This document shows, piece after piece, positions 1 through 64,000 of a stretch of DNA of 64,000 nucleotides (positions are counted from its first letter, which is position 1; every line of letters starts with the position of its first letter). The notes under the pieces are model-generated. The model saw nothing but the letters and a program-made list of their open reading frames with translations, was not told the DNA's origin and did no database searches. A program made the translations under genes and the position numbers. This DNA comes from an uncultured Phycisphaerales bacterium (GTDB lineage Bacteria > Planctomycetota > Phycisphaerae > Sedimentisphaerales > Anaerobacaceae): NCBI GenBank assembly GCA_963718665.1, contig OY970359.1, forward strand, positions 1,952,001-2,016,000. Reading direction: 5' to 3'.

Positions 1-868
1 AACGGCACTCTCGCCATATTCAGCCAATCGCTCACGCCACGATTTTACACAGGCACAGTTGTTCGCCATTTTGACTCTGCGACAGTTTTTTCAAACCGAC
101 TATCGTGGGATTGTACAGTTGCTGGCGGACTTCACGGACTTGAGAGCTGCGATTGGGTTGTCAAAAATTCCTCACTACACTACCCTTCAAAAAGCACAGC
201 AACGTCTGCTAAAAAAAGGGCTTGGGACAAGCTGTTAGCCGCCATTTTCAGTATTGCCAGCCGCGATGGCTTAATCGAGGAACGCCCCGAGGCATCCATT
301 GATTCGACGGGGCTGGAAAGCCGGTTTGTCAGCCGACATTTTCTAATGCGTCAAGGCAAACATACCCAGCAATATCGCCGATGGACAAAACTTACGGTTG
401 TCTGCCACAATGCCAGCCATCTGATTGCTGCCGGCTTGGTCAGCACTGGTCCCAGCAATGATTGTTCCTACCTTATGCCGGCAGTTTCCCAGGCGGTAAC
501 TAATCTGCCTATAGACCGGCTTTTGGGTGATGCAGGATATGACGCAGAAGCCAACCATAAATTCTGTCGTCAGTATCTCGGCATCCGCTCGACGATTATC
601 GCTATCAACAACCGACGAGGTAAAAAAGGCGAGCTTACAGGCCATTACCGAAATCAAATGAAGAATAACTTCCCGAAACGTAAGTTTGGTCAGCGATGGC
701 AAGTTGAGAGTGTTATGTCTCGCATGAAACGTCGTCTTGGCTACGCCCTTCGTAGCCGAACGAATGAATCTCGCAGTACCGAGTGCGTCATGAGAGTTCT
801 GACCTACAACCTGATGCTTCTCTATTTACTTTTCATAAAGAACTTTTAATTAAAGGTTTCTACAAAGC
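1..868 (+). mobile_element. IS5-family-like insertion sequence (5' part outside window), transposase split over two frames
   Basis: Frame 2 (<2-238) reads ...HDFTQAQLFAIL...DYRG...IPHYTTLQKA. Frame 1 continues with DDE motifs IDSTG, GDAGYD and RWQVESVMSRMKR to a stop at 849. Candidate right end GGTTTCTACAAAGC at 855-868. Confidence 0.85.
2..849 (+). CDS. IS5-like DDE transposase, -1 frameshift at A7G (211-218)
   Basis: Two overlapping frames joined at CTA AAA AAA GGG; DDE residues lie in the downstream frame. Confidence 0.8.
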   Translation, partial: GTLAIFSQSLTPRFYTGTVVRHFDSATVFSNRLSWDCTVAGGLHGLESCDWVVKNSSLHYPSKSTATSAKKRAWDKLLAAIFSIASRDGLIEERPEASIDSTGLESRFVSRHFLMRQGKHTQQYRRWTKLTVVCHNASHLIAAGLVSTGPSNDCSYLMPAVSQAVTNLPIDRLLGDAGYDAEANHKFCRQYLGIRSTIIAINNRRGKKGELTGHYRNQMKNNFPKRKFGQRWQVESVMSRMKRRLGYALRSRTNESRSTECVMRVLTYNLMLLYLLFIKNF

Positions 869-884
869 AATATCAATTCTGTAA

Positions 885-960
885 AAAGTCAATAATGGAC
901 ATCTATTGGACAACAAATGGCATATCTTCTATAGTCAAATATGCATTATGCTATATGATG
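885..960 (+). promoter_or_regulatory. AraC-type operator/promoter box, copy 1
   Basis: AAAGTCAATAATGGACATCTATTGGACAACAAATGGCATA is near-identical to 6715 and 10981; followed by a -10-like TATGCT. Confidence 0.7.
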
Positions 961-1017
961 CCATGCCTTAAAGTAGAGCATCGCCTGTATGAAAAATATT
1001 TCGAGGAAAATAATACG

Positions 1018-1335
1018 ATGAAGGTTATAATTTTCATAATATCGTGGTTATTTATTTCATTAAATTTATCGATTCAAGCCGCCCCTATTAATGTCACTTA
1101 TACCATTAAAACCGATACGGGCCAAACTTTCATAAGCAAATATATTTACGGGTCCAACTGGGGCAACGGCACAAATTATACCATTCAAAGAACCGGCGGT
1201 AACCGATGCACCGCTTATAACTGGGAAAACAACTGGTCCAATGCTGGTTCTGACTGGCATTATGAAAACGACCAGTTTTTTGATCCAATTGAAATAGGGC
1301 TTGGCGGCGTCCACCAGGCATACATAGTTTTATAG
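1018..1335 (+). pseudogene. GH44-like endoglucanase/xyloglucanase N-terminal fragment with signal peptide
   Basis: Signal peptide, then ISKYIYGSN...GGNRCTAYNWENNWSNAGSDW (GH44 N-terminal signature). Similarity ends near 1280. Confidence 0.75.
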
Positions 1336-1387
1336 GTAGGTGTTCGTTTAAGGTGATTTAGTTTAAGGTGATTTAGGAGGAAACATA

Positions 1388-4300
1388 ATGTCAAGGAAAA
1401 TTGTATTCATTTTAGCACTTCTATGTTTTTTGGCTATAAGCAATTCTGCTATAGCTGCCCAGGACAACTGGGTCGGGGCCACCTCGTCCGATTGGTTTGA
1501 CCCCACTAACTGGGGTAGTAATGTGGTGCCGACGATTGGCGATTGGGCGGCCATCCAACCAGGGTCGTTTGAGCCGATAATCAATGGCGATGCGGCCTGC
1601 AGTCCATTGGATATATCACCCTGGTGTTATGGAGGCACCGGCTCAGTCGATGTGAATTCAGGAACTTGTAACTTCGGATCCGCACTCAACTGCGCTACGT
1701 GGGGTGACTTTGACAGCAGCGTCTTAGGCCCGGGCATACTGTATGTACATGGCGGCACGGTAACTACGCAGTCCGATGGTTCTGCAGGTCTTGTTATCGG
1801 CAGTCAGTTTGGTACCACCACCGGCAGGGTAATTATGTACGGCGGACTCATCAGCGTCCCCGCAATCTCGCTGCAAAACGGCGATATTGCCCTGTATGGC
1901 GGAACTCTGGAGTGCATAGGAGACAGCAACTTTAATTTCTCCCTGGTCAGACCCCAAAACAAAATCGATATCAGCGGCGGCACACTGCAACTTGCAGGCA
2001 ACTATTTGATTACCAGTCCGAATCTTCCCGGTCTCATCGCGGGCAAGAGCATTGTGTCCACACGCGGCAACATCGGAATACCTGTATTTGACGGCACCAA
2101 TACAATATTAGTAAGTGACAGCGTCAACATGCTAAGGCCCTGGGGACCTTCGCCGGATATGAACTCGACGAACGTTCATTACAGAGTCGGCGATGTTAAT
2201 GTCGGCATTATGCTCAGTTGGAACAGTGGCAGCGAACCCAACGTCATAAACCATGACGTGTATTTCGGGACATCCACCGCGGACATTAGTGCCGCAACCA
2301 TAACATCACCACAATTCATGCACGAAGTAAATGAAGCCAATGCAGAACCGAACCAGTGGGATGTCAACAATTTCAACTTCAAAACTAATACTAACTACTA
2401 TTGGCGAGTTGATGATAATGCAATCACATCAAACATATACGACGGAAGCGGCAATATTATCGGCTCTAACACCACGCTTTATAAAGGCCTGGTCTGGAAA
2501 TTCACGAGCCATGACGGCAAGGCATACAATCCAAACCCGTATAACGGACGGAATGGCTTAACCGAACCGTTGGCATTAAGCTGGACGAAAGGCGACTTTG
2601 CAACCAGCCACATGGTATTTGTTGGCACGGACAGCGGGACGGTCTACAATGCCAGTAGCACCACTGCTAAAGTTTACAGAAGCACACAGACCGGCACCTC
2701 ATATTCACTTACGGGCTTAGCGACTAACTGGTACGGACCTTTAGTGCCGGGCACAACCTACTGGTGGAAGGTAACGGAAGTTAACAACACAACGAAATGG
2801 GGTTCAACCGGCCTCAGCGGCGTCACTGTACCTGTACTTTGGACCTTTACACCTACGGGGATTATCACCATCGATGACTTTGAAGATTACAACAGCACGG
2901 CTGATGTAAACGCCAACTGGACAATGGGTAATACCATCGCTTCTTGCTACGACTCAGCCTACGGCATGACATTCTCTAATGTAATCCCGAGTGGAACTTT
3001 GAGCTATGCACTCGATTCACTTGGAAAACATGGCAGTTACTACTATAACGCGCAACCATTCTCAGAGGTCTCACGCTTTTACAGCGGCGGCACGATATTC
3101 ACAGGCAACACCAACGTGCTTTCTACGCAGCCCAAGGCCTTAAGAGTAGATTATATCGGGGCCTCGCTTAACGCGGTCGATCCGACTTACAACGTAATGT
3201 ATGTAGCTATCGAAGATACGGCTGGCCATGTCGGCGTGTACCTCAATGACCCCAGCGCCCAACTGGCGACCGCCTGGCAACAATGGTATATCCCTCTCAC
3301 CGACCCCAACTTCACCACCAACGCATATCCGGGGTCTGTGAACATGGCAGCAGTGAGCGCTTTCCACCTCGGCTTTGGTCAGCGTTGTCTCTTCGCCAAC
3401 CCTGGGGGCAGCGCCGGCGACGGCAACGTGATGTTTGACAACATCCGGCTGTATGCCGCGACCTGCAACCCGGCTTTCGCTCCGGCGGCTGATCTGGACG
3501 GCGACTGCGACGTTGACATCAATGATTTGAGCGTCTTCGCGGAAGATTGGCTCCAGAAAGCAGAGTTACGCACCTTCGCTACTATTACGGCACCCGCAAC
3601 ACCGGTACTCTGGTATAAATTTGACGAGACCGGCACAACGACTTCAGTTGTTGATTCCGGCAAGACCGGTGGATATACCGGCACTGTCGTAAATCTTGCT
3701 ACGCAGGGATGGGACGCTACTGACGGCCGTAAAGACCATAATGACTGCCTGTATCTGCCATCGGGTGGAAACAGCTACGTGTCGTGTTCCACATCAGCGT
3801 TAAGCTTTATGGGTGATCCAAATCATGCTACTGATGGCGGCGGCATAACATTCGCAACCTGGATAAATGCAGATTTGACAAATCCTGCGTTTATAAATGG
3901 TTGGGTATACGGCTTTATCGTAGTAAAGGACGTCAACGGCAATGATACAGTGGAAATAGCTTGCCCGCATCACCACAACAACTCTGATTGGAGTGCTAAT
4001 AATGCTTGGGCTGGCTGGGCTAAGATCGCACCGAACGATGGTTTTAGTCTTGGACCAAGCATGCCACCGGCTAACTATGGCGGCCGCTGGAACCACTGGG
4101 CCTTTGTCAAGGCACCCCACACAGTGTCCTGGTACTGTAACGGCAATTTGATAAGTCAGGAAGCCGACACCGACGCGAATGCCGGTGACCCGAATATTTA
4201 CGGACCGTTGTTCCCACTGCCAGTATCTGCATTCACTATCGGCCTTGGAGGTTGGGGTGGAAACTGGGCAGGCAGAATCGCCGACTTCCAGGTTTATGAT

Positions 4301-4480
4301 TATGCTCTGTCAGCCGAGGAAGTAGCTTACCTGGCAACTGATGGTACTGGTACGTTATTAATACCGCTGACCAGCAAAGCCAATCTCAAGAGTTCCGGCA
4401 ATCCGGCAACGGAAATTGTCGACTTCCAGGACTTGGCTGTAATGGGTAATCAGTGGCACACAATCCAATTGTGGCCGTAA
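1388..4480 (+). CDS. Large secreted multidomain protein (FN3-like repeats, CBM-like domain, LamG, dockerin/EF-hand-like motifs)
   Basis: AGGAGG RBS, signal peptide, HDVYFGTS and YYWRVD repeats, IDDFEDY...FDNIRL, ADLDGDCDVDINDL, LamG motifs WNHWAFV and ADFQVYDYALS. Confidence 0.85.
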   Translation: MSRKIVFILALLCFLAISNSAIAAQDNWVGATSSDWFDPTNWGSNVVPTIGDWAAIQPGSFEPIINGDAACSPLDISPWCYGGTGSVDVNSGTCNFGSALNCATWGDFDSSVLGPGILYVHGGTVTTQSDGSAGLVIGSQFGTTTGRVIMYGGLISVPAISLQNGDIALYGGTLECIGDSNFNFSLVRPQNKIDISGGTLQLAGNYLITSPNLPGLIAGKSIVSTRGNIGIPVFDGTNTILVSDSVNMLRPWGPSPDMNSTNVHYRVGDVNVGIMLSWNSGSEPNVINHDVYFGTSTADISAATITSPQFMHEVNEANAEPNQWDVNNFNFKTNTNYYWRVDDNAITSNIYDGSGNIIGSNTTLYKGLVWKFTSHDGKAYNPNPYNGRNGLTEPLALSWTKGDFATSHMVFVGTDSGTVYNASSTTAKVYRSTQTGTSYSLTGLATNWYGPLVPGTTYWWKVTEVNNTTKWGSTGLSGVTVPVLWTFTPTGIITIDDFEDYNSTADVNANWTMGNTIASCYDSAYGMTFSNVIPSGTLSYALDSLGKHGSYYYNAQPFSEVSRFYSGGTIFTGNTNVLSTQPKALRVDYIGASLNAVDPTYNVMYVAIEDTAGHVGVYLNDPSAQLATAWQQWYIPLTDPNFTTNAYPGSVNMAAVSAFHLGFGQRCLFANPGGSAGDGNVMFDNIRLYAATCNPAFAPAADLDGDCDVDINDLSVFAEDWLQKAELRTFATITAPATPVLWYKFDETGTTTSVVDSGKTGGYTGTVVNLATQGWDATDGRKDHNDCLYLPSGGNSYVSCSTSALSFMGDPNHATDGGGITFATWINADLTNPAFINGWVYGFIVVKDVNGNDTVEIACPHHHNNSDWSANNAWAGWAKIAPNDGFSLGPSMPPANYGGRWNHWAFVKAPHTVSWYCNGNLISQEADTDANAGDPNIYGPLFPLPVSAFTIGLGGWGGNWAGRIADFQVYDYALSAEEVAYLATDGTGTLLIPLTSKANLKSSGNPATEIVDFQDLAVMGNQWHTIQLWP

Positions 4481-4514
4481 CAAACGCAACTTGTTAATTA
4501 GTTAGTACTTTCTT

Positions 4515-4559
4515 CGGGGCCTGCAACGCCGAGTTGCGGGGCAGGCCCCGCTTATTTTT
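4515..4559 (+). terminator. Probable rho-independent terminator
   Basis: CGGGGCCTGC...GCAGGCCCCG stem followed by a T-rich tail. Confidence 0.65.
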
Positions 4560-4632
4560 AGGTATGTGTAAATCTTCATTCTTTTGCTGAAGGCACCTTA
4601 TAAAAATGACGCCAAAGCTAAAATGACAGAAT

Positions 4633-4710
4633 CGCGACCGTCTTCGAGTTCCTCACTCCGGCCTTATATGCCGAAAATGGTGGATGTTAAGCAAAAAAAT
4701 GGCGTTCTTT
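4633..4710. repeat. ~75-bp imperfect direct repeat, copy 1 (copy 2 at 6334-6411)
   Basis: Shared core TTATATGCC(G/A)AAAATGGTGGATGTTAAGCAAAAAA. Confidence 0.75.
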
Positions 4711-4876
4711 TTCGTGTCTGCTTCGCTCAAAATATAATGTGTTGTTACATAAAAAAACTGTTTACGTCTATAAAACGCAAAGGGATTGAGCTTTTCTCTA
4801 TGCGCTTTGTGTTTTCTGCCTGCTCTGCGTAGCCATTTGGCGAAACAGGGTGGCCAAAATGGAGCTAAGGATTATT

Positions 4877-5767
4877 ATGAGCAAACGCAATGGGCTTGTC
4901 CACCGCAGCTTGCTTGTGCTCCATAGCAATAACGAAGGAGGAAGCAAAGGTGGATTTACATTAGTTGAACTATTGGTTGTTATCTCCATCATCGCTCTGC
5001 TGATGGCAGTGTTGATGCCTGCGCTGGGCAAAGCGAGAGAACAGGCCAAAATGATCGCCTGCCTTGCAAATCTTAAACAATGGGGTATTATCGCCTATAC
5101 ATACGCTGAAGACAACAACGGCAATTTATGGAGTGGTTCCACCGTACCCGCCGATTATGGATTCTGGTGGCTGGCTCAACTCAGAGAAAAAGACCAGGAC
5201 TGGAAGAGCAACAAAATATGGTTTTGCCCGTCAGCTACGAAACCAATGTTCAATGAAAGCGGCGTATCCACGGGTGCAGTATCTCATTTTAGCGCTTGGG
5301 GTATTGAAACAAAAGCATCTCTTGACCCCACCCTAACCACAGCGCAACTGCCGTTGTTAGGCCAAAACGGAATATCAGGCAGTTATGGCATAAATGGCTA
5401 TGCCTTGAATATGACAACATGGAGCCAAAACTGGAAAACCATAAATGTAAAAGGCGGAGATGTTATCCCGCTTTTTCTGGAAGCTTTGAGATATGACGGA
5501 TGGCCCGTTGAAACAGACGCAGCCGCTCCCGACCCATATACAGCAGTATGGGGCACAGATAGTATGATGGCCAGATATGCAATTAACAGGCACAGAGGAT
5601 ACAACGATGCCGTTTTTATGGACGGCCATGCTAGGAAAGTGGGACTCAAGGAATTGTGGACTTTAAAGTGGAGCCAGACTTTCAATACCGCGGGACCGTG
5701 GACAAAAGCCGGCCATGTCCAGGATTCTTCCTGGCCGGACTGGATAAGAAGTTACCCGGATTATTGA
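4877..5767 (+). CDS. Prepilin-type N-terminal cleavage/methylation protein with H-X9-DG motif (DUF1559-like)
   Basis: [17 protein letters not shown] and C-terminal RHRGYNDAVFMDGH. Confidence 0.9.
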   Translation: MSKRNGLVHRSLLVLHSNNEGGSKGGFTLVELLVVISIIALLMAVLMPALGKAREQAKMIACLANLKQWGIIAYTYAEDNNGNLWSGSTVPADYGFWWLAQLREKDQDWKSNKIWFCPSATKPMFNESGVSTGAVSHFSAWGIETKASLDPTLTTAQLPLLGQNGISGSYGINGYALNMTTWSQNWKTINVKGGDVIPLFLEALRYDGWPVETDAAAPDPYTAVWGTDSMMARYAINRHRGYNDAVFMDGHARKVGLKELWTLKWSQTFNTAGPWTKAGHVQDSSWPDWIRSYPDY

Positions 5768-5848
5768 AATACAATCCGCGTGACCCAATAAGCCTTTGCG
5801 TCTTGTATCTTCGTGGCAAACTTAGGATTATAGTGATTTAGGGTTATT

Positions 5849-6391
5849 ATGAGCAAACGCAACGGGCTTGTCCACCATGGCTTGCCTGTCCTCCATAGCA
5901 ATAGCGAAGGAGGAAGCGAAGGTGGATTTACATTAGTTGAACTATTAGTTGTTATCGCCATCATCGCTCTGCTGATGGCAGTGTTGATGCCCGTGCTGAG
6001 CCGAGCCAGAGAACAGGGAAAACGGGCTGCCTGTCTTTATTATCAGAGGCAATTGACCTCCGCATGGATGATGTACGCTGACGATAACGGCGACAAAATT
6101 GTCTGCGGCGACTCGGAAGAATACGGGGATGCGGATAATCCAGCACCACCACCAGCCAACGATGCTTATAATTCAGCCGGAGACCATTATAGAGACCATG
6201 GGTTAGGAGGAAGCCGTAAAACCATTCTTTTCGTAATTATCGCTTTAATCGCCTCGATTGGGCTCGCCGAATCTTCCGTCCGGCAGCCTGACTCAATGTT
6301 TAAATCTTTCGTATGTCCGCGAGTTTTCAATAACGCGACTCTTTTCAGGTTCTTTACACCCTTATTATATGCCAAAAATGGTGGATGTTAA
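5849..6391 (+). pseudogene. Truncated/chimeric prepilin-type protein (paralog of the 4877 gene)
   Basis: Near-identical 5' ~170 bp; no H-X9-DG motif; the C-terminal third looks like unrelated sequence. Confidence 0.7.
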
Positions 6392-6411
6392 GCAAAAAAC
6401 GGCATTATTTT
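6334..6411. repeat. ~75-bp imperfect direct repeat, copy 2
   Basis: Aligns with 4633-4710; the minus strand reads TTAACA-N16-TATAAT. Confidence 0.75.
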
Positions 6412-6714
6412 TTGAACGTAACTGGTGTATAATATGATATATTATCTCAAGTAATGATATAATCTTAGGACAACGCTTAAAAAAAATAATGTTTCGTCTC
6501 GACTCTTTTAATTATTTGGCGTCAGTAAAAGCTGAAGTCATCTTCTAATTCAAAGTTAAATCCGTCTCATTCTTGATGAAGACATATACCTGTGTCGTCC
6601 AAGGTCAAGAACCAACTCGTGCAAATCGGCCATTTCCGTGAGTTGACCGAGCACTTTTTTGCTCTCTTCAATGTCTATCCCCCTTGTTGGCTTGACCTTT
6701 ATGAAATCTTTGGC

Positions 6715-6790
6715 AAAGTCAATAATAGACATCTATTGGGCAACAAATGGCATATCTTCTATAGTCAAATTGTGTTATACTATATAATAC
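6715..6790 (+). promoter_or_regulatory. AraC-type operator/promoter box, copy 2
   Basis: 56 bp nearly identical to 885-940, then TATACT/TATAAT -10 candidates. Confidence 0.7.
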
Positions 6791-6842
6791 TATGACATTC
6801 ACATGTGTCTTTCGGGTGGGCTAGTTTTTTGGAGTTTTGGTG

Positions 6843-9455
6843 ATGAAGTCGAAGATAAGATTTATTGCGATTAACATTTTTGTGGTTTTTTGTTCGGCCC
6901 TGCCGGTATATGCCGCTGATTTGACGGTCAGTGTTGATGCCTCATCGTATATCCGGGCTATTCCGGAGACGATGTATGGAACAAACATGCAATGCTGGGA
7001 CGGCGCTCAAAACGGCGGAAATGACAATGTCAATACGCTGATAGCGGCGGCGGGCAATAGATACGTGCGCTGGCCAGGTGGCTCCTGGGGAGACGGGGAC
7101 CTTTGGAGCGATATGGAAGGCCCGAATTATTCAAACACATGGATAGTTAGCTATGGCCAATCGATGTATAGAATGAATAAGTTTGACTCCATTATGCAGC
7201 CGATAGTTAATTTCTCGGGTATCTGGAGTGACTCTACAGGGACTGACGTTAACCATTGGGAAGCCGGCGCAATCAGTGCCGCGGCCGCCTGGGTCACTGA
7301 CCAAAGTTCAAGAACCAATTGCGCCCGTTACTGGGAAATCGGCAATGAGCAGGGAGGCCCATGGGAATATGGATATTTTCCGCAAATCAGCGGAACATAT
7401 TACGGCAGCAGATACACTCATATGTATAACGCGATGAAGGCGATTAATCCGCGAATCAAACTTGGAGCAGACTGCGACCCCTGCGACACACCACAACCAT
7501 GGGGGTGGTATGTAGGAATATGGACACGTGATATGTTAAACATAATGGAGGCAAATGGCATTCAGCCTGATTTTCTCATTATCCATTCATATCCAGGCGA
7601 TACCAGCAATACGACATTATTAGGCCCCGATGTTGTGTATATTTCCGATGTTACAAACACTTTGAATAATACAATTTCGACTTCAATAGGCCCTCAATAT
7701 GTAGGCAAAATAAAATACTGGATGACGGAATGGGACGCCGGAAGCCCAAGCACTTATAATAGAGATATGTCTTATGTAAGCGCGTTATTCAAAGCACAGT
7801 ATATTCTGGAGATGTGCAAATACGGCTGGGAAGGTTCCAATCCATGGAGCCAGTATCAGTATCATTATAATGAAACTGGTTATCAGAATTTTCAACCGTA
7901 TCCGAAATGGTATATCTCTCCTATGCTGAGTTATTATTTCGGCAGGGACATGGTGACAGCTACATCCAGCGATTATTATGTCAGGGCATACGCAAGCAGA
8001 GATGACGCTAATAATCTGACTATTGTTATGGCAAATAATTATCCGAGCACCGACAGAACGGTGCATATTAACATATCCGGTTTCGGTGCAGGAACGACAG
8101 GCGGACAATGGCTAATTCAACCCGCAGGTTCAATGATTCCAGGTGGAGTAAATATCCAGGATTATAACGACCTGATGATAAATGGAGTGGTGAATCCAAG
8201 TCCGTCAACCGTGCCGTCATTAAGCAGCGTCGCTGTCACTACAGGTGATTCATTTGATATCAGTTTGCCGAGAAGCAGTATGCTAATTATTAAAATTCCG
8301 CCAGCTAACCAGACACAGCAATTGCCGTATGGCGGGACTGCATGGCCTATTCCGGGGACAATTGAGGCGGAAAATTATGACACAGGGGGCAAATTTGTTG
8401 CCTATTACGATACAACTGTGGGGAACAGCGGTGGTCAATACCGTTCGGATGATGTGGACATCGAGACGTGCAGCGATGGCGGTTATGATGTTACCGGTAT
8501 CAAGACCGGCGAGTGGCTGAAATATTCCGTCAATGTAAATTCCAGCGGCTTATATCAAATTGCAGCCTGGGTCGCTTCGGTGGATTCCAACCAGCAATTC
8601 AGAATCGAATTCGACGGCAAAGATGAGACAGGCCCTGTGCTTTTCGCTTCGACAGGCGGGGCACAGATATTCAGCAGTGTCGATGTTAACGTATTTCTTA
8701 AAAAAGGCCCGCATACTATGCGGCTGTTGATGGACACGAATGACTGGAGCATCGATAAGCTCACATTTACGAAATTCGGCAATGGCACCGGCCTGGCTCT
8801 TCGCGAGGTTTGGTTAAACATATCAGGCGGAGCAGTCAGCAATCTGACATCAAATGTGAATTACCCATGGGATCCTAACAGCAGATTTTTGGAGCATAGT
8901 TTTGAGGGGCCTACAAACTGGACGACGGGCAGCTCCAATTCAAATTTGGACAATTACGGGACACACATACGGGGATATCTCAATCCCATAACCACCGGCA
9001 GTTACACATTCTGGATTGCTGCCGATGATGCTGCGGAATTGTGGTTGAGCACGGATACCGACCCGAATCACAAAAGCAAAATTGCCTATACAACGAGCTG
9101 GACAAATGATTACCGGTGGAATGAGTACTCGTCGCAGCAATCATCGCCGATTTCGCTTGTCGCCGGCCGAAGCTACTATATCGAAGCATTGCACAAGGAA
9201 AATACCGGTGGTGACAATATCGCGGTTGCCTGGCAGGGGCCGGGTATAATACAACAGGCCATCTCAGGTGCTTATTTGACTCCGTATGTTATTGATTTTG
9301 TGGATTTTGGTAATTTTGCGACCCAGTGGTTGAAAACCGGCTGCACCTCAGCCAACGGCTGGTGCAGCGGCGCAGATTTGGACCATGACGGCAACGTCCA
9401 GCTCGATGACCTTATGCAGTTTGTCGCGAACTGGTGGCTTTACGGCGGCGAGTAA
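6843..9455 (+). CDS. Secreted clan GH-A-like glycoside hydrolase with CBM6-like, PA14 and dockerin-like domains
   Basis: RWPGGSWGD, YWEIGNE (acid/base) and WMTEW (nucleophile); IEAENYD (CBM6-like); YTFWIAADDAAELWLS (PA14); ADLDHDGNVQLDDL. Confidence 0.85.
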   Translation: MKSKIRFIAINIFVVFCSALPVYAADLTVSVDASSYIRAIPETMYGTNMQCWDGAQNGGNDNVNTLIAAAGNRYVRWPGGSWGDGDLWSDMEGPNYSNTWIVSYGQSMYRMNKFDSIMQPIVNFSGIWSDSTGTDVNHWEAGAISAAAAWVTDQSSRTNCARYWEIGNEQGGPWEYGYFPQISGTYYGSRYTHMYNAMKAINPRIKLGADCDPCDTPQPWGWYVGIWTRDMLNIMEANGIQPDFLIIHSYPGDTSNTTLLGPDVVYISDVTNTLNNTISTSIGPQYVGKIKYWMTEWDAGSPSTYNRDMSYVSALFKAQYILEMCKYGWEGSNPWSQYQYHYNETGYQNFQPYPKWYISPMLSYYFGRDMVTATSSDYYVRAYASRDDANNLTIVMANNYPSTDRTVHINISGFGAGTTGGQWLIQPAGSMIPGGVNIQDYNDLMINGVVNPSPSTVPSLSSVAVTTGDSFDISLPRSSMLIIKIPPANQTQQLPYGGTAWPIPGTIEAENYDTGGKFVAYYDTTVGNSGGQYRSDDVDIETCSDGGYDVTGIKTGEWLKYSVNVNSSGLYQIAAWVASVDSNQQFRIEFDGKDETGPVLFASTGGAQIFSSVDVNVFLKKGPHTMRLLMDTNDWSIDKLTFTKFGNGTGLALREVWLNISGGAVSNLTSNVNYPWDPNSRFLEHSFEGPTNWTTGSSNSNLDNYGTHIRGYLNPITTGSYTFWIAADDAAELWLSTDTDPNHKSKIAYTTSWTNDYRWNEYSSQQSSPISLVAGRSYYIEALHKENTGGDNIAVAWQGPGIIQQAISGAYLTPYVIDFVDFGNFATQWLKTGCTSANGWCSGADLDHDGNVQLDDLMQFVANWWLYGGE

Positions 9456-9482
9456 GCAAAGATAAGTTGATTGCAAATATAG

Positions 9483-9517
9483 GGGCCACAAATTATTTTG
9501 TGGTCCTTTTTTATTTT
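9483..9517 (+). terminator. Rho-independent terminator
   Basis: GGGCCACAAA/TTTGTGGTCC stem followed by a T run. Confidence 0.7.
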
Positions 9518-9603
9518 GGCGATTATTCGTGGCGGAGGGATTCGATCTGATTCAGTTCTTTTTCGTTGTAGTAGTAGTTATATATCTCGTCTCGTGTGGA
9601 TTT

Positions 9604-10002
9604 GCTATAATAGTTATAAACAAAAATATGGATAATGCCATAAACGGGACATTTAATATAACAAGCTCACATAGTTTCTCTTCAGGAAGAGTATTCACGT
9701 TCGATGCCAACAGTTCCAATATCAGCGAAATTACACCGATAAGTAATATTACAGGCAATTCATTTACTTATACTATTCCCAAAACGACTGTTTGTCATAT
9801 TGTGCTGGATGGCCACTGTCAGTTAAATTATGACCTTACAGGAGATTGCCGAGTTGATATGCTGGACCTCGTTATATTAGTAAATCAGTGGCTTGGAGGC
9901 GACTGTTCGGCTGATCCCCATTGTGCTGATTTCAATGGCGATTTGAATGTTGATTTTACTGATTTTGCATTATTCAGTCAGGAATGGCGGATTAATGAAT
10001 AA
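9604..10002 (+). pseudogene. C-terminal beta-sandwich plus dockerin-like fragment of a glycoside hydrolase (GH44-like)
   Basis: IIVINKN...NSFTYTIPKTTVCHIVL, then DLTGDCRVDMLDL and DFNGDLNVDFTDF; no credible start or catalytic domain. Confidence 0.6.
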
Positions 10003-10022
10003 TTAAGTTTAATGGCAAAAAT

Positions 10023-10061
10023 AAAAGCGTCTGCTTCGATAACGGGGCGGACGCTTTTTTT
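10023..10061. terminator. Bidirectional terminator
   Basis: AAAAGCGTCTGCTTCG/CGGGGCGGACGCTTTT stem with A/T tails between convergent genes. Confidence 0.75.
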
Positions 10062-10098
10062 ACTGCTTAAGATTTTAAATTTGCAACCTCCATATTTT

Positions 10099-10968
10099 TT
10101 AACGTAAGCGTTTAAAGGTGCCGGGGGGTATACCAAAAATCCGTTTGAATACTCTGGAAAAATTGAAAGGATCGCTGAAACCGAATTCCTGCGCCACTTC
10201 CTTTACCGATGAATCTGGTGATTGAAGCCGCTGTGCCGCGAGATTCATTTTCATTCGCATCAGATATTGATATGGGCTTTGGTTGTCGAATCTTTTGAAG
10301 AGTCTGCAAAGATAGGCATTATCTATATTACATTCTTCGGCAATCTTATCGAGGCTTCGAAGCGTAAGGCAATTCTTCTGTATTATTTCTCTGGATTTTT
10401 GATAAGTGTAAAAAGCAGCAGACTTTCGTGTATTTTCAATTATAGAAGTTTCGGTGATTTTAAAAATGAGCTGCTGCAAAATGGCCGTGCATAAAAGGGG
10501 AGTATAAGAACTGCCATTTTGCCCATTTTTTATGAGATCTTCAAAAATTATTATTATCGCATCAGGCGCAGATACCTGAACAGCGCTTCCCAAAGCAGGA
10601 CCGAATTTTCGCAGCATTTTTAAAGCTTCGGGCCCGGTAAAATCGACGAAATATTTGACCAGAGGAAATTCAGTTTCATTTGTAATTATATGAGCTATAC
10701 CCGGGCCGTAAGAAAATACTTTTCCGGCAAAAAGTGTATATTTTTTATCATCAAGAACAACTGCGCCTCTTCCACTTGCCACAAATTCAATGGAATAAAA
10801 AGGGAAATTAGAACGATCGATTCGATACCCGGGCTGACAATGTTCCCGGCCGCCGCATATGACCTTAAGTTTTTGATTTTTTTGAGATTGGGTATCTAGA
10901 TAAAAACGATTTGCCTCCAGAACCTGGTTGGAAAAAAAGTCCGGCTTTCTTTTATCAACAGGAACCAT
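10099..10968 (-). CDS. AraC-family transcriptional regulator
   Basis: Cupin-like N-terminus; C-terminal SVKEVAQEFGFSDPFNFSRVFKRIFGIPP HTH. Confidence 0.95.
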   Translation of the reverse strand: MVPVDKRKPDFFSNQVLEANRFYLDTQSQKNQKLKVICGGREHCQPGYRIDRSNFPFYSIEFVASGRGAVVLDDKKYTLFAGKVFSYGPGIAHIITNETEFPLVKYFVDFTGPEALKMLRKFGPALGSAVQVSAPDAIIIIFEDLIKNGQNGSSYTPLLCTAILQQLIFKITETSIIENTRKSAAFYTYQKSREIIQKNCLTLRSLDKIAEECNIDNAYLCRLFKRFDNQSPYQYLMRMKMNLAAQRLQSPDSSVKEVAQEFGFSDPFNFSRVFKRIFGIPPGTFKRLR

Positions 10969-10980
10969 AAATAATCCATA

Positions 10981-11056
10981 AAAGTCAATAATAGATATCT
11001 ATTGGACAACAATTGGCATATAATGCAATCATATATGCATTATACTAAATATGATG
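10981..11056 (+). promoter_or_regulatory. AraC-type operator/promoter box, copy 3 (divergent araC/operon region)
   Basis: AAAGTCAATAATAGATATCTATTGGACAACAATTGGCATA, then TATACT; begins 12 bp from the araC start. Confidence 0.7.
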
Positions 11057-11175
11057 AGAAAATCAAGAGTCAATAAGATACAGGTATTAATTCCCGATTC
11101 TGAAGTCATTTATTGAGCGGGGTAAAAGAGAGGATAATAACGGCAAAGAAGAACAATTCGGTAGCGGTTTCATGT

Positions 11176-12183
11176 ATGAAAGAGGATGATTTAATTGTCA
11201 TTACAGGGGCCGGTGGATTTATCGCCGGGGCATTAGCGAGATATTTCCGCAAACAGGGCTTTACCCGCATCCGCGCGATAGACAAAAAGCCGCTGCCGCA
11301 ATGGTACCAGCGAACCGAAGGCGTAGAATGCCTCTGCATGGACCTGAGTAATGAGGAAAATTGCCGCAGGGTCTGCCAGGATGCCGTCGAAGTTTACAAT
11401 CTTGCTGCGGACATGGGTGGAATGGGATTCATCGAGCGATTCAGGATAGAATGCCTGCGAAGCATATTAATCAATACACATATGATAGAGTCAGCTTACA
11501 GGGCCGGCGCCCGGAGGTATTTCTTCTCATCTTCAGCCTGCGCTTATAACATCGAGCTGCAGAAAGATAAAAATTCCCGCGCATTAAAAGAATCCGATGC
11601 TTACCCGGCAATGGCTGAGCGGGGATATGGATGGGAGAAACTTATGTCTGAGATGTTCTGCCAGGAATATTATGCGGAAAGAGGATTAGAGACGCATATC
11701 GCGAGGTTCCATAACGTTTATGGTCCATACGGAACATGGGCCGGTGGACGTGAAAAGGCCCCAGCTGCAATTTGCCGTAAAGTCATCGAGGCCAAAGCTA
11801 AAAATTCCAACGAAATCGTTATATGGGGCGACGGAAATCAGACGCGCAGCTTCATGTATATCAATGATTGCGTTAAAGGCATCGATATGATTATGCACTG
11901 CGATAAACTTATAGCTACTCCAGTCAATCTCGGGTCAGACCGGCTTGTTTCAATTAATGACCTGGTTTCAATAGTTGAGTGCATCGGCGGTATCACATTG
12001 AAACGCAAATATGATTTGAATGCCCCAAAGGGTGTTGCCGGACGAAACAGCGACAATACCTTTATTAAAAAAATTCTAAATTGGGAACCCGATACCACAC
12101 TTGAAGATGGATTGAAAAAAACATATGAATGGATTGGACAGCAATATCAGGACCGCAAAGCCGGCAAACAAACGGTAAATTGA
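11176..12183 (+). CDS. GDP-mannose 3,5-epimerase-like NAD-dependent epimerase (start may be upstream)
   Basis: TGAGGFI, LAADMGGMGFI, SSACAY, YGWEK and GGREKAPAAICRK are GME-type motifs. Confidence 0.85.
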   Translation: MKEDDLIVITGAGGFIAGALARYFRKQGFTRIRAIDKKPLPQWYQRTEGVECLCMDLSNEENCRRVCQDAVEVYNLAADMGGMGFIERFRIECLRSILINTHMIESAYRAGARRYFFSSSACAYNIELQKDKNSRALKESDAYPAMAERGYGWEKLMSEMFCQEYYAERGLETHIARFHNVYGPYGTWAGGREKAPAAICRKVIEAKAKNSNEIVIWGDGNQTRSFMYINDCVKGIDMIMHCDKLIATPVNLGSDRLVSINDLVSIVECIGGITLKRKYDLNAPKGVAGRNSDNTFIKKILNWEPDTTLEDGLKKTYEWIGQQYQDRKAGKQTVN

Positions 12184-12187
12184 ATAT

Positions 12188-12985
12188 ATGACGAAAAATA
12201 ATCGACTTATTGAAGATGTAATTGGAAAACTTCCATACAGGCTCGCTCTCGCCGGTGGATGGATTGATCAGCCTTTTGTCTCAATGCGTAATCCTTCGCC
12301 TCCCGGTTCGATGGTAGTTATCAGCGTCGAGCCGCAATTCAGGTTTATAGAGCGGGCCGGCATTTGCAGCAGCACACGTAAGATCGCTTTTAAATTGTGG
12401 AAAGATGGTCTGCCGTTGGGGAATCCTGAAGAGCTTGTTCAAAAACTTTATATGGAGGAGAATAAAGGTAAAGCCAAGCCATCGGGTTCTCAGGATATGA
12501 TTGGCATAATCCATCCCGGAATTAATAGACTGGATTATGATTTCACTTATCGTAAAGGTGTTTTTCCACGCTATATCGAACCATGTAATGATCCCCAAAT
12601 AGCCGGTTGGCTTGAAAAAGTAATTCATATTCTGCCGGTAGCCCCCAGGCCAGAAGGATACAATCCGCTGGAAACAAAAAACCTGTCTCCTGAATGGATT
12701 TCACGTCTCGGAAAGTCAGGCAGGAATTGTTTTGAGGCTATTATCGCCAAAGATGTCGATGCGCTGGGAGCATCGATGAATGAATGTATGTCTTGTTGGG
12801 GAAAAATTTTGCCGGGCACGGTGCGTCATCATAAATTAAATGAGGATTTACTTCCTTTGCTCGAATATTACCGTTCAAATTATCCAGGCGCTATGTATCC
12901 AGGCTGCGGCGGCGGTTATTTATTTGTCGCATCCCGAAAACCTGTCCCCGGCGCTTTCCATATTAAAATTAGAATTAAATCCTGA
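12188..12985 (+). CDS. Divergent GHMP-superfamily sugar kinase
   Basis: PYRLALAGGWIDQ, RAGICSS, SGSQD and GCGGGY. Confidence 0.7.
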   Translation: MTKNNRLIEDVIGKLPYRLALAGGWIDQPFVSMRNPSPPGSMVVISVEPQFRFIERAGICSSTRKIAFKLWKDGLPLGNPEELVQKLYMEENKGKAKPSGSQDMIGIIHPGINRLDYDFTYRKGVFPRYIEPCNDPQIAGWLEKVIHILPVAPRPEGYNPLETKNLSPEWISRLGKSGRNCFEAIIAKDVDALGASMNECMSCWGKILPGTVRHHKLNEDLLPLLEYYRSNYPGAMYPGCGGGYLFVASRKPVPGAFHIKIRIKS

Positions 12986-12993
12986 GTTTCATT

Positions 12994-13383
12994 ATGAAGA
13001 CATTCAAAAGATTCTGCAAATATGTCAGACTTAAAGATGACCCGAAACTTATTGAAGAATATAAAAAACTTCATTCTAAGGGGGCAGGTTGGCCTGAAAT
13101 TACAGAAGGGATGAAGCAAGTCGGTATCATCGATATGGAAATCTATATCGCCGGGACAAATCTTTTTATGATTATGGATACCAGGGTGGACTTCGACCAT
13201 GAAAAAGCAATGGCTCAATTAGCGAAATTGCCAAGACAGTCCGAATGGGAAGCATTGATTTCAAAATATCAAGAAACAAATCACGATGCGACGGCTGGTG
13301 AAAAATGGCGAGTGCTTGAACGAATATTCAAAATGGGCAAAAAAACGAATATGATCCTGAAGACGGCTACATTGAACAGATAG
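12994..13383 (+). CDS. L-rhamnose/L-fucose mutarotase family (DUF718-like)
   Basis: LKDDPKLIEEYKKLH...WPEI...MEIY...LFMIM...EWE. Confidence 0.85.
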   Translation: MKTFKRFCKYVRLKDDPKLIEEYKKLHSKGAGWPEITEGMKQVGIIDMEIYIAGTNLFMIMDTRVDFDHEKAMAQLAKLPRQSEWEALISKYQETNHDATAGEKWRVLERIFKMGKKTNMILKTATLNR

Positions 13384-13420
13384 AGATATGATTTAATCAG
13401 GAATTTTTTGGAGAGATTAC

Positions 13421-15889
13421 ATGAAAATCTGGCAAATAGTTTTATTAACATCAATTTCATCCATCCTTTTGTCAATTAATTTATCCTGTCAGCAAAACAA
13501 TAAAACAAGTCCACAACAAATTCAATCTTTTGAAATGAATTTGGCTGCCAGGCAGGTTTTAAATTTCAATAAGGACTGGAAATTCTCAAGAGGCGATATG
13601 GATGAAGCAGAAGCTGTAACTTTTAATGATTCGAACTGGCAGCCGGTGCGATTGCCGCACGATTGGGCAATTACCGGGCCATTCAATGAAAAAGTTGAGG
13701 GCTCTACTGGCAAACTGCCGTGGGCGGGCGTCGGCTGGTATCGCAAAACATTTACTCTCGATAAAGCTGATAAAGGCAAACGAGTTTATTTCGATTTCGA
13801 TGGCGTAATGGCATTTCCGAAGGTTTATGTCAATGGCCAGTTAGCGGGTCAATGGGATTACGGATATATGTCATTTAGAGTCGATGCCACGCCCTTTGTT
13901 AAATTCGGTGAAAAAAATATTATAGCTGTAAAAGCAGATACCCGTAAGCATGGCTCACGCTGGTATCCCGGCGCAGGCATTTATCGAAAGGTTGTGATGA
14001 CAATAACAGAGCCTGTGCATATCGCTCATTGGGGAACTGATATAACTACACCTAAAGTCACTGATGATTCCGCAACAATTAATGTTTGCAGCACTATTGA
14101 AAATCACAATAAATCAAATTCGAATATAGCTATTGATGTTGCCTTGATTGACCCCGATGGGAAAATAATTGCCTCTCAAACAAAAAATGGAAAAATTCCA
14201 GCCAACGGCTCACGGGATATAAATCAAATTTTTGTTGTTCCAAATCCGCAACGATGGGATATCACAAGTCCGAAACTTTACACAGCTAAAACAATCGTGC
14301 GTATGGGTGATAAGATTATTGATAATGATACAACAACATTCGGTATTCGTGAATTCAAATTTACCGCCAATGATGGTTTTCATCTTAATGGCAGGCGAGT
14401 CCAGCTTCAGGGAGTATGTCTGCATCATGACCAGGGTGCTCTCGGAGCCGCATTCAATACACGTGCAATGGAAAGACAACTTGAGATTATGCGTGATATG
14501 GGCGTAAACGCTGTTAGAACAAGTCATAATCCGCCCGCACCAGAAATGCTTGAGCTTTGCGATAAGATGGGCTTTATTGTCTGGGATGAGGTTTTTGATA
14601 AATGGGACAGGACTGCCGACAGAGTTGACGATAAACCTCCTTTTGTGGAATATGGCGAAAAGCAGGTGAAAAATTTTGTTTTGCGCGACCGCAACCATCC
14701 CTGCGTTGTCGTCTGGTCAATCGGTAACGAAATTCCCAGGGATAAACAAGGAGTTAATCCCGAACGTGTAGAAATGATGGCGGACTATTTCCGTAAATAC
14801 GACCTGACAAGACCTGTCAGTTTGGCTTCCAATGATGACAAGGATGCTTCAAATCATATTTACGACGGCCTCGATATAGGCGGCTTTAATTACCACCGCA
14901 GCTATGGGGCCTTTCGTAAAATGTATCCGGATAGACCAATAATTTACAGCGAATCCGCATCGGCTGTCAGCTCAAGAGGTTATTATGACTTCCCGCTTCA
15001 AAAGAATAAAACAGAGTTGACAAAAAATGTATATCAGGTCAGTTCTTATGACCGAACCTCCAGATGGTGCGATATACCGGATGTCGAATTCAATTACCTG
15101 GATACAGATAAATATGTCAGCGGCGAATTTGTCTGGACTGGATTCGATTATCTCGGCGAGCCTGAACCTTTCATGAAAGAGTCAAGAAGCTCTTATTTCG
15201 GCATTGTGGATTTGACAGGTATTCCCAAAGACCGCTACTATTTATATCGCAGCCGCTGGGCGCCCGATAAGACTACCGTCCACATCCTACCTCACTGGAA
15301 CTGGCCGGACCGAATCGGGCAAAATGTCCCCGTTTATATTTACACCAATGGCGATACCGCAGAACTTTTCCTTAATGGCCGGTCCTTAGGCAAGAAGACA
15401 AAAGAAAAGGAGGCCGGGCCTGGTTATTATGGTGTGATAGACAAATACCGTATTTGCTTCAACGATGTAAATTATGAACCCGGTGTACTTAAGGCGGTTA
15501 CCTATAAAGACGGCAAAGAAATCGGTCAAGCTATTATGAAAACAGCCGGCGAACCTGCGTCGCTTCGAATGACTCCCGATAGAAAAGAACTTGCTGCGAC
15601 AGGCGATGACCTTTGCTATCTACTAATTGAAGCAATCGATGCTAACGGCACGCTTTGTCCTTTGGCGGATAACCTGGTTAAGTTCAGAGTTGAAGGCCCT
15701 GCCGAAATTGCAGGTGCCGATAACGGTAATCCCCGTTCATTTGAATTGTTCCAGGACGCTGAACATAAATTATTCTTTGGTAAAGAAACTTTAATTATCC
15801 GTCCCGCAGAAGGACAGGGAGGCATTATAAAAATTATTGCCGAAAGTGACGGCCTGACGCCAGCTGAAGCTACTGTTTTGAGCAAATAG
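13421..15889 (+). CDS. GH2 beta-galactosidase-like, probable lipoprotein
   Basis: LPHDWAI, RWYPGAGIYR, RTSHNP, WSIGNE and FVWTGFDYLGEP; LSC lipobox-like motif. Confidence 0.92.
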   Translation: MKIWQIVLLTSISSILLSINLSCQQNNKTSPQQIQSFEMNLAARQVLNFNKDWKFSRGDMDEAEAVTFNDSNWQPVRLPHDWAITGPFNEKVEGSTGKLPWAGVGWYRKTFTLDKADKGKRVYFDFDGVMAFPKVYVNGQLAGQWDYGYMSFRVDATPFVKFGEKNIIAVKADTRKHGSRWYPGAGIYRKVVMTITEPVHIAHWGTDITTPKVTDDSATINVCSTIENHNKSNSNIAIDVALIDPDGKIIASQTKNGKIPANGSRDINQIFVVPNPQRWDITSPKLYTAKTIVRMGDKIIDNDTTTFGIREFKFTANDGFHLNGRRVQLQGVCLHHDQGALGAAFNTRAMERQLEIMRDMGVNAVRTSHNPPAPEMLELCDKMGFIVWDEVFDKWDRTADRVDDKPPFVEYGEKQVKNFVLRDRNHPCVVVWSIGNEIPRDKQGVNPERVEMMADYFRKYDLTRPVSLASNDDKDASNHIYDGLDIGGFNYHRSYGAFRKMYPDRPIIYSESASAVSSRGYYDFPLQKNKTELTKNVYQVSSYDRTSRWCDIPDVEFNYLDTDKYVSGEFVWTGFDYLGEPEPFMKESRSSYFGIVDLTGIPKDRYYLYRSRWAPDKTTVHILPHWNWPDRIGQNVPVYIYTNGDTAELFLNGRSLGKKTKEKEAGPGYYGVIDKYRICFNDVNYEPGVLKAVTYKDGKEIGQAIMKTAGEPASLRMTPDRKELAATGDDLCYLLIEAIDANGTLCPLADNLVKFRVEGPAEIAGADNGNPRSFELFQDAEHKLFFGKETLIIRPAEGQGGIIKIIAESDGLTPAEATVLSK

Positions 15890-15910
15890 CCGAATATTTA
15901 AGGAGTATTT

Positions 15911-16063
15911 ATGAAAAAATATGGCTTTACTCTTATAGAATTACTGGTCGTCATTGCAATCATTGGCCTATTGATGGCTATTTTATTGCCAAAGACATTT
16001 AAAAAAGACATCTATTCATTTACAGGGCAAAAGAAAATATTACTCGTTTTAAGGATGATATGA
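15911..16063 (+). CDS. 50-aa prepilin stub (N-terminal methylation segment only)
   Basis: [35 protein letters not shown]; the stop overlaps the GH29 start (ATGA). Not in the ORF track. Confidence 0.65.
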   Translation: MKKYGFTLIELLVVIAIIGLLMAILLPKTFKKDIYSFTGQKKILLVLRMI

Positions 16064-17595
16064 AAATGACAAATTTCCAAAAATGCACAATTGTCTCTTT
16101 AATTTTGTCTATTACACTTACATACGGCTGCTCAAAAGAAACTCAAAAGCCAGCTGCACAAAATGTAAAGCAGTTTAAAACGGATTATACAGCGGATTGG
16201 AATTCCCTTAAACAGCGAAATCCGGTGCCTGACTGGTTCCGTAATGAAAAATTCGGCATCTATTTTCACTGGGGCGTTTATTCCGTGCCTGCCTTTGAGA
16301 ACGAATGGTATCCGAGAAATATGTATGACATCAATTCGCCGGCATACAATCACCATATCAAAAACTGGGGAAAACCAGATGTATTTGGCTATCCCGATTT
16401 TGTGCCGATGTTTAAAGCAGAGAAATTTGACGCAAATGAATGGGCGGATTTATTCGTTAAGGCTGGAGCGAGATTTGCCGGCCCGGTGGCAGAGCATCAC
16501 GACGGTTTTTCCATGTGGGCAAGCAAGCTGACGCCATGGAACGCACAGGATATGGGGCCGCATCGCGACATCGTAGGCGAGCTTGAAAAGGCAATCCGCA
16601 AAAAAGGGATGCGATTTATTACCACTTTCCATCACGAGCGTAACGGCCTTTATGAAATCACAAAAGGCGGCAAGACATACTGGACGGGCCATTACGAATT
16701 CGTAAAGAAAAACTTTCCTGAGTTGCTCAACGACCCCTGCAGGGCGATTATGTATGGCTATATGCCAGCGGACAAATATTACCAGATGTGGAAAGACAAG
16801 CTCATCGAGGTCATAGACCATTATCATCCCGACTTGATGTATTTCGATGCTTGGCTCGGAGAAATTCCCGATAAATACAAAATGCCCTATCTGGCGCATT
16901 ATTTCAACGACGCCGGCAATCTCGGCAAAGAAGTCGTCGTAACATACAAAGGAGCTGATCTGCCTAATAAAGTAGGTATCCTTGACTATGAAAAAGGCCG
17001 GGCGGACAAGCTCACCAATTTCGTCTGGCTGACCGACGATACGATTTCGTATGGGTCGTGGTGTTATACGAATGACTTGAAGATAAAGAAGCCATCGGTG
17101 ATTATCAGAACGATGATTGATATTGTCAGCAAAAACGGCCAGTTGCTGCTCAATATCTCTCCTATGGCCGATGGAACGATTCCCGATAATCAAAAACAGT
17201 TGCTGCTGGCGATTGGGGACTGGATGAAAAAATATGGGGAGGCGATTTACGATACAAGGCCGTTTGTTGATTACGGCGAAGGGCCTACAAAGATGCTGTC
17301 CTCAGGCAGTTTCGTAAAAATGCAAAGTGGATACAACGACAATGATATTCGCTATACCCGAAAAAACGATATAGTTTATGCGATGACACTGGGCCAGCCA
17401 AATGCAGGCAGCGAAGTGAAGATGACGATTTTTGGCAAGGAAGGAAAAGCGGCAAATATTAAGGTTAATAAGATTACGATGCTTGGCACAAAGCAAAAGA
17501 TTAAATGGCAAAGAACAGATGAAGGACTGATTTTGAAAATGCCCGCCGATGGAAATGAAATTGCAAACGTATTTAAATTAACAATCGAAAAGTAA
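16060..17595 (+). CDS. GH29 alpha-L-fucosidase-like, probable lipoprotein
   Basis: KFGIYFHWGVYSVP, AEHHDGF, MYFD and DIVSKNGQLLLN. Confidence 0.93.
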   Translation: MKMTNFQKCTIVSLILSITLTYGCSKETQKPAAQNVKQFKTDYTADWNSLKQRNPVPDWFRNEKFGIYFHWGVYSVPAFENEWYPRNMYDINSPAYNHHIKNWGKPDVFGYPDFVPMFKAEKFDANEWADLFVKAGARFAGPVAEHHDGFSMWASKLTPWNAQDMGPHRDIVGELEKAIRKKGMRFITTFHHERNGLYEITKGGKTYWTGHYEFVKKNFPELLNDPCRAIMYGYMPADKYYQMWKDKLIEVIDHYHPDLMYFDAWLGEIPDKYKMPYLAHYFNDAGNLGKEVVVTYKGADLPNKVGILDYEKGRADKLTNFVWLTDDTISYGSWCYTNDLKIKKPSVIIRTMIDIVSKNGQLLLNISPMADGTIPDNQKQLLLAIGDWMKKYGEAIYDTRPFVDYGEGPTKMLSSGSFVKMQSGYNDNDIRYTRKNDIVYAMTLGQPNAGSEVKMTIFGKEGKAANIKVNKITMLGTKQKIKWQRTDEGLILKMPADGNEIANVFKLTIEK

Positions 17596-17617
17596 CTTAA
17601 ATTACGAAACGGCAGCC

Positions 17618-17990
17618 GGCGCAGTCAGCGACCTGACCTCGAATGCTAACTATCCTGATAATCCGACCGGCCAGGCCGAAATCACCAGTATGGAAGGACC
17701 TGCCAACTTCGCTGACTCTTATGGTCCGCGCCTTATCGGCTACATCCATCCATCAGCAACCGGCTCATACACCTTCTGGATCGCCGGTGATGATGCAACC
17801 GAACTGTGGCTTAGCACCGATGACAATCCGGCAAATGCCGTGAAAATCGGGTATAACACTCAGGCCGTTAGCCCACGCAACTGGGACCAGTCCGCAAGTC
17901 AGGAGTCGACGCCGAGAATGCTTGTTGGCGGCCAGAGATACTTCATTATGGCCCTGCACAAGGAAGTGCTACGTCAGCGACCATATCGCC
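17618..17990 (+). pseudogene. PA14 domain fragment
   Basis: GAVSDLTSNANYPDNP...YTFWIAGDDATELWLSTD...ALHKE, paralogous to the PA14 of the 6843 gene; no signal peptide; frameshift near 17966. Confidence 0.7.
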
Positions 17991-18216
17991 AATCGTCACT
18001 TCCTCAACTCACGCAATTCTAAGCACTTACGTAATTCTCGTAAAAAATTAACGGAGAGGGCGGGATTATAACCGCCCTCTTTTGAAATACCGAGCATTCG
18101 ATCCCTTTCTCCTTTTTTAATCTGAAAAAATACACGAAATACTCCCGCGGGGGACATATGACATCATGAATGTGACGTAAGTTATTACCAATAAAAGAAT
18201 TGAGGAAAGGTCAAAA

Positions 18217-18570
18217 TGGAGGCGGGGGGATTCGAACCCCCGTCCCGATATGCTTCGAGACGAGCGTACTACACACTTAGTCGTATTTATTTTTTATCGC
18301 CTCCGCGACAGGCAAACGACGGCCAATCGCTTCGGCTATTCCGGAATTTGTCTTAGCCCGCCGGCCCGAAAGCTCCGACGAGAGCAGCCCACTTCTTTAC
18401 GCCCGAATCAGGCCCGCAGGCGCAACCTGAAAGGACGGGTCGCCTATTTAGGCGGCCATTTGCAACTGGTAGTTGCCAATTAAATTTAGTGCCGGGTGAT
18501 TTACCAGGCCAACCGGCGTCCTGGGTATGCAGCTCGACTCTCCGACATCCGGTCGAAACCGTTCGCCCCC
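18217..18570 (-). ncRNA. ssrA: tmRNA; tag (A)GNYQLQMAA* at 18477-18448
   Basis: 5' GGGGGCG and 3' CGCCTCC-A acceptor stem with a G3.U pair, GGTTCGAATCC T-loop, GGTTTCGAC near the 5' end, 354 nt. Confidence 0.95.
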
Positions 18571-18615
18571 TTATCAACTTTTCAATTACGCTTGCGCGAT
18601 TCCCGCTTTCGATAT

Positions 18616-18644
18616 ATTATACCATCAACCTCTCACTAAAACAA
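18616..18644 (-). promoter_or_regulatory. sigma70-type promoter of ssrA
   Basis: TTGTTT-N17-TATAAT with extended TG. Confidence 0.65.
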
Positions 18645-18729
18645 TAAAAGCCCGTTGAAGGATAGCGTCGAGTATTATGTGTAAGATTATTTTATGCTGG
18701 CGAAAGAGTTGGCCAAGGGAAGCCCCTTA

Positions 18730-18776
18730 TTCGCTAAAGCTTCCGACTTCGTCCCTAAGGGACTACGCTGGACAAG
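18730..18776. repeat. REP-like palindromic element
   Basis: Minus strand CTTGTCCAGCGTAGTCCCTTAGGGACGAAGTCGGA resembles the elements in the prepilin leaders. Confidence 0.5.
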
Positions 18777-18789
18777 CCGCAGGGCAAAG

Positions 18790-19602
18790 TTAGGCGGAGA
18801 ATTCACGTTTTCGGGTATTGAGCTGGGCTTTTAGCCGGGCGAGAATCGATGAGTGCATCTGCGAGACCCGCGATTCGGACAAATCGAGCGTAGCGCCAAT
18901 TTCCTTCATCGTCATCTCTTCGTAATAATACAAAACGACAATCAGCCGTTCGGCTCGCGTCAGGCCCTTGGTGAGGAGGTCCTTGAGGTCGCGTTTCTGT
19001 GCCTCGATAGGGGGGTCTTCACTTTTGCGGTCCTTGATAATATCGATTTCGCGTATGTCTTTTTCGCCCTCTTCATCGCCATACTGACTGTTGAGCGATA
19101 CTATTCCGATGGCGTCGGCGTCCTGCTGCAAACGCTCGAAATCCTCCATATTCATATCCATCTCTTCTGCCAGCTCTTCCTTGCGTGGTTTGCGGCCGAG
19201 ATGTGCTTCGAGCGATTGTTTTGCCCGTGATAATTGATGTGCCCTTGCCCTGACTAATCTGGGCACCCAGTCCATACTGCGAAGCTCATCGAGGATTGAG
19301 CCGCGTATTCTGGGCGAGCAGTATGTCTCGAATTTTACGCCTCTGTCTGGGTCGAAGGCGTCGATGGCGTCCATCAATCCGAATGTGCCGGCGCTGATGA
19401 GGTCGTCAAGCTCGACTTTGCCGGGCAGTTTGGTGTGCAGACGTTCCGCGGTATAGCGAACCAGGTAGCGATAGTGCTCCATCAAGGTATTGCGGTATTT
19501 TTCCTCGTGGGATTTGTGGAAATGTTCCCAGACCTGGTCGATTTGAACTGCTGCGTTAGGTTTCACAAGATTCCTCCCTGAATTTTGTCCAAGATTAGCC
19601 AT
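18790..19602 (-). CDS. fliA: RNA polymerase sigma factor FliA/WhiG (sigma28)
   Basis: RIRGSILDELRSMDWVPR; YYEEMTMKEIGATLDLSESRVSQMHS. Confidence 0.93.
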   Translation of the reverse strand: MANLGQNSGRNLVKPNAAVQIDQVWEHFHKSHEEKYRNTLMEHYRYLVRYTAERLHTKLPGKVELDDLISAGTFGLMDAIDAFDPDRGVKFETYCSPRIRGSILDELRSMDWVPRLVRARAHQLSRAKQSLEAHLGRKPRKEELAEEMDMNMEDFERLQQDADAIGIVSLNSQYGDEEGEKDIREIDIIKDRKSEDPPIEAQKRDLKDLLTKGLTRAERLIVVLYYYEEMTMKEIGATLDLSESRVSQMHSSILARLKAQLNTRKREFSA

Positions 19603-19688
19603 CTCGGTAAGTCGCCCTTAATAAACCTTTATAATTTCACTGCCGAGCCCTATAACAACCCGGTTTTTCAGCCGCCAAATTCACATTG

Positions 19689-19716
19689 ATGTCGTCACAA
19701 AAGGCGCATGTCTTTA
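19689..19716 (-). promoter_or_regulatory. Candidate sigma28 promoter upstream of fliA
   Basis: TAAAG-N15-GACGACAT. Confidence 0.45.
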
Positions 19717-19737
19717 TAATTATTTTTGCCCGCGACT

Positions 19738-20169
19738 TTAATTAAAGCATCGTCCGGGGGAGTTTTCGTTGGCCTGTTTTTGCTTGAGCAGGTCCACGGC
19801 TATCCGCTGGTTGAGCGAATTTTCGAGCATTTTGTCTATCTGCCTGCGGAGGTATTCGTCGCGGTTTTGCTCGAAAAGGGATTTGGCGTTTTCGTCGATA
19901 TTGGCGGTTGCTTCAAAACTGCCGTTGGCGCCGAATTTGACGTTTTCGCTATCCTGTAGGATGAGCCGGCCTGAGCGTGCGTGTTCGGCAATCGCCTGGG
20001 CCATCAACCTCGAAAACTCATCGACCGGCAGGTCCCTGGGCGCAAAACCATCACTATGCATCGTGTTTATATTCTGAATCAGGATTTTCTGTCTGCTTTG
20101 CGTGAATTCGAGGATTTTTAGCAGAACTTCCGTGATGTTGTCTGTTGAGTTCAGCGTTGGGAGGTTCAT
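19738..20169 (-). CDS. Divergent FlgB-like protein
   Basis: GGAGG RBS; RQKILIQNINTMHSDGFAPRDL resembles the FlgB N-terminus; C-terminal helix ending in LLKQK. Confidence 0.6.
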   Translation of the reverse strand: MNLPTLNSTDNITEVLLKILEFTQSRQKILIQNINTMHSDGFAPRDLPVDEFSRLMAQAIAEHARSGRLILQDSENVKFGANGSFEATANIDENAKSLFEQNRDEYLRRQIDKMLENSLNQRIAVDLLKQKQANENSPGRCFN

Positions 20170-20312
20170 AGTTGGCCTCCTTGGCACGTTGCCCACAGTC
20201 CACATCGCCTATTGGCTGCTTCCCTGCTGCCTTTGAACAACGACCTTTTTCTCATCCCTGCACCTTTTATATTTCGTCCATGGGTTACCGCCGGCATCAT
20301 GCCGAAGGTCTT

Positions 20313-20624
20313 TTAATTATTATCGATTGGTCGGCCGGTTACTTTCGGCCGAACCGAACTTTCTTCTATGCTCAGTATCTTGCGTATCTCAAAAAGCGAC
20401 TTGGTCTTTTTCATTTCCATAATTTTAGACAGCCGCTCAAAAACCGATTCGTCGTAAAGTCGATGTCCGCCCTGTGTCCACTCCGCTTCGCGAATCAAGC
20501 CCATCGTCGTATAATTATGAATCGTTTGGCGAGAGAAGGGGGTGTATCGAACGATGTCGCCGATTCGATACAGCTTGGCGGGCACTTTAATCATCTCACT
20601 TGTTGTTTGTCCTGTTCGCATCAT
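20313..20624 (-). CDS. MerR-type HTH protein
   Basis: YRIGDIVRYTPFSRQTIHNYTTMGLI...TQGGHRLY. Confidence 0.85.
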   Translation of the reverse strand: MMRTGQTTSEMIKVPAKLYRIGDIVRYTPFSRQTIHNYTTMGLIREAEWTQGGHRLYDESVFERLSKIMEMKKTKSLFEIRKILSIEESSVRPKVTGRPIDNN

Positions 20625-20685
20625 CAACGTTTGTTCCTTCTGGTTTTGCGCCGGGGACAATTAAAATAACGTTTACGTTTTGTAA

Positions 20686-20714
20686 AATGTAAAATATATT
20701 GCGGTCGGCGTCAA
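20686..20714 (-). promoter_or_regulatory. sigma70-type promoter for the merR-flgB-fliA unit
   Basis: TTGACG-N17-TACATT. Confidence 0.55.
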
Positions 20715-20841
20715 GGTCTTTTTCGGTTTTTTTTGAAGTTTTTTTGGAATATTTTCGAATTCGCTTTCTGCCCGGTCTGGTGTCCGATAATACTTAGTTT
20801 TCAGTCACCTATTTGCTCGTGACGATACCTGTTTTCCAACT

Positions 20842-20868
20842 TATGTGCCCCCGCCAGGCAGCCGATAT
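20842..20868 (+). promoter_or_regulatory. Candidate sigma28 promoter upstream of the diguanylate cyclase
   Basis: TATG-N15-GCCGATAT. Confidence 0.45.
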
Positions 20869-20903
20869 AGCAAACACTATTACCCAGTAAGCATATAAAC
20901 ATT

Positions 20904-21974
20904 ATGGGACGACACAGCATAAACTCAAATGAGCGAGCCGAAAGCGGTAACCAGGGCGTTTCGCTGCTTGAGCAGATAACGCCGCTGGCGAGGCAGATTA
21001 ACTGCCTTGATATTGGGCGTATTGCCACGATATGCGTTCGGAAGATTCCCAAGCTTCTCGATGCCCGTCTTGCCTCGCTCTACCTGCTCGATGACGCCGG
21101 CACTATGCTGCACCTGCAAAGCAGCAATCACCCGTATTTGATAAATAAAATCGTCTCGATAAACCAAAACCCGCCTTCGCTTATGGTTATGGCCACCAAA
21201 AGCAAAAAGCTAATCCACATCGAAGATATTGATTCCACCAAGGATATGACCGTCAAAAAGTCGCAAAGGCCATACTCCGGCAACTATAAGACGAAAAACT
21301 GCCTTATAGTCCCGCTTTTATGCCAGGATAAAGTCGTCGGCGTACTGAATCTGGCGGATAAAGGGGGCACACAGGGGTTCACCCCGGATGATATTGCCTT
21401 AGTTGAGCTTGTGGGCCAGTTGGTCGGGGCATCGGTCGGCAATATAGCGATGTTCGAGCGAATCCAGCACCAGGCACGGACCGACGGGCTTACCGGGTTA
21501 GTCAACCATAAGACGTTCTTCGAGATTTTGGAGCGTGAACTGTGGCGGTCAAAGCGTTATGGCGAGCAGATTTCGCTGATTATGGTAGACGTCGATAACT
21601 TCAAAAAAATAAACGATAGCCTCGGCCACCGGGCTGGGGATTTTGTCATAAAGGAAATCAGCGACCGCATATTGCAGTCGATTCGCCAAATCGATACTGC
21701 GGCAAGATATGGCGGCGATGAGTTTGCGATTATACTTCCTAATACATCACTGACCGACGCGGCAGTCGTAGCGGAGCGTATGGTTAACATCGTCTCCGGC
21801 ACGCCCGTTATATGGCGAAAAGAGGAGATTCCCATTTCAATCAGTGTTGGGCTCGGGCAGTATGATTCCGAGGATTCCCCGGACGATATCGCCAGCAGGA
21901 GCGACCAGGCGCTTTACGCCGCCAAGCAAGCCGGCAAAAACACGTTTAAGATTTACCAGCCGCATAAGAAATAA
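20904..21974 (+). CDS. GAF-GGDEF diguanylate cyclase
   Basis: GAF domain; DVDNFKKINDSLGH; RQID I-site; RYGGDEF. Confidence 0.93.
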   Translation: MGRHSINSNERAESGNQGVSLLEQITPLARQINCLDIGRIATICVRKIPKLLDARLASLYLLDDAGTMLHLQSSNHPYLINKIVSINQNPPSLMVMATKSKKLIHIEDIDSTKDMTVKKSQRPYSGNYKTKNCLIVPLLCQDKVVGVLNLADKGGTQGFTPDDIALVELVGQLVGASVGNIAMFERIQHQARTDGLTGLVNHKTFFEILERELWRSKRYGEQISLIMVDVDNFKKINDSLGHRAGDFVIKEISDRILQSIRQIDTAARYGGDEFAIILPNTSLTDAAVVAERMVNIVSGTPVIWRKEEIPISISVGLGQYDSEDSPDDIASRSDQALYAAKQAGKNTFKIYQPHKK

Positions 21975-22140
21975 ACCTCAAACGCCAGACCTCAGACCAA
22001 AGACCCAGGGCCACAGACAAAGATTGTCTATTTGCGTTTAATTGCTGTGGCCGAAAGATACTCCTCGATAAACTGGGTAATTTCTTTTTATCTTAAATTC
22101 TTTTTTAGCTGTCATAAGCATAGTTTTTAATTAAGGTGGG

Positions 22141-22169
22141 TTGTGGAATCAGGCGGGAAAGGGTATAAT
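22141..22169 (+). promoter_or_regulatory. sigma70-type promoter of yebC
   Basis: TTGTGG-N17-TATAAT. Confidence 0.55.
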
Positions 22170-22232
22170 CAGTTCATAGTTGGTTGTTCATAGTTCATAG
22201 TTTGTTGTTGGCGGGAATTACAGGAGAATGAT

Positions 22233-22985
22233 ATGTCAGGACATTCGCACTGGTCGAGTATAAAGCACAAGAAGGCGTCGGCGGACGCGAAACGCGGCAA
22301 GGCGTGGAGCAAGGTTGCGAGAATGATAATCGTGGCAGCCAAGCGAGGCGGGGGCGACCCGACCGGCAATCTGTCGCTACGGTACGCAATCGACAAGGCC
22401 AAGTCGGTGAATATGCCCAAGGACACGATTGAGAAGGCCATAAAAAAGGCGACTGGTGAGGGCAGTGCGATTCATTTCGAGGAAATGGCGTATGAGGGGT
22501 ATGGGCCGAAGGGTGTGGCGATAATGGTTGATGTCCTGACGGATAACCGCGCGCGTACGGTGGCGGAGATAAAAAAGATATTCGAACGTCACGGCGGAGC
22601 GCTGGGCGCGACGGGTTGCGTCGGGTGGATGTTCCATAAAAAGGGTTTGATAACGGTTAAGACGGAGGCGGCGAAAGAAGACGATTTGATGGAGATAGCG
22701 CTGGGGGCAGGCGCCGAGGATATGCGGAACGTGGGGGGGATTTACGAGATAACGTGTCTGCCCGCGGCTTTTGAGGGATTGAAGAAGGCGCTCGAGGCCA
22801 AATCGATACCGATGGAGGTGGCAGAAGTTTCGATGGTGCCGGCCAACGAGATACCGATAAGCGACGCGGAGACGGCGAGGAAGATTGTGGGGTTGATGGA
22901 GGAGTTTGAGGACCACGAGGATGTCCAGAACGCATACGCCAACTTCAATATCCCGGATGATATAATGGCGAAGGTTTCGGGGTAA
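22233..22985 (+). CDS. yebC: YebC/PmpR family protein
   Basis: MSGHSHWSSIKHKK, YEGYGP, TDNRART. Confidence 0.95.
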   Translation: MSGHSHWSSIKHKKASADAKRGKAWSKVARMIIVAAKRGGGDPTGNLSLRYAIDKAKSVNMPKDTIEKAIKKATGEGSAIHFEEMAYEGYGPKGVAIMVDVLTDNRARTVAEIKKIFERHGGALGATGCVGWMFHKKGLITVKTEAAKEDDLMEIALGAGAEDMRNVGGIYEITCLPAAFEGLKKALEAKSIPMEVAEVSMVPANEIPISDAETARKIVGLMEEFEDHEDVQNAYANFNIPDDIMAKVSG

Positions 22986-22996
22986 TTTAGCCGAGG

Positions 22997-25306
22997 TTAT
23001 CGCAGGGGTTTTTGTTCGAGGTCTTTAATTCGCTGGGTGGCGGAGAAATATTTATCCTCATCAAGCCGGCTGAGAACTTTTCTGCCCGGATACATCAGCT
23101 TGAACTGTTTGCGGAAGCCATCTTCAATCTGCACGGCGACTTTGTAATTTTTCAGGGCCAAATCCATTCGACCGAGCTCATCGGCGATTTGGGCAAGCTT
23201 GAAGTGCAATTCGGCGTCTCCCGGGTACAGCTCGACAGCTATAGATGCGCTATCGAGAGCTTTATTGAGCAATGCTTCGTTTTGTTCGGGCTGGAGCCGT
23301 GCATAAATGGAATAAAGTTCGGAGAGTGAATCAAAGATTCTGTAATCCCTGGGGTTCCTTTCTGCGGCGATGAATAATGCCTGCTCGGCGTTATTGAATA
23401 ATTGCTCTTTTTGCACATCGGAGCGGTAAAATTCCTGAATATAAAGGTTGCCATTCTGAGATGGCGCATCGGAACTGAGAGGGTCGTCAATTGTGGCGGC
23501 GTCGAGGAAGCTGTGGGCAAGCTGGACCTGGCCTAACATCATAGAGGGGCGGGCTTTTGCGATATTGGAAGTGCTTTCCACGACAGGCAGCAGGGTGTAG
23601 TTGAAATATGCGAAGCCGATAAGCAGGGCGCCGATGACGGCGGCGGTTTTCAGCCAGAGCGGGGAGGAAATGGCAGGTTTCGGCTGGTTTTCGGTTTTGG
23701 CATTTAGGGCGATGAGACAAGCCAGCGAGGCGAAGAAGGCGGTTAGAATACCCGGCTCGAAAATGGCGAAATCAATGAGGTTGTGAATTATAAAGCCGAG
23801 AATACCGCAGAACAGAGCTATTGATGTGATATGTGTATTTTGCAGATTGTATTCTTTCGGGGAGGTTTGCAGTGTTTTTGCAAACAGCGCGACGCCTACG
23901 GCAAAAGCGGCAGCGGGGGCAGCGTAAAGGGAAAACAGGACGTATATTTTTTCATCAAATGTCGGTGCGGCGGTTTGCGGCAATATGAACGGGCGAAGGA
24001 CGATTAGGACAACCGCGGTAACGAGGGCGCAGAGCGTGGCGAGATTTATAAAATTATGTGCTTGTGTGGTTTCGAGATTGATGTTGTCATCCAATGAGTT
24101 TCGCCAAAGCGGGACAAGAATAATAATTAAAAAACCGAGGAGAGCAAGCGGGCCGTACTGTGTGAGGATGCTCAGGGCGAAGCAGTGTGGGTCTGAGACG
24201 GTTTCGGGAGCTGAAGGAGTTTTATATTGAGGATAATACGATGAGAAGTTTCCGCCGCCGACGCCCAGGAAGTGTTTGTCGAGGAACATTTTGGCGGAGG
24301 CATCCCAGTATTGCCATCGGACGAGCATGGAATTTCCCCCGGGGAGCCGGCCTGTCCTGAGGCCATATAATGCAGCAGCGTATGCCAGGGCGAGAATGCC
24401 GACGAGACAGACGGCAAGGATTATATTTTTGGGTAGTTTCGGGCGTTTGCTGCGCATAAGGAAAAAGAATATTATAATTGTGAAGAAAAATGCGCCAATT
24501 GCGCCTTTGCTGCGAGTTAATAGGAGGCCCAAAAGTATAAATGCGATAAGAAGAACGGCCAGGGCACGGTTGCCGGAAAGTTTTGGGAATGATTTACGGT
24601 TCTTGAGTATCTCAGCCAACAGGGCGATGGCGGCGAAGGATGTAAGAATGGCGAAGGAACCCGCGGAGTTGCCCGTAGTAAAGAAGGAGCGGACGTCTTT
24701 GGAGTAAAGGCGGTGTTCGAGGAGGATATGATTGAAGGAGTTTTTCTGGATGCCGAGCTGCTGGAGCATTGCGTCGGGGTCGTCCTGATACTGCTGAATC
24801 ATGAGGTTGTTTTCGATGAAGAACTGGTCTGCGGATTGGATGAAAGCCACGACGCCGAGCGAGGCGAGCGTGATGAGGAGGATTTTGATTTTGGTGTGCG
24901 AGTCAAGCAGACACGTGAGCATAATCGCCATAAAAATTGGTGCAAGAAGGGTGACGGCGGAGGTGATTGCGGAGCGTTTATTGGCGGCGTAAAGCGTGGT
25001 GATAATTATGCCGGTAATCAGGAATACCAGGCCGAGGATGGAAGAGGATATTTTGAAGGATGGGCGATTGCTGAAAAGTTTGGCAAGGCACCAGATGAGA
25101 AAGGTAAATATGAGTATTCCGGAAACGCACAGGGAAAAGACAGTATCGTTAAGAACGGCCTGTATTGGAGACGACTGCGGGGTCGGGGCTTCAGAACTGG
25201 TAGCACGTAGAACGATTACGGCGATGCAGAAGGGAAAGAGCAGTGTTTCGAGCAGAGCAAGGAATTTATTTTTTGAATTATCAATTTTTGTTTTCGTATC
25301 GGTCAT
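22997..25306 (-). CDS. O-antigen ligase/Wzy_C-like polytopic membrane protein with C-terminal TPRs
   Basis: Many TM segments; TRSKGA, RWQYW, GVGGGNF, DPH; TPR-like C-terminus. Confidence 0.8.
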   Translation of the reverse strand: MTDTKTKIDNSKNKFLALLETLLFPFCIAVIVLRATSSEAPTPQSSPIQAVLNDTVFSLCVSGILIFTFLIWCLAKLFSNRPSFKISSSILGLVFLITGIIITTLYAANKRSAITSAVTLLAPIFMAIMLTCLLDSHTKIKILLITLASLGVVAFIQSADQFFIENNLMIQQYQDDPDAMLQQLGIQKNSFNHILLEHRLYSKDVRSFFTTGNSAGSFAILTSFAAIALLAEILKNRKSFPKLSGNRALAVLLIAFILLGLLLTRSKGAIGAFFFTIIIFFFLMRSKRPKLPKNIILAVCLVGILALAYAAALYGLRTGRLPGGNSMLVRWQYWDASAKMFLDKHFLGVGGGNFSSYYPQYKTPSAPETVSDPHCFALSILTQYGPLALLGFLIIILVPLWRNSLDDNINLETTQAHNFINLATLCALVTAVVLIVLRPFILPQTAAPTFDEKIYVLFSLYAAPAAAFAVGVALFAKTLQTSPKEYNLQNTHITSIALFCGILGFIIHNLIDFAIFEPGILTAFFASLACLIALNAKTENQPKPAISSPLWLKTAAVIGALLIGFAYFNYTLLPVVESTSNIAKARPSMMLGQVQLAHSFLDAATIDDPLSSDAPSQNGNLYIQEFYRSDVQKEQLFNNAEQALFIAAERNPRDYRIFDSLSELYSIYARLQPEQNEALLNKALDSASIAVELYPGDAELHFKLAQIADELGRMDLALKNYKVAVQIEDGFRKQFKLMYPGRKVLSRLDEDKYFSATQRIKDLEQKPLR

Positions 25307-26390
25307 TTTTAGCGGTCGATTCCAGAACAGCGATAATTAACAGGACCAGAATGGTCTGGGCGAATATAAGTATAGCACCGGCTAAATTGACCTGGTAGAG
25401 AAAAGTTGCTCCGATGCCGGTGGTTAGGGTGGCAAGATAGAGGGTCAGGGCGGTCTGGGTGTCGGTGAGGCCGAGTTTTCGCAGGCGATGAGAGAAATGC
25501 TGAGTGTCGCCGACAAATGGTGATTTACCCTGGCTGAGGCGTAAGGCCGTAACTGTGATGAAGTCATAAAGCGGGACGGCCATTGAGATGAGAGGGATAA
25601 GGACGGGATACCAAGCGCCTGAGGCGGCCTGATGATAATAAGTTGTTCTAAGAGAGATAACGGCGAGGAGAAAACCGAGAGGCAGTGAGCCGGCGTCGCC
25701 CATAAAGATTTTGGCGGGCGGGAAATTAAAGACGAGAAAGCCAAGAAGTGTTCCAATGAAAAGCAGGGCAAGAGCGCCGATGAAGACCTGGCCGCTGATT
25801 GCGGCGGCCGTAAAAAGAATCGCGGCGACGATTGTCGCGATACCCGCTGATGCGCCATCCATATTATCGAGGAAATTGAATACGTTGATGATGAGAACTA
25901 TCCAGACGGTGGAGAGCATGGATGTGATGAGTTTGCTGTGGATAAAAAATTCGAGGCGGATATTGGCGGCAAAGGCGGCAACGAAGGCGATGGCGAACTG
26001 AACTATAAGCTTGAAGTATGGGCCGAAGCGTTTTTTGTCGTCCCATAGGCCGAGGGCAAACAGGGCTAAGATACAGAAAATGACGATGACGAGCTGGTTT
26101 GTTCTGCCGATAAAGCCGGGGGCGTGAATGGCGGCGGATTTGTCGAGTGCAAGTCGGCCCGGCTCGACTAAGAATCTTACGATTAAAATGCCCGCGACGA
26201 GGAATAGGAGAATTGTTGCTACGATTGATATGCCGCCTCCCAGTGCGATTGTTGAGCGGTGGTATCTGTCTTCGGTGGGGCGGGCGACAAAGCCGACGCG
26301 CGTGGCGAGATTTCTGACGAGCCGGGTAAGGCCGGCGGATATTATGAATGATGTGACGAGCAGGATTATTGCCAGATATACAAGTGTCAC
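25281..26390 (-). CDS. WecA/TagO-type undecaprenyl-phosphate sugar-1-phosphate transferase (MraY family)
   Basis: GLWDD, NFLDNMDG, NFPPAKIFMGDAGS, GDTQHFSHRL. Confidence 0.92.
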   Translation of the reverse strand: MTLVYLAIILLVTSFIISAGLTRLVRNLATRVGFVARPTEDRYHRSTIALGGGISIVATILLFLVAGILIVRFLVEPGRLALDKSAAIHAPGFIGRTNQLVIVIFCILALFALGLWDDKKRFGPYFKLIVQFAIAFVAAFAANIRLEFFIHSKLITSMLSTVWIVLIINVFNFLDNMDGASAGIATIVAAILFTAAAISGQVFIGALALLFIGTLLGFLVFNFPPAKIFMGDAGSLPLGFLLAVISLRTTYYHQAASGAWYPVLIPLISMAVPLYDFITVTALRLSQGKSPFVGDTQHFSHRLRKLGLTDTQTALTLYLATLTTGIGATFLYQVNLAGAILIFAQTILVLLIIAVLESTAKNDRYENKN

Positions 26391-26923
26391 GTTTTCAATT
26401 GCTCCATTAAACGGGTTCGGACTTTGGTGAAGAAATCCTGGTAATGTAGCTCTTTGTAGTCAGGGTAGGTGTAATCGAATTGTCGCCAGTTGCCTTTTTC
26501 ATAAATGAGCGTTACCTCGGCGAACATTTTATTGCCGATGTATATACGATGCGAGAAGTTTTTTGTTGTGGCGAGGATTAGTTTTGATGGTTCGATGACG
26601 CCGGGGTCGAGATTTACGGGGCGGGGAAGGGGCAGTTTCAGCGAACGTACGAGTTTTTGTTCGATTTTATTGGTTGTGTGCTTGATTTTGGCGAGTTTGC
26701 CGGGGTCGATGAGTTTTTCGAGCGAGACGAACTGGCGCAGGGCATTTGGACCGAGTTCGTCTTTGTAATAATCGGTCTGGGTGAAGGGCCAGATGTCGCT
26801 TGTGATATCAATTACGCCAAAGGATTTGCTTATGGCCTTTACCGCCGCGGCAAGGGAGGTTTCGTCCGCGGCTAAGATGCCGATTATCAATTTGACTGGT
26901 TTGGGTTGATACAAATCCCACAT
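26387..26923 (-). CDS. DUF4416 family protein
   Basis: FTQTDYY, RPVNLDPG, ATTKNFSHRIYIG, TYPDY. Confidence 0.8.
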   Translation of the reverse strand: MWDLYQPKPVKLIIGILAADETSLAAAVKAISKSFGVIDITSDIWPFTQTDYYKDELGPNALRQFVSLEKLIDPGKLAKIKHTTNKIEQKLVRSLKLPLPRPVNLDPGVIEPSKLILATTKNFSHRIYIGNKMFAEVTLIYEKGNWRQFDYTYPDYKELHYQDFFTKVRTRLMEQLKT

Positions 26924-26962
26924 TGTTTCGTCGTTCGTATTTCGTATCTCGTATTTCGAGCT

Positions 26963-28786
26963 TTATGCGTTGAGCCGTGATTTTAAGGTATCAACCATTT
27001 CGATGGTTTTGGCGACGGCGGTATCGACGGGGATGAGGGTTGGTTTCGGCTCGGTGCGGAGCTTGATTTCGACGTTGCCGGTTTGAAGCGCCTTTTTGCC
27101 GACGGTGATGCGGACAGGGATGCCAATCAGGTCTGCGTCTTTGAATTTCACGCCCGCGCGTTCGTCGCGGTCATCGAGTAAAACCTCAATACCCTTACTT
27201 TTCAGCTCGTTGTAAATCTTCTCGCCTGCCTGAACAACGTCGGTATCATCCTGATTGACCGAAACGATAATAACTTCGAATGGTGCGATACTAATAGGGA
27301 AGATGATGCCGTTTTCGTCGTTGGCGGCTTCGATTGCGGAAGCGACGATACGGTTGATGCCTATGCCGTAGCAGCCCATTAGGCAGGGGTTTCCTTTGCC
27401 TGAGTCGTCCAAAAAGTTGCAGCCGATTTTCGATGAGTATTTAGTGCCAAGTTTGAAGACCTGGCCGACTTCGATGCCGTGTTTGAAGAAGAGTTTTTTG
27501 CCGTTGTGGGTGTCGCCCTCGACGGCGATGTGAATATCGGCGACTACGACGTTATCTCCTGATAGCGGGAAGTCCCTGCCCGGGACGATATTTTTAACGT
27601 GGTAATCGGTTTTATTCGCGCCGGTAACGCCGATGGTCATAGCTGCGACGGCGTGGTCGATAATGAGTCTAATACCAATTTTGAGATCAACTGGCCCCGC
27701 GAAGCCGACTTTTGCGCCTGTCAGGCGCTCTACCATATCTGGCCGGTCACATAAGCCGACATGTTGACCACCCAATGCTTGGACCAACTTTTCCTGATTA
27801 ACTTCGTGATCGCCACGTACGAGTACCGCATAATATCCAACATATTTTGCCTTTCCAACTTTCTGCATTTGTCCAGAATGCTCGGCGGCGTATTCCCCTA
27901 CTTCCTTTTGGAGATCGTTAACGGTGAAAGTAGTATATATCAGCGTTTTAATCATATCCTGCGGTTTGGTTTTGAGGAATGCGCAGACGGCGTCGATAGA
28001 GCCGACGTTTGGCGTGTGGATTTCTTCCGGTTCGGGCGGGTTGGCGATGGGGTTTTGTTTGGGCAGCGGGTCAACTTCGGCTTTTTCGATATTCGCGGCG
28101 TAACTTCCGTCTTCGGTATATACGATTGTATCTTCGCCCGATGGGCAGGGGATGGTGAACTGGTGAGAGCCGGAACCGCCCATTTCGCCCGATTCGGCTT
28201 CGACGATGACGTAATCGAGGCCGCAGCGTTTGAAGATACGCTTATAGGTCTCGTACATATTCCAGTATTCTTTATCGAGGCATTCGGGGGTCGCGTGGAA
28301 GCTGTAGGCATCCTTCATAATAAATTCCCTGCTGCGCAGAACGCCGAACCGGGGGCGGAACTCGTCGCGGAATTTGAAGCTGATTTGGTACAGGTTAATC
28401 GGCAGCTGTTTATAGGATTTGATTTCGCCCGCGGCGACACTCGTAACGACCTCTTCGGCTGTCGGGGCAAGCACGTTCAAATGGTCGTGTCTGTCCTTGA
28501 ATACTGCCATAGTTTTGCCGTAATCGACATCCCGGCCCGTCTGCTGCCAAAGCTCAATCGGCTGCACCGAGGGCATAAGGATTTCCTGTGCGCCTGCCCG
28601 GTTCATTTCGTCGCGGACGATGCCGATTACCTTGAGCAGGCATCGCCAGCCGAGGGGCAGGTAAGTATATGTGCCGCTGGAGAGCTTACGCATAAGCCCG
28701 GCACGGAGCATAAGTTTATGGCTCGGAATCTCCGCGTCGGCGGGGGCTTCCTTGACCGTTGGTATTAACATTTTGCTGTATCGCAT
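26963..28786 (-). CDS. proS: Proline--tRNA ligase
   Basis: LAPTAEE, FRDEFRPRFG, GIEVGQVFKLG, MGCYGIG. Confidence 0.97.
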   Translation of the reverse strand: MRYSKMLIPTVKEAPADAEIPSHKLMLRAGLMRKLSSGTYTYLPLGWRCLLKVIGIVRDEMNRAGAQEILMPSVQPIELWQQTGRDVDYGKTMAVFKDRHDHLNVLAPTAEEVVTSVAAGEIKSYKQLPINLYQISFKFRDEFRPRFGVLRSREFIMKDAYSFHATPECLDKEYWNMYETYKRIFKRCGLDYVIVEAESGEMGGSGSHQFTIPCPSGEDTIVYTEDGSYAANIEKAEVDPLPKQNPIANPPEPEEIHTPNVGSIDAVCAFLKTKPQDMIKTLIYTTFTVNDLQKEVGEYAAEHSGQMQKVGKAKYVGYYAVLVRGDHEVNQEKLVQALGGQHVGLCDRPDMVERLTGAKVGFAGPVDLKIGIRLIIDHAVAAMTIGVTGANKTDYHVKNIVPGRDFPLSGDNVVVADIHIAVEGDTHNGKKLFFKHGIEVGQVFKLGTKYSSKIGCNFLDDSGKGNPCLMGCYGIGINRIVASAIEAANDENGIIFPISIAPFEVIIVSVNQDDTDVVQAGEKIYNELKSKGIEVLLDDRDERAGVKFKDADLIGIPVRITVGKKALQTGNVEIKLRTEPKPTLIPVDTAVAKTIEMVDTLKSRLNA

Positions 28787-29155
28787 AATTTTTAGACCTA
28801 AGACAAAAGACCAAAGACATAAGACCTAATCCACCCGCGGCGGACAGATATCAAACAATCGATTGCGGTTTATAATGCAAAAAACTCATTATTGCAAGGG
28901 TAAAACGCATTGGGCTTGTGGCGGGCCCGCCCTTGGCGGGGAGGGTTCGATTTCGTCCGGTAAATATCGGGGCGGGGAGTAAATTTTCAGTATCAATACT
29001 GGAATTTACTGTTGTTTTTGGGCCGGGGATGTGGTATATATTAGGAAAGATATAAGGTTATCGTGCCGCCGAGGAGCCGGTGTAAACGGGCGGCCAAAAT
29101 GCTCGAAGGGGTGAGCCCTTCGATAAACAGGGCAATATAGGAGAATGGCATTATT

Positions 29156-30091
29156 ATGAGGAATCGCACTAATTCCAGGAAGAATTTCAAGGGTTTCACA
29201 TTGGTCGAGCTGTTGGTGGTTATCGCGATTATCGCGTTATTGATGGCTATTTTGCTGCCGGCCCTGGCCAAGGCGAGAACGCAGGCAAAGCGTATCGTAT
29301 GCTTGGGCAACCTGAGGCAGCTTGTTACGGCGTGGATGGCATACGCGGAAAACAGCGACGGCAAAATCATTAACGGCGGACAGGCAGATGGCGGTGGTGC
29401 CTATAATTCGGTGACAGATCCATTCTGGTGCACGCCTTTGTGTAATACCGCACATCCTCTGCCCACAACCGACGAGGTTGGCTCAGGTTGGCCCCCAATA
29501 AGATATGACTGGGACACTACGACAACACGTGCCTTTGCTTACCCTTACGAAGAGAGGTTAAGTTTGCTGATGAAGGGTGCGCTTTATAGATATTGTTCGA
29601 ACGTGAAAAGTTACCGCTGCGCGGAGGCGGATAAAGATGCGCACAGGACATACGTTATGCCCGTATCTATGAATGCGATGTGTATCAGTTGCTACACTAA
29701 CAACCCTCCTGTAATAAAGAGGATAGGGGAGATTACAAAATCAAAAGAAAGGATTGTATTTCAAGAAGAGAAGAGAATAAGTCCCGATGCTTTCCAATTT
29801 TCGTATAGTACTAGTGCTGACCCGTATTGGACGAGTGATGTACCCAACATTATGCATGGCAACGGGGCTAATTTCGGGTTTGCCGACGGCCACGCCGATT
29901 ATTTTCAATGGAAATGTCCATCGACATTGACAATATGCCAAATTGTTGCTAATGGCGGTACTGTGACGGGTAATGATTTAACAAACACATACAAGCCTCA
30001 GGCTGACACTGAAAAGTGCGGCGGAGGAAATACTTATAATGGTGATGCTAAGTGGGTAGAAAACGCGGTGTGGGGTGTGACGATACCGTAA
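29156..30091 (+). CDS. Prepilin-type protein with H-X9-DG motif
   Basis: [29 protein letters not shown]. Confidence 0.9.
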
Positions 30092-30277
30092 TATAATCGG
30101 CAGGAAAGTCGGCTTTTGAATCATAAGTTAAAGGGCATGTATCGTGAAGATATATGCCCTGTTTTTTTGGTTGATTATCAAGGGCGGAGGATTGATAATC
30201 TAAATCAGCGTTCAGCGTACAGCGTACAGGAAGACAGCAAAATCGAAAGGAGCATCCGCAAAAGGCGGATAAGAGAG

Positions 30278-31240
30278 ATGGCACACAGATATATCAGCGA
30301 AATAGCGCCGGGCGAGGTGATTGACGATATCTACCTTGTAAAAGAGCCGATTCTGCGCAGCACGTCGCGTGGCGATTTGTATATAGCGATGTTCCTTTGC
30401 GATAAGACGGGGCAATTGAACGGCCGAATCTGGCAGGCAAGTGAGGCGATGTATGGGGAACTGCCCAAGCCGGGGTTCGTGCGGATAAAGGGAAGAAGCG
30501 AAGTATATCAGAACAGCTTGCAGATTGTGGTGAATAATATCAGCGTCGTCGATTCGAGCAAGGTCAATATCGAGGAGTTTCTGGCCCGCACGGATAAAGA
30601 CGTTGACGAGATGTGGGCGGACGTAAAGCGGATTGCAGGCGGGGTGAAAAATAAGCAGTTGAAGACGATTGTGGATGAATTCATAGCGGATGAGAAGCTG
30701 ATGAAGCGTTTTTGCAGTTGTCCGGGCGGGATGTCGATGCATCACGATTGTATCGGCGGGTTGCTTGAGCATACGTGGAACATGCTGCGGGTTGCTTTGG
30801 CGATACTGCCTTTGTACCCTCAGGTGCAGGCGGATTTGGTGCTGGCGGGGATTTTTATCCACGATATGGGCAAGACCGAAGAGCTAACATACGATACGGC
30901 GTTTTCATATACGGATTCGGGTCAGCTCATCGGGCACATAACTAAAACAATTATTATGCTGCACAAAAAGGTGGACATATTGGCTGCCAAAGGTGTGCCG
31001 ATAGACGGGGCGGTATTGGATATGCTGGGGCACATCGTTTTGTCGCATCACGGGGAATATGAATTCGGCTCGCCCAAGCTGCCTGCGACGGCGGAGGCGT
31101 TTATGGTTTGTTATATCGATGACCTCGACGCCAAAATGAACCAGGTTACGCGATTGATTGAGGATGAGCCGGGCGATTCCAACTGGACGGGTTGGCAAAA
31201 GCCGTTGGAAACAAAGCTTTATCGCAAGAGGATAGAGTAG
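30278..31240 (+). CDS. yhaM: OB-fold HD-domain 3'-5' exoribonuclease, YhaM family
   Basis: OB fold; HH...GGLLEH, IHDMGK, SHHG, DDLDAK. Confidence 0.85.
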   Translation: MAHRYISEIAPGEVIDDIYLVKEPILRSTSRGDLYIAMFLCDKTGQLNGRIWQASEAMYGELPKPGFVRIKGRSEVYQNSLQIVVNNISVVDSSKVNIEEFLARTDKDVDEMWADVKRIAGGVKNKQLKTIVDEFIADEKLMKRFCSCPGGMSMHHDCIGGLLEHTWNMLRVALAILPLYPQVQADLVLAGIFIHDMGKTEELTYDTAFSYTDSGQLIGHITKTIIMLHKKVDILAAKGVPIDGAVLDMLGHIVLSHHGEYEFGSPKLPATAEAFMVCYIDDLDAKMNQVTRLIEDEPGDSNWTGWQKPLETKLYRKRIE

Positions 31241-31275
31241 CACTATCTGGTCGCAGGGGGGTATAATCGGCGGAT

Positions 31276-32622
31276 ATGGCAAATCAGCAGGTACAAATCT
31301 ATACCGTCAGCCAGTTGACGGCGCTGATAAAGACGACGCTGGAAAATAATCTCCCCGGGCGATTGACGGTGAGGGGCGAGATTAGCGACTGGAAGCTGCA
31401 TTCGAGCGGGCACTGTTATTTTTCGCTCAAGGATGAGGGGTCGGTATTGCCTTGCGTGATGTGGGGGAGCAATTTCAAGAAGGTTAAGTTTAAGCCGGAG
31501 AGCGGTCTTGCGGTTTTCGCGACGGGTAACGTCGATGTTTATGAGCCGCAGGGGAAATACCAGTTTTACGTCGAGAGGATGGAACCGGCGGGGGTAGGTG
31601 CACTGCAACTGGCATTTGAGCAATTGGTCAAGCGGTTATCGGCGCAGGGATTGTTCGATGAGGCGCATAAAAAGCCGCTGCCGAAGTATCCAAGGCGGAT
31701 AGGGGTATTAACGAGCGAATCGGGGGCGGCGTTTGATGATATCAGGAAAAGCATTTTTGACCGCTGGCCCTGCGTGTTGTGTTTTTACCCGGTGCCTGTG
31801 CAGGGAGAAGGCGCTGCTGAGAAAATCGCCTTGGGCGTTAAGGACGTCAATCGCAGAAACGACAAATTGAAGCTCGATATTTTGATTGTGGGCAGGGGCG
31901 GCGGGTCGCTTGAGGATTTGTGGGCGTTTAATGAGGAGGTTTTGGCGCGTGCGATTTACGATTCGAAGATACCTATAATCAGCGCGGTGGGCCACGAGAT
32001 TGATACGACGATTGCGGATTTGGCGGCGGATGCGCGGGCATCGACGCCTACGAAGGCGGGGGTGGTCGCGGTGCCGGATGCGAAAGAGGTGCTGGAAAAA
32101 TTGTCGGTTGTAGAGAAACGATTGGCGGACGATATCGGCTCAAGATTGGAGCTTGCGGAACTAAGGTTGCAGACGATATGCGCAAGCGCAGCGTTTAGGA
32201 ACCCGATTTTGCAGGTGCGGAATCGTCAGCAGCAACTGGATGAAATTGGCGGCAACCTTGAGGGGTTGATGGGGGATATGATAACGGAGGCGAGAGAGCG
32301 GCTGAATGGCTATTATGAGCAGGTAGTCCGGCTTGAGCCGAGACGATTATTGGGCAGGAAAACGGTCGAAGTTAATGAACTGCGAAGCAGGGCAAACGCG
32401 GCCGTATCAGCATTATTGGGCAGGGCATGGATGCAGCTTACGGCACACGAAAATCGGCTTGAGGGCCTGAACCCGAGAGCAGTATTGAAACGCGGATACT
32501 CGATAACGATGCTCAAACAGACGCGTGCAGTATTGAAGAATGCCGCACAAGTACAGATTGGGGATACGCTGGTAACGGAACTGGCGGAAAATTTGATTGA
32601 AAGCAAGGTTACAAAAAAGTAA
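31276..32622 (+). CDS. xseA: Exodeoxyribonuclease VII large subunit
   Basis: SGHCYFSLKD, GRGGGSLEDLWAFNEE, SAVGHEID. Confidence 0.96.
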   Translation: MANQQVQIYTVSQLTALIKTTLENNLPGRLTVRGEISDWKLHSSGHCYFSLKDEGSVLPCVMWGSNFKKVKFKPESGLAVFATGNVDVYEPQGKYQFYVERMEPAGVGALQLAFEQLVKRLSAQGLFDEAHKKPLPKYPRRIGVLTSESGAAFDDIRKSIFDRWPCVLCFYPVPVQGEGAAEKIALGVKDVNRRNDKLKLDILIVGRGGGSLEDLWAFNEEVLARAIYDSKIPIISAVGHEIDTTIADLAADARASTPTKAGVVAVPDAKEVLEKLSVVEKRLADDIGSRLELAELRLQTICASAAFRNPILQVRNRQQQLDEIGGNLEGLMGDMITEARERLNGYYEQVVRLEPRRLLGRKTVEVNELRSRANAAVSALLGRAWMQLTAHENRLEGLNPRAVLKRGYSITMLKQTRAVLKNAAQVQIGDTLVTELAENLIESKVTKK

Positions 32623-32661
32623 AAAGAAACCACAGATTAACACAGATTGTTGGGTAGAATA

Positions 32662-32895
32662 ATGGCGAAAGAAGAAGTAAAAAATGACGTTAGCAAGCTG
32701 ACGTTCGAGCAGGCGGTAAAGGAGCTGACGGGGATAGTCGGCAAAATTGAGCAGGGAGATATTACGCTTGGCGACAGTTTGCAGCAGTATGAAAAGGGAA
32801 TGGCCCTGATTAAGCAATGCAGGAAGATTCTGCAGGACGCGGAAAAACGCATCGAGAAGATTGCATCAGAACAGGATGGCGGTAAACAGCAATGA
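32662..32895 (+). CDS. xseB: Exodeoxyribonuclease VII small subunit
   Basis: LTFEQAVKEL...YEKGMAL; follows xseA. Confidence 0.93.
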   Translation: MAKEEVKNDVSKLTFEQAVKELTGIVGKIEQGDITLGDSLQQYEKGMALIKQCRKILQDAEKRIEKIASEQDGGKQQ

Positions 32896-32899
32896 TTTC

Positions 32900-32983
32900 G
32901 CGAGCGTGGCGGAACTGGCATACGCGCAAGGCTTAGGACCTTGTGGGTGAAAGCCCGTGGAGGTTCGACTCCTCTCGCTCGCA
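32900..32983 (+). tRNA. tRNA-Leu(TAG)
   Basis: GCGAGCG/CGCTCGC acceptor stem, CAAGG-CTTAGGA-CCTTG anticodon arm, long variable arm, GGTTCGACTCC; CCA not encoded. Confidence 0.95.
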
Positions 32984-32996
32984 TTTAATTTAGTTA

Positions 32997-33063
32997 ACCG
33001 CAGAGACCGCAAAGGTCGCAGAGAAAAAAATAAAAACTCTGCGGTTTCAGCGTGCTCAGCGGT
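32997..33063. repeat. Nonamer-based imperfect palindrome (CGCAGAG x3 plus inverse)
   Basis: Similar element at 38996-39065. Confidence 0.6.
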
Positions 33064-33104
33064 AGAACAATAAATGATGGCGCTATTGAGACGGGAGGTC
33101 AAAT

Positions 33105-34424
33105 ATGGCGGGCGATTATTTTGAACTCAAGGCGAGGGGGACAAACGTCAGGACGGAGACAATAGCAGGCGTTACGACGTTTCTGACGATGGCCTACATA
33201 ATCTTTGTGAACCCCACGATGTTGAGCAAAACGGGGATGGATAAAGGCGCGCTGGTGGCGGTAACCTGTATCGTTACGGCCATTTCGACGATTATCGCGG
33301 GGGTTTTCGGCAAGGCGCCGATTGCGATGGCGCCGGGGATGGGGCTAAACGCATTTTTCACATATACGCTTGTGCTCGGCAAAGGGATAAGCTGGGAGAC
33401 GGCGCTGGGTGCGGTGTTTGTTTCGGGTGCATTGTTTTTGCTGCTGACATTGATTGGGCTTCGCAAAAAGCTCGTTGAGGCGATACCGCCGGGGATAATC
33501 TCGGCGATATCCGTCGGCATCGGGCTTTTCATTACGTTCATCGGGTTGGTTAATCTTCACGTAATAGTTAAAAACGATTCGACGCTTGTCTCAGCGGGGC
33601 CTCTGGGAGCGACGACACTGATAGGATTGGCGGGATTGTTATTTATGCTGTTTTTTGAAATGAGAGGAATAAAGGGTTCGCTGCTTATCGGCATTGCGTT
33701 TTCGACGCTGCTGGCGATTGCGTTCGGATACGTTGACAGGCCAATGCGATGGGTGTCTTTTGACGTGGATATAAGGCCGATTGCTCTTCATCTGGATATT
33801 TTTGGCGCTTTGAAATGGGGCATTTTAGGCAGCGTGTTCAGCTTAATGTTTATGAGTATGTTCGACGGCATAGGGACATTGGTTGCGTGCTGTCATCACG
33901 CGAAAATGGTCGATAGTCACGGCAAAATAAAAGGCCTGGACCGCTTACTGGCGATTGACGCCCTTGCTGGTATGACCGGGGCGATATTCGGAACATCGAC
34001 GACAACTGCGTATGTCGAATCGGCTGCGGGTATCGAGCAGGGCGGCCGCACAGGGTTGACCTCGGTAGTTACAGGGGTGTTATTTTTGTTGGCGATATTA
34101 TTTGCGCCATTGGTGGGCGTGGTGCCTGAATACGCGACGGCCCCGGCTTTGATTATGGTGGGCCTGTTTATGATGAAGGAAGTTCGGGCGATAAACTTCG
34201 CGGATGTCGAGGAGGCGTTTCCGGCTTTCATTATTATCGTGATGATTGCGCTTAGTTACAGTATCAGCACGGGGCTCGCTTTCGGCTTCATTTCCTTTGT
34301 GCTTATCAAGTCCGCCGCAGGAAAGGCCAGAGAAGTCAAGCCGACGATGTGGATTATCGCTATTTTGTCGCTTGCGTTTTTAGCAGGCGACAAATTAGGC
34401 GACTTGCTGAAATGTATTAAATGA
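33105..34424 (+). CDS. NCS2/AzgA-family purine permease
   Basis: GVTTFLTMAYI, APGMGLNAFF, YVESAAGIEQGGRTGLT. Confidence 0.93.
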   Translation: MAGDYFELKARGTNVRTETIAGVTTFLTMAYIIFVNPTMLSKTGMDKGALVAVTCIVTAISTIIAGVFGKAPIAMAPGMGLNAFFTYTLVLGKGISWETALGAVFVSGALFLLLTLIGLRKKLVEAIPPGIISAISVGIGLFITFIGLVNLHVIVKNDSTLVSAGPLGATTLIGLAGLLFMLFFEMRGIKGSLLIGIAFSTLLAIAFGYVDRPMRWVSFDVDIRPIALHLDIFGALKWGILGSVFSLMFMSMFDGIGTLVACCHHAKMVDSHGKIKGLDRLLAIDALAGMTGAIFGTSTTTAYVESAAGIEQGGRTGLTSVVTGVLFLLAILFAPLVGVVPEYATAPALIMVGLFMMKEVRAINFADVEEAFPAFIIIVMIALSYSISTGLAFGFISFVLIKSAAGKAREVKPTMWIIAILSLAFLAGDKLGDLLKCIK

Positions 34425-34518
34425 GAAAAGGACTCCTGACCACTTTTTTCTACAAAATAAATTTAACATAGAACATCGAACTTTGAACATCCAACATTGA
34501 ACGGAGTGTTTTTTTTCG

Positions 34519-35400
34519 TTATGCCGGGAATTTAGCGAGGACGGAGGCGGAGTGTAGGCCTAAGAGCATCAGGTAGTCGAGGTCGCCGAGGTTGTAATGG
34601 TCGTCGCGGAAGGTGTTGTTGGCGTAAATGACGCCGAAGCAGCCTGCGGTGGAGAGGAGGGGGACGATGAGGACTGAGCGAATCTGGATTTCCTTCTGGA
34701 TGTTTAGGTCACGAGTGAAGATAAAGAGCATACACTGTTTTTTGTTGAGGGCCTCGGCGATTTTGTCACCGTATTCGAGGTCTGCCTGCTCGACGGCCAT
34801 ACCGCTTCTGTTTCTGCCCGCGTGGGCAATCATCGGGCCGTCGGCTTTGGAACGCATAGCGCCCCAGACGTGATAGGTTTTGAACTGTTTTGATACCGTT
34901 TCAAGCATGACCAGCAGCGCCTTATCTATGTTGTCTGTCTTTTTCAATTCCTCGATTGCCTGCAGAAAATCAGTAGCGCGTTCGGCCTGGAACCTTACGG
35001 CCGGGGCTTTTTCGGCGCCGAGTTTTCGGATAATTATTTGTGGGCCGGAAGACAAGCTGACAGGCGGCTCTTCAAGCTCGACTGTTTCGCCGGGGTCGGC
35101 GGAAACGGAGGCCGTTTCAAAATTGACCTCGATACTGAAATCGGATATGCGGATGACGTCGCCCGCCTTGATGTCAGATTTGCGAATTTCAGCGTTATTT
35201 AAGTAGGTCTTATTTGCGCTGTCGAGGTCTTCGACGACCCATTGGCCGTCCTTGGTGTTGTAAATTACGGCGTGCTGACGTGAGACGACCTTGTCGGGCA
35301 GGAGTATCTGGCTGTTGGTGTGTCTGCCGATGTAGATAGGCCCCTTGTCGAAATGGAATTCGTTAATGGTGCGCTCACCTTGTTTTACTACGAGGCGCAT
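34519..35400 (-). CDS. FHA-domain protein with GAF-like C-terminus
   Basis: IGR...VSRQHA...DLDSANKTYLN. Confidence 0.85.
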   Translation of the reverse strand: MRLVVKQGERTINEFHFDKGPIYIGRHTNSQILLPDKVVSRQHAVIYNTKDGQWVVEDLDSANKTYLNNAEIRKSDIKAGDVIRISDFSIEVNFETASVSADPGETVELEEPPVSLSSGPQIIIRKLGAEKAPAVRFQAERATDFLQAIEELKKTDNIDKALLVMLETVSKQFKTYHVWGAMRSKADGPMIAHAGRNRSGMAVEQADLEYGDKIAEALNKKQCMLFIFTRDLNIQKEIQIRSVLIVPLLSTAGCFGVIYANNTFRDDHYNLGDLDYLMLLGLHSASVLAKFPA

Positions 35401-35443
35401 TAAATGTCCTCTCCAAAATGGCCGTTCATATTAGTATCCTTAT

Positions 35444-35472
35444 ATATTAGAGTACTTGCCTGGATTTGTCAA
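35444..35472 (-). promoter_or_regulatory. sigma70-type promoter of the FHA gene
   Basis: TTGACA-N17-TAATAT. Confidence 0.6.
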
Positions 35473-35520
35473 GCAAAAGGGAGCGGCAATTTGGGTAATT
35501 TACGCCTGAAGGGTGTTTTT

Positions 35521-35883
35521 TTAGAACTTGAAGCCGTCTTTGAGGGCGGTTTTAAGTTCGAAAACGTTGTTGAAGTCATCGATTGTGTCGGTTGGCTGTG
35601 CTTTCATCCAGTTGTGCCTGATGAGCAGATAGACGATTTCGCCGAGGTCGCGGGTGGTTTTGACCCGCCAGGAATCGAGGACGAGCGGGGCGAGCATACC
35701 CCATTTTTCGAGCGCGAGCTGGCGGAGGCCTTCGCAGAGGGTTTGGCCCGTGATATGTCCGGGCTGACCTGCGGCGAGTTTTCGGATGGTGTAACCGAGG
35801 CCCTCGTAAACGAAACGCACGGCCTTTGGGTCGTATCGGCTGTCTGACTCCGAGATTTCCTCAAGCGATTTTTTTTCGGTCAT
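35521..35883 (-). CDS. Minf_1886-like conserved PVC protein
   Basis: DSRY...AVRFVYEGL...HITGQTLCEG...W...TTRDLGEIVYLL. Confidence 0.75.
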   Translation of the reverse strand: MTEKKSLEEISESDSRYDPKAVRFVYEGLGYTIRKLAAGQPGHITGQTLCEGLRQLALEKWGMLAPLVLDSWRVKTTRDLGEIVYLLIRHNWMKAQPTDTIDDFNNVFELKTALKDGFKF

Positions 35884-35889
35884 AACTTG

Positions 35890-37896
35890 TCAGCTTACTT
35901 TTGCGCCCGGTTTTGCGCCCGTATCGGCGGTGAGCATAAAGATTTCTTTTCCGCCCGGCCCTGAGGCGAGAATCATACCTTCGGACAGGCCGAATCGCAT
36001 CTGGCGAGGTTTGAGGTTCACGAAAACTATTACGATTTTGCCGATGAGATTTTCGGGCTGATATGCCTGTGCGATGCCGGCGAGGACGTTTTTCTGGATG
36101 CCGCCCACGTCTAATTGAAGCCGCAGGAGTTTGTCGGCTCCTTCGACGCGTTCGGCCTTTACGACCTGTGCGATACGCAGGTCGATTTTGGCGAAGTCCT
36201 CGATTGTGCATTCCGGCTTAATCGGCTCAGCGGTTATCGCCGGTGTTGGTTCGGTTTTATCCCCTGTGTCTTTGCTTTCTTCAATCATAGCGTCAACCTT
36301 TTCTTTATCCACGCGTTCAAATAGACGTTCAAAGTCGTTGATATTGTGTTCCTGGAGTGTAGTGTTGATGTCCGCGAAAGTGAGTTTGCCGATGTTCAGC
36401 AGTCGTTCGACTTTTTCGGCGAAGGCGGGCAGGACCGGTTTGAGGTAAATTGTCAGGATGCGAACGGCGTTGAGAGTTGCGGTCAGCGTTGTGCGTGCCT
36501 TTTCCGGGTCGGTTTTGATTGTAGTCCATGGCTGGTTTTGCTCGACGTAGCGGTTGGCGAGGTCAGCAAGGGCGGTGGCTGTCCGGATTACGGCTGCGTA
36601 ATTTAGATTTTCATAGTTTTGTGTAATCTCGCTGCCCGCGGCGGCGATTTCTTCGATGAGCTTTTTGCCTTCGTCGTCGAGTTTGCCAAGCCGGCCGTTG
36701 AGCTTGCTTTTGAGCATCGGCGCGGCTCGCGAGGCGAGGTTGGTGAATTTGCCCACGAGGTCGGAGTTGATTTTATTTACGAAGTCCTCGAAACTGAGGT
36801 CGAGGTCGTCGATACCTGCTGAAAGTTTACCCGCATAGTAGTAGCGGAGGTATTCCGGGTCAAGGTGATTGGCATAGGTCGCGGCTTTGATGAAGGTTCC
36901 GCGCGACTTGCTCATTTTTTGGCCGTTGACTGTGAGGAAGCCGTGGACGAATAGTTTGTTTGCGGTTTTGAAGCCCGCCCCGACGAGCATCGCGGGCCAG
37001 AACAGTGCGTGGAAATACATAATGTCTTTGCCGATGAAGTGGTAAAGCTCGTAATCGGGGCCGTTCCAGACGGCGTTGAAATCAAGGCCGTTTTTGTCGC
37101 AGTAGTTTTTGGCCGACGCCATATAGCCGATTGGCGCGTCGAGCCAGACGTAAAAGTATTTGTCTTCCTCGCCGGGGATTTTGAAGCCGAAGTATGGGCC
37201 GTCGCGCGAGATGTCCCAGTCCTTTAGCCCGGCGTTGAACCATTCGTCGAGCTTGTTGGAGACGGATTCCTGGATATAGCCCTTTGCGAATATGTCCCGC
37301 AGTTGCTTTTCGTAGTCGGTCAGCTTGAAGAAATAATGCTCGGATTGTTTCAAAACAGGCGTTGAGCCGCAGTTGGAGCAGCGGGGATTGATGAGGTCGG
37401 TGGGTTGATACGTTGCGCTGCAAACCTCGCAGGAATCGCCATACTGGTCTTCGGCTTTGCATTTCGGGCAAGTACCTCGAATGAACCGGTCGGGCAGCGC
37501 CATTTTGCAATTCGGACACCAGGCCTGGTCGATATTTCGCTTTGTAATTGAGCCGGCTGCGTTCAGGCGGTTGAAAATCGTCTCGCTGAAATTGCGGTTT
37601 TCGGACGAATGGGTGGAATAATAATTATCGAACTCAATCAGGAAGCGTTTGAAATCGTTGTAGTGTTCCTCGTGGACACCGTCTATGAGCTGTTCGGGGG
37701 TGATTCCTTTGTTTTTTGCGCTAATCATTATCGCGGTGCCGTGGGTGTCGTCTGCGCAGAAGTAAAAGCATTGATTGCCGGATATTTTCTGGAACCGCAC
37801 CCATACATCGGTCTGGAGATATTCCACGAGGTGGCCTATGTGGATGGGGCCGTTTGCGTAGGGCAGGGCGGATGTAACGACGATTTTACGCGGCAT
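35890..37896 (-). CDS. metG: Methionine--tRNA ligase with C-terminal tRNA-binding domain
   Basis: HIGH, KMSKS, Zn knuckle, C-terminal Trbp domain. Confidence 0.97.
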   Translation of the reverse strand: MPRKIVVTSALPYANGPIHIGHLVEYLQTDVWVRFQKISGNQCFYFCADDTHGTAIMISAKNKGITPEQLIDGVHEEHYNDFKRFLIEFDNYYSTHSSENRNFSETIFNRLNAAGSITKRNIDQAWCPNCKMALPDRFIRGTCPKCKAEDQYGDSCEVCSATYQPTDLINPRCSNCGSTPVLKQSEHYFFKLTDYEKQLRDIFAKGYIQESVSNKLDEWFNAGLKDWDISRDGPYFGFKIPGEEDKYFYVWLDAPIGYMASAKNYCDKNGLDFNAVWNGPDYELYHFIGKDIMYFHALFWPAMLVGAGFKTANKLFVHGFLTVNGQKMSKSRGTFIKAATYANHLDPEYLRYYYAGKLSAGIDDLDLSFEDFVNKINSDLVGKFTNLASRAAPMLKSKLNGRLGKLDDEGKKLIEEIAAAGSEITQNYENLNYAAVIRTATALADLANRYVEQNQPWTTIKTDPEKARTTLTATLNAVRILTIYLKPVLPAFAEKVERLLNIGKLTFADINTTLQEHNINDFERLFERVDKEKVDAMIEESKDTGDKTEPTPAITAEPIKPECTIEDFAKIDLRIAQVVKAERVEGADKLLRLQLDVGGIQKNVLAGIAQAYQPENLIGKIVIVFVNLKPRQMRFGLSEGMILASGPGGKEIFMLTADTGAKPGAKVS

Positions 37897-37931
37897 AATT
37901 TTCCTTTTTTTACGCCTTGTCGGGCGTCAGT

Positions 37932-38978
37932 TCAACCGTTTGGTTTTTCATCAGTATTGTTGTCTTCTGTAGCATTATCTTCTGTAGTATTATTTTCCTC
38001 AGGAGTACTTTCCTCAGGGATATTTTTCTCAGGGATATTACCCTGTGGAGGTTTTATGTTTGTGTTATTGGGCTGTGACTGGCCGAGTATTTCAATTTTG
38101 TCTCTTGGAACCAACGTCCTTGTGCCGGTTTCAAGCTCGACCATAACCAACTGGGCGAGTACCTGATAGTCGATGATTCTGCCTTTGCCCTCGGGTGTGT
38201 TGACCAGCGTGTTTCGGGGCGGCAGGCGTTTTTTAAGCTCGGTATAGGTGTCGTCCTCGTAGCGCAGGCAGCATTTGAGCCGGCCGCAGTAACCGGAGAT
38301 TTTCGACGGGTCCAGCGTCGCTTTTTGCAGCTTGGCCATTCGCATATTGACGGGCTTGAGGGATTTGAGATACCTGATGCAGCAGCATTTTTGCCCGCAG
38401 CTTTCGACGTCGCCGAGTATTTTTGCCTCGTCGCGTGCGCCGATTTGCCGCATTTCGATTCTGGTCTGATATTCCTGCGCCAGTTTCCTGACGAGGTCGC
38501 GGAAATCGACCCTGCCGTCGGACATAAAGTAAAATACGATGCGCTCCCCGCCGAGGATGTGTTCGGCATCGACGATTTTCATCGGCAGATTCATTTCTTT
38601 GACGAGTTTTTTGCAGAACTTTGTTTCTTCGACGGCTATTTTCTGGAAATGCTTTTCCTCGTTGATGTCTTCGGGCGTTGCATACCTGATGAATCTGCCC
38701 GCCGGCTCAGGGGTGAATGGTATTTCAGAATCGTCGAAGTATTTCTTCAGTTGTTCATCGGACAATTTGAGCTGGCCTGCGCGGTAAGCGCTGATGCCTC
38801 CCACGATAGTGCCAAGCTCCATGCCTTTTTCGGTTTTGATGACGACGCGCGTCGGCGTGGAGGGAATCGTGGCTTCGTTGTGCTCGAACAGGCCCAGTGT
38901 TCTCATCCGGCCGTAACGGACCAGCATAAACCTTTTGGTCCTTGGCGGCTTAGGTTTTGTTGTTGACGTATCTTCCAT
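37932..38978 (-). CDS. PSP1/RicT (YaaT) family protein
   Basis: GRVDFRDLV, RIEMRQIGARDEA, CG..CC, SGYCGRLKCCLRYE. Confidence 0.9.
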   Translation of the reverse strand: MEDTSTTKPKPPRTKRFMLVRYGRMRTLGLFEHNEATIPSTPTRVVIKTEKGMELGTIVGGISAYRAGQLKLSDEQLKKYFDDSEIPFTPEPAGRFIRYATPEDINEEKHFQKIAVEETKFCKKLVKEMNLPMKIVDAEHILGGERIVFYFMSDGRVDFRDLVRKLAQEYQTRIEMRQIGARDEAKILGDVESCGQKCCCIRYLKSLKPVNMRMAKLQKATLDPSKISGYCGRLKCCLRYEDDTYTELKKRLPPRNTLVNTPEGKGRIIDYQVLAQLVMVELETGTRTLVPRDKIEILGQSQPNNTNIKPPQGNIPEKNIPEESTPEENNTTEDNATEDNNTDEKPNG

Positions 38979-38995
38979 TTGTTTTTCTTGCTTTT

Positions 38996-39065
38996 ACCGC
39001 ATAGGCCGCGGAAAACGCAGAGATTACGATATGATTTTCTCTGCGGTCTCAGCGGGTTCCGCGGT
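38996..39065. repeat. Nonamer-based imperfect palindrome
   Basis: CGCAGAG...CTCTGCG; related to 32997-33063. Confidence 0.6.
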
Positions 39066-39072
39066 GAAATCT

Positions 39073-40191
39073 CTAAAGTTCAGAAGTGATTTTATCAGTT
39101 TCTGCCAGATTTAACAACAGTTGCTCTAAAATAAGCCGTTCATTGACGGATGATTCGAGATAGTGGAGGGTTTTGAAGCATTCGGCGATTTTTTGGGCCG
39201 CCTGCTCAGGGTTGAATCGCAAGGCGATTTTTTTGATTTGTTCGGGCTGGTCGAAATTGACTATTTGGTTGCCAGTAGCGACATTTGTGAGCATCGCGTC
39301 GTGAAAGACACTGATTATAATCTGAAGTATGATTACAGTAGATTTGCGTTTTATGTCGTTTGCGCTCGTGGCGGGGGCGAGTTTGGCCCAAATGGACGCA
39401 ATTTCCTTCGATTGCTTTTGAAGGGTCTCGGCCAGTTCAATCGCGTTTTTATATTCGAAATTGGCCAGGGCATTCACGATATCCGTTTTGGTTTTATATA
39501 TGTCTGCTTCGGCTGTTTCGAGCTGTGAATATGTGCCGGCAAGGCCCAGTGAGCCATCGGTCAGGCGGGCGAAAAATTTTATCTGTTTTTCGCTGAGGCC
39601 GGGCTGACGCAGTTTTTCGATTATTTTTTCCTCGTCGATTGGGCCGAATCGCAATATCTGGCATCGGGAGCGGATTGTGGGCAGGAGTTTGTCGGGCCTG
39701 GTGCAAATAAGAATGATGCAGCAATAAGTGGGCGGCTCTTCGAGGACCTTCAAGAGGCAATTTTGCGATTCGTTGTTGAGCTTTTCGGCTTCAGTGAGGA
39801 CAAAGACCCTTCGCGTCGATAAGGCGGGCCTTTGGCTGACTTTATCGAGGACGAATTCACGGACGACGTCAATCGGGAATTCGAAAGGCGGTTCTTTGTT
39901 TTTGCCTTCTTTTGTGAATTCGAGCAGTTCCTTATAGACGTGTTCGAAATCGGGATGTGAGCCGGCGTCGAACGCTCGGCAGGATGCGCAATTGCCGCAA
40001 CTATCAGTAAAGTTGCCCCTTTCCACGGGGTTTTTACAAAGTAATAGCTTTGCGAATTCCTTCGCGGTTGTGAATTTGCCTATGCCATCAGGCCCGGCGA
40101 AAATATAAGCATGTGCGACTTTATCGCCGGCGAAGGAACATTGAATCGCGGAGATAGCTTTTCCCTGGCAGAAAACGTCTTTGAGCGGCAT
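39073..40191 (-). CDS. holB: DNA polymerase III subunit delta'
   Basis: HAYIFAGPDGIGK, CxxC, LLKVLEEPP, TIRSRC. Confidence 0.92.
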   Translation of the reverse strand: MPLKDVFCQGKAISAIQCSFAGDKVAHAYIFAGPDGIGKFTTAKEFAKLLLCKNPVERGNFTDSCGNCASCRAFDAGSHPDFEHVYKELLEFTKEGKNKEPPFEFPIDVVREFVLDKVSQRPALSTRRVFVLTEAEKLNNESQNCLLKVLEEPPTYCCIILICTRPDKLLPTIRSRCQILRFGPIDEEKIIEKLRQPGLSEKQIKFFARLTDGSLGLAGTYSQLETAEADIYKTKTDIVNALANFEYKNAIELAETLQKQSKEIASIWAKLAPATSANDIKRKSTVIILQIIISVFHDAMLTNVATGNQIVNFDQPEQIKKIALRFNPEQAAQKIAECFKTLHYLESSVNERLILEQLLLNLAETDKITSEL

Positions 40192-40820
40192 TATTCGGCC
40201 CCGAATTTATCGATGATGTCTGTTACTTTTTTGTGGACGGCGTCGATATTGTCCGCGGCGTTGACCACGACGGAGTTTTTCCGCTGCTTGGCGATTTTCA
40301 GGAAGCCATCGCGGACTTTTTTATGATAATCGTTGCCCTTTTGCTCCATACGGTCGAGATTGCTTTTGAGACGAGTTGCCGCGGTGGCGGACTCGACATC
40401 GAGGATTATTGTCAAATCGGGCCAGGGCTTTTCAAGGCAATCGGCTGCGAGTTTAATTACCTTATCCATTCCGAATCCGCCCGCGTGACCCTGGTAGGCG
40501 CAGGTGCTGGACAGCCAGCGGTCAACGATGACGCATTTATTTTGTTTTAACGCCGGGGCGATTTTCTCATTCCACAGTTGAACTCTCGCCGCCATATAAA
40601 GCATCACTTCGGTTGCGGTATCCATTGCTTTGTGTTCGGGATTGAGAAGGATATCCCTGATTTTCTCGCCTATGGCGGTTGCGCCCGGCTCGCGGAAACT
40701 GATTACATCGATTTGTTGTTTTGCCAGCCAATCGACGAGCAATTTTACCTGCGTGCTTTTCCCGCATCCATCCGGCCCATCAAGGGCGATAAACTTGCCT
40801 GATAATTTTTTCGCGTTCAT
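40191..40820 (-). CDS. tmk: Thymidylate kinase
   Basis: DGPDGCGKSTQ, REPG, DR...AYQG. Confidence 0.95.
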   Translation of the reverse strand: MNAKKLSGKFIALDGPDGCGKSTQVKLLVDWLAKQQIDVISFREPGATAIGEKIRDILLNPEHKAMDTATEVMLYMAARVQLWNEKIAPALKQNKCVIVDRWLSSTCAYQGHAGGFGMDKVIKLAADCLEKPWPDLTIILDVESATAATRLKSNLDRMEQKGNDYHKKVRDGFLKIAKQRKNSVVVNAADNIDAVHKKVTDIIDKFGAE

Positions 40821-40825
40821 TTCTT

Positions 40826-43800
40826 CTACCTTGTTAATTGCAGGTTTTCAGGGCCAATCAGGTGGCGCATCTTACGGCAGAATTCTGGGTCGGGGTTGAC
40901 GCTTAAGCCCCTGTCGGCGGAGGCGTAAACCCTGCCCTTGTCTGTCCTGATTGCGACGTAAACGCTGCTCTTGCCCCTGTGGTGCATACAAATACTTTTT
41001 ATCTCAGCGATTTTTTCTTTCGTGACATTTTGGGCGTCGAGATTGATTCGCACCTTACCTGCGAGCTTGTCGGTTGCCTCGTCGAGGGTGATTAATTCGG
41101 AGGCGATTATGTTCGGCTTTTCTCTTCTGAAATCCAGCCGGCCTTTGACGAATACGACTGCGTCGGCGGCAAGTTTCGTGGCGAACTGGTTTAAGGTATT
41201 TGGGAACATAACGACCTCAACCTGGCCCTGGAGGTCGAGGAGGGTGAAGACAGCCATTTTCGAGCCGGCGTTTTTGCCTGTCCTGGTCAGGTTGTAGCGG
41301 ATTTTAGTTATCATGCCGCCAATGGTTACTTCCTTTTCCTGTGTGGTCTCGGCAATCTGGGTGGTATTGATATTCGAGAAGATATTGATTGTCTCGGCAC
41401 AGTGACTCAGCGGGTTGCTCGTAACATAAAAGCCGAGGACTTCCTTTTCATACATCAGCATCATTTGTTCTGGCCATGGGTCCGCGTAGGGCAGGCGGTT
41501 ATGGTCTTGTGAGTAATCCGGCGCGGTGGCCTGCGCGAAAAACCGCATCTGGCCGTTGAGTTTGTCCGTTTGTGTATCCGCCCCGTGCTCCATAGCCGCT
41601 GGAAGCCCCGCTATCATTTGAGCGCGGTTGCCCCCAAGGCGGTCGAATGCTCCCGCTTTTATCAGCGATTCCATTAACTGCTTGTTCGTGGCCCGCGTAT
41701 CGACGTTTTCGCAGAAGTGGAACAAGCTCTGGAATTTGCCTGTTTTCTCGCGTGCGACGATGATTTGCTCGACTGCCTTTTCGCCTACGCCTTTGACAGC
41801 GGCCAAACCGAAACGAATCATTCCTTTCTTGCCGTCGCTCTCTTTGTATAAAGGCGTGAAGTCAACGCCGCTTTCATTGATATCCGGTGCGGTAACTTCG
41901 ATACCCATATCATTACATTCGGATATGTATTCCACGACCTTGTCTGTGTTGCCCATTTCGAAGGTGAGAAGTGCCGCCATATATTCCACGGGCCAATAGA
42001 CCTTCATATAAGCGGTTTGATACGCGATGAAGGCGTAGCGGGTCGAGTGGCTTTTATTGAAGCCGTAGCCGGCGAAACGCTCGATTAGCTCGAATATGTC
42101 TTCCGCCTGCTGTTTTTTAAGCCCCTTTGCGACCGAGCCGGCGATGAATCGTTCCTTTTCCTTAAGGATGGTCGAGGCCTTCTTTTTGCTGATTGCCTTA
42201 ATCAGCGTGTATGCCTCACGCAGAGGAATGTCACCGAGGCGGTTGCAGATTTGCATCACCTGTTCCTGATAGACCATAATGCCGTAGGTCTCGTCGAGGA
42301 CTTCTTTCATAATCGGGTGAGGCAGCGACCATTTGCCCCCGTGTTTGCGGTCGTTGTAGTCGGGGATGAGGGTCATCGGGCCGGGGCGATAAAGCGCGTT
42401 TGCCGCGATGAGGTCCTGAATCCTGTCGGGCTTCATCTTCATCAGAAGTTCCTGCATACCGCCCGATTCGAACTGGAATATGCCTTTTGTTTTTCCCGCG
42501 GCGAAAAGAGCGAAGACCTTGGGGTCTTCGAGGTCGATTTTTTCGAGGTCTATTTTTTTGCCGTGAATCTGCTCGACTAATTGCCTTGCGCGCTCGATGA
42601 CGCTAAGGGTCTTTAGACCGAGGAAGTCCATTTTTAACAGGCCCACCTTTTCGACCATAGGTCCTTCGAACTGCGTAACGATATCCTCTGTGCCGGACGG
42701 CTTGTAGAGGGGCACGAAATTAGTCAACGGCTCATCGGCTATTACGACTCCAGCGGCGTGAACCGACGCGTGGCGGGCGAGACCTTCGAGTTTCTTGCTG
42801 ATGTCGATGACCTTTTTTGTCTGCGGGTCCCTGTCGTATGCCTGTTTCAATTGCGGCTCTGTTTCCAGGGCCATATCGAGGGTCATATTAAGCGTTTCGG
42901 GGACAAGTTTTGCCAGCCGGTCCGCTTCGGTCAGCGGGACATTCAACACCCGGCAGATGTCGCGGATTACCGCCTTTGCGCCCATCGTTCCGAAGGTGAT
43001 GATTTGCGCGACGTGGCCGTATTTTTGGCGGACGTAGTCGATGATTTGTCCCCTGCCCGCCTGGCACATATCAATATCGATATCGGGCATCTCGTTGCGG
43101 TGTGGGTCCATAAAACGTTCGAAGAGCAAATCGTATTTGAGCGGGTCAACGTCGCACAGGCCAAGGCAGTAGCCGACTAATGTCCCCACTGCGCTTCCTC
43201 TTGCGCCGACGGGGATATTATTTTTATGGGCGTAATTGCAGAAGTCCCAGACGATTAGAAAGTAACTTGCGAATCCCTTTGACTCGATGACGTGCAGCTC
43301 TCTTTCGAGGCGTTCTTTTACCCTGTCGTCGAGTTTACCGTAGATTTGCTGTGCTTTTTCATAGCATAGTTTTGTCAGGAATTTTTCAGGCGTTGAGCCG
43401 TCTTCGGGGCTGAAATGCGGTGCATGCCTGCTTTTAAGGTCGATTTCGACGTTGCATTGCTTAGCGATTTCCAGCGTGTTATCGAAGGCCTGTGGACAAT
43501 CCGGGAAAAGCTGGCGCATCTGGGCGGGACTTTTGAGAAATACGTCTTTGGGGTAAATCATCCGGTCGGGGTCGTCTGCTTTTTTGCCCGTGCTTATCGC
43601 GCAGAGGCAGTTATGTGCCTCGTGGTCTTCTTCCGCGAGGAAATGTACGTCGTTTGTCGCGACGATGCCCGCTCCGAGTTTGTTCGCCAGGTCAATAAGC
43701 GATTTTGCGATATTGGTGTCGTCGCCTTCGTGGCTCTGAATTTCGATGAAGTATCTTTCGGGGCCGAAGATTTTGAGGTACCCTTCGGCAACCGCCTGCG

Positions 43801-44275
43801 CCGCTTTTATGTCTCCGCCCGACATTTGCATCGCCAGTTCACCTTTCGGGCAGGCGGAAGTTACAATCAGCCCCTCGTTAAGCTCCGCGAGGATTTGCTT
43901 GTCGATTCGGGGGCGGTAGTAAAACCCTTCGGTGTAACCCGTCGATGCGAGCTTGAGCAGGTTTTGATAGCCCGTATTATTCTGGGCAAGAAGGATGAGG
44001 TGATACGCGGCGTCGCTGATAGATGTTTTTGTTCGGTCATGCCGGCTGTTTGGAGCGATGTAGGCCTCGATACCGATTATGGGTTTGATGCCTGCGGCGA
44101 TTGCCTTGGTGTAGAATTCTATCACGCCGAACATATTCCCGTGGTCGGTTACGGCGACCGAGTCCATACCCAGGTCTTTGCACCGCGCAAAGAGATTTTC
44201 GAACCTTATAGCGCCGTCGAGCAGCGAATACTGGCTGTGCAGGTGAAGATGTGTAAAACCTTTGTTCTCCGCCAC
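40826..44275 (-). CDS. dnaE: DNA polymerase III alpha subunit
   Basis: HLHLHSQYSLLDG, MPDIDID, YGFNKSH; GTG start after AAGGA. Confidence 0.97.
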   Translation of the reverse strand: MAENKGFTHLHLHSQYSLLDGAIRFENLFARCKDLGMDSVAVTDHGNMFGVIEFYTKAIAAGIKPIIGIEAYIAPNSRHDRTKTSISDAAYHLILLAQNNTGYQNLLKLASTGYTEGFYYRPRIDKQILAELNEGLIVTSACPKGELAMQMSGGDIKAAQAVAEGYLKIFGPERYFIEIQSHEGDDTNIAKSLIDLANKLGAGIVATNDVHFLAEEDHEAHNCLCAISTGKKADDPDRMIYPKDVFLKSPAQMRQLFPDCPQAFDNTLEIAKQCNVEIDLKSRHAPHFSPEDGSTPEKFLTKLCYEKAQQIYGKLDDRVKERLERELHVIESKGFASYFLIVWDFCNYAHKNNIPVGARGSAVGTLVGYCLGLCDVDPLKYDLLFERFMDPHRNEMPDIDIDMCQAGRGQIIDYVRQKYGHVAQIITFGTMGAKAVIRDICRVLNVPLTEADRLAKLVPETLNMTLDMALETEPQLKQAYDRDPQTKKVIDISKKLEGLARHASVHAAGVVIADEPLTNFVPLYKPSGTEDIVTQFEGPMVEKVGLLKMDFLGLKTLSVIERARQLVEQIHGKKIDLEKIDLEDPKVFALFAAGKTKGIFQFESGGMQELLMKMKPDRIQDLIAANALYRPGPMTLIPDYNDRKHGGKWSLPHPIMKEVLDETYGIMVYQEQVMQICNRLGDIPLREAYTLIKAISKKKASTILKEKERFIAGSVAKGLKKQQAEDIFELIERFAGYGFNKSHSTRYAFIAYQTAYMKVYWPVEYMAALLTFEMGNTDKVVEYISECNDMGIEVTAPDINESGVDFTPLYKESDGKKGMIRFGLAAVKGVGEKAVEQIIVAREKTGKFQSLFHFCENVDTRATNKQLMESLIKAGAFDRLGGNRAQMIAGLPAAMEHGADTQTDKLNGQMRFFAQATAPDYSQDHNRLPYADPWPEQMMLMYEKEVLGFYVTSNPLSHCAETINIFSNINTTQIAETTQEKEVTIGGMITKIRYNLTRTGKNAGSKMAVFTLLDLQGQVEVVMFPNTLNQFATKLAADAVVFVKGRLDFRREKPNIIASELITLDEATDKLAGKVRINLDAQNVTKEKIAEIKSICMHHRGKSSVYVAIRTDKGRVYASADRGLSVNPDPEFCRKMRHLIGPENLQLTR

Positions 44276-44394
44276 CGTATAATCCTTTTTCAGTTTGTCA
44301 TTGATTATTGCCAATTGATTGCTGATAATTGTAACGGTTAGGCGGATGCTAATCAACAAGGGACAGAGTTGATAATCTTATAAGGGGAAAATTT

Positions 44395-45432
44395 ATGGAT
44401 TTTGAAAATATCGGCGATTCTTCACAGCCGCAACTGAACAGTGTTCTTTCGCCGCAACCGGCACCGGCACCCAAAAAGAGCAGTGGATGGCGAATTTTCT
44501 GGGGTATAATCACCGGCTTATCGATGCTCGGAAACGTTATGCTTTTTCTGATGCTCATCGGCGTTGGAATTATAGCGTTTGAGGGAGTGGGCGGAAAGAA
44601 GTACACAGAGGAAGTCATCGAAGACGGCCCACGGAGCGCTAAAATCGCGATAGTGTCGATAGACGGCATTATAGACGAAAAGCAGGCACAGGAGGTTTAC
44701 TGGCAGTTAAAAACGGCCAGAGACGACAAGACCATAAAGGGAGTGATTATCCGCGTCGATTCGCCCGGCGGGACGATTTCGGGCAGCGACCAGATTCATA
44801 ACGAGATAATGAAATACCGCGCCGACACCAACCAGCCGGCGGTCGCGTTTATGCAGGGCGTCGCGGCATCGGGCGGCTATTATTCTTCGGTTGCCTGCGA
44901 TAAGATTATCGCCGAACCCACCGCAATCACCGGCTCAATCGGCGTGATTATGGAATATCTCGTATTGCAGCAGCTTCTGGAGGAGAAACTGGGCATACAG
45001 CCGGTTGTGGTCAAGGCGGGCTCGAAAAAGGACTGGCCCAGTCCATTCCAGACGCCTACCGAAGAACAATTGCAGTATATGCAGCAAAGGATAATCGACC
45101 CGGCTTACAATCGGTTCGTCAAAGTCGTCGTTGACGGCAGAAGTAACCTGACCGAGTCGGACGTCAGACGCCTGGCGGACGGAAGCATATACTGGGCGGA
45201 TAACGCCCTCGAAGAAAAGCTAATTGACAGCGTGGGCTATCTCAAGGACGCAATCGCCGAGGCAAAATCGCTCGCGGGCGTCAAAAAGGCGCAAGTAGTC
45301 GAATACCAAAAGCCGTTTTCAATCGCGGAGATGCTCGGCGCGAAGACGAATATATCGCTGAAGATTGACCGCAGGACGCTTTATGAGGTGGCTGTCCCGC
45401 AGGCGTTGTATCTGTGGACCGGCCCACGGTAA
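44395..45432 (+). CDS. sppA: Signal peptide peptidase SppA (S49)
   Basis: DSPGG, AASGGYY, TGSIGV. Confidence 0.92.
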   Translation: MDFENIGDSSQPQLNSVLSPQPAPAPKKSSGWRIFWGIITGLSMLGNVMLFLMLIGVGIIAFEGVGGKKYTEEVIEDGPRSAKIAIVSIDGIIDEKQAQEVYWQLKTARDDKTIKGVIIRVDSPGGTISGSDQIHNEIMKYRADTNQPAVAFMQGVAASGGYYSSVACDKIIAEPTAITGSIGVIMEYLVLQQLLEEKLGIQPVVVKAGSKKDWPSPFQTPTEEQLQYMQQRIIDPAYNRFVKVVVDGRSNLTESDVRRLADGSIYWADNALEEKLIDSVGYLKDAIAEAKSLAGVKKAQVVEYQKPFSIAEMLGAKTNISLKIDRRTLYEVAVPQALYLWTGPR

Positions 45433-45460
45433 AATCCCGAAATAACGGTTTAACAGGAAA

Positions 45461-46915
45461 ATGACTAAACTACCCGAATATGTAAATGGTGTGCCGAATA
45501 TTTGCGGCTCGCAGGATATTATCGATGCGGCTATGAACCGCGACCCTGTTTTTTTGCCGCAAAGCAAAATTAACTGGGACAATGTCAAAAGCGCATTCGC
45601 GATAGCGCTTCACATGCACCAGCCAATCATACCGAATCCCGACCAGCCGCTCAAAACTGCGGACGTAATCAGCAATCTGGAACATATGATGAATCATCTG
45701 GGCAGCGGCGACAATCATAACGCCCAGGTTTTTCACCAGTGCTATAAACGGATGGGCGATTTTATACCTGAGCTGCTTAAAGAGGGCAACCAGCCGAGGT
45801 GTATGCTCGATTATTCGGGCACGCTGCTTGACGGTATGTATAAAATGGGTCTTACGGATGTTTTTGAATCGCTCAAAAAAATAACCTGTGATTCCAAATA
45901 TCGCGGCTGCATCGAATGGCTGGGTTCTTCCTGGGGACATGCCGTAGCGCCATCGACGCCGGTTCAGGATTACCGGCTTGGCGTTGGGGCGTGGCAGCAT
46001 TTCTTTGCTGCGCTGTTCGGCCTTGAGGCGGTAGGGCGGGTCAGAGGGTTTTCGCCTGCGGAGATGGCCCTGCCGAATCATCCGGATGTTTTCTACCAGT
46101 TCGTCAAGACGTTAAAGGATTGCGGCTACCGGTGGGTTCTTGTGCAGGAGCATACCGTCGAGCGTGTCGAAAACGGCTGGGGACTGGAATATCCGCATAG
46201 GCCTCATCGGCTGATAGCGAAGAACTCCACCGGCGATACGATTGCCATAACGGCGATTATCAAGACGCAGGGCAGCGATACAAAGCTTGTCGGGCAGATG
46301 CAGCCATATTACGAGGCGTGCGGCCTGGGACGGATAAAGCTGGGGACAAAATCGGTTCCGTCTCTGGTAACTCAGATTGCCGACGGCGAAAACGGCGGCG
46401 TTATGATGAATGAATTTCCCGGCAAATACAAACAAGCGATGGCTGAATGCAACAACAGCCCGACGCCTGCTGTTAATGTCACGGAGTATCTTGAATACTT
46501 AGACAGTTTGGGCGTGAAGGAAGAGAATTTCCCGGCGATTGAACCCATATTCCAGCATTGGATATGGCAAAAGTTTAAGGACGGCTCCGGCCCCGAGGCG
46601 ATGGAAAAAATTATACAGCAGTTAGGCAAAGAAGACCATCGGTTTCATATGGAAGGCGGCAGCTGGACAAACAATATCTCCTGGGTACATGGTTACGAAA
46701 AACTGCTTGGGCCGATGGAGCAGGCGAGCGTTTTGTTCAACGAGAAAGTTCTCGCTAAGAATGTTGCTCCGTCGGAACCGCGTTTTCGCAACGCCCTTTA
46801 CCATTTGCTTTTGACACAGACGAGCTGTTACCGTTACTGGGGCGAAGGTGTATGGGCCGATTATGGTCGTGAGCTTTGCCGGCGCACTATCGAAATACTC
46901 AAACGCGATTTCTAA
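45461..46915 (+). CDS. GH57-family protein
   Basis: ALHMHQP, GFSPAEM, DGENGG, TSCYRYWG. Confidence 0.8.
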   Translation: MTKLPEYVNGVPNICGSQDIIDAAMNRDPVFLPQSKINWDNVKSAFAIALHMHQPIIPNPDQPLKTADVISNLEHMMNHLGSGDNHNAQVFHQCYKRMGDFIPELLKEGNQPRCMLDYSGTLLDGMYKMGLTDVFESLKKITCDSKYRGCIEWLGSSWGHAVAPSTPVQDYRLGVGAWQHFFAALFGLEAVGRVRGFSPAEMALPNHPDVFYQFVKTLKDCGYRWVLVQEHTVERVENGWGLEYPHRPHRLIAKNSTGDTIAITAIIKTQGSDTKLVGQMQPYYEACGLGRIKLGTKSVPSLVTQIADGENGGVMMNEFPGKYKQAMAECNNSPTPAVNVTEYLEYLDSLGVKEENFPAIEPIFQHWIWQKFKDGSGPEAMEKIIQQLGKEDHRFHMEGGSWTNNISWVHGYEKLLGPMEQASVLFNEKVLAKNVAPSEPRFRNALYHLLLTQTSCYRYWGEGVWADYGRELCRRTIEILKRDF

Positions 46916-47278
46916 ATAACTTTTATCTTGAACCCTGACGGTGTTATTGCGGCAAGTGCTTTCTTTATAAACACTTATGATAGATAGTTTCCCCTCGTGT
47001 TCACACATACAATATTTTGTTTTTTCCGGCATAATAAGTTGCTGGAAATAAACAAAATATGTTATCATATACTTTTTGTATTTTCAGGATATTTTGTTCG
47101 GGAGAATGTCACGCACGCAGGATAAACACCAATTCTTGAGCGAATAAATCAAGGGAAGGTTTGCGGATTTGAAGCAGATTAAGGCCGAAAAGGGCGGTTT
47201 AGACAGAATATCGGGGGGATTTCTGTCTTGCCGAAGTATTATTGGTCTCAATATATGATACGGGAAAGGAAGAGCGTT

Positions 47279-48439
47279 ATGAGAAATCGGTTTATGAAAG
47301 TTATTGGACTCCTGGTTGTGGCGGTTGTCCTGTGTGTTTCGGGGCTTGCCAGGGCAGCCGATGCGCCGACAATCAAAGTTGGCGCCATCTTCGCGGTAAC
47401 AGGAGACGCAGTGAATCTCGGAGGACCAGAAGCGAAAACCGCTGAAATGTTTGTTGAAAAGATAAACAAAGAAGGCGGCGTCAACGGCAGGAAGATTGAG
47501 CTAATCCTGAAGGACTCGCGCAGCAAGCCGGAGAATGCGGTTTCGTTCGCAAAGCAGCTCATTAAAGAAGATAAGGTCCTCGCGATAATTGGGCCATCGA
47601 CCAGTGGCGAGACGATGGCAATCAAGAATATCTGTCAGGACAGCAATACCATTCTTATTTCCTGCGCAGCAGCCGAGGATATTGTCAACCCGGTCGCCAG
47701 TTATGTTTTCAAAACCCCGCAGAAAGACAGTGACGCCGTGAGGCGCATTTTTCAGGTTATGAGAGCAAAAAGTATCAAGAAGATAGGTGTAATAACAAGC
47801 AACGACGGTTTTGGAATGGCCGGAGGCAAACAACTCGCCAATCTTGCCGAACTTGCCGGCGTTACAATCGCCATTTCCGAGGTGTATGACGAAAACGAAA
47901 CAGACCTGACAGGAATTCTGACCAAGGTGAAAAGCCAGGATGTTCAGGCGGTGGTCAACTGGTCAACAGTTCCGGCACAGAGTTTGGTCGCTAGGAATAT
48001 GAAGCAGATTGATTTGAACGTGCCCCTGTTCCAGAGTCACGGCTTTGGCAATATCAAGTACGCCCAGGCAGGCGGCGAGGCGTCAAACGGCACTATATTC
48101 CCCTGCGGACGCCTGCTGATTGCTGAGCAACTACCTGATAATGATCCCCAGAAAAAGTTCCTCATAGAATACAAGAAGGATTACGAAAGCCGGTACAAAG
48201 AGGACGTGAGTGCCTTCGGCGGCCATGCATACGACGCATTGCTGATTCTTGTCGAGGGACTCAAAAAGGCAGATAGCTTCGACAAGGGAAAGGTTCGCGA
48301 AGCTATTGAGAACATCAGAGGTTTCGTCGGAACAGCCGGCGTCTTTAACTTCTCGTCCCAGGACCACAACGGTCTGGGTCTGGATTCCTTTGAGATGCTC
48401 ACCGTTAAAGACGGTAATTTCGCAATATATAAGAACTAA
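47279..48439 (+). CDS. LivK-like ABC substrate-binding protein
   Basis: Signal peptide; GGVNGRKIELI, IIGPSTSG, GHAYDA. Confidence 0.9.
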   Translation: MRNRFMKVIGLLVVAVVLCVSGLARAADAPTIKVGAIFAVTGDAVNLGGPEAKTAEMFVEKINKEGGVNGRKIELILKDSRSKPENAVSFAKQLIKEDKVLAIIGPSTSGETMAIKNICQDSNTILISCAAAEDIVNPVASYVFKTPQKDSDAVRRIFQVMRAKSIKKIGVITSNDGFGMAGGKQLANLAELAGVTIAISEVYDENETDLTGILTKVKSQDVQAVVNWSTVPAQSLVARNMKQIDLNVPLFQSHGFGNIKYAQAGGEASNGTIFPCGRLLIAEQLPDNDPQKKFLIEYKKDYESRYKEDVSAFGGHAYDALLILVEGLKKADSFDKGKVREAIENIRGFVGTAGVFNFSSQDHNGLGLDSFEMLTVKDGNFAIYKN

Positions 48440-48521
48440 TATTGCCACACCGGTTCCTTTGGCGATGGTTTTTCCTTAAATAGCATCGTCGAGATATTAT
48501 CCGCTGATGCGGGGCGAATCT

Positions 48522-48657
48522 CGGAGAACGCGGTTTCGCTCGCCAAACAGCTTATTGATGAAGAGAATGTTCTGGCGATAATCGGGCCATCGACCAGCGG
48601 CGAGACAATGGCCATAAAGAATATCTGCCAGGAGGGCAGGACCATTCTTCTTTCCTG
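48522..48657 (+). pseudogene. Fragment of a paralogous Liv-type binding protein
   Basis: 136 bp collinear with 47529-47664 (ENAVSLAKQLI...IIGPSTSGETMAIKNICQ). Confidence 0.75.
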
Positions 48658-48851
48658 TTGCGTAAAGTAATCTGAAAAACCGGGCAATAGGGTCGAACCC
48701 CGATAATTTACCCACAATCTTTGGGACGGTTCCTGCCGGAGTCGCCGGTTGATTTTTGCTTATAGTTAAATTAGAATGCTGGCCTACGGTTGACGGTAAC
48801 AATATTGTTGTAAACGAAAAAGTATAATATGTGGAAGGTGCAGGTATAAAA

Positions 48852-50036
48852 ATGGCAAAACATAAGGAAAATTATCCGCATAAGGCAAAGTATTTATCAG
48901 GCAAGCGTATTCTCCCGGAGCCGATTTCGAAATCGACGGATATAGCGAAGCTGATAGACAATCTGGACGCGTACAACGGCGGAAGATTAAGGGCTGCCTG
49001 CCAGTTATTGAAAGATAAATATTCCCAGGAGGACGTTACGATAGGAATGAGCTTGGCAGGAGCGTTAACGCCCGCGGGACTCGGACCATCGGCGGTAATT
49101 CCTCTGATGAACCACGGCTTTGTTGACTGGCTTGTCGCTACCGGCGCGAATATGTATCACGACATACATTACGCGTTCAATCTGCCTATGTTCCGCGGCA
49201 GCCATACGGTCGATGACGTTGATTTGAGAGACAAGGGCGTAACGAGAATTTACGACATCCTGTTTGATTACGAAGACGTCCTGATGGAAACCGACAGACA
49301 GCTCAGAGAGATACTTATAAGGCCTGAATTCCAGAAGGAAATGGGCACACGGGAATTTTATCATTATCTCGGCAAAATTCTCAGCGACCTCGAAGAAAAG
49401 CATAAACTCGGCCAGGTGAGCATATTGGCGGCTGCTTACAGGAACGGCATTCCCGTCTTTACATCGTCACCGGGGGATTCGACAATCGGTATGAACGTTG
49501 CCGGCCTTGAACTTCTGGCGGAGGCATCGGGCTTGCAGGACGCCTTCAAACTGAAAATAAATCCGAGCATCGACGTTAATGATTCGACGGCGATAATACT
49601 GAACGCCAAAAAATATGAAAACGGCAAGACGGGCGTCATCCTGATTGGGGGCGGTAGTCCCAAGAATTTTATGCTCCAGACCGAACCACAGATTCAGGAA
49701 GTCCTGATGATACCGGAAGCGGGTCAGGATTATGATATAAACGTAACGGATGCCAGGCCCGATACGGGCGGCTTATCGGGAGCGCCCCCGAGCGAGGCGG
49801 CAAGCTGGGGCAAAATTGACCCGACCAAATTAGAGGAAACTGTTACCGCTTATCTCGACGTTACCGTCGCCCTGCCTATTATGGTTGCATACACCATTCA
49901 GACCACCAGCCCCAAGAAACTGAAAAAATTATATTACCGCGGCGAAGAACTGCGCAAGAAGCTGATAAAGTCCTATCTTGAAAACAACAAAGAAGTCGAA
50001 AAACTCAGGAAGCTAATCAGGAAATTAATGGCCTGA
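48852..50036 (+). CDS. Deoxyhypusine synthase-like protein (probable homospermidine synthase)
   Basis: ATGANMYHD, GGGSPKNF, GGLSGAPPSEAASWGK. Confidence 0.88.
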   Translation: MAKHKENYPHKAKYLSGKRILPEPISKSTDIAKLIDNLDAYNGGRLRAACQLLKDKYSQEDVTIGMSLAGALTPAGLGPSAVIPLMNHGFVDWLVATGANMYHDIHYAFNLPMFRGSHTVDDVDLRDKGVTRIYDILFDYEDVLMETDRQLREILIRPEFQKEMGTREFYHYLGKILSDLEEKHKLGQVSILAAAYRNGIPVFTSSPGDSTIGMNVAGLELLAEASGLQDAFKLKINPSIDVNDSTAIILNAKKYENGKTGVILIGGGSPKNFMLQTEPQIQEVLMIPEAGQDYDINVTDARPDTGGLSGAPPSEAASWGKIDPTKLEETVTAYLDVTVALPIMVAYTIQTTSPKKLKKLYYRGEELRKKLIKSYLENNKEVEKLRKLIRKLMA

Positions 50037-50051
50037 TAAAACAGGATTGAT

Positions 50052-51185
50052 ATGAAAAAAGAGCTTTTAAAATTGGCCCAAAAGCACGGGACTCCTTTAT
50101 TTATTATCGACCACAACGTGATAAGGAAGAATTACCGCACTTTCAAGAAGCATCTGCCGAGGGTGCAGGCCTATTACGCGGTCAAAGCCAACTCGAACCA
50201 GGAGATAATCAAGACGCTGTTTGACGAAGGCGCCAGCTTCGACGTCGCTTCATACAACGAGTTTATGCAGATTTACAAATACATCAGCCATTTCGAGGAG
50301 AAAGACAAGGATTTTTATATCTGGGACAAGATAATTTTTTCCAACACTATAAAAGACAGACCGACTCTGAAGAACATAAAACGATACCGGCCCCTTGTTA
50401 CCTTTGACAGTGAAGACGAGTTGAAGAAAATACGGGAATACTGTGAGACGGCGGGTCTGGTTTTGCGATTGAAAGTTCCCGATACCGGCTCGCAGGTGGA
50501 GATGAGCTCGAAATTCGGTGCAGAACCGGGAGATGCATATAACCTTATAAAACAGGCTTTTGACCTGGGGCTGGTGGTCGAGGGATTAAGTTTTCACGTC
50601 GGCAGCCAGTGCACCAATTTCGATAATTACACGGCCGCGCTGACAATAACATCTCAGATTTTCAATCATTCACGCCAAAATGGTTACAATCTTAAAATCG
50701 TCGATATCGGTGGCGGGTTTCCTGTGCCCTACGACTCTCAGGTCCCCAAGTTTGGAAAGCTCACGGCGGTGATAAATGCGGAATGTGAACGCCTGTTTCC
50801 CGGTGACATCGAGATTATAGCCGAGCCGGGAAGATTTATGGTGGCGACTTCAGCCGTGCTGGTCTCGGAAATAATCGGCAAAGCCAGAAGAGACGGCAAA
50901 ATCTTCTACCATATAAACGACGGGGTTTATCACACGTTTTCCGGCGTGGTGTATGACCACTGGATTCCAAATTTCCGCGCATTTCGGCAGGGTAAAAAAG
51001 AGGTATGTGCCGTTGTAGGTCCCACCTGCGATAGTTTCGACAAGATTTCTGTTTCGGAACAACTGCCGGGCAATCTTGAAATCGGCGACTGCCTTTTCAC
51101 GGAAAATATAGGAGCATACAGTACCGCTTCTTCGACGAAATTCAATGGCTTCGATGGCGCCAAAATCCTGCATCTGAATAATTAA
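50052..51185 (+). CDS. Fold-III PLP ornithine/lysine decarboxylase
   Basis: YYAVKAN, SFHVGSQ, DIGGGFP, EPGR, GPTCDSFD, GAY. Confidence 0.92.
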   Translation: MKKELLKLAQKHGTPLFIIDHNVIRKNYRTFKKHLPRVQAYYAVKANSNQEIIKTLFDEGASFDVASYNEFMQIYKYISHFEEKDKDFYIWDKIIFSNTIKDRPTLKNIKRYRPLVTFDSEDELKKIREYCETAGLVLRLKVPDTGSQVEMSSKFGAEPGDAYNLIKQAFDLGLVVEGLSFHVGSQCTNFDNYTAALTITSQIFNHSRQNGYNLKIVDIGGGFPVPYDSQVPKFGKLTAVINAECERLFPGDIEIIAEPGRFMVATSAVLVSEIIGKARRDGKIFYHINDGVYHTFSGVVYDHWIPNFRAFRQGKKEVCAVVGPTCDSFDKISVSEQLPGNLEIGDCLFTENIGAYSTASSTKFNGFDGAKILHLNN

Positions 51186-51283
51186 CCCTGTTCCTTTCGC
51201 TCTAAAAGTGCCAATTTTATAGGTCTTTAGCTGTTCGTCCCGGCGTATTTGATGGCCTCGCAGCGCCTTCCTGTCTTTGTCTT

Positions 51284-51310
51284 TAAGTTGCCTGGTGGTG
51301 GTGTCGATAA
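51284..51310 (+). promoter_or_regulatory. Candidate sigma28 promoter of the pilus/T2SS operon
   Basis: TAAG-N15-GTCGATAA. Confidence 0.6.
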
Positions 51311-51352
51311 ACACTGCTGTTGGAGAAACTATTGTCAGGATGAAGGGCTATT

Positions 51353-53077
51353 ATGGAAGAAAAAGACCCGATAATTTCGTTTATTACGAAAGAAAATATC
51401 CTTGATGAAGCCACTTTGCAGACGGCTATCGCCCAGCAGCGGCAAACCGGACAGAGCTTAATAAGTGTGCTCAAAAAGGGCAATCTCGTGAATGAGGAAC
51501 AGCTCACGAGGGTTATTGCTGCTGCCCACAATATCGAGTTTGTAAATCTTTCGCCGGATATGATAGACCCGATGGCGGCCCATTTGCTTTCGTATGAAAT
51601 GGTTAACCACAGTAACGTCATCCCAATTAAAAAGGAAGGTAAGCGTCTGTTTGTCGCGATGAGTTCTCCGTTGAATCTATCGGTTCGTGACCAGATAGAG
51701 ATGAAGACGGGCTATGAGGTATCGCCGGTTGCCGCTTCGCTGAACGCGATAAAGCAGGCAATTAACTATCATTTCAGCGTCCGCGACGTAACCAAGCAGA
51801 CAATCGTCTCGATGCGGCTTAAACAGGAGCCGGGACAGGGCACTGAAGACGACGGGATGCTTGAAAGCAAGCTCACCGAGGTCGAGCGGGAATCCACAAA
51901 GGTTGCCGATTCGCCGATTACCCGGCTGGTTTCGTCTATAATCAACGGTGCGATTGACGCTCGTGCCAGTGACATACATCTTGAGCCGAGAGAATCGGAT
52001 ATGAGGGTGCGATATCGCATCGACGGCATTCTGCTCGATACGCTAAACGTGCCGGTTTCGGCCCAGCTCGAGGTTATATCGCATATCAAGATTATGTCGG
52101 ATATGGATATTTCCGAGAAAAGGGCGCCCCAGGACGGCCACATGTCGGTGCAACATGACGGCAAAGATTATGACCTGCGTGTTTCGTCTCTGCCGGCGAC
52201 CGGCGGGGAAAAAATTGTGATGAGAATCTTAGACAAGCATTCTTTGCGGTGGTCGCTCGATTCGGTTGTGGCTTCGGTGGAGGATAATCAGAAATTCAAA
52301 CGGCTTGCGGCAAATCCATACGGGATGATTCTGCTGGCTGGCCCCACCGGCTGCGGCAAGACCACTACGTTGTATGCCTTATTGCAAATGCTTAATGTCC
52401 CCGAAAAGAACATCGTTACAGTCGAAGACCCCGTTGAGTACCGGCTTGAGGGTATTACGCAGTTGCAGATCAGGTCTGTTGCGGGATTGACTTTCGCGTC
52501 GGCGCTGCGAAGTATTGTTAGACAGGACCCGAATGTAATTCTTGTCGGCGAAATACGCGACCCTGAGACCGCGGAAATAGCAGTCAGCGCCGCGTTGACG
52601 GGACACCTGGTTCTAAGCACACTGCATACCAATGATGCGGCAGGTGCGGTGTCACGTTTGATAAACCTGGGTGTGGCTCCCTTCCTTGTCGCCTCAGCGT
52701 TGCTGGGCGCAGTTGCACAACGACTGGTGAGAACTACCTGCGACAAATGCAAACAGCCATATACCCCGTCGGCGGAAGAACTGGCGATGATTTTCGGCAA
52801 GTCCCTGCCCGATAAGGATATACAGATTTATAAGGGTACTGGCTGCAATAGCTGTAGAAACACCGGCTATCGCGGACGACGTGGCATTTTTGAGATTCTT
52901 ACCGTTAGTCCGCAGATTCGCAAGATGATAACCGATGGCTGCAGCGACGGGCAAATAAAACAGCAGGCGATACAGGAAGGAATGAGGACACTGACGAAAG
53001 CCGCAATTGCCGATATGCTTGCCGGCAATACCACAATTGATGAGCTGATGCGGGTTGTGGATTTGAGGGTGGATTAA
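51353..53077 (+). CDS. PilB/GspE assembly ATPase
   Basis: ASDIH, GPTGCGKTT, TVEDPVE, LVGEIRD, STLHTN, tetracysteine motif. Confidence 0.95.
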   Translation: MEEKDPIISFITKENILDEATLQTAIAQQRQTGQSLISVLKKGNLVNEEQLTRVIAAAHNIEFVNLSPDMIDPMAAHLLSYEMVNHSNVIPIKKEGKRLFVAMSSPLNLSVRDQIEMKTGYEVSPVAASLNAIKQAINYHFSVRDVTKQTIVSMRLKQEPGQGTEDDGMLESKLTEVERESTKVADSPITRLVSSIINGAIDARASDIHLEPRESDMRVRYRIDGILLDTLNVPVSAQLEVISHIKIMSDMDISEKRAPQDGHMSVQHDGKDYDLRVSSLPATGGEKIVMRILDKHSLRWSLDSVVASVEDNQKFKRLAANPYGMILLAGPTGCGKTTTLYALLQMLNVPEKNIVTVEDPVEYRLEGITQLQIRSVAGLTFASALRSIVRQDPNVILVGEIRDPETAEIAVSAALTGHLVLSTLHTNDAAGAVSRLINLGVAPFLVASALLGAVAQRLVRTTCDKCKQPYTPSAEELAMIFGKSLPDKDIQIYKGTGCNSCRNTGYRGRRGIFEILTVSPQIRKMITDGCSDGQIKQQAIQEGMRTLTKAAIADMLAGNTTIDELMRVVDLRVD

Positions 53078-54282
53078 TGGCTGTCTATACATACGTAGCC
53101 AAAGACGACAAAGGCGTGATGCTGACGGGTACCTATACCGATGTAGAGAGCCAATCTGCGCTTCGCGACGAATTGGAAAAAATAGGGTATGTCTTGGTCA
53201 AAGCCAGGCGTGGAAAACAGGACGTTAAAAAACGTCGCGCAGCATGCAGAGTAAAGCAATCGGACGTCGCTACTTTCGCGTATAAGTTTGCGGGTATGTA
53301 CTCGGCTGGTTTGCCGATTCTAAGGTGTCTTGAAACGCTGGAACAGCAGGTGGATAACCCGGCCTTTAAAAGTATATTGACAGAGGTCAAAGATGACGTG
53401 GGGGCAGGGACAAGTTTGAAGGCCGCCTTCGCCAAACACAAGGGCGTATTCTCGGATTTCTTCCTTGGAATGGTGGAAGCGGGTGAATTAGGCGGCAAGC
53501 TAGGCGAGACCCTTGAAATGACTGCATCTTACCTTGAAAAGCAGGTTGCGCTGAGGCAGAAAGTCAAGGCCGCATTTGCTTACCCGGTAATGGTTACGGT
53601 TATGTGCCTGTTAGTTGTTATTTTCCTGCTTGCTTTCGTTATACCGGTTTTCTCGAAGCTGTATTCCCAGGTTCACGCGCCGATGCCGGACCCCACGCTC
53701 ATCCTTGTGGCGGCAAGCGCGCTTGTAAGGCACTGGTGGTGGGCGATAATTATTGTTATTGGAATATCTGTGCTCGTCATTAAAAAATTGCTTGCCAACC
53801 CCTTGTTCAGGGCTAAGTGGGACAATTTCAAACTTAATGTGCCCGTGTTTGGCAAGCTTAACAGGATGCTGGTTGCGTCGCACTTCATGCGGACATTCGC
53901 GATGCTTTCCTCGGTCGGCGTATCAGTGGTTAAGTCGCTGGATATGGCAAGTTTAGTTGCTCATAATCACAAAATAACCGAAATTACGGCGGAAATGAGG
54001 AAGGCGATACAGGCGGGCACTCCAATGTCTGTGTCATTAAAAAGGTATGATGTTTTTCCGCCGGTGATAATACAGATGGCTTCCTCAGGCGAAGAGGTTG
54101 GTATGCTGCCTGAGATGCTGAACAAAGGAGTGGAGATTCTTGATAAAGATATCGAGCGGGCAGTAAACGCGTTGCTTGTCAAACTCGAGCCGATTTTGAC
54201 GCTTACTATGGGCGCCGTTGTCGGATTGATTCTTATGGGCGCGTATCTGCCGATGTTCGATTATATGGGGCATTTGAAGTAG
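53077..54282 (+). CDS. PilC/GspF inner-membrane platform protein
   Basis: AGELGGKL, AFAYP, GEEVGML, LEP. Confidence 0.93.
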   Translation: MAVYTYVAKDDKGVMLTGTYTDVESQSALRDELEKIGYVLVKARRGKQDVKKRRAACRVKQSDVATFAYKFAGMYSAGLPILRCLETLEQQVDNPAFKSILTEVKDDVGAGTSLKAAFAKHKGVFSDFFLGMVEAGELGGKLGETLEMTASYLEKQVALRQKVKAAFAYPVMVTVMCLLVVIFLLAFVIPVFSKLYSQVHAPMPDPTLILVAASALVRHWWWAIIIVIGISVLVIKKLLANPLFRAKWDNFKLNVPVFGKLNRMLVASHFMRTFAMLSSVGVSVVKSLDMASLVAHNHKITEITAEMRKAIQAGTPMSVSLKRYDVFPPVIIQMASSGEEVGMLPEMLNKGVEILDKDIERAVNALLVKLEPILTLTMGAVVGLILMGAYLPMFDYMGHLK

Positions 54283-54365
54283 GACATAACAGCGAAATAG
54301 TCCCATAATCGGAGGGCGAGGGAATATTATCGGCGGAGATTTGTTGATTTGCAGCGGTTTTTGAT

Positions 54366-54392
54366 TAAGTCAGAGGCGTTTTATGTCGAGGA
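54366..54392 (+). promoter_or_regulatory. Candidate sigma28 promoter of the major pilin
   Basis: TAAG-N15-GTCGAGGA. Confidence 0.5.
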
Positions 54393-54456
54393 CAAATCAG
54401 TTAGTTGAGCCGAGTTTGTGTGCTTTTAATTAGCGAGATTATTTAAGGAGAAATAA

Positions 54457-54774
54457 ATGCGGAGCAGGAAAGGTTTAACATTAATTGAACTGTTGATTGT
54501 GGTCATCATTCTTGGCGCCTTGGCGGCGATTGCGATTCCGAGAATCACCACCAGCGCCACCACGGCCAAACAAAACGCGTGCAATACCAATGTAGATACG
54601 CTCAATACATCTATCGAGATGTATAAGATGGATAATGGTGCGTATCCGGCATCGCTGGCCACGCTAACGTCCGACGTGAATTACTTCCCGGATGGTGCGC
54701 CGGTCTGTCCCTATGGAACTCCATACGTGTTAAAGTCGGATGGTTCGAACAGGGTTCAACCCCACTCTCATTAA
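54457..54774 (+). CDS. Small major pilin/pseudopilin
   Basis: AAGGAG RBS; RKG|LTLIELLIVVIILG. Confidence 0.9.
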   Translation: MRSRKGLTLIELLIVVIILGALAAIAIPRITTSATTAKQNACNTNVDTLNTSIEMYKMDNGAYPASLATLTSDVNYFPDGAPVCPYGTPYVLKSDGSNRVQPHSH

Positions 54775-54880
54775 TCCGCTGGCCGGACGAGTTTTTGACT
54801 TTAAGCAGAGATTATCTGGGATGGCTGCGAATCGCTAAGCAGCTATCCCGTTTGTTTGATTGTATGGGCAGGCCTTTACT

Positions 54881-55342
54881 ATGACCGGAAAAAGGACAGC
54901 ATATAGCTTGGCAGAAATGATTGTTGTGGTCCTGATTTTGGGGGCCTTGGCGTTTATCGCGATACCACAGCTTAATTTAACCGCCCTTCATCATAAACAG
55001 GCAAATACAATTGCCAAACAAATTATTACCGACCTTCGCCGGACTCGCACGCTGGCCATTTCTTACGCCGCGAACAATACCAAGGGATATAATCTGCAAA
55101 TGGTCGGCTCTTCGCCTTACACCAGTTATCAGATAGTGGATGCCAATTCCGGGGCGATTGTGGATACTCTTACCATTGATTCGCCGATAAGTTGCACGGG
55201 CGGCTCCATTTTTAAATTCGGGCCTTTGGGAAACCTGCTTACCGGCAGCAGCGCGACGCCGATTACGGTTTCCTCTGAAAGCAAAACTTATACAATCACT
55301 GTCATATCCGCTACGGGTATTGTGGAATGCACGGGAGGTTAA
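54881..55342 (+). CDS. Minor pilin (GspH/FimT-like)
   Basis: RTA|YSLAEMIVVVLILG; FKFGPLG. Confidence 0.8.
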   Translation: MTGKRTAYSLAEMIVVVLILGALAFIAIPQLNLTALHHKQANTIAKQIITDLRRTRTLAISYAANNTKGYNLQMVGSSPYTSYQIVDANSGAIVDTLTIDSPISCTGGSIFKFGPLGNLLTGSSATPITVSSESKTYTITVISATGIVECTGG

Positions 55343-55348
55343 GCGGCA

Positions 55349-55765
55349 ATGTGCCTGAAACATTCAAAAGCAAATCGACGGCACAAGGGGCTTAGCATCA
55401 TCGAAGTTGCGATGGCTTCAGTTTTGTTGATTCTCGCGATGGTTCCCATTCTCAGGTCACTGACAAAGGCCAATATGATGTCAACGGATATAGAGAGAAA
55501 GACACAGTCCCTGGTTTTAGCCCAGGGTAAGCTCGATACAATAAGGGCTATTTCTGTTTACAATTTTGGCTCATCTGGTTCTTTTACGGCCAGTAATGTT
55601 GTTCTTAGCGGTTCGTATCTTTGCAATATCACCGATGCTGCTACGTCCGACCCGAATTTGAAACAGATAACCGTCTCTGTCGGCTACGATGACAGCGGTA
55701 ACGGCACACTGTCTTCCAATGAGGTCGACGTTACTCTGACCACCTATATCGCCAACCGATGGTAA
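55349..55765 (+). CDS. Minor pilin (GspI/PilV-like)
   Basis: HKG|LSIIEVAMA; LKQITVSV. Confidence 0.8.
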   Translation: MCLKHSKANRRHKGLSIIEVAMASVLLILAMVPILRSLTKANMMSTDIERKTQSLVLAQGKLDTIRAISVYNFGSSGSFTASNVVLSGSYLCNITDAATSDPNLKQITVSVGYDDSGNGTLSSNEVDVTLTTYIANRW

Positions 55766-55977
55766 GCTTATAGGACTTTTTCTCGAAACCTCTAAATTAT
55801 ATTTCCTTCCCCATTTGACTGTCTCATAAAAACGTCGTTTTATAAGCGGCAAAGGGGGATTTTATATGTTTTCTCGTTTTTTTCTTTTGCGTTTATCATC
55901 ACGCCTTGCCGCAAACACTGCTCCCTTTTTATGCCGAAAAATACCAATGGTAAACCGGTCCTTATGCGCTAAAAAAG

Positions 55978-58350
55978 ATGATTAAAAAAAACGGCAAAAT
56001 ACGATTTCACAGAGCTATGACTTTGCTCGAGCTGGTATTGGCGATGGTTATGATAACCATTATCTTCGCCGCTGTTTTTCCGCAGTTTGCGGCCATAGGG
56101 CACAATTGGGACATCAAGCAGGGTTCCGCAGAGGCGCTCCAAAACGGCAGGGTGCTTATGGACCATATAAGCCGAAATCTCTCGAAGGCCAAGAGAATAA
56201 CTGCCGTCAGCGCTTCTACGGTTACCAATGGCTATATCCAGTTCGTTGATAACAACGATGTGAACGACAGATACGATATTGCTTCCTCTGACAGCTATGT
56301 TGAGTATGGCCCCGTCGGCACTCTTTCGGATTTAGCCGGCCCTGTAAGCTCATTCCAGTTTACCTGTTACGATGTCTGCGATAATCCTTTATCGCCTGTT
56401 ACCGATGCCAACGCCGTCCGCGTTGTAAAGATTAATGCCACCTTTACCAATTCGGCTTCCCTCGGTCAGCCTAAAACCTTCACCACCTGGGCTTATCTGC
56501 GGACGAACGGCCAGAATCAGGGATGTTGGCAGGACCAGGATATCGGGTCTGTTGCTGCCGCCGGCAGCGCAACTTCTGCGAATTCCAACTGGACCGTCGT
56601 TGGTTCGGGCGCTGACATTTGGAATACCTCTGATGGATTTCACTATGTCTATCAGTCGCTTAGCGGCAACGGACAAATTGTCGCCCGAGTTAGCAGTATC
56701 ACAAATACAAATTCCTGGGCAAAGGCGGGTGTGATGATTCGCGAGACACTGACTGGCGGCTCAGAACACGCTATAATGCTCATTACGCCCGGCCAGGGCA
56801 CGGATTTTCAATATCGAACCAGCACTAACGGCAGCAGCGTCAGTGCAACCACAACCGGAACCGGTAGCAGTATCGCGGCTCCCTACTGGGTCAAGTTAAC
56901 CCGAGTAGGAAATACTTTTACCGGCTATCACTCCCCGGACGACTCAAATTGGACACAGATTGGCAGCGTTTCAATCACTATGGCGACCAACGCTTATATT
57001 GGTCTGGCGGTCACCAGCCACAGCGATGGCGCCCTCTGCACTGCCAATTTCGATAATATCAGCTTTTTAACGTATGAAGGGTTTAGCGAGGCCAAGAACC
57101 CATCTGATAGTAATACGTCTGTTACTATTCCAACGCCTGCTACGAATGTGGGCGACCTGCTCATCGCGGCAGTCGCCACCGACGGCAGCACAACTATTTC
57201 ATCACCTTCCGGATGGACAGTAATTAACCAAGGCAGCGATCCCAACAGTCAGGTAACTCTGGGCGTCTGGTGGAGATTTGCGGTTGTCTCAGAGCCGGCA
57301 AGTCATCAATTCACCTGGACAGGAGGTCAGAAGGCATACGGCTGGATGATGCGGTTTAAGGGCCAAAACCTCGCCAGTCCAATTAATACTTTCTCGTCCG
57401 CCAGCAGTTCCGGCAGTGCCACGCCAACCAGTCCCGCAGTTACGACAACAACCAATTGCTGCCTGATTCTTCGTCTGGGGGCGTTTGACGATTCCGATAT
57501 TAACGTTGACAGCCCCGGCTTAAGCGGTAATACCCCCATTACGATGGATGCGAGTGGCGGCAGTCCCATAGCGGTTACAATACTTGGCTCGTGGCTAACA
57601 GGTACAACCCATGCGATAGCGTCGGGCACCAACCGTGCTCTGGTCTTCATTGCACATGCAAAGAGCAGCAGCAGCACATCGAGCTTAACCGCTGTTACCT
57701 ATGGCGGGCGAGCGATGACAAAAATTACCGATAAGCTTACAGGGAGCGGTTCCAGCCGGGCATACGTTGCGGCGTTTATCCTCAATGACGCCAATATTAC
57801 TGCGGCAACTACCACCACCTTCACTCCGACTTGGACTTCGGCGCCAGGCAGTATCACATACACAAGTGTATTCCTTCAGAACGTCAACCAGACGACCCTT
57901 GTCAGGGCCACTGCCAGTGCCGGTGCCACAAGCAGCAGTACGGTATCGACTTCTGCACTTGCCAACAGCAACGGCGATATGGTGCTTGAGTGCGCCGCCA
58001 GCTCCGTCGCGGGCACATACACAGTAACGAGCGGCTGGACTAAAGACATTGACCTTTCGGTAACAGGTTACGATGGTATGGGTGGACACAAACCCGCAAC
58101 AGGCGCCAGCGAAACGCCGAGTATAACCCAATCGAACGGCAACCATTCGCTTATTGGGTTCGTAGTGCAGGGTACAGGGCTTGGTACGGTTTCTGGCGGC
58201 GCCGGATACGTCAGGCAATCGCTTGCTGGCAATAGCGGAACTTCGACCTTCTCAATTGGCTCGGCAAATGAGGCGAGGATGCTTACCATAGCGATAGCGC
58301 CGAGCGACCCTAACCGTAACGCCTGTTGCCAGAGCAATATATTACCTTGA
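55978..58350 (+). CDS. Giant minor pilin (GspJ/PilW-like) fused to lectin-like beta-sandwich domains
   Basis: HRA|MTLLELVLA; GSGADIW...WAKAGVMIRE ConA-like domain; S/T-rich beta domains. Confidence 0.85.
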   Translation: MIKKNGKIRFHRAMTLLELVLAMVMITIIFAAVFPQFAAIGHNWDIKQGSAEALQNGRVLMDHISRNLSKAKRITAVSASTVTNGYIQFVDNNDVNDRYDIASSDSYVEYGPVGTLSDLAGPVSSFQFTCYDVCDNPLSPVTDANAVRVVKINATFTNSASLGQPKTFTTWAYLRTNGQNQGCWQDQDIGSVAAAGSATSANSNWTVVGSGADIWNTSDGFHYVYQSLSGNGQIVARVSSITNTNSWAKAGVMIRETLTGGSEHAIMLITPGQGTDFQYRTSTNGSSVSATTTGTGSSIAAPYWVKLTRVGNTFTGYHSPDDSNWTQIGSVSITMATNAYIGLAVTSHSDGALCTANFDNISFLTYEGFSEAKNPSDSNTSVTIPTPATNVGDLLIAAVATDGSTTISSPSGWTVINQGSDPNSQVTLGVWWRFAVVSEPASHQFTWTGGQKAYGWMMRFKGQNLASPINTFSSASSSGSATPTSPAVTTTTNCCLILRLGAFDDSDINVDSPGLSGNTPITMDASGGSPIAVTILGSWLTGTTHAIASGTNRALVFIAHAKSSSSTSSLTAVTYGGRAMTKITDKLTGSGSSRAYVAAFILNDANITAATTTTFTPTWTSAPGSITYTSVFLQNVNQTTLVRATASAGATSSSTVSTSALANSNGDMVLECAASSVAGTYTVTSGWTKDIDLSVTGYDGMGGHKPATGASETPSITQSNGNHSLIGFVVQGTGLGTVSGGAGYVRQSLAGNSGTSTFSIGSANEARMLTIAIAPSDPNRNACCQSNILP

Positions 58351-58358
58351 GCCATAAT

Positions 58359-58751
58359 ATGAAAATGAGGATGAAAAATAACGGTGTCGTGTTTTTGATA
58401 GTCGTTTTTGCGATTGCGCTTATAGCGACAATCACAATGGGCATTCTGGTAATGACCACGGAAGAATTGCAGCTTATGCAAAACCAGTTGTATGCAGCAA
58501 ACGCGATGTGCACCGCTGAGGCAGGGCTTAACGCTGCGTTTGTGCAGATAAGGTCAAACTCGAGTTGGACAACCGGCTTTACCAATACGTCGTTCAACGG
58601 CGGCAGCTACACCGTGACTGTTACGGGGACAACAATTACCTCTACCGGCACCTCGTCGCAGGGGTATATGGCCAGGATGGCGGCTGACGTAACGATTGGC
58701 ACGAGTTCGCCATACAAAATCAGAATCGATAAGTTGAGGGTCAACGAATGA
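58359..58751 (+). CDS. Minor pilin (PilX/GspK-like)
   Basis: NNG|VVFLIVV lacking Glu5; AEAGL. Confidence 0.75.
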   Translation: MKMRMKNNGVVFLIVVFAIALIATITMGILVMTTEELQLMQNQLYAANAMCTAEAGLNAAFVQIRSNSSWTTGFTNTSFNGGSYTVTVTGTTITSTGTSSQGYMARMAADVTIGTSSPYKIRIDKLRVNE

Positions 58752-60283
58752 GATTTGTCGAAAAGACAGTGACAGGGATAGATATCTCACAGGAAAGCAT
58801 CAGTATCGTTTTGCTCAAAAATGGCAAGAATGGCCCGAAGCTGGTCAAGTCGGTTTTCGCAGCTGTTCCCGCAGGTGCGATTAAAGACGGTAATATCGCA
58901 GATGCCGTGTTGCTTGCCAAGGCGATAAGAGAGATGAAGGTTCGCAACAGGATATGGACAAACCGTGCGGCCGTTTCACTTTTTGCCAAACCTGTTGTTA
59001 CACAGATGATAGAGATGCCAAAACAGATGCCGCCCAACCTGACCCAGTTTGTCCATGGGGAGATGAAGCACTGTGCCGCTATGCCCAGCGGAGATATCGT
59101 GCTTGATTACTGCTCTGTCGGTTCAAACAAGCGTTCGGCGGATAAAAAGGTTTTGGCGGCTGCCGCTGAGACGAAAAAAGTTACCGAGCTTGTTCAAATT
59201 TTAGGTCGTGCCGGTTTTTCCGCGGAGCTGGTTGAGCCGGCGATATTATCTTATTTGCGGGCCGTCAGTGGCAAAAAAATCGCGGGCAGGTCCGGTTGTA
59301 ATGTGCTTGTGGCTATTTTCAGAGATAACATCCTGACACTGTGTGTTTTAAGAAATGGAGTCGTTGATTTCATACGGACAAAGGAAGTCAGACAGAAATC
59401 GACTCCCGGTGATTTGTGCGGCTGGCTGGCCGAGGAGCTTGCCGAGATACAAAAATTTTACAGTGTTGAGGTTATGGACAATACAGGCAAATGGGAAATA
59501 GCCGTGTTTGCTGATATCGCCCAGTTGCCGCAGGATGCAGAAGCGATTCTGAAATCAAAAATTCAGGCCGGCTCACTGCAGGTCAGGACTTCGAAAGACG
59601 CGTATTTGGATACTATTGTTGGCGACCGACCGGCAGGCGATAAAAATGCGCAGTTATCACCGGTGGCTTTAGGTCTTGCTGTGAATCTTTTGGAGGCGCA
59701 GCAAGATGACGTGAGATTGAACCTGATGCCGCCGCAGATAGTCCAGATAAAGGAGGCCAAAAGGGACGTCGTGGTTGCCACTACCGTTGTTGCAGCGCTG
59801 CTGTTGCTTATGGTGCTGGCTGTCGCGGCGCCTGCGTATATGATTAAGAAGGTATCCGGCAATACCGCTGGAAAAACGGCGCGAGTATCGGTACGCAACA
59901 CGGACAAAATATTTGAGAAGAATCGGCATCTCGACGCCAGGTTGCAGGCCTTGTCGGATCGCCTCGACAGCATCGCAAAAATATCGGCCTCGTATAGCGA
60001 CGTAAACTGGGTGCAGTTATTCGCGAGCATACGCGATGCCGTCCCCGCCTCGGTTCGCATCGTCAGTTTGTCCTGTTCCGATGGCCAGAGGATACAGATT
60101 GAAGGACTGGCGCTGTCGAACGACGCCGTCAATTTATTCGTCAGTTTGCTTGAGAAATCGCCCGGTATCTCGACGGTAACGCTGCTTGAGTCCAGTAAAC
60201 AGGAGGGGCAAAAGGGATTTATAAACTACCAGATTAGTTGCAAGCTGGGTGTTAAGAAAGGCAAGGAAGATGATGTCGGTTGA
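58748..60283 (+). CDS. PilM-PilN fusion (GspL-like)
   Basis: GIDIS actin-like start, VALGLA, LNLMP, TM segment, PilN-like C-terminus. Confidence 0.8.
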   Translation: MRFVEKTVTGIDISQESISIVLLKNGKNGPKLVKSVFAAVPAGAIKDGNIADAVLLAKAIREMKVRNRIWTNRAAVSLFAKPVVTQMIEMPKQMPPNLTQFVHGEMKHCAAMPSGDIVLDYCSVGSNKRSADKKVLAAAAETKKVTELVQILGRAGFSAELVEPAILSYLRAVSGKKIAGRSGCNVLVAIFRDNILTLCVLRNGVVDFIRTKEVRQKSTPGDLCGWLAEELAEIQKFYSVEVMDNTGKWEIAVFADIAQLPQDAEAILKSKIQAGSLQVRTSKDAYLDTIVGDRPAGDKNAQLSPVALGLAVNLLEAQQDDVRLNLMPPQIVQIKEAKRDVVVATTVVAALLLLMVLAVAAPAYMIKKVSGNTAGKTARVSVRNTDKIFEKNRHLDARLQALSDRLDSIAKISASYSDVNWVQLFASIRDAVPASVRIVSLSCSDGQRIQIEGLALSNDAVNLFVSLLEKSPGISTVTLLESSKQEGQKGFINYQISCKLGVKKGKEDDVG

Positions 60284-60860
60284 AAAATTTATCCAGATTG
60301 AGCGTTCACACAGGCGTGTTTTACTGATAGCGCTGGCGGCGATTGTGGTTTTTGCGCTGTACCGGTGGATACTGGCGCCGCACACCAATCAGCTTCTGGC
60401 TGCGCAAAGATACAATTCCTCGCTTGATGCGGCTATACGCAAAGCCGATTTTATGCGCACGGCTATGGAAAATAAGAAGACCAAAATCGAGGAACTGACT
60501 AAGGAATCCGACCGGTTGCGAAATCAGTTATTTACGCAAAATGAAGCGCATCGGTTTTTCGCGTCTTTGCCGTCCGTTGTAGCCCAGTCCGGCTGTGCCG
60601 TTCTGTCTGTAAGCGCAGTGCCGGATGCGCAGCGGAATACGCAGAATGACACTCCAGCCATAGCTCCGAAAAAGGCAATGGTTACCATTATTGGCGGATA
60701 CAACAGCATAACTAAATTTCTTGGTGCGTTACAGAACTACGAACGCAAAGTATGGATAGAGTCCGTGAGAATAGATGCCGGCGGCGCCGGAAAACTCAAA
60801 TGTCAGGTGCTCCTGACGGTTTATTGCATCGAACGTGTGGAGAATTCTTTATATGAATAA
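60270..60860 (+). CDS. PilO/GspM-like protein
   Basis: TM segment, coiled coil, GGYNSITKFL. Confidence 0.75.
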   Translation: MMSVEKFIQIERSHRRVLLIALAAIVVFALYRWILAPHTNQLLAAQRYNSSLDAAIRKADFMRTAMENKKTKIEELTKESDRLRNQLFTQNEAHRFFASLPSVVAQSGCAVLSVSAVPDAQRNTQNDTPAIAPKKAMVTIIGGYNSITKFLGALQNYERKVWIESVRIDAGGAGKLKCQVLLTVYCIERVENSLYE

Positions 60861-62145
60861 GCTGATAGCAAAAATAGCGGTGTGTGCCTTTCTCGTTCTG
60901 GCAACGAGTATTTGTAACAGCGCAGGTTCGACAAGCTCAGGGCAGGTCGGCCAGACGCAGCCCGGAAACGCCGCAGTTACGCCCGTTAATGATAAAAAAG
61001 TTGAAGCTGTTGGGGCGGGCGTCGGTCGCGACGACCCGTTTGGAGGCGGTTTCGGCGATACTGCTTCTGAGCCGCAGTCGAATACCATCACAGGGATAGA
61101 TTCGACGGATGCAAAGCCGCCGTTGGTTGTTCGCACGGTTAGTTTGAAGTTTCTTAACGCGGCTAATCTGAAAACCGCGATAGATAAGATGTTAACGACG
61201 CACGGCAGTATCAGCGTCAATGAAAACACCAACTCGCTGATTGTTTGTGATACAGAAGAGAATGTACATAAAATTATTGTCGAGATACAGAAGGCGGACC
61301 AGACGCCAAAGCAGATAATGATTGAGGTTGTTATTATTGACGTTCAGCTTCAAAACGATACCGAAATCGGTGTTGACTGGGATATTTTGAACACCAATAA
61401 CAAGGCCTTAAGTTATCGTCAGAGTATGGTTTTTCCAAATCGCTTGGGTATTATAGAGCCGACGGTCGACAACATTGCTTCTGAAACTGCCTATCAGGCC
61501 ACCGGGCTGGGTAGCGAGGTGGCGATTGTTACCGACGATATTCGTAACGTGCTTCACCTGTTGCAGGAAAAGACAAATGTGGACATCCTTGCCAGTCCTC
61601 GTGTGATGGTCGTCAGCGGCCAGAAAGCCAGCATCAAGACCGTTGAGGAAATCCCGTATCAGGAAATTACGCAATCAAGCTCCGGCGGCGGAGGCAACAA
61701 CGCGATAACCTCGACGGAATTTAAAGACGTCGGTGTTACTATGGAGGTCAAGGCGACCGTAACTGATGAAGGGAAAATTTTATTGATAGTCAGTCCCAGT
61801 CAAAGCGTGACCACAGGAACATCAATCGGAGGGGTTCCGGTTATCGATAAACGCGAGGCCACTACGACACTGCTTATGGATGATGGCCAGGTGGTTGTGA
61901 TGGGTGGATTGAGAAGCCAGAATACGCAAATTACGAAGACTCAGGTGCCTTTGCTGGGCGATTTGCCGCTCATTGGTTTTATCTTTGCGAATAACCACAA
62001 GGTTGTCCAGAATAGTGAGTTGCTTGTGCTTTTATCGCCGCATATTAATGAAAATGAACCAGTGCCGGCGGAGGCAATGAAAAGATTTAACGAGATAAAA
62101 AACAGGCCTGTATTATCGCTGCCTGCTGAGCCGAATTTGCCATAG
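60853..62145 (+). CDS. Short secretin (PilQ/GspD)
   Basis: One N3-like domain; QIMIEV, VPLLGDLPLIGFIF, ELLVLLSP. Confidence 0.92.
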   Translation: MNKLIAKIAVCAFLVLATSICNSAGSTSSGQVGQTQPGNAAVTPVNDKKVEAVGAGVGRDDPFGGGFGDTASEPQSNTITGIDSTDAKPPLVVRTVSLKFLNAANLKTAIDKMLTTHGSISVNENTNSLIVCDTEENVHKIIVEIQKADQTPKQIMIEVVIIDVQLQNDTEIGVDWDILNTNNKALSYRQSMVFPNRLGIIEPTVDNIASETAYQATGLGSEVAIVTDDIRNVLHLLQEKTNVDILASPRVMVVSGQKASIKTVEEIPYQEITQSSSGGGGNNAITSTEFKDVGVTMEVKATVTDEGKILLIVSPSQSVTTGTSIGGVPVIDKREATTTLLMDDGQVVVMGGLRSQNTQITKTQVPLLGDLPLIGFIFANNHKVVQNSELLVLLSPHINENEPVPAEAMKRFNEIKNRPVLSLPAEPNLP

Positions 62146-62279
62146 CCGGGCAATGTGTTGGGATTGGCGTCATGAGTTTTGCTAACCCTAAAGGCGTTTT
62201 GGGTCGATAAAATGTAGGAAATGGATTAAATAAATGGCGGGGGCCACCAATCCCTAAGGGATAAAAAGGAGAATTAGCA

Positions 62280-62702
62280 ATGTTTGGATTATTTAAATCG
62301 GACAAAAAATCGGGTAAACCGAAGATACTTATCGTGGATGATGAGCCGGATTATGTGACTACAATCCAGCAGCATCTTGAATGGAGCAACTACCAGACGA
62401 CAGTGGCCGTCAACGGTCAGGAAGGGTTGGAGAAAGCAGCAAGCGAAAAGCCGGACCTTATTCTGCTTGATACAAACATGCCCATTATGAACGGCCACGA
62501 GACCCTTGAGCATTTGAGCAAGGACCCCCAGTTGAAGAACATACCGGTTATTATGGTTACCGCCGCCTGCGAAATGGACGACATTGCCACCGCCTCATCT
62601 TTTGGTGTCGTTGACTACATCGCAAAGCCGTTTGATTTTACTGAACTCAAAGAGAAGATTGCCAATGCGCTTGCGGGCAAAAAAGCCCTTAGTGGCGTGT
62701 AA
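62280..62702 (+). CDS. Single-domain response regulator
   Basis: ILIVDDE, LLDTNMP, KPF. Confidence 0.92.
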   Translation: MFGLFKSDKKSGKPKILIVDDEPDYVTTIQQHLEWSNYQTTVAVNGQEGLEKAASEKPDLILLDTNMPIMNGHETLEHLSKDPQLKNIPVIMVTAACEMDDIATASSFGVVDYIAKPFDFTELKEKIANALAGKKALSGV

Positions 62703-62726
62703 GGGCGATTTTTAATTCGCTGTTTT

Positions 62727-64000
62727 TCAGCTTTGCGTCTGCTGCAGTTGCTGAGCGGGTTCTGGTTCACAGGCAGATGTTCTAATTGGCAGCAGGAAGT
62801 GCATTGTTGTTCCCTTGCCGAATTCTGATTCCACCCAAATTCTCCCGCCGTGCTTTTCGACGATATCTTTTGATATGGCCAGACCCAGACCAGTTCCTCC
62901 CGTTTTGCGGTTGCCGCTGCCGAGTTGCTGAAATTGCTGGAACAGCTTGGGCATGTCCTCCTGTTTCATTCCGCAGCCGGTGTCGATAACAGAAACGCGA
63001 ATTGAGTTTTCAATCCTGCGGGTTGCGATTGTAATATTACCTTTATCAGTAAATTTCATTGCGTTGCTGACTAAGTTGGTTAGAACCTGAATCATCTTGT
63101 CGCTGTCGAAAATCACCTTGGGCAGGTTGTTATCAACTGCCAGCCGCAGCTCAATACCTTTCTTCTTTACGGCGCCTGCCATCGTGTTATAAACATTTTC
63201 GATGACGCTGTTGATATGCTTGTCCTGCATATTGAATTTAGCCCTGCCCGACTGGAGTTTCTGGAAGTCCAGGACGTCGTTGATAAGCCGGGCGAGGCGG
63301 TCAATATTGCGCTGGGCAATCTCTAATAGCTCCCGTTGTTTGCTTTTGATGCGTCCCGCGGCCCCATCCATTATCAGGGCGATGTCTTCCTTTATTATTG
63401 TCAGCGGCGTCCGCAGCTCGTGAGACACGGTTGAAATGAACTGCGATTTCAGGTCCATCGCCTCTTTGATTTTTTTGTCTGCTTCTTTGCGTTCGGTGAT
63501 ATCACGGATAACGCCGATTGAACCGGTTATACGGCCGTCAGGGTCTTTCAAAATGCTCAGTGATACGTCAACTTCGATTACCTCTCCGTTCTTTTTGAGC
63601 ATCTGTGTCTCGATATGTTGCTGTATTCCTTTCTGTCTTACCTCGTGCGTTCTGATTTTATCCCACGCATCCTCCGGATAAAGCGACTGGACGGGTTTGA
63701 GATACAGGTCGTCTTTGGTCATTCCGAGTAATTGCTCTGTGAATTTGTTCCAGGAAATGAGCTGTTCCTGGTCATCCGCCATCATAATCGCTACCGCGGA
63801 GTTCTCGAATATGGTTCGGTATCTCTCTTCGGCAATTTGCAGCGCACGTTCGGCCTGCCTTCGCTCGGTAACATCCTCGTAGGTCCCCAGGACTCCGATT
63901 ACGTTTCCCTCTGAATCGTGAAGCGGGATTTTGTTTGTATCCAGCCATGCCTGTTTGCCGTCGGCCTGAAGCTGAGGTTCCGAGATGTGGTATTCTGCCG
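62727..64000 (-). CDS. Multi-PAS sensor histidine kinase (5' end outside window)
   Basis: Frame open to the window edge; PAS/PAC motifs, SHELRTPL, NAMKF, GTGLGL. Confidence 0.93.
   Translation of the reverse strand, partial: AEYHISEPQLQADGKQAWLDTNKIPLHDSEGNVIGVLGTYEDVTERRQAERALQIAEERYRTIFENSAVAIMMADDQEQLISWNKFTEQLLGMTKDDLYLKPVQSLYPEDAWDKIRTHEVRQKGIQQHIETQMLKKNGEVIEVDVSLSILKDPDGRITGSIGVIRDITERKEADKKIKEAMDLKSQFISTVSHELRTPLTIIKEDIALIMDGAAGRIKSKQRELLEIAQRNIDRLARLINDVLDFQKLQSGRAKFNMQDKHINSVIENVYNTMAGAVKKKGIELRLAVDNNLPKVIFDSDKMIQVLTNLVSNAMKFTDKGNITIATRRIENSIRVSVIDTGCGMKQEDMPKLFQQFQQLGSGNRKTGGTGLGLAISKDIVEKHGGRIWVESEFGKGTTMHFLLPIRTSACEPEPAQQLQQTQS

Follow-up and report, generated by a model that had tools for sequence, protein, structure and literature searches.

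A GME-like epimerase gene linked to a fucokinase-like GHMP kinase: a candidate Leloir-like route for L-galactose use in a Phycisphaerales bacterium

What would a GDP-mannose 3,5-epimerase-type (GME-like) enzyme do at the head of an operon that otherwise encodes a sugar kinase, a mutarotase and two secreted glycosidases? The question is raised by a 64,000-nucleotide stretch of contig OY970359.1 from an uncultured Phycisphaerales bacterium (the window), in which six genes were confirmed as open reading frames between positions 10099 and 17595, with a tmRNA gene beyond them:

10099..10968, minus strand: AraC-family regulator, divergent from the operon (PF12833, PF02311)
11113..12183, plus strand: GDP-mannose 3,5-epimerase-type SDR, GME-like (Pfam NAD-dependent epimerase; best PDB matches GME)
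12188..12985, plus strand: minimal fucokinase-like GHMP anomeric kinase of 265 aa, family unnamed, GME-linked clade (profile and fold)
12994..13383, plus strand: RhaM-family L-sugar mutarotase (PF05336, E 3.6e-27)
13421..15889, plus strand: secreted GH2, probable β-galactosidase of GalB type, accessory (Pfam, NF041463, PDB matches)
16060..17595, plus strand: GH29 enzyme, secreted, in the subgroup of BpGH29, candidate α-L-galactosidase/fucosidase (Pfam, best PDB matches)
18217..18570, minus strand: tmRNA gene, its 3′ end forming the right boundary of the operon-carrying island (ARAGORN)

Open reading frames and Pfam assignments agree with the order given in an earlier note on this DNA, with the GME-like gene first, divergent from araC, followed by kinase, mutarotase, GH2 and GH29. 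Gaps among the plus-strand genes are 4, 8, 37 and 170 bp, and a 144 bp divergent interval separates araC from the GME-like gene, the real start of which may lie a few codons downstream of 11113. We infer control of the operon by AraC; an orthologue of this regulator is found at 28 of 80 related loci, a promoter scan gave 22 sites versus 22.2 expected, and RNA runs contained just 5–9% of the words, which lay on relatives' short contigs. The operon contains no nucleotidyltransferase ORF, as had been noted before, no transporter gene, and no GalT-like gene, porphyranase or sulfatase.

The GME-like protein has GMEs as its best PDB matches (E 3e-79) and carries all eight Arabidopsis GME residues named in PMC8787198, comprising the Ser/Tyr/Lys triad (S141, Y172, K176), the Cys-Lys acid/base pair (C143, K215), the Cys-acidifying R311, the diphosphate residue R245 and the conserved N201, all eight being invariant across 90 kinase-linked epimerase copies. 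The Lys215/Arg311 pair distinguishes GME from GDP-L-fucose synthase (Fcl/GMER), which needs a base His and a Cys-acidifying Lys; that identity was rejected on these residues and by NF047922 (107 bits versus a cut-off of 500), and GalE was likewise rejected (62 bits versus 262). A closer Fcl-like gene adjoins gmd elsewhere in the genome. From its active site, the epimerase is predicted to interconvert GDP-D-mannose and GDP-L-galactose, and PMC6678494 gives the GME equilibrium as 80:15:5, with GDP-mannose favoured.

Pfam, NCBIfam and PDB gave no significant match when searched with the single kinase sequence. A profile search gave the FKP kinase domain as best match (E 1.2e-14), and the structural model (pLDDT 92) has Z scores of 15–22 to GHMP kinases, with 20.1 to 9IIP and 22.1 to WcbL, the top fold match; with R18, D103 and a Gly-rich motif III (G239–G243), this places the protein in the GHMP superfamily and upholds its earlier description as an atypical GHMP kinase. 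Its family counts at least 7,518 sequence clusters. Residues R18, W25, D27, Q102 and D103 are invariant, and five of the six sugar and catalytic positions of FKP are kept (R592, W599, D601, Q761 and D762, with T602 replaced by Q); motif III position 238 is Pro, as in FKP, and a counterpart of FKP E751 was not located. The protein is not a full FKP, scoring 11.4 bits against the NF009948 cut-off of 721 and having no fused GTP pyrophosphorylase domain (PF07959). FKP substrates are limited to L-fucose, C5/C6 analogues of this sugar, D-arabinose and also L-galactose (PMC11982464), and the kinase appears to retain the FKP residues that read C2–C4 of L-fucose. These sugar residues are identical in the GME-linked and fucose-linked clades of the kinase and so cannot tell L-galactose from L-fucose; a search for a residue that does gave none, as the clade-specific columns (20, 44, 204, 208, 236 and others) were not placeable against the sugar without coordinates.

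The genome does encode a HIGH-type nucleotidyltransferase, P0308 (C1:2320360-2321181), in a second operon (C1:2320360-2323036) that unites GME, kinase and transferase genes. The statement in the earlier note that homologues of this kinase occur fused to such a transferase proved right, PF01467 being present in 25 of 34 longer homologues; P0138, P0140, P0145, P0155 and P0156, long homologues in which GME seems to be fused to the kinase, resemble frameshifted read-throughs and were left out. P0308 falls within the HIGH cytidylyltransferase-like superfamily (TIGR00125, 57.3 bits, cut-off 27.7) and has two tandem domains, with an invariant HSGH in the second that is absent from the first and a tandem fold resembling human ECT (TM 0.76–0.78). 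Identities as an RfaE/HldC heptose-1-phosphate adenylyltransferase (TIGR02199, 73.8 versus a cut-off of 181.5) or as TagD (TIGR01518, 50.1 versus 165.4) were rejected. A HIGH homologue was not found in 12 of 20 genomes having transferase-less loci, and an FKP-type GTP pyrophosphorylase is present in 11 of the 12 genomes without the HIGH enzyme versus 11 of 31 other genomes, a contrast that depends on two mutually related groups of Phycisphaerae and on MAGs that are incomplete. In addition, a single protein (P0124) fuses an FKP-type GTP pyrophosphorylase domain to the kinase. As context evidence, both occurrences and the co-encoding of ManC point to GTP as the nucleotide. PF07959 was not found in the window's own genome, which is 94.6% complete.

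Of the partners that the earlier note expected to co-occur with the kinase, the epimerase and the transferase were recovered as core genes and the mutarotase as an accessory. GME lies next to the kinase at 63 of 80 related loci (within 400 bp at 60), the transferase at 57, and both at 44. The GME-kinase linkage is far above chance, and the HIGH transferase is the usual third gene of a module whose loci spread over six named phyla; the mutarotase, present at 14 of 120 GME-clade loci, is accessory and outside the core. In a tree of 161 kinases, a side of 120 rows contains all 95 GME-adjacent rows (SH-aLRT 99), and the side of 41 rows is tied to fucose genes (GMD 5, FucI 7, RmlA 7). None of GMD, FucI or RmlA occurs at the 120 GME-clade loci, which hold ManC in 17 cases and GH29 in 34. 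One locus (L002) joins LacI, GME, kinase, transferase, ManC and PMM in a single run, and another (L078) also carries ManC and PMM.

The RhaM-family protein scores 95.1 bits with PF05336 (cut-off 23.4) and has weak matches to an L-fucose mutarotase and RhaU; it stays under the L-rhamnose equivalog cut-off (19.7 versus 99.6). Its gene occupies the place where relatives have a nucleotidyltransferase plus a mutarotase, the order in relative L003 being kinase-transferase-mutarotase. The GH2 enzyme (NF041463, 902.7 bits, cut-off 900) matches GH2 β-galactosidases in the PDB, with 5T98 on top, and is present at only 2 of 80 related loci; as 5T98 is not named in the main text of PMC5849685, we claim no link to an agar locus. 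The GH29 enzyme has the Bacteroides plebeius α-L-galactosidase structures 7SNK/7LJJ/7LNP as best matches (E ~1e-102), and its H70, E82, V143, D326 and W334 align with H68, E80, V141, D327 and W335 of BpGH29 (PMC9774334), D327 being the O6-binding Asp, a pattern that is permissive and fucosidase-compatible. The fungal α-fucosidase 4NI3 also carries this Asp, which is therefore not diagnostic of an α-L-galactosidase, and the tie between GH29 and L-galactose drawn in the earlier note stands with this proviso. The Asp is found in 34 of 34 scorable GH29s at GME-clade loci versus 0 of 3 at fucose-clade loci. An α-L-glucosidase identity (ClAgl29) was rejected, since it needs Asp114, Asp139 and Phe195 where the window enzyme has H70, E82 and V143. 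The nearest relative, L001, has another GH29 type at the operon's GH29 place.

Reading gene content, families, conserved residues and linkage together, we infer substrates, GTP use and flux direction for a Leloir-like, pyrophosphorylase-type use of L-galactose, and consider it rather probable that the operon serves the route L-galactose → L-galactose 1-phosphate → GDP-L-galactose → GDP-D-mannose → mannose 1-phosphate. GH29, aided by GH2, would free α-L-galactose from an extracytoplasmic glycan; once the sugar is taken up, the RhaM protein would provide the β-anomer, the GHMP kinase would form β-L-galactose 1-phosphate, and the second operon's tandem HIGH nucleotidyltransferase, acting in trans, would form GDP-L-galactose, presumably using GTP. 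GME, in its favoured direction, would then give GDP-D-mannose, part of which may enter biosynthesis, and ManC in reverse followed by phosphomannomutase and phosphomannose isomerase, encoded elsewhere in the genome (ManC unlinked to the window operon), would lead to fructose 6-phosphate. The complete GME site, the equilibrium toward GDP-mannose, the core linkage and the co-encoding of ManC and PMM support a GDP-linked route, and the computable predictions of the salvage scheme first put forward in the earlier note have held. Counted against the route are the linkage of ManC in just 17 of 120 loci and not in the window's own genome, the use of CTP or ATP by all solved relatives of the HIGH enzyme, the 12 of 20 genomes with transferase-less loci in which no HIGH homologue turned up, the lack of an operon transporter and the assignment of the characterised bacterial GME to LPS synthesis; counted against L-galactose specificity are the kinase residues common to both clades, the Q at FKP T602, the Asp of 4NI3 and the GH29 type of L001.

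An anabolic supply, in which kinase and transferase salvage L-galactose while ManC and GME make GDP-L-galactose de novo for an L-galactose or L-gulose glycan, would follow the same logic as fkp together with gmd/fcl in Bacteroides. ManC and GME read forwards are in the normal biosynthetic order, the sister kinase clade occurs in gmd, rmlA and wzx loci, and PMC6678494 ascribes the characterised bacterial GME (Methylacidiphilum, MfGM35E) to LPS synthesis and locates its gene among glycosyltransferase genes. At the GME-clade loci, however, any of five glycan-biosynthesis markers, a small set that leaves room for unlinked glycosyltransferases, is found in 1 of 120 cases versus 77 with a regulator, transporter, mutarotase or glycosidase; glycosyltransferases make up 3 of 92 neighbours scanned in the close clade, and the equilibrium lies on the GDP-mannose side, and we hold this supply role to be unlikely. 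It is likewise doubtful that the same chemistry serves another sugar, be it L-fucose (giving GDP-L-fucose and GDP-D-rhamnose), L-gulose, D-altrose, D-arabinose or a methylated L-galactose: FucI and GMD are absent from all 120 GME-clade loci, GDP-D-rhamnose has no obvious tie to ManC or PMM, the GH29 type changes with the kinase clade, and L-gulose is disfavoured since the L-galacto configuration at C2–C4 is what a site of fucokinase type recognises. Another sugar is favoured by the identical sugar residues in both kinase clades, by the L-fucose/L-rhamnose families to which GH29, RhaM, FucU and FucP belong, and by a genome that has Gmd/Fcl and no FKP, so that kinase and transferase could also serve fucose salvage.

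That the HIGH enzyme makes ADP- or CDP-L-galactose, with a changed nucleotide specificity of the epimerase, we regard as very improbable. The closest families to the HIGH enzyme are RfaE domain II (ATP) and the glycerol-3-phosphate and ethanolamine-phosphate cytidylyltransferases, every solved relative is a CTP or ATP user, HldE takes a β-hexose 1-phosphate with ATP (PMC10948575), and the kinase-linked GMEs form a separate branch with some clade-specific residues. Yet K223, W238, Q243 and R245 are common to plant GME and 18 GME-like proteins without kinase linkage, ManC is co-encoded, and a GTP pyrophosphorylase of FKP type turns up as a fusion with the kinase or where a genome lacks the HIGH enzyme. 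K223, W238 and Q243 have a role in GDP binding. For R243/R245 that role is described in PMC8787198. The module might also work as proposed elsewhere while the window copy is a decaying duplicate supplying only glycosidases. The operon lies inside a 19.6-kb tmRNA island that holds a transposase, with a 22-bp copy of the tmRNA 3′ end 19.6 kb upstream at C1:1950643, an operon GC content of 0.425 versus 0.492 genome-wide, and no plasmid match; the transferase has been lost, the mutarotase tail is frame-shifted and a complete paralogous operon exists. We give decay very little credence, as all island-operon ORFs are intact with catalytic residues retained, the Pro at motif III position 238 is shared with FKP, and the L001 genome has the same two-operon layout with a 94% identical kinase.

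If the GDP-linked L-galactose route is true, it would place a redox-neutral route beside the known oxidative ones for L-galactose, which occurs in algal and plant glycans, and would assign a function to the unnamed kinase family and a catabolic role to GME, and the HIGH enzyme might be a GTP-using member of its superfamily. We are evenly divided on the wider joint claim of a third L-galactose catabolic route (nucleotide-sugar based, in anaerobe-rich phyla, with the vitamin C epimerase running backwards, a HIGH guanylyltransferase, and ManC recycling GTP and pyrophosphate for a net cost of one ATP) together with an unrecognised FKP-independent L-fucose salvage in the sister clade, the kinase-transferase pair of which would act in fucose-catabolic and capsule loci. 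Our literature search found no description of a GDP-linked L-galactose utilisation route.

The Leloir pathway handles D-galactose on UDP through GalM, GalK, GalT or a pyrophosphorylase, and GalE. Shared with it are a mutarotase, a GHMP anomeric kinase, nucleotide activation, an SDR epimerase and exit as a common hexose 1-phosphate; different are the L-sugar, the RhaM-type mutarotase, the fucokinase-like kinase, the HIGH-fold transferase for GalT, the 3,5- instead of 4-epimerase, and GDP/mannose instead of UDP/glucose. Without a GalT-like gene and with a GME-type epimerase, the system is Leloir-like in function and not a member of that pathway. FKP of Bacteroides fragilis (PMC11982464) shares the kinase fold and R592, W599, D601, Q761 and D762, and converts L-galactose to GDP-L-galactose in vitro (Km 3345 μM versus 34 μM for fucose); given this ~100-fold weaker binding, an L-galactose-preferring kinase would be useful for making GDP-L-galactose. 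Here, by contrast, the kinase is a stand-alone protein of 265 aa with ~20% structural identity, a HIGH partner in place of the FKP pyrophosphorylase, and coupling to GME. The bacterial routes known for L-galactose are oxidative: Phocaeicola vulgatus and Luteolibacter LG18 degrade it via L-galactonate and D-tagaturonate (PMC12632266, in which the word GDP occurs 0 times), sharing the proposed substrate but employing dehydrogenases, with no anomeric kinase or nucleotide sugar. HldE/HldC resemble the HIGH transferase in acting on a β-sugar 1-phosphate, and WcbL/HddA the kinase in fold (WcbL, Z 22.1), whereas scores to the heptose enzymes lie far under family cut-offs, the GME-clade loci scanned showed no heptose or LPS genes, and the kinase sequence motif is FKP-like. 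The B. plebeius exo-α-L-galactosidase BpGH29 (PDB 7LJJ, 7LK7, 7LNP, 7SNK) is the best solved GH29 relative, with H68, E80, V141, D327 and W335 conserved, but the operon here has no porphyranase or sulfatase and the same subgroup includes fungal fucosidases. Finally, the plant and Methylacidiphilum GMEs (PMC8787198, PMC6678494) share the eight active-site residues; the GME roles described are in the synthesis of ascorbate, cell wall, LPS and antibiotics, whereas the context here is sugar uptake and hydrolysis.

The six open reading frames claimed in the earlier note are all present where it placed them, araC running divergent from five plus-strand genes that encode, in order, an SDR epimerase, a 265-residue protein, a RhaM-family mutarotase, a GH2 and a GH29 enzyme. 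The window spans C1:1952001–2016000 of a genome that is 2.61 Mb in size and 94.6% complete, and the closest relative of the window among the loci fetched (L001) belongs to a Sedimentisphaerales MAG. Since the operon (42.5% GC, versus 49.2% for the genome) is bracketed by the 3' end of a tmRNA gene and, 19.6 kb upstream, a 22-bp duplicate of it, it probably sits on an integrated island, on which large secreted proteins are also encoded:

Features of the island (window positions)
1–18238 plus about 1.4 kb upstream: low-GC island of 19.6 kb, tmRNA 3' end and 22-bp copy as bounds
346–849: DDE transposase, on the island
4850–6391: two prepilin-type N-methylation genes, on the island
6837–9455, plus strand: 872-residue secreted protein with CBM6, PA14 and an N-terminal clan GH-A-like domain
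17600–18022: PA14-domain gene remnant, directly before the tmRNA boundary

The N-terminal domain of the 872-residue protein has GH39, GH51 and GH79 look-alikes in the Atlas; this protein may define the target glycan.

The first gene was rightly called GME-like (GDP-mannose 3,5-epimerase): its product has five such enzymes as top PDB matches (E about 1e-78; next SDR 1e-22), and the Arabidopsis GME residues named in excerpts of PMC8787198 (S143, C145, Y174, K178, N203, K217, R243 and R306) are matched by S141, C143, Y172, K176, N201, K215, R245 and R311, none of which varies among the 90 kinase-linked copies. The same excerpts distinguish GME from GDP-fucose synthase by a Lys that serves as base and an Arg that acidifies the Cys. 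The 265-residue protein has no Pfam match, and its homologues (7,518 among 7,987 candidates) are nearly all unnamed. Its reading as an atypical GHMP kinase is upheld by a model (pLDDT 92) resembling GHMP kinases, among them WcbL (Z 22.1) and the kinase of FKP (the Bacteroides fragilis L-fucokinase/GDP-fucose pyrophosphorylase) with bound fucose-1-phosphate (Z 20.1), and by a 29-sequence profile whose best match (E 1.2e-14) is the fucokinase domain of FKP, followed by heptose kinases. On the basis of R18, W25, D27, Q28, Q102 and D103, invariant in 159 tabulated rows, we predict phosphorylation at the anomeric carbon of a sugar in the L-galacto configuration, the hydroxyl at C6 lying outside this prediction.

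Gene neighbourhoods were surveyed in the best 80 of 541 GTDB loci, where GME occurs in 63 (within 400 bp in 60), a tandem HIGH-type nucleotidyltransferase in 57 (within 400 bp in 56) and both in 44, next to araC in 28, GH29 in 17, ManC in 9 and GH2 in only 2. The earlier note expected the kinase to travel with GME, a nucleotidyltransferase and a mutarotase; the first two do, the last in part, with RhaM in 6 of these 80 loci. GME-linked loci span six named phyla, and of 17 genomes with GME-less loci, 14 carry a GME-like gene elsewhere, 9 of them at 73–79% identity. A NUDIX hydrolase follows the transferase in L045 (6305–6937) and an HD-domain protein the kinase in L056 (4139–5620), both possible alternative exits from GDP-mannose. 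The fusion of kinase homologues to a HIGH-type transferase mentioned in the earlier note is real: PF01467 occurs in 25 of 34 longer homologues, 9 of these 25 having RhaM as well. A single longer homologue has an FKP-type pyrophosphorylase, and a GDP-mannose dehydratase (GMD) is found in one family.

For distant transferase–kinase fusions, 80 metagenome loci, the best of 579, made up a second sample; both samples consist of the highest-scoring loci for two queries and do not amount to a census, and related loci among them do not count as independent. A tree of 161 kinase domains, from which L122 was left out for length, places all 95 GME-adjacent rows on one 120-row side (SH-aLRT 99), the GME clade, with ManC in 17, GH29 in 34, RhaM in 14, AraC in 29 and LacI in 23 loci, and GMD, FucI and RmlA in none of the 120. 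The remaining 41 rows (L085–L164), with GMD in 5, FucI in 7, RmlA in 7 and one unlinked GME, hold transferase–kinase fusions beside gmd, fucI, fucU, fucP, rmlA or wzx, never GME-adjacent, and likely represent an FKP-independent L-fucose salvage enzyme. This clade also takes in P0157, a family of GMD–kinase fusions with 31 members, of which one is named Prevotella. Kinase-linked GMEs cluster on one 92-row branch (support 94) that includes one unlinked row. A search starting from GME found a GME-like gene in 28 of 301 Planctomycetota genomes; only two of these, the window's genome and G203, also have a GME-clade kinase, and their GME copies are 74–78% identical. That the module supplies GDP-L-galactose for anabolism is unlikely: any of five glycan-biosynthesis markers appears in 1 of 120 GME-clade loci, a glycosidase, transporter, mutarotase or regulator marker in 77. 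L002 reads LacI, GME, kinase, transferase, ManC, phosphomannomutase, and L093 LacI, FucP, RhaM, GME, fused transferase–kinase, ManC, GH29.

Relatives have the order kinase–transferase–mutarotase, and with kinase and mutarotase 8 bp apart in the window the transferase looks to have gone by clean loss. A complete core persists in a second operon:

Features around the second operon
G000:C1:2320360–2324625 (L081 10358–14626), minus strand: GH27–GME–kinase–tandem HIGH transferase operon
L081 7100–8661: CBASS-like pair nearby, nucleotidyltransferase and membrane protein

The second operon has genome-average GC and genes 77% and 64% identical to those of the window, and the two-operon layout recurs in the genome of L001; that the window operon is a decaying island copy, as its missing transferase might suggest, we consider most improbable. 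On the opposite strand, about 4 kb from the second operon, is a gene for a galactokinase-like GHMP protein. The CBASS-like nucleotidyltransferase scores 172.6 bits with NF053871 (cut-off 350), and its partner has no NCBIfam match. The transferase has two HIGH folds, only the second keeping HxGH. Its relatives of known structure work with CTP or ATP, and HldE, according to excerpts of PMC10948575, activates a beta-hexose-1-phosphate; another nucleotide as carrier, to which such relatives would point, is nevertheless very unlikely beside an epimerase of the GDP-mannose type. Of 20 genomes with a transferase-less locus, 12 yielded no HIGH homologue, and an FKP-type pyrophosphorylase occurs in 11 of these 12 versus 11 of 31 other genomes; as most of the 12 fall into two related groups, this is a hint that it may stand in for the transferase. 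G306, which also has an FKP-type gene, carries a HIGH transferase homologue with an internal TAG (C1:897947–898393; L189).

Among solved structures, the window GH29 is closest to entries for the B. plebeius exo-alpha-L-galactosidase (E about 1e-102), whose residues H68, E80, V141, D327 and W335, D327 fixing O6 (excerpts of PMC9774334), correspond to H70, E82, V143, D326 and W334. This O6 Asp is present in 34 of 34 scorable GH29s in GME-clade loci (2 more not covered) versus 0 of 3 in fucose-clade loci. Against a galactosidase reading, however, the fungal fucosidase 4NI3 also has it, and L001 carries another GH29 type, not retrieved by the GH29 query. Another sugar as substrate is improbable to much the same degree as an anabolic role. 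The window GH2–GH29 pair fits the alternating action of GH29 L-galactosidases and a GH2 beta-galactosidase reported in excerpts of a preprint (10.64898/2026.05.19.726164), but GH2 is rare at related loci (2 of 80). The last ~14 residues of the mutarotase (13339–13400), past the RhaM domain, are frame-shifted downstream of an A run; the next frame of the window encodes the tail that L003 has, and L001 has the same shifted tail as the window. L082 (372–10075), its genes named by sequence resemblance, holds a GH29 paralogue (74%) with a divergent ABC sugar importer, in a region with GH2, ribulokinase-like and ribulose-5-phosphate 4-epimerase-like genes. A LacI–ABC sugar importer–FucU cluster (G000:C1:55108–57139; L231) with a gene distantly resembling L-fucose isomerase (135.9 bits, cut-off 775) is a possible second L-sugar route in the window's genome.

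Gene content, families and linkage of the module are directly observed; substrates, nucleotide and direction we infer, and use of L-galactose (L-Gal) via GDP-L-Gal and GDP-D-mannose is the reading we consider rather probable. Released L-Gal would be imported by a carrier encoded outside the operon, mutarotated and phosphorylated by the kinase to beta-L-Gal-1-phosphate, which the transferase, acting in trans, would convert into GDP-L-Gal and the epimerase into GDP-D-mannose; ManC in reverse would then give mannose-1-phosphate and return GTP, and PMM and PMI would lead on to fructose-6-phosphate. ManC (C1:2215231), PMM (C1:2159480) and a PMI domain (C1:2586604) are encoded, unlinked, in the window's genome, where, at 94.6% completeness, PF07959 (FKP-type pyrophosphorylase) was not found.

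E. coli mutants use L-Gal through the fucose isomerase route. Oxidative L-galactose catabolism is described for Luteolibacter in PMC12632266, which cites a P. vulgatus route and nowhere mentions GDP. A search of literature outside most subscription journals found no published kinase–transferase–GME module. The module is real and conserved and apparently undescribed; it works like the Leloir and fucose salvage routes, yet is a member of neither.
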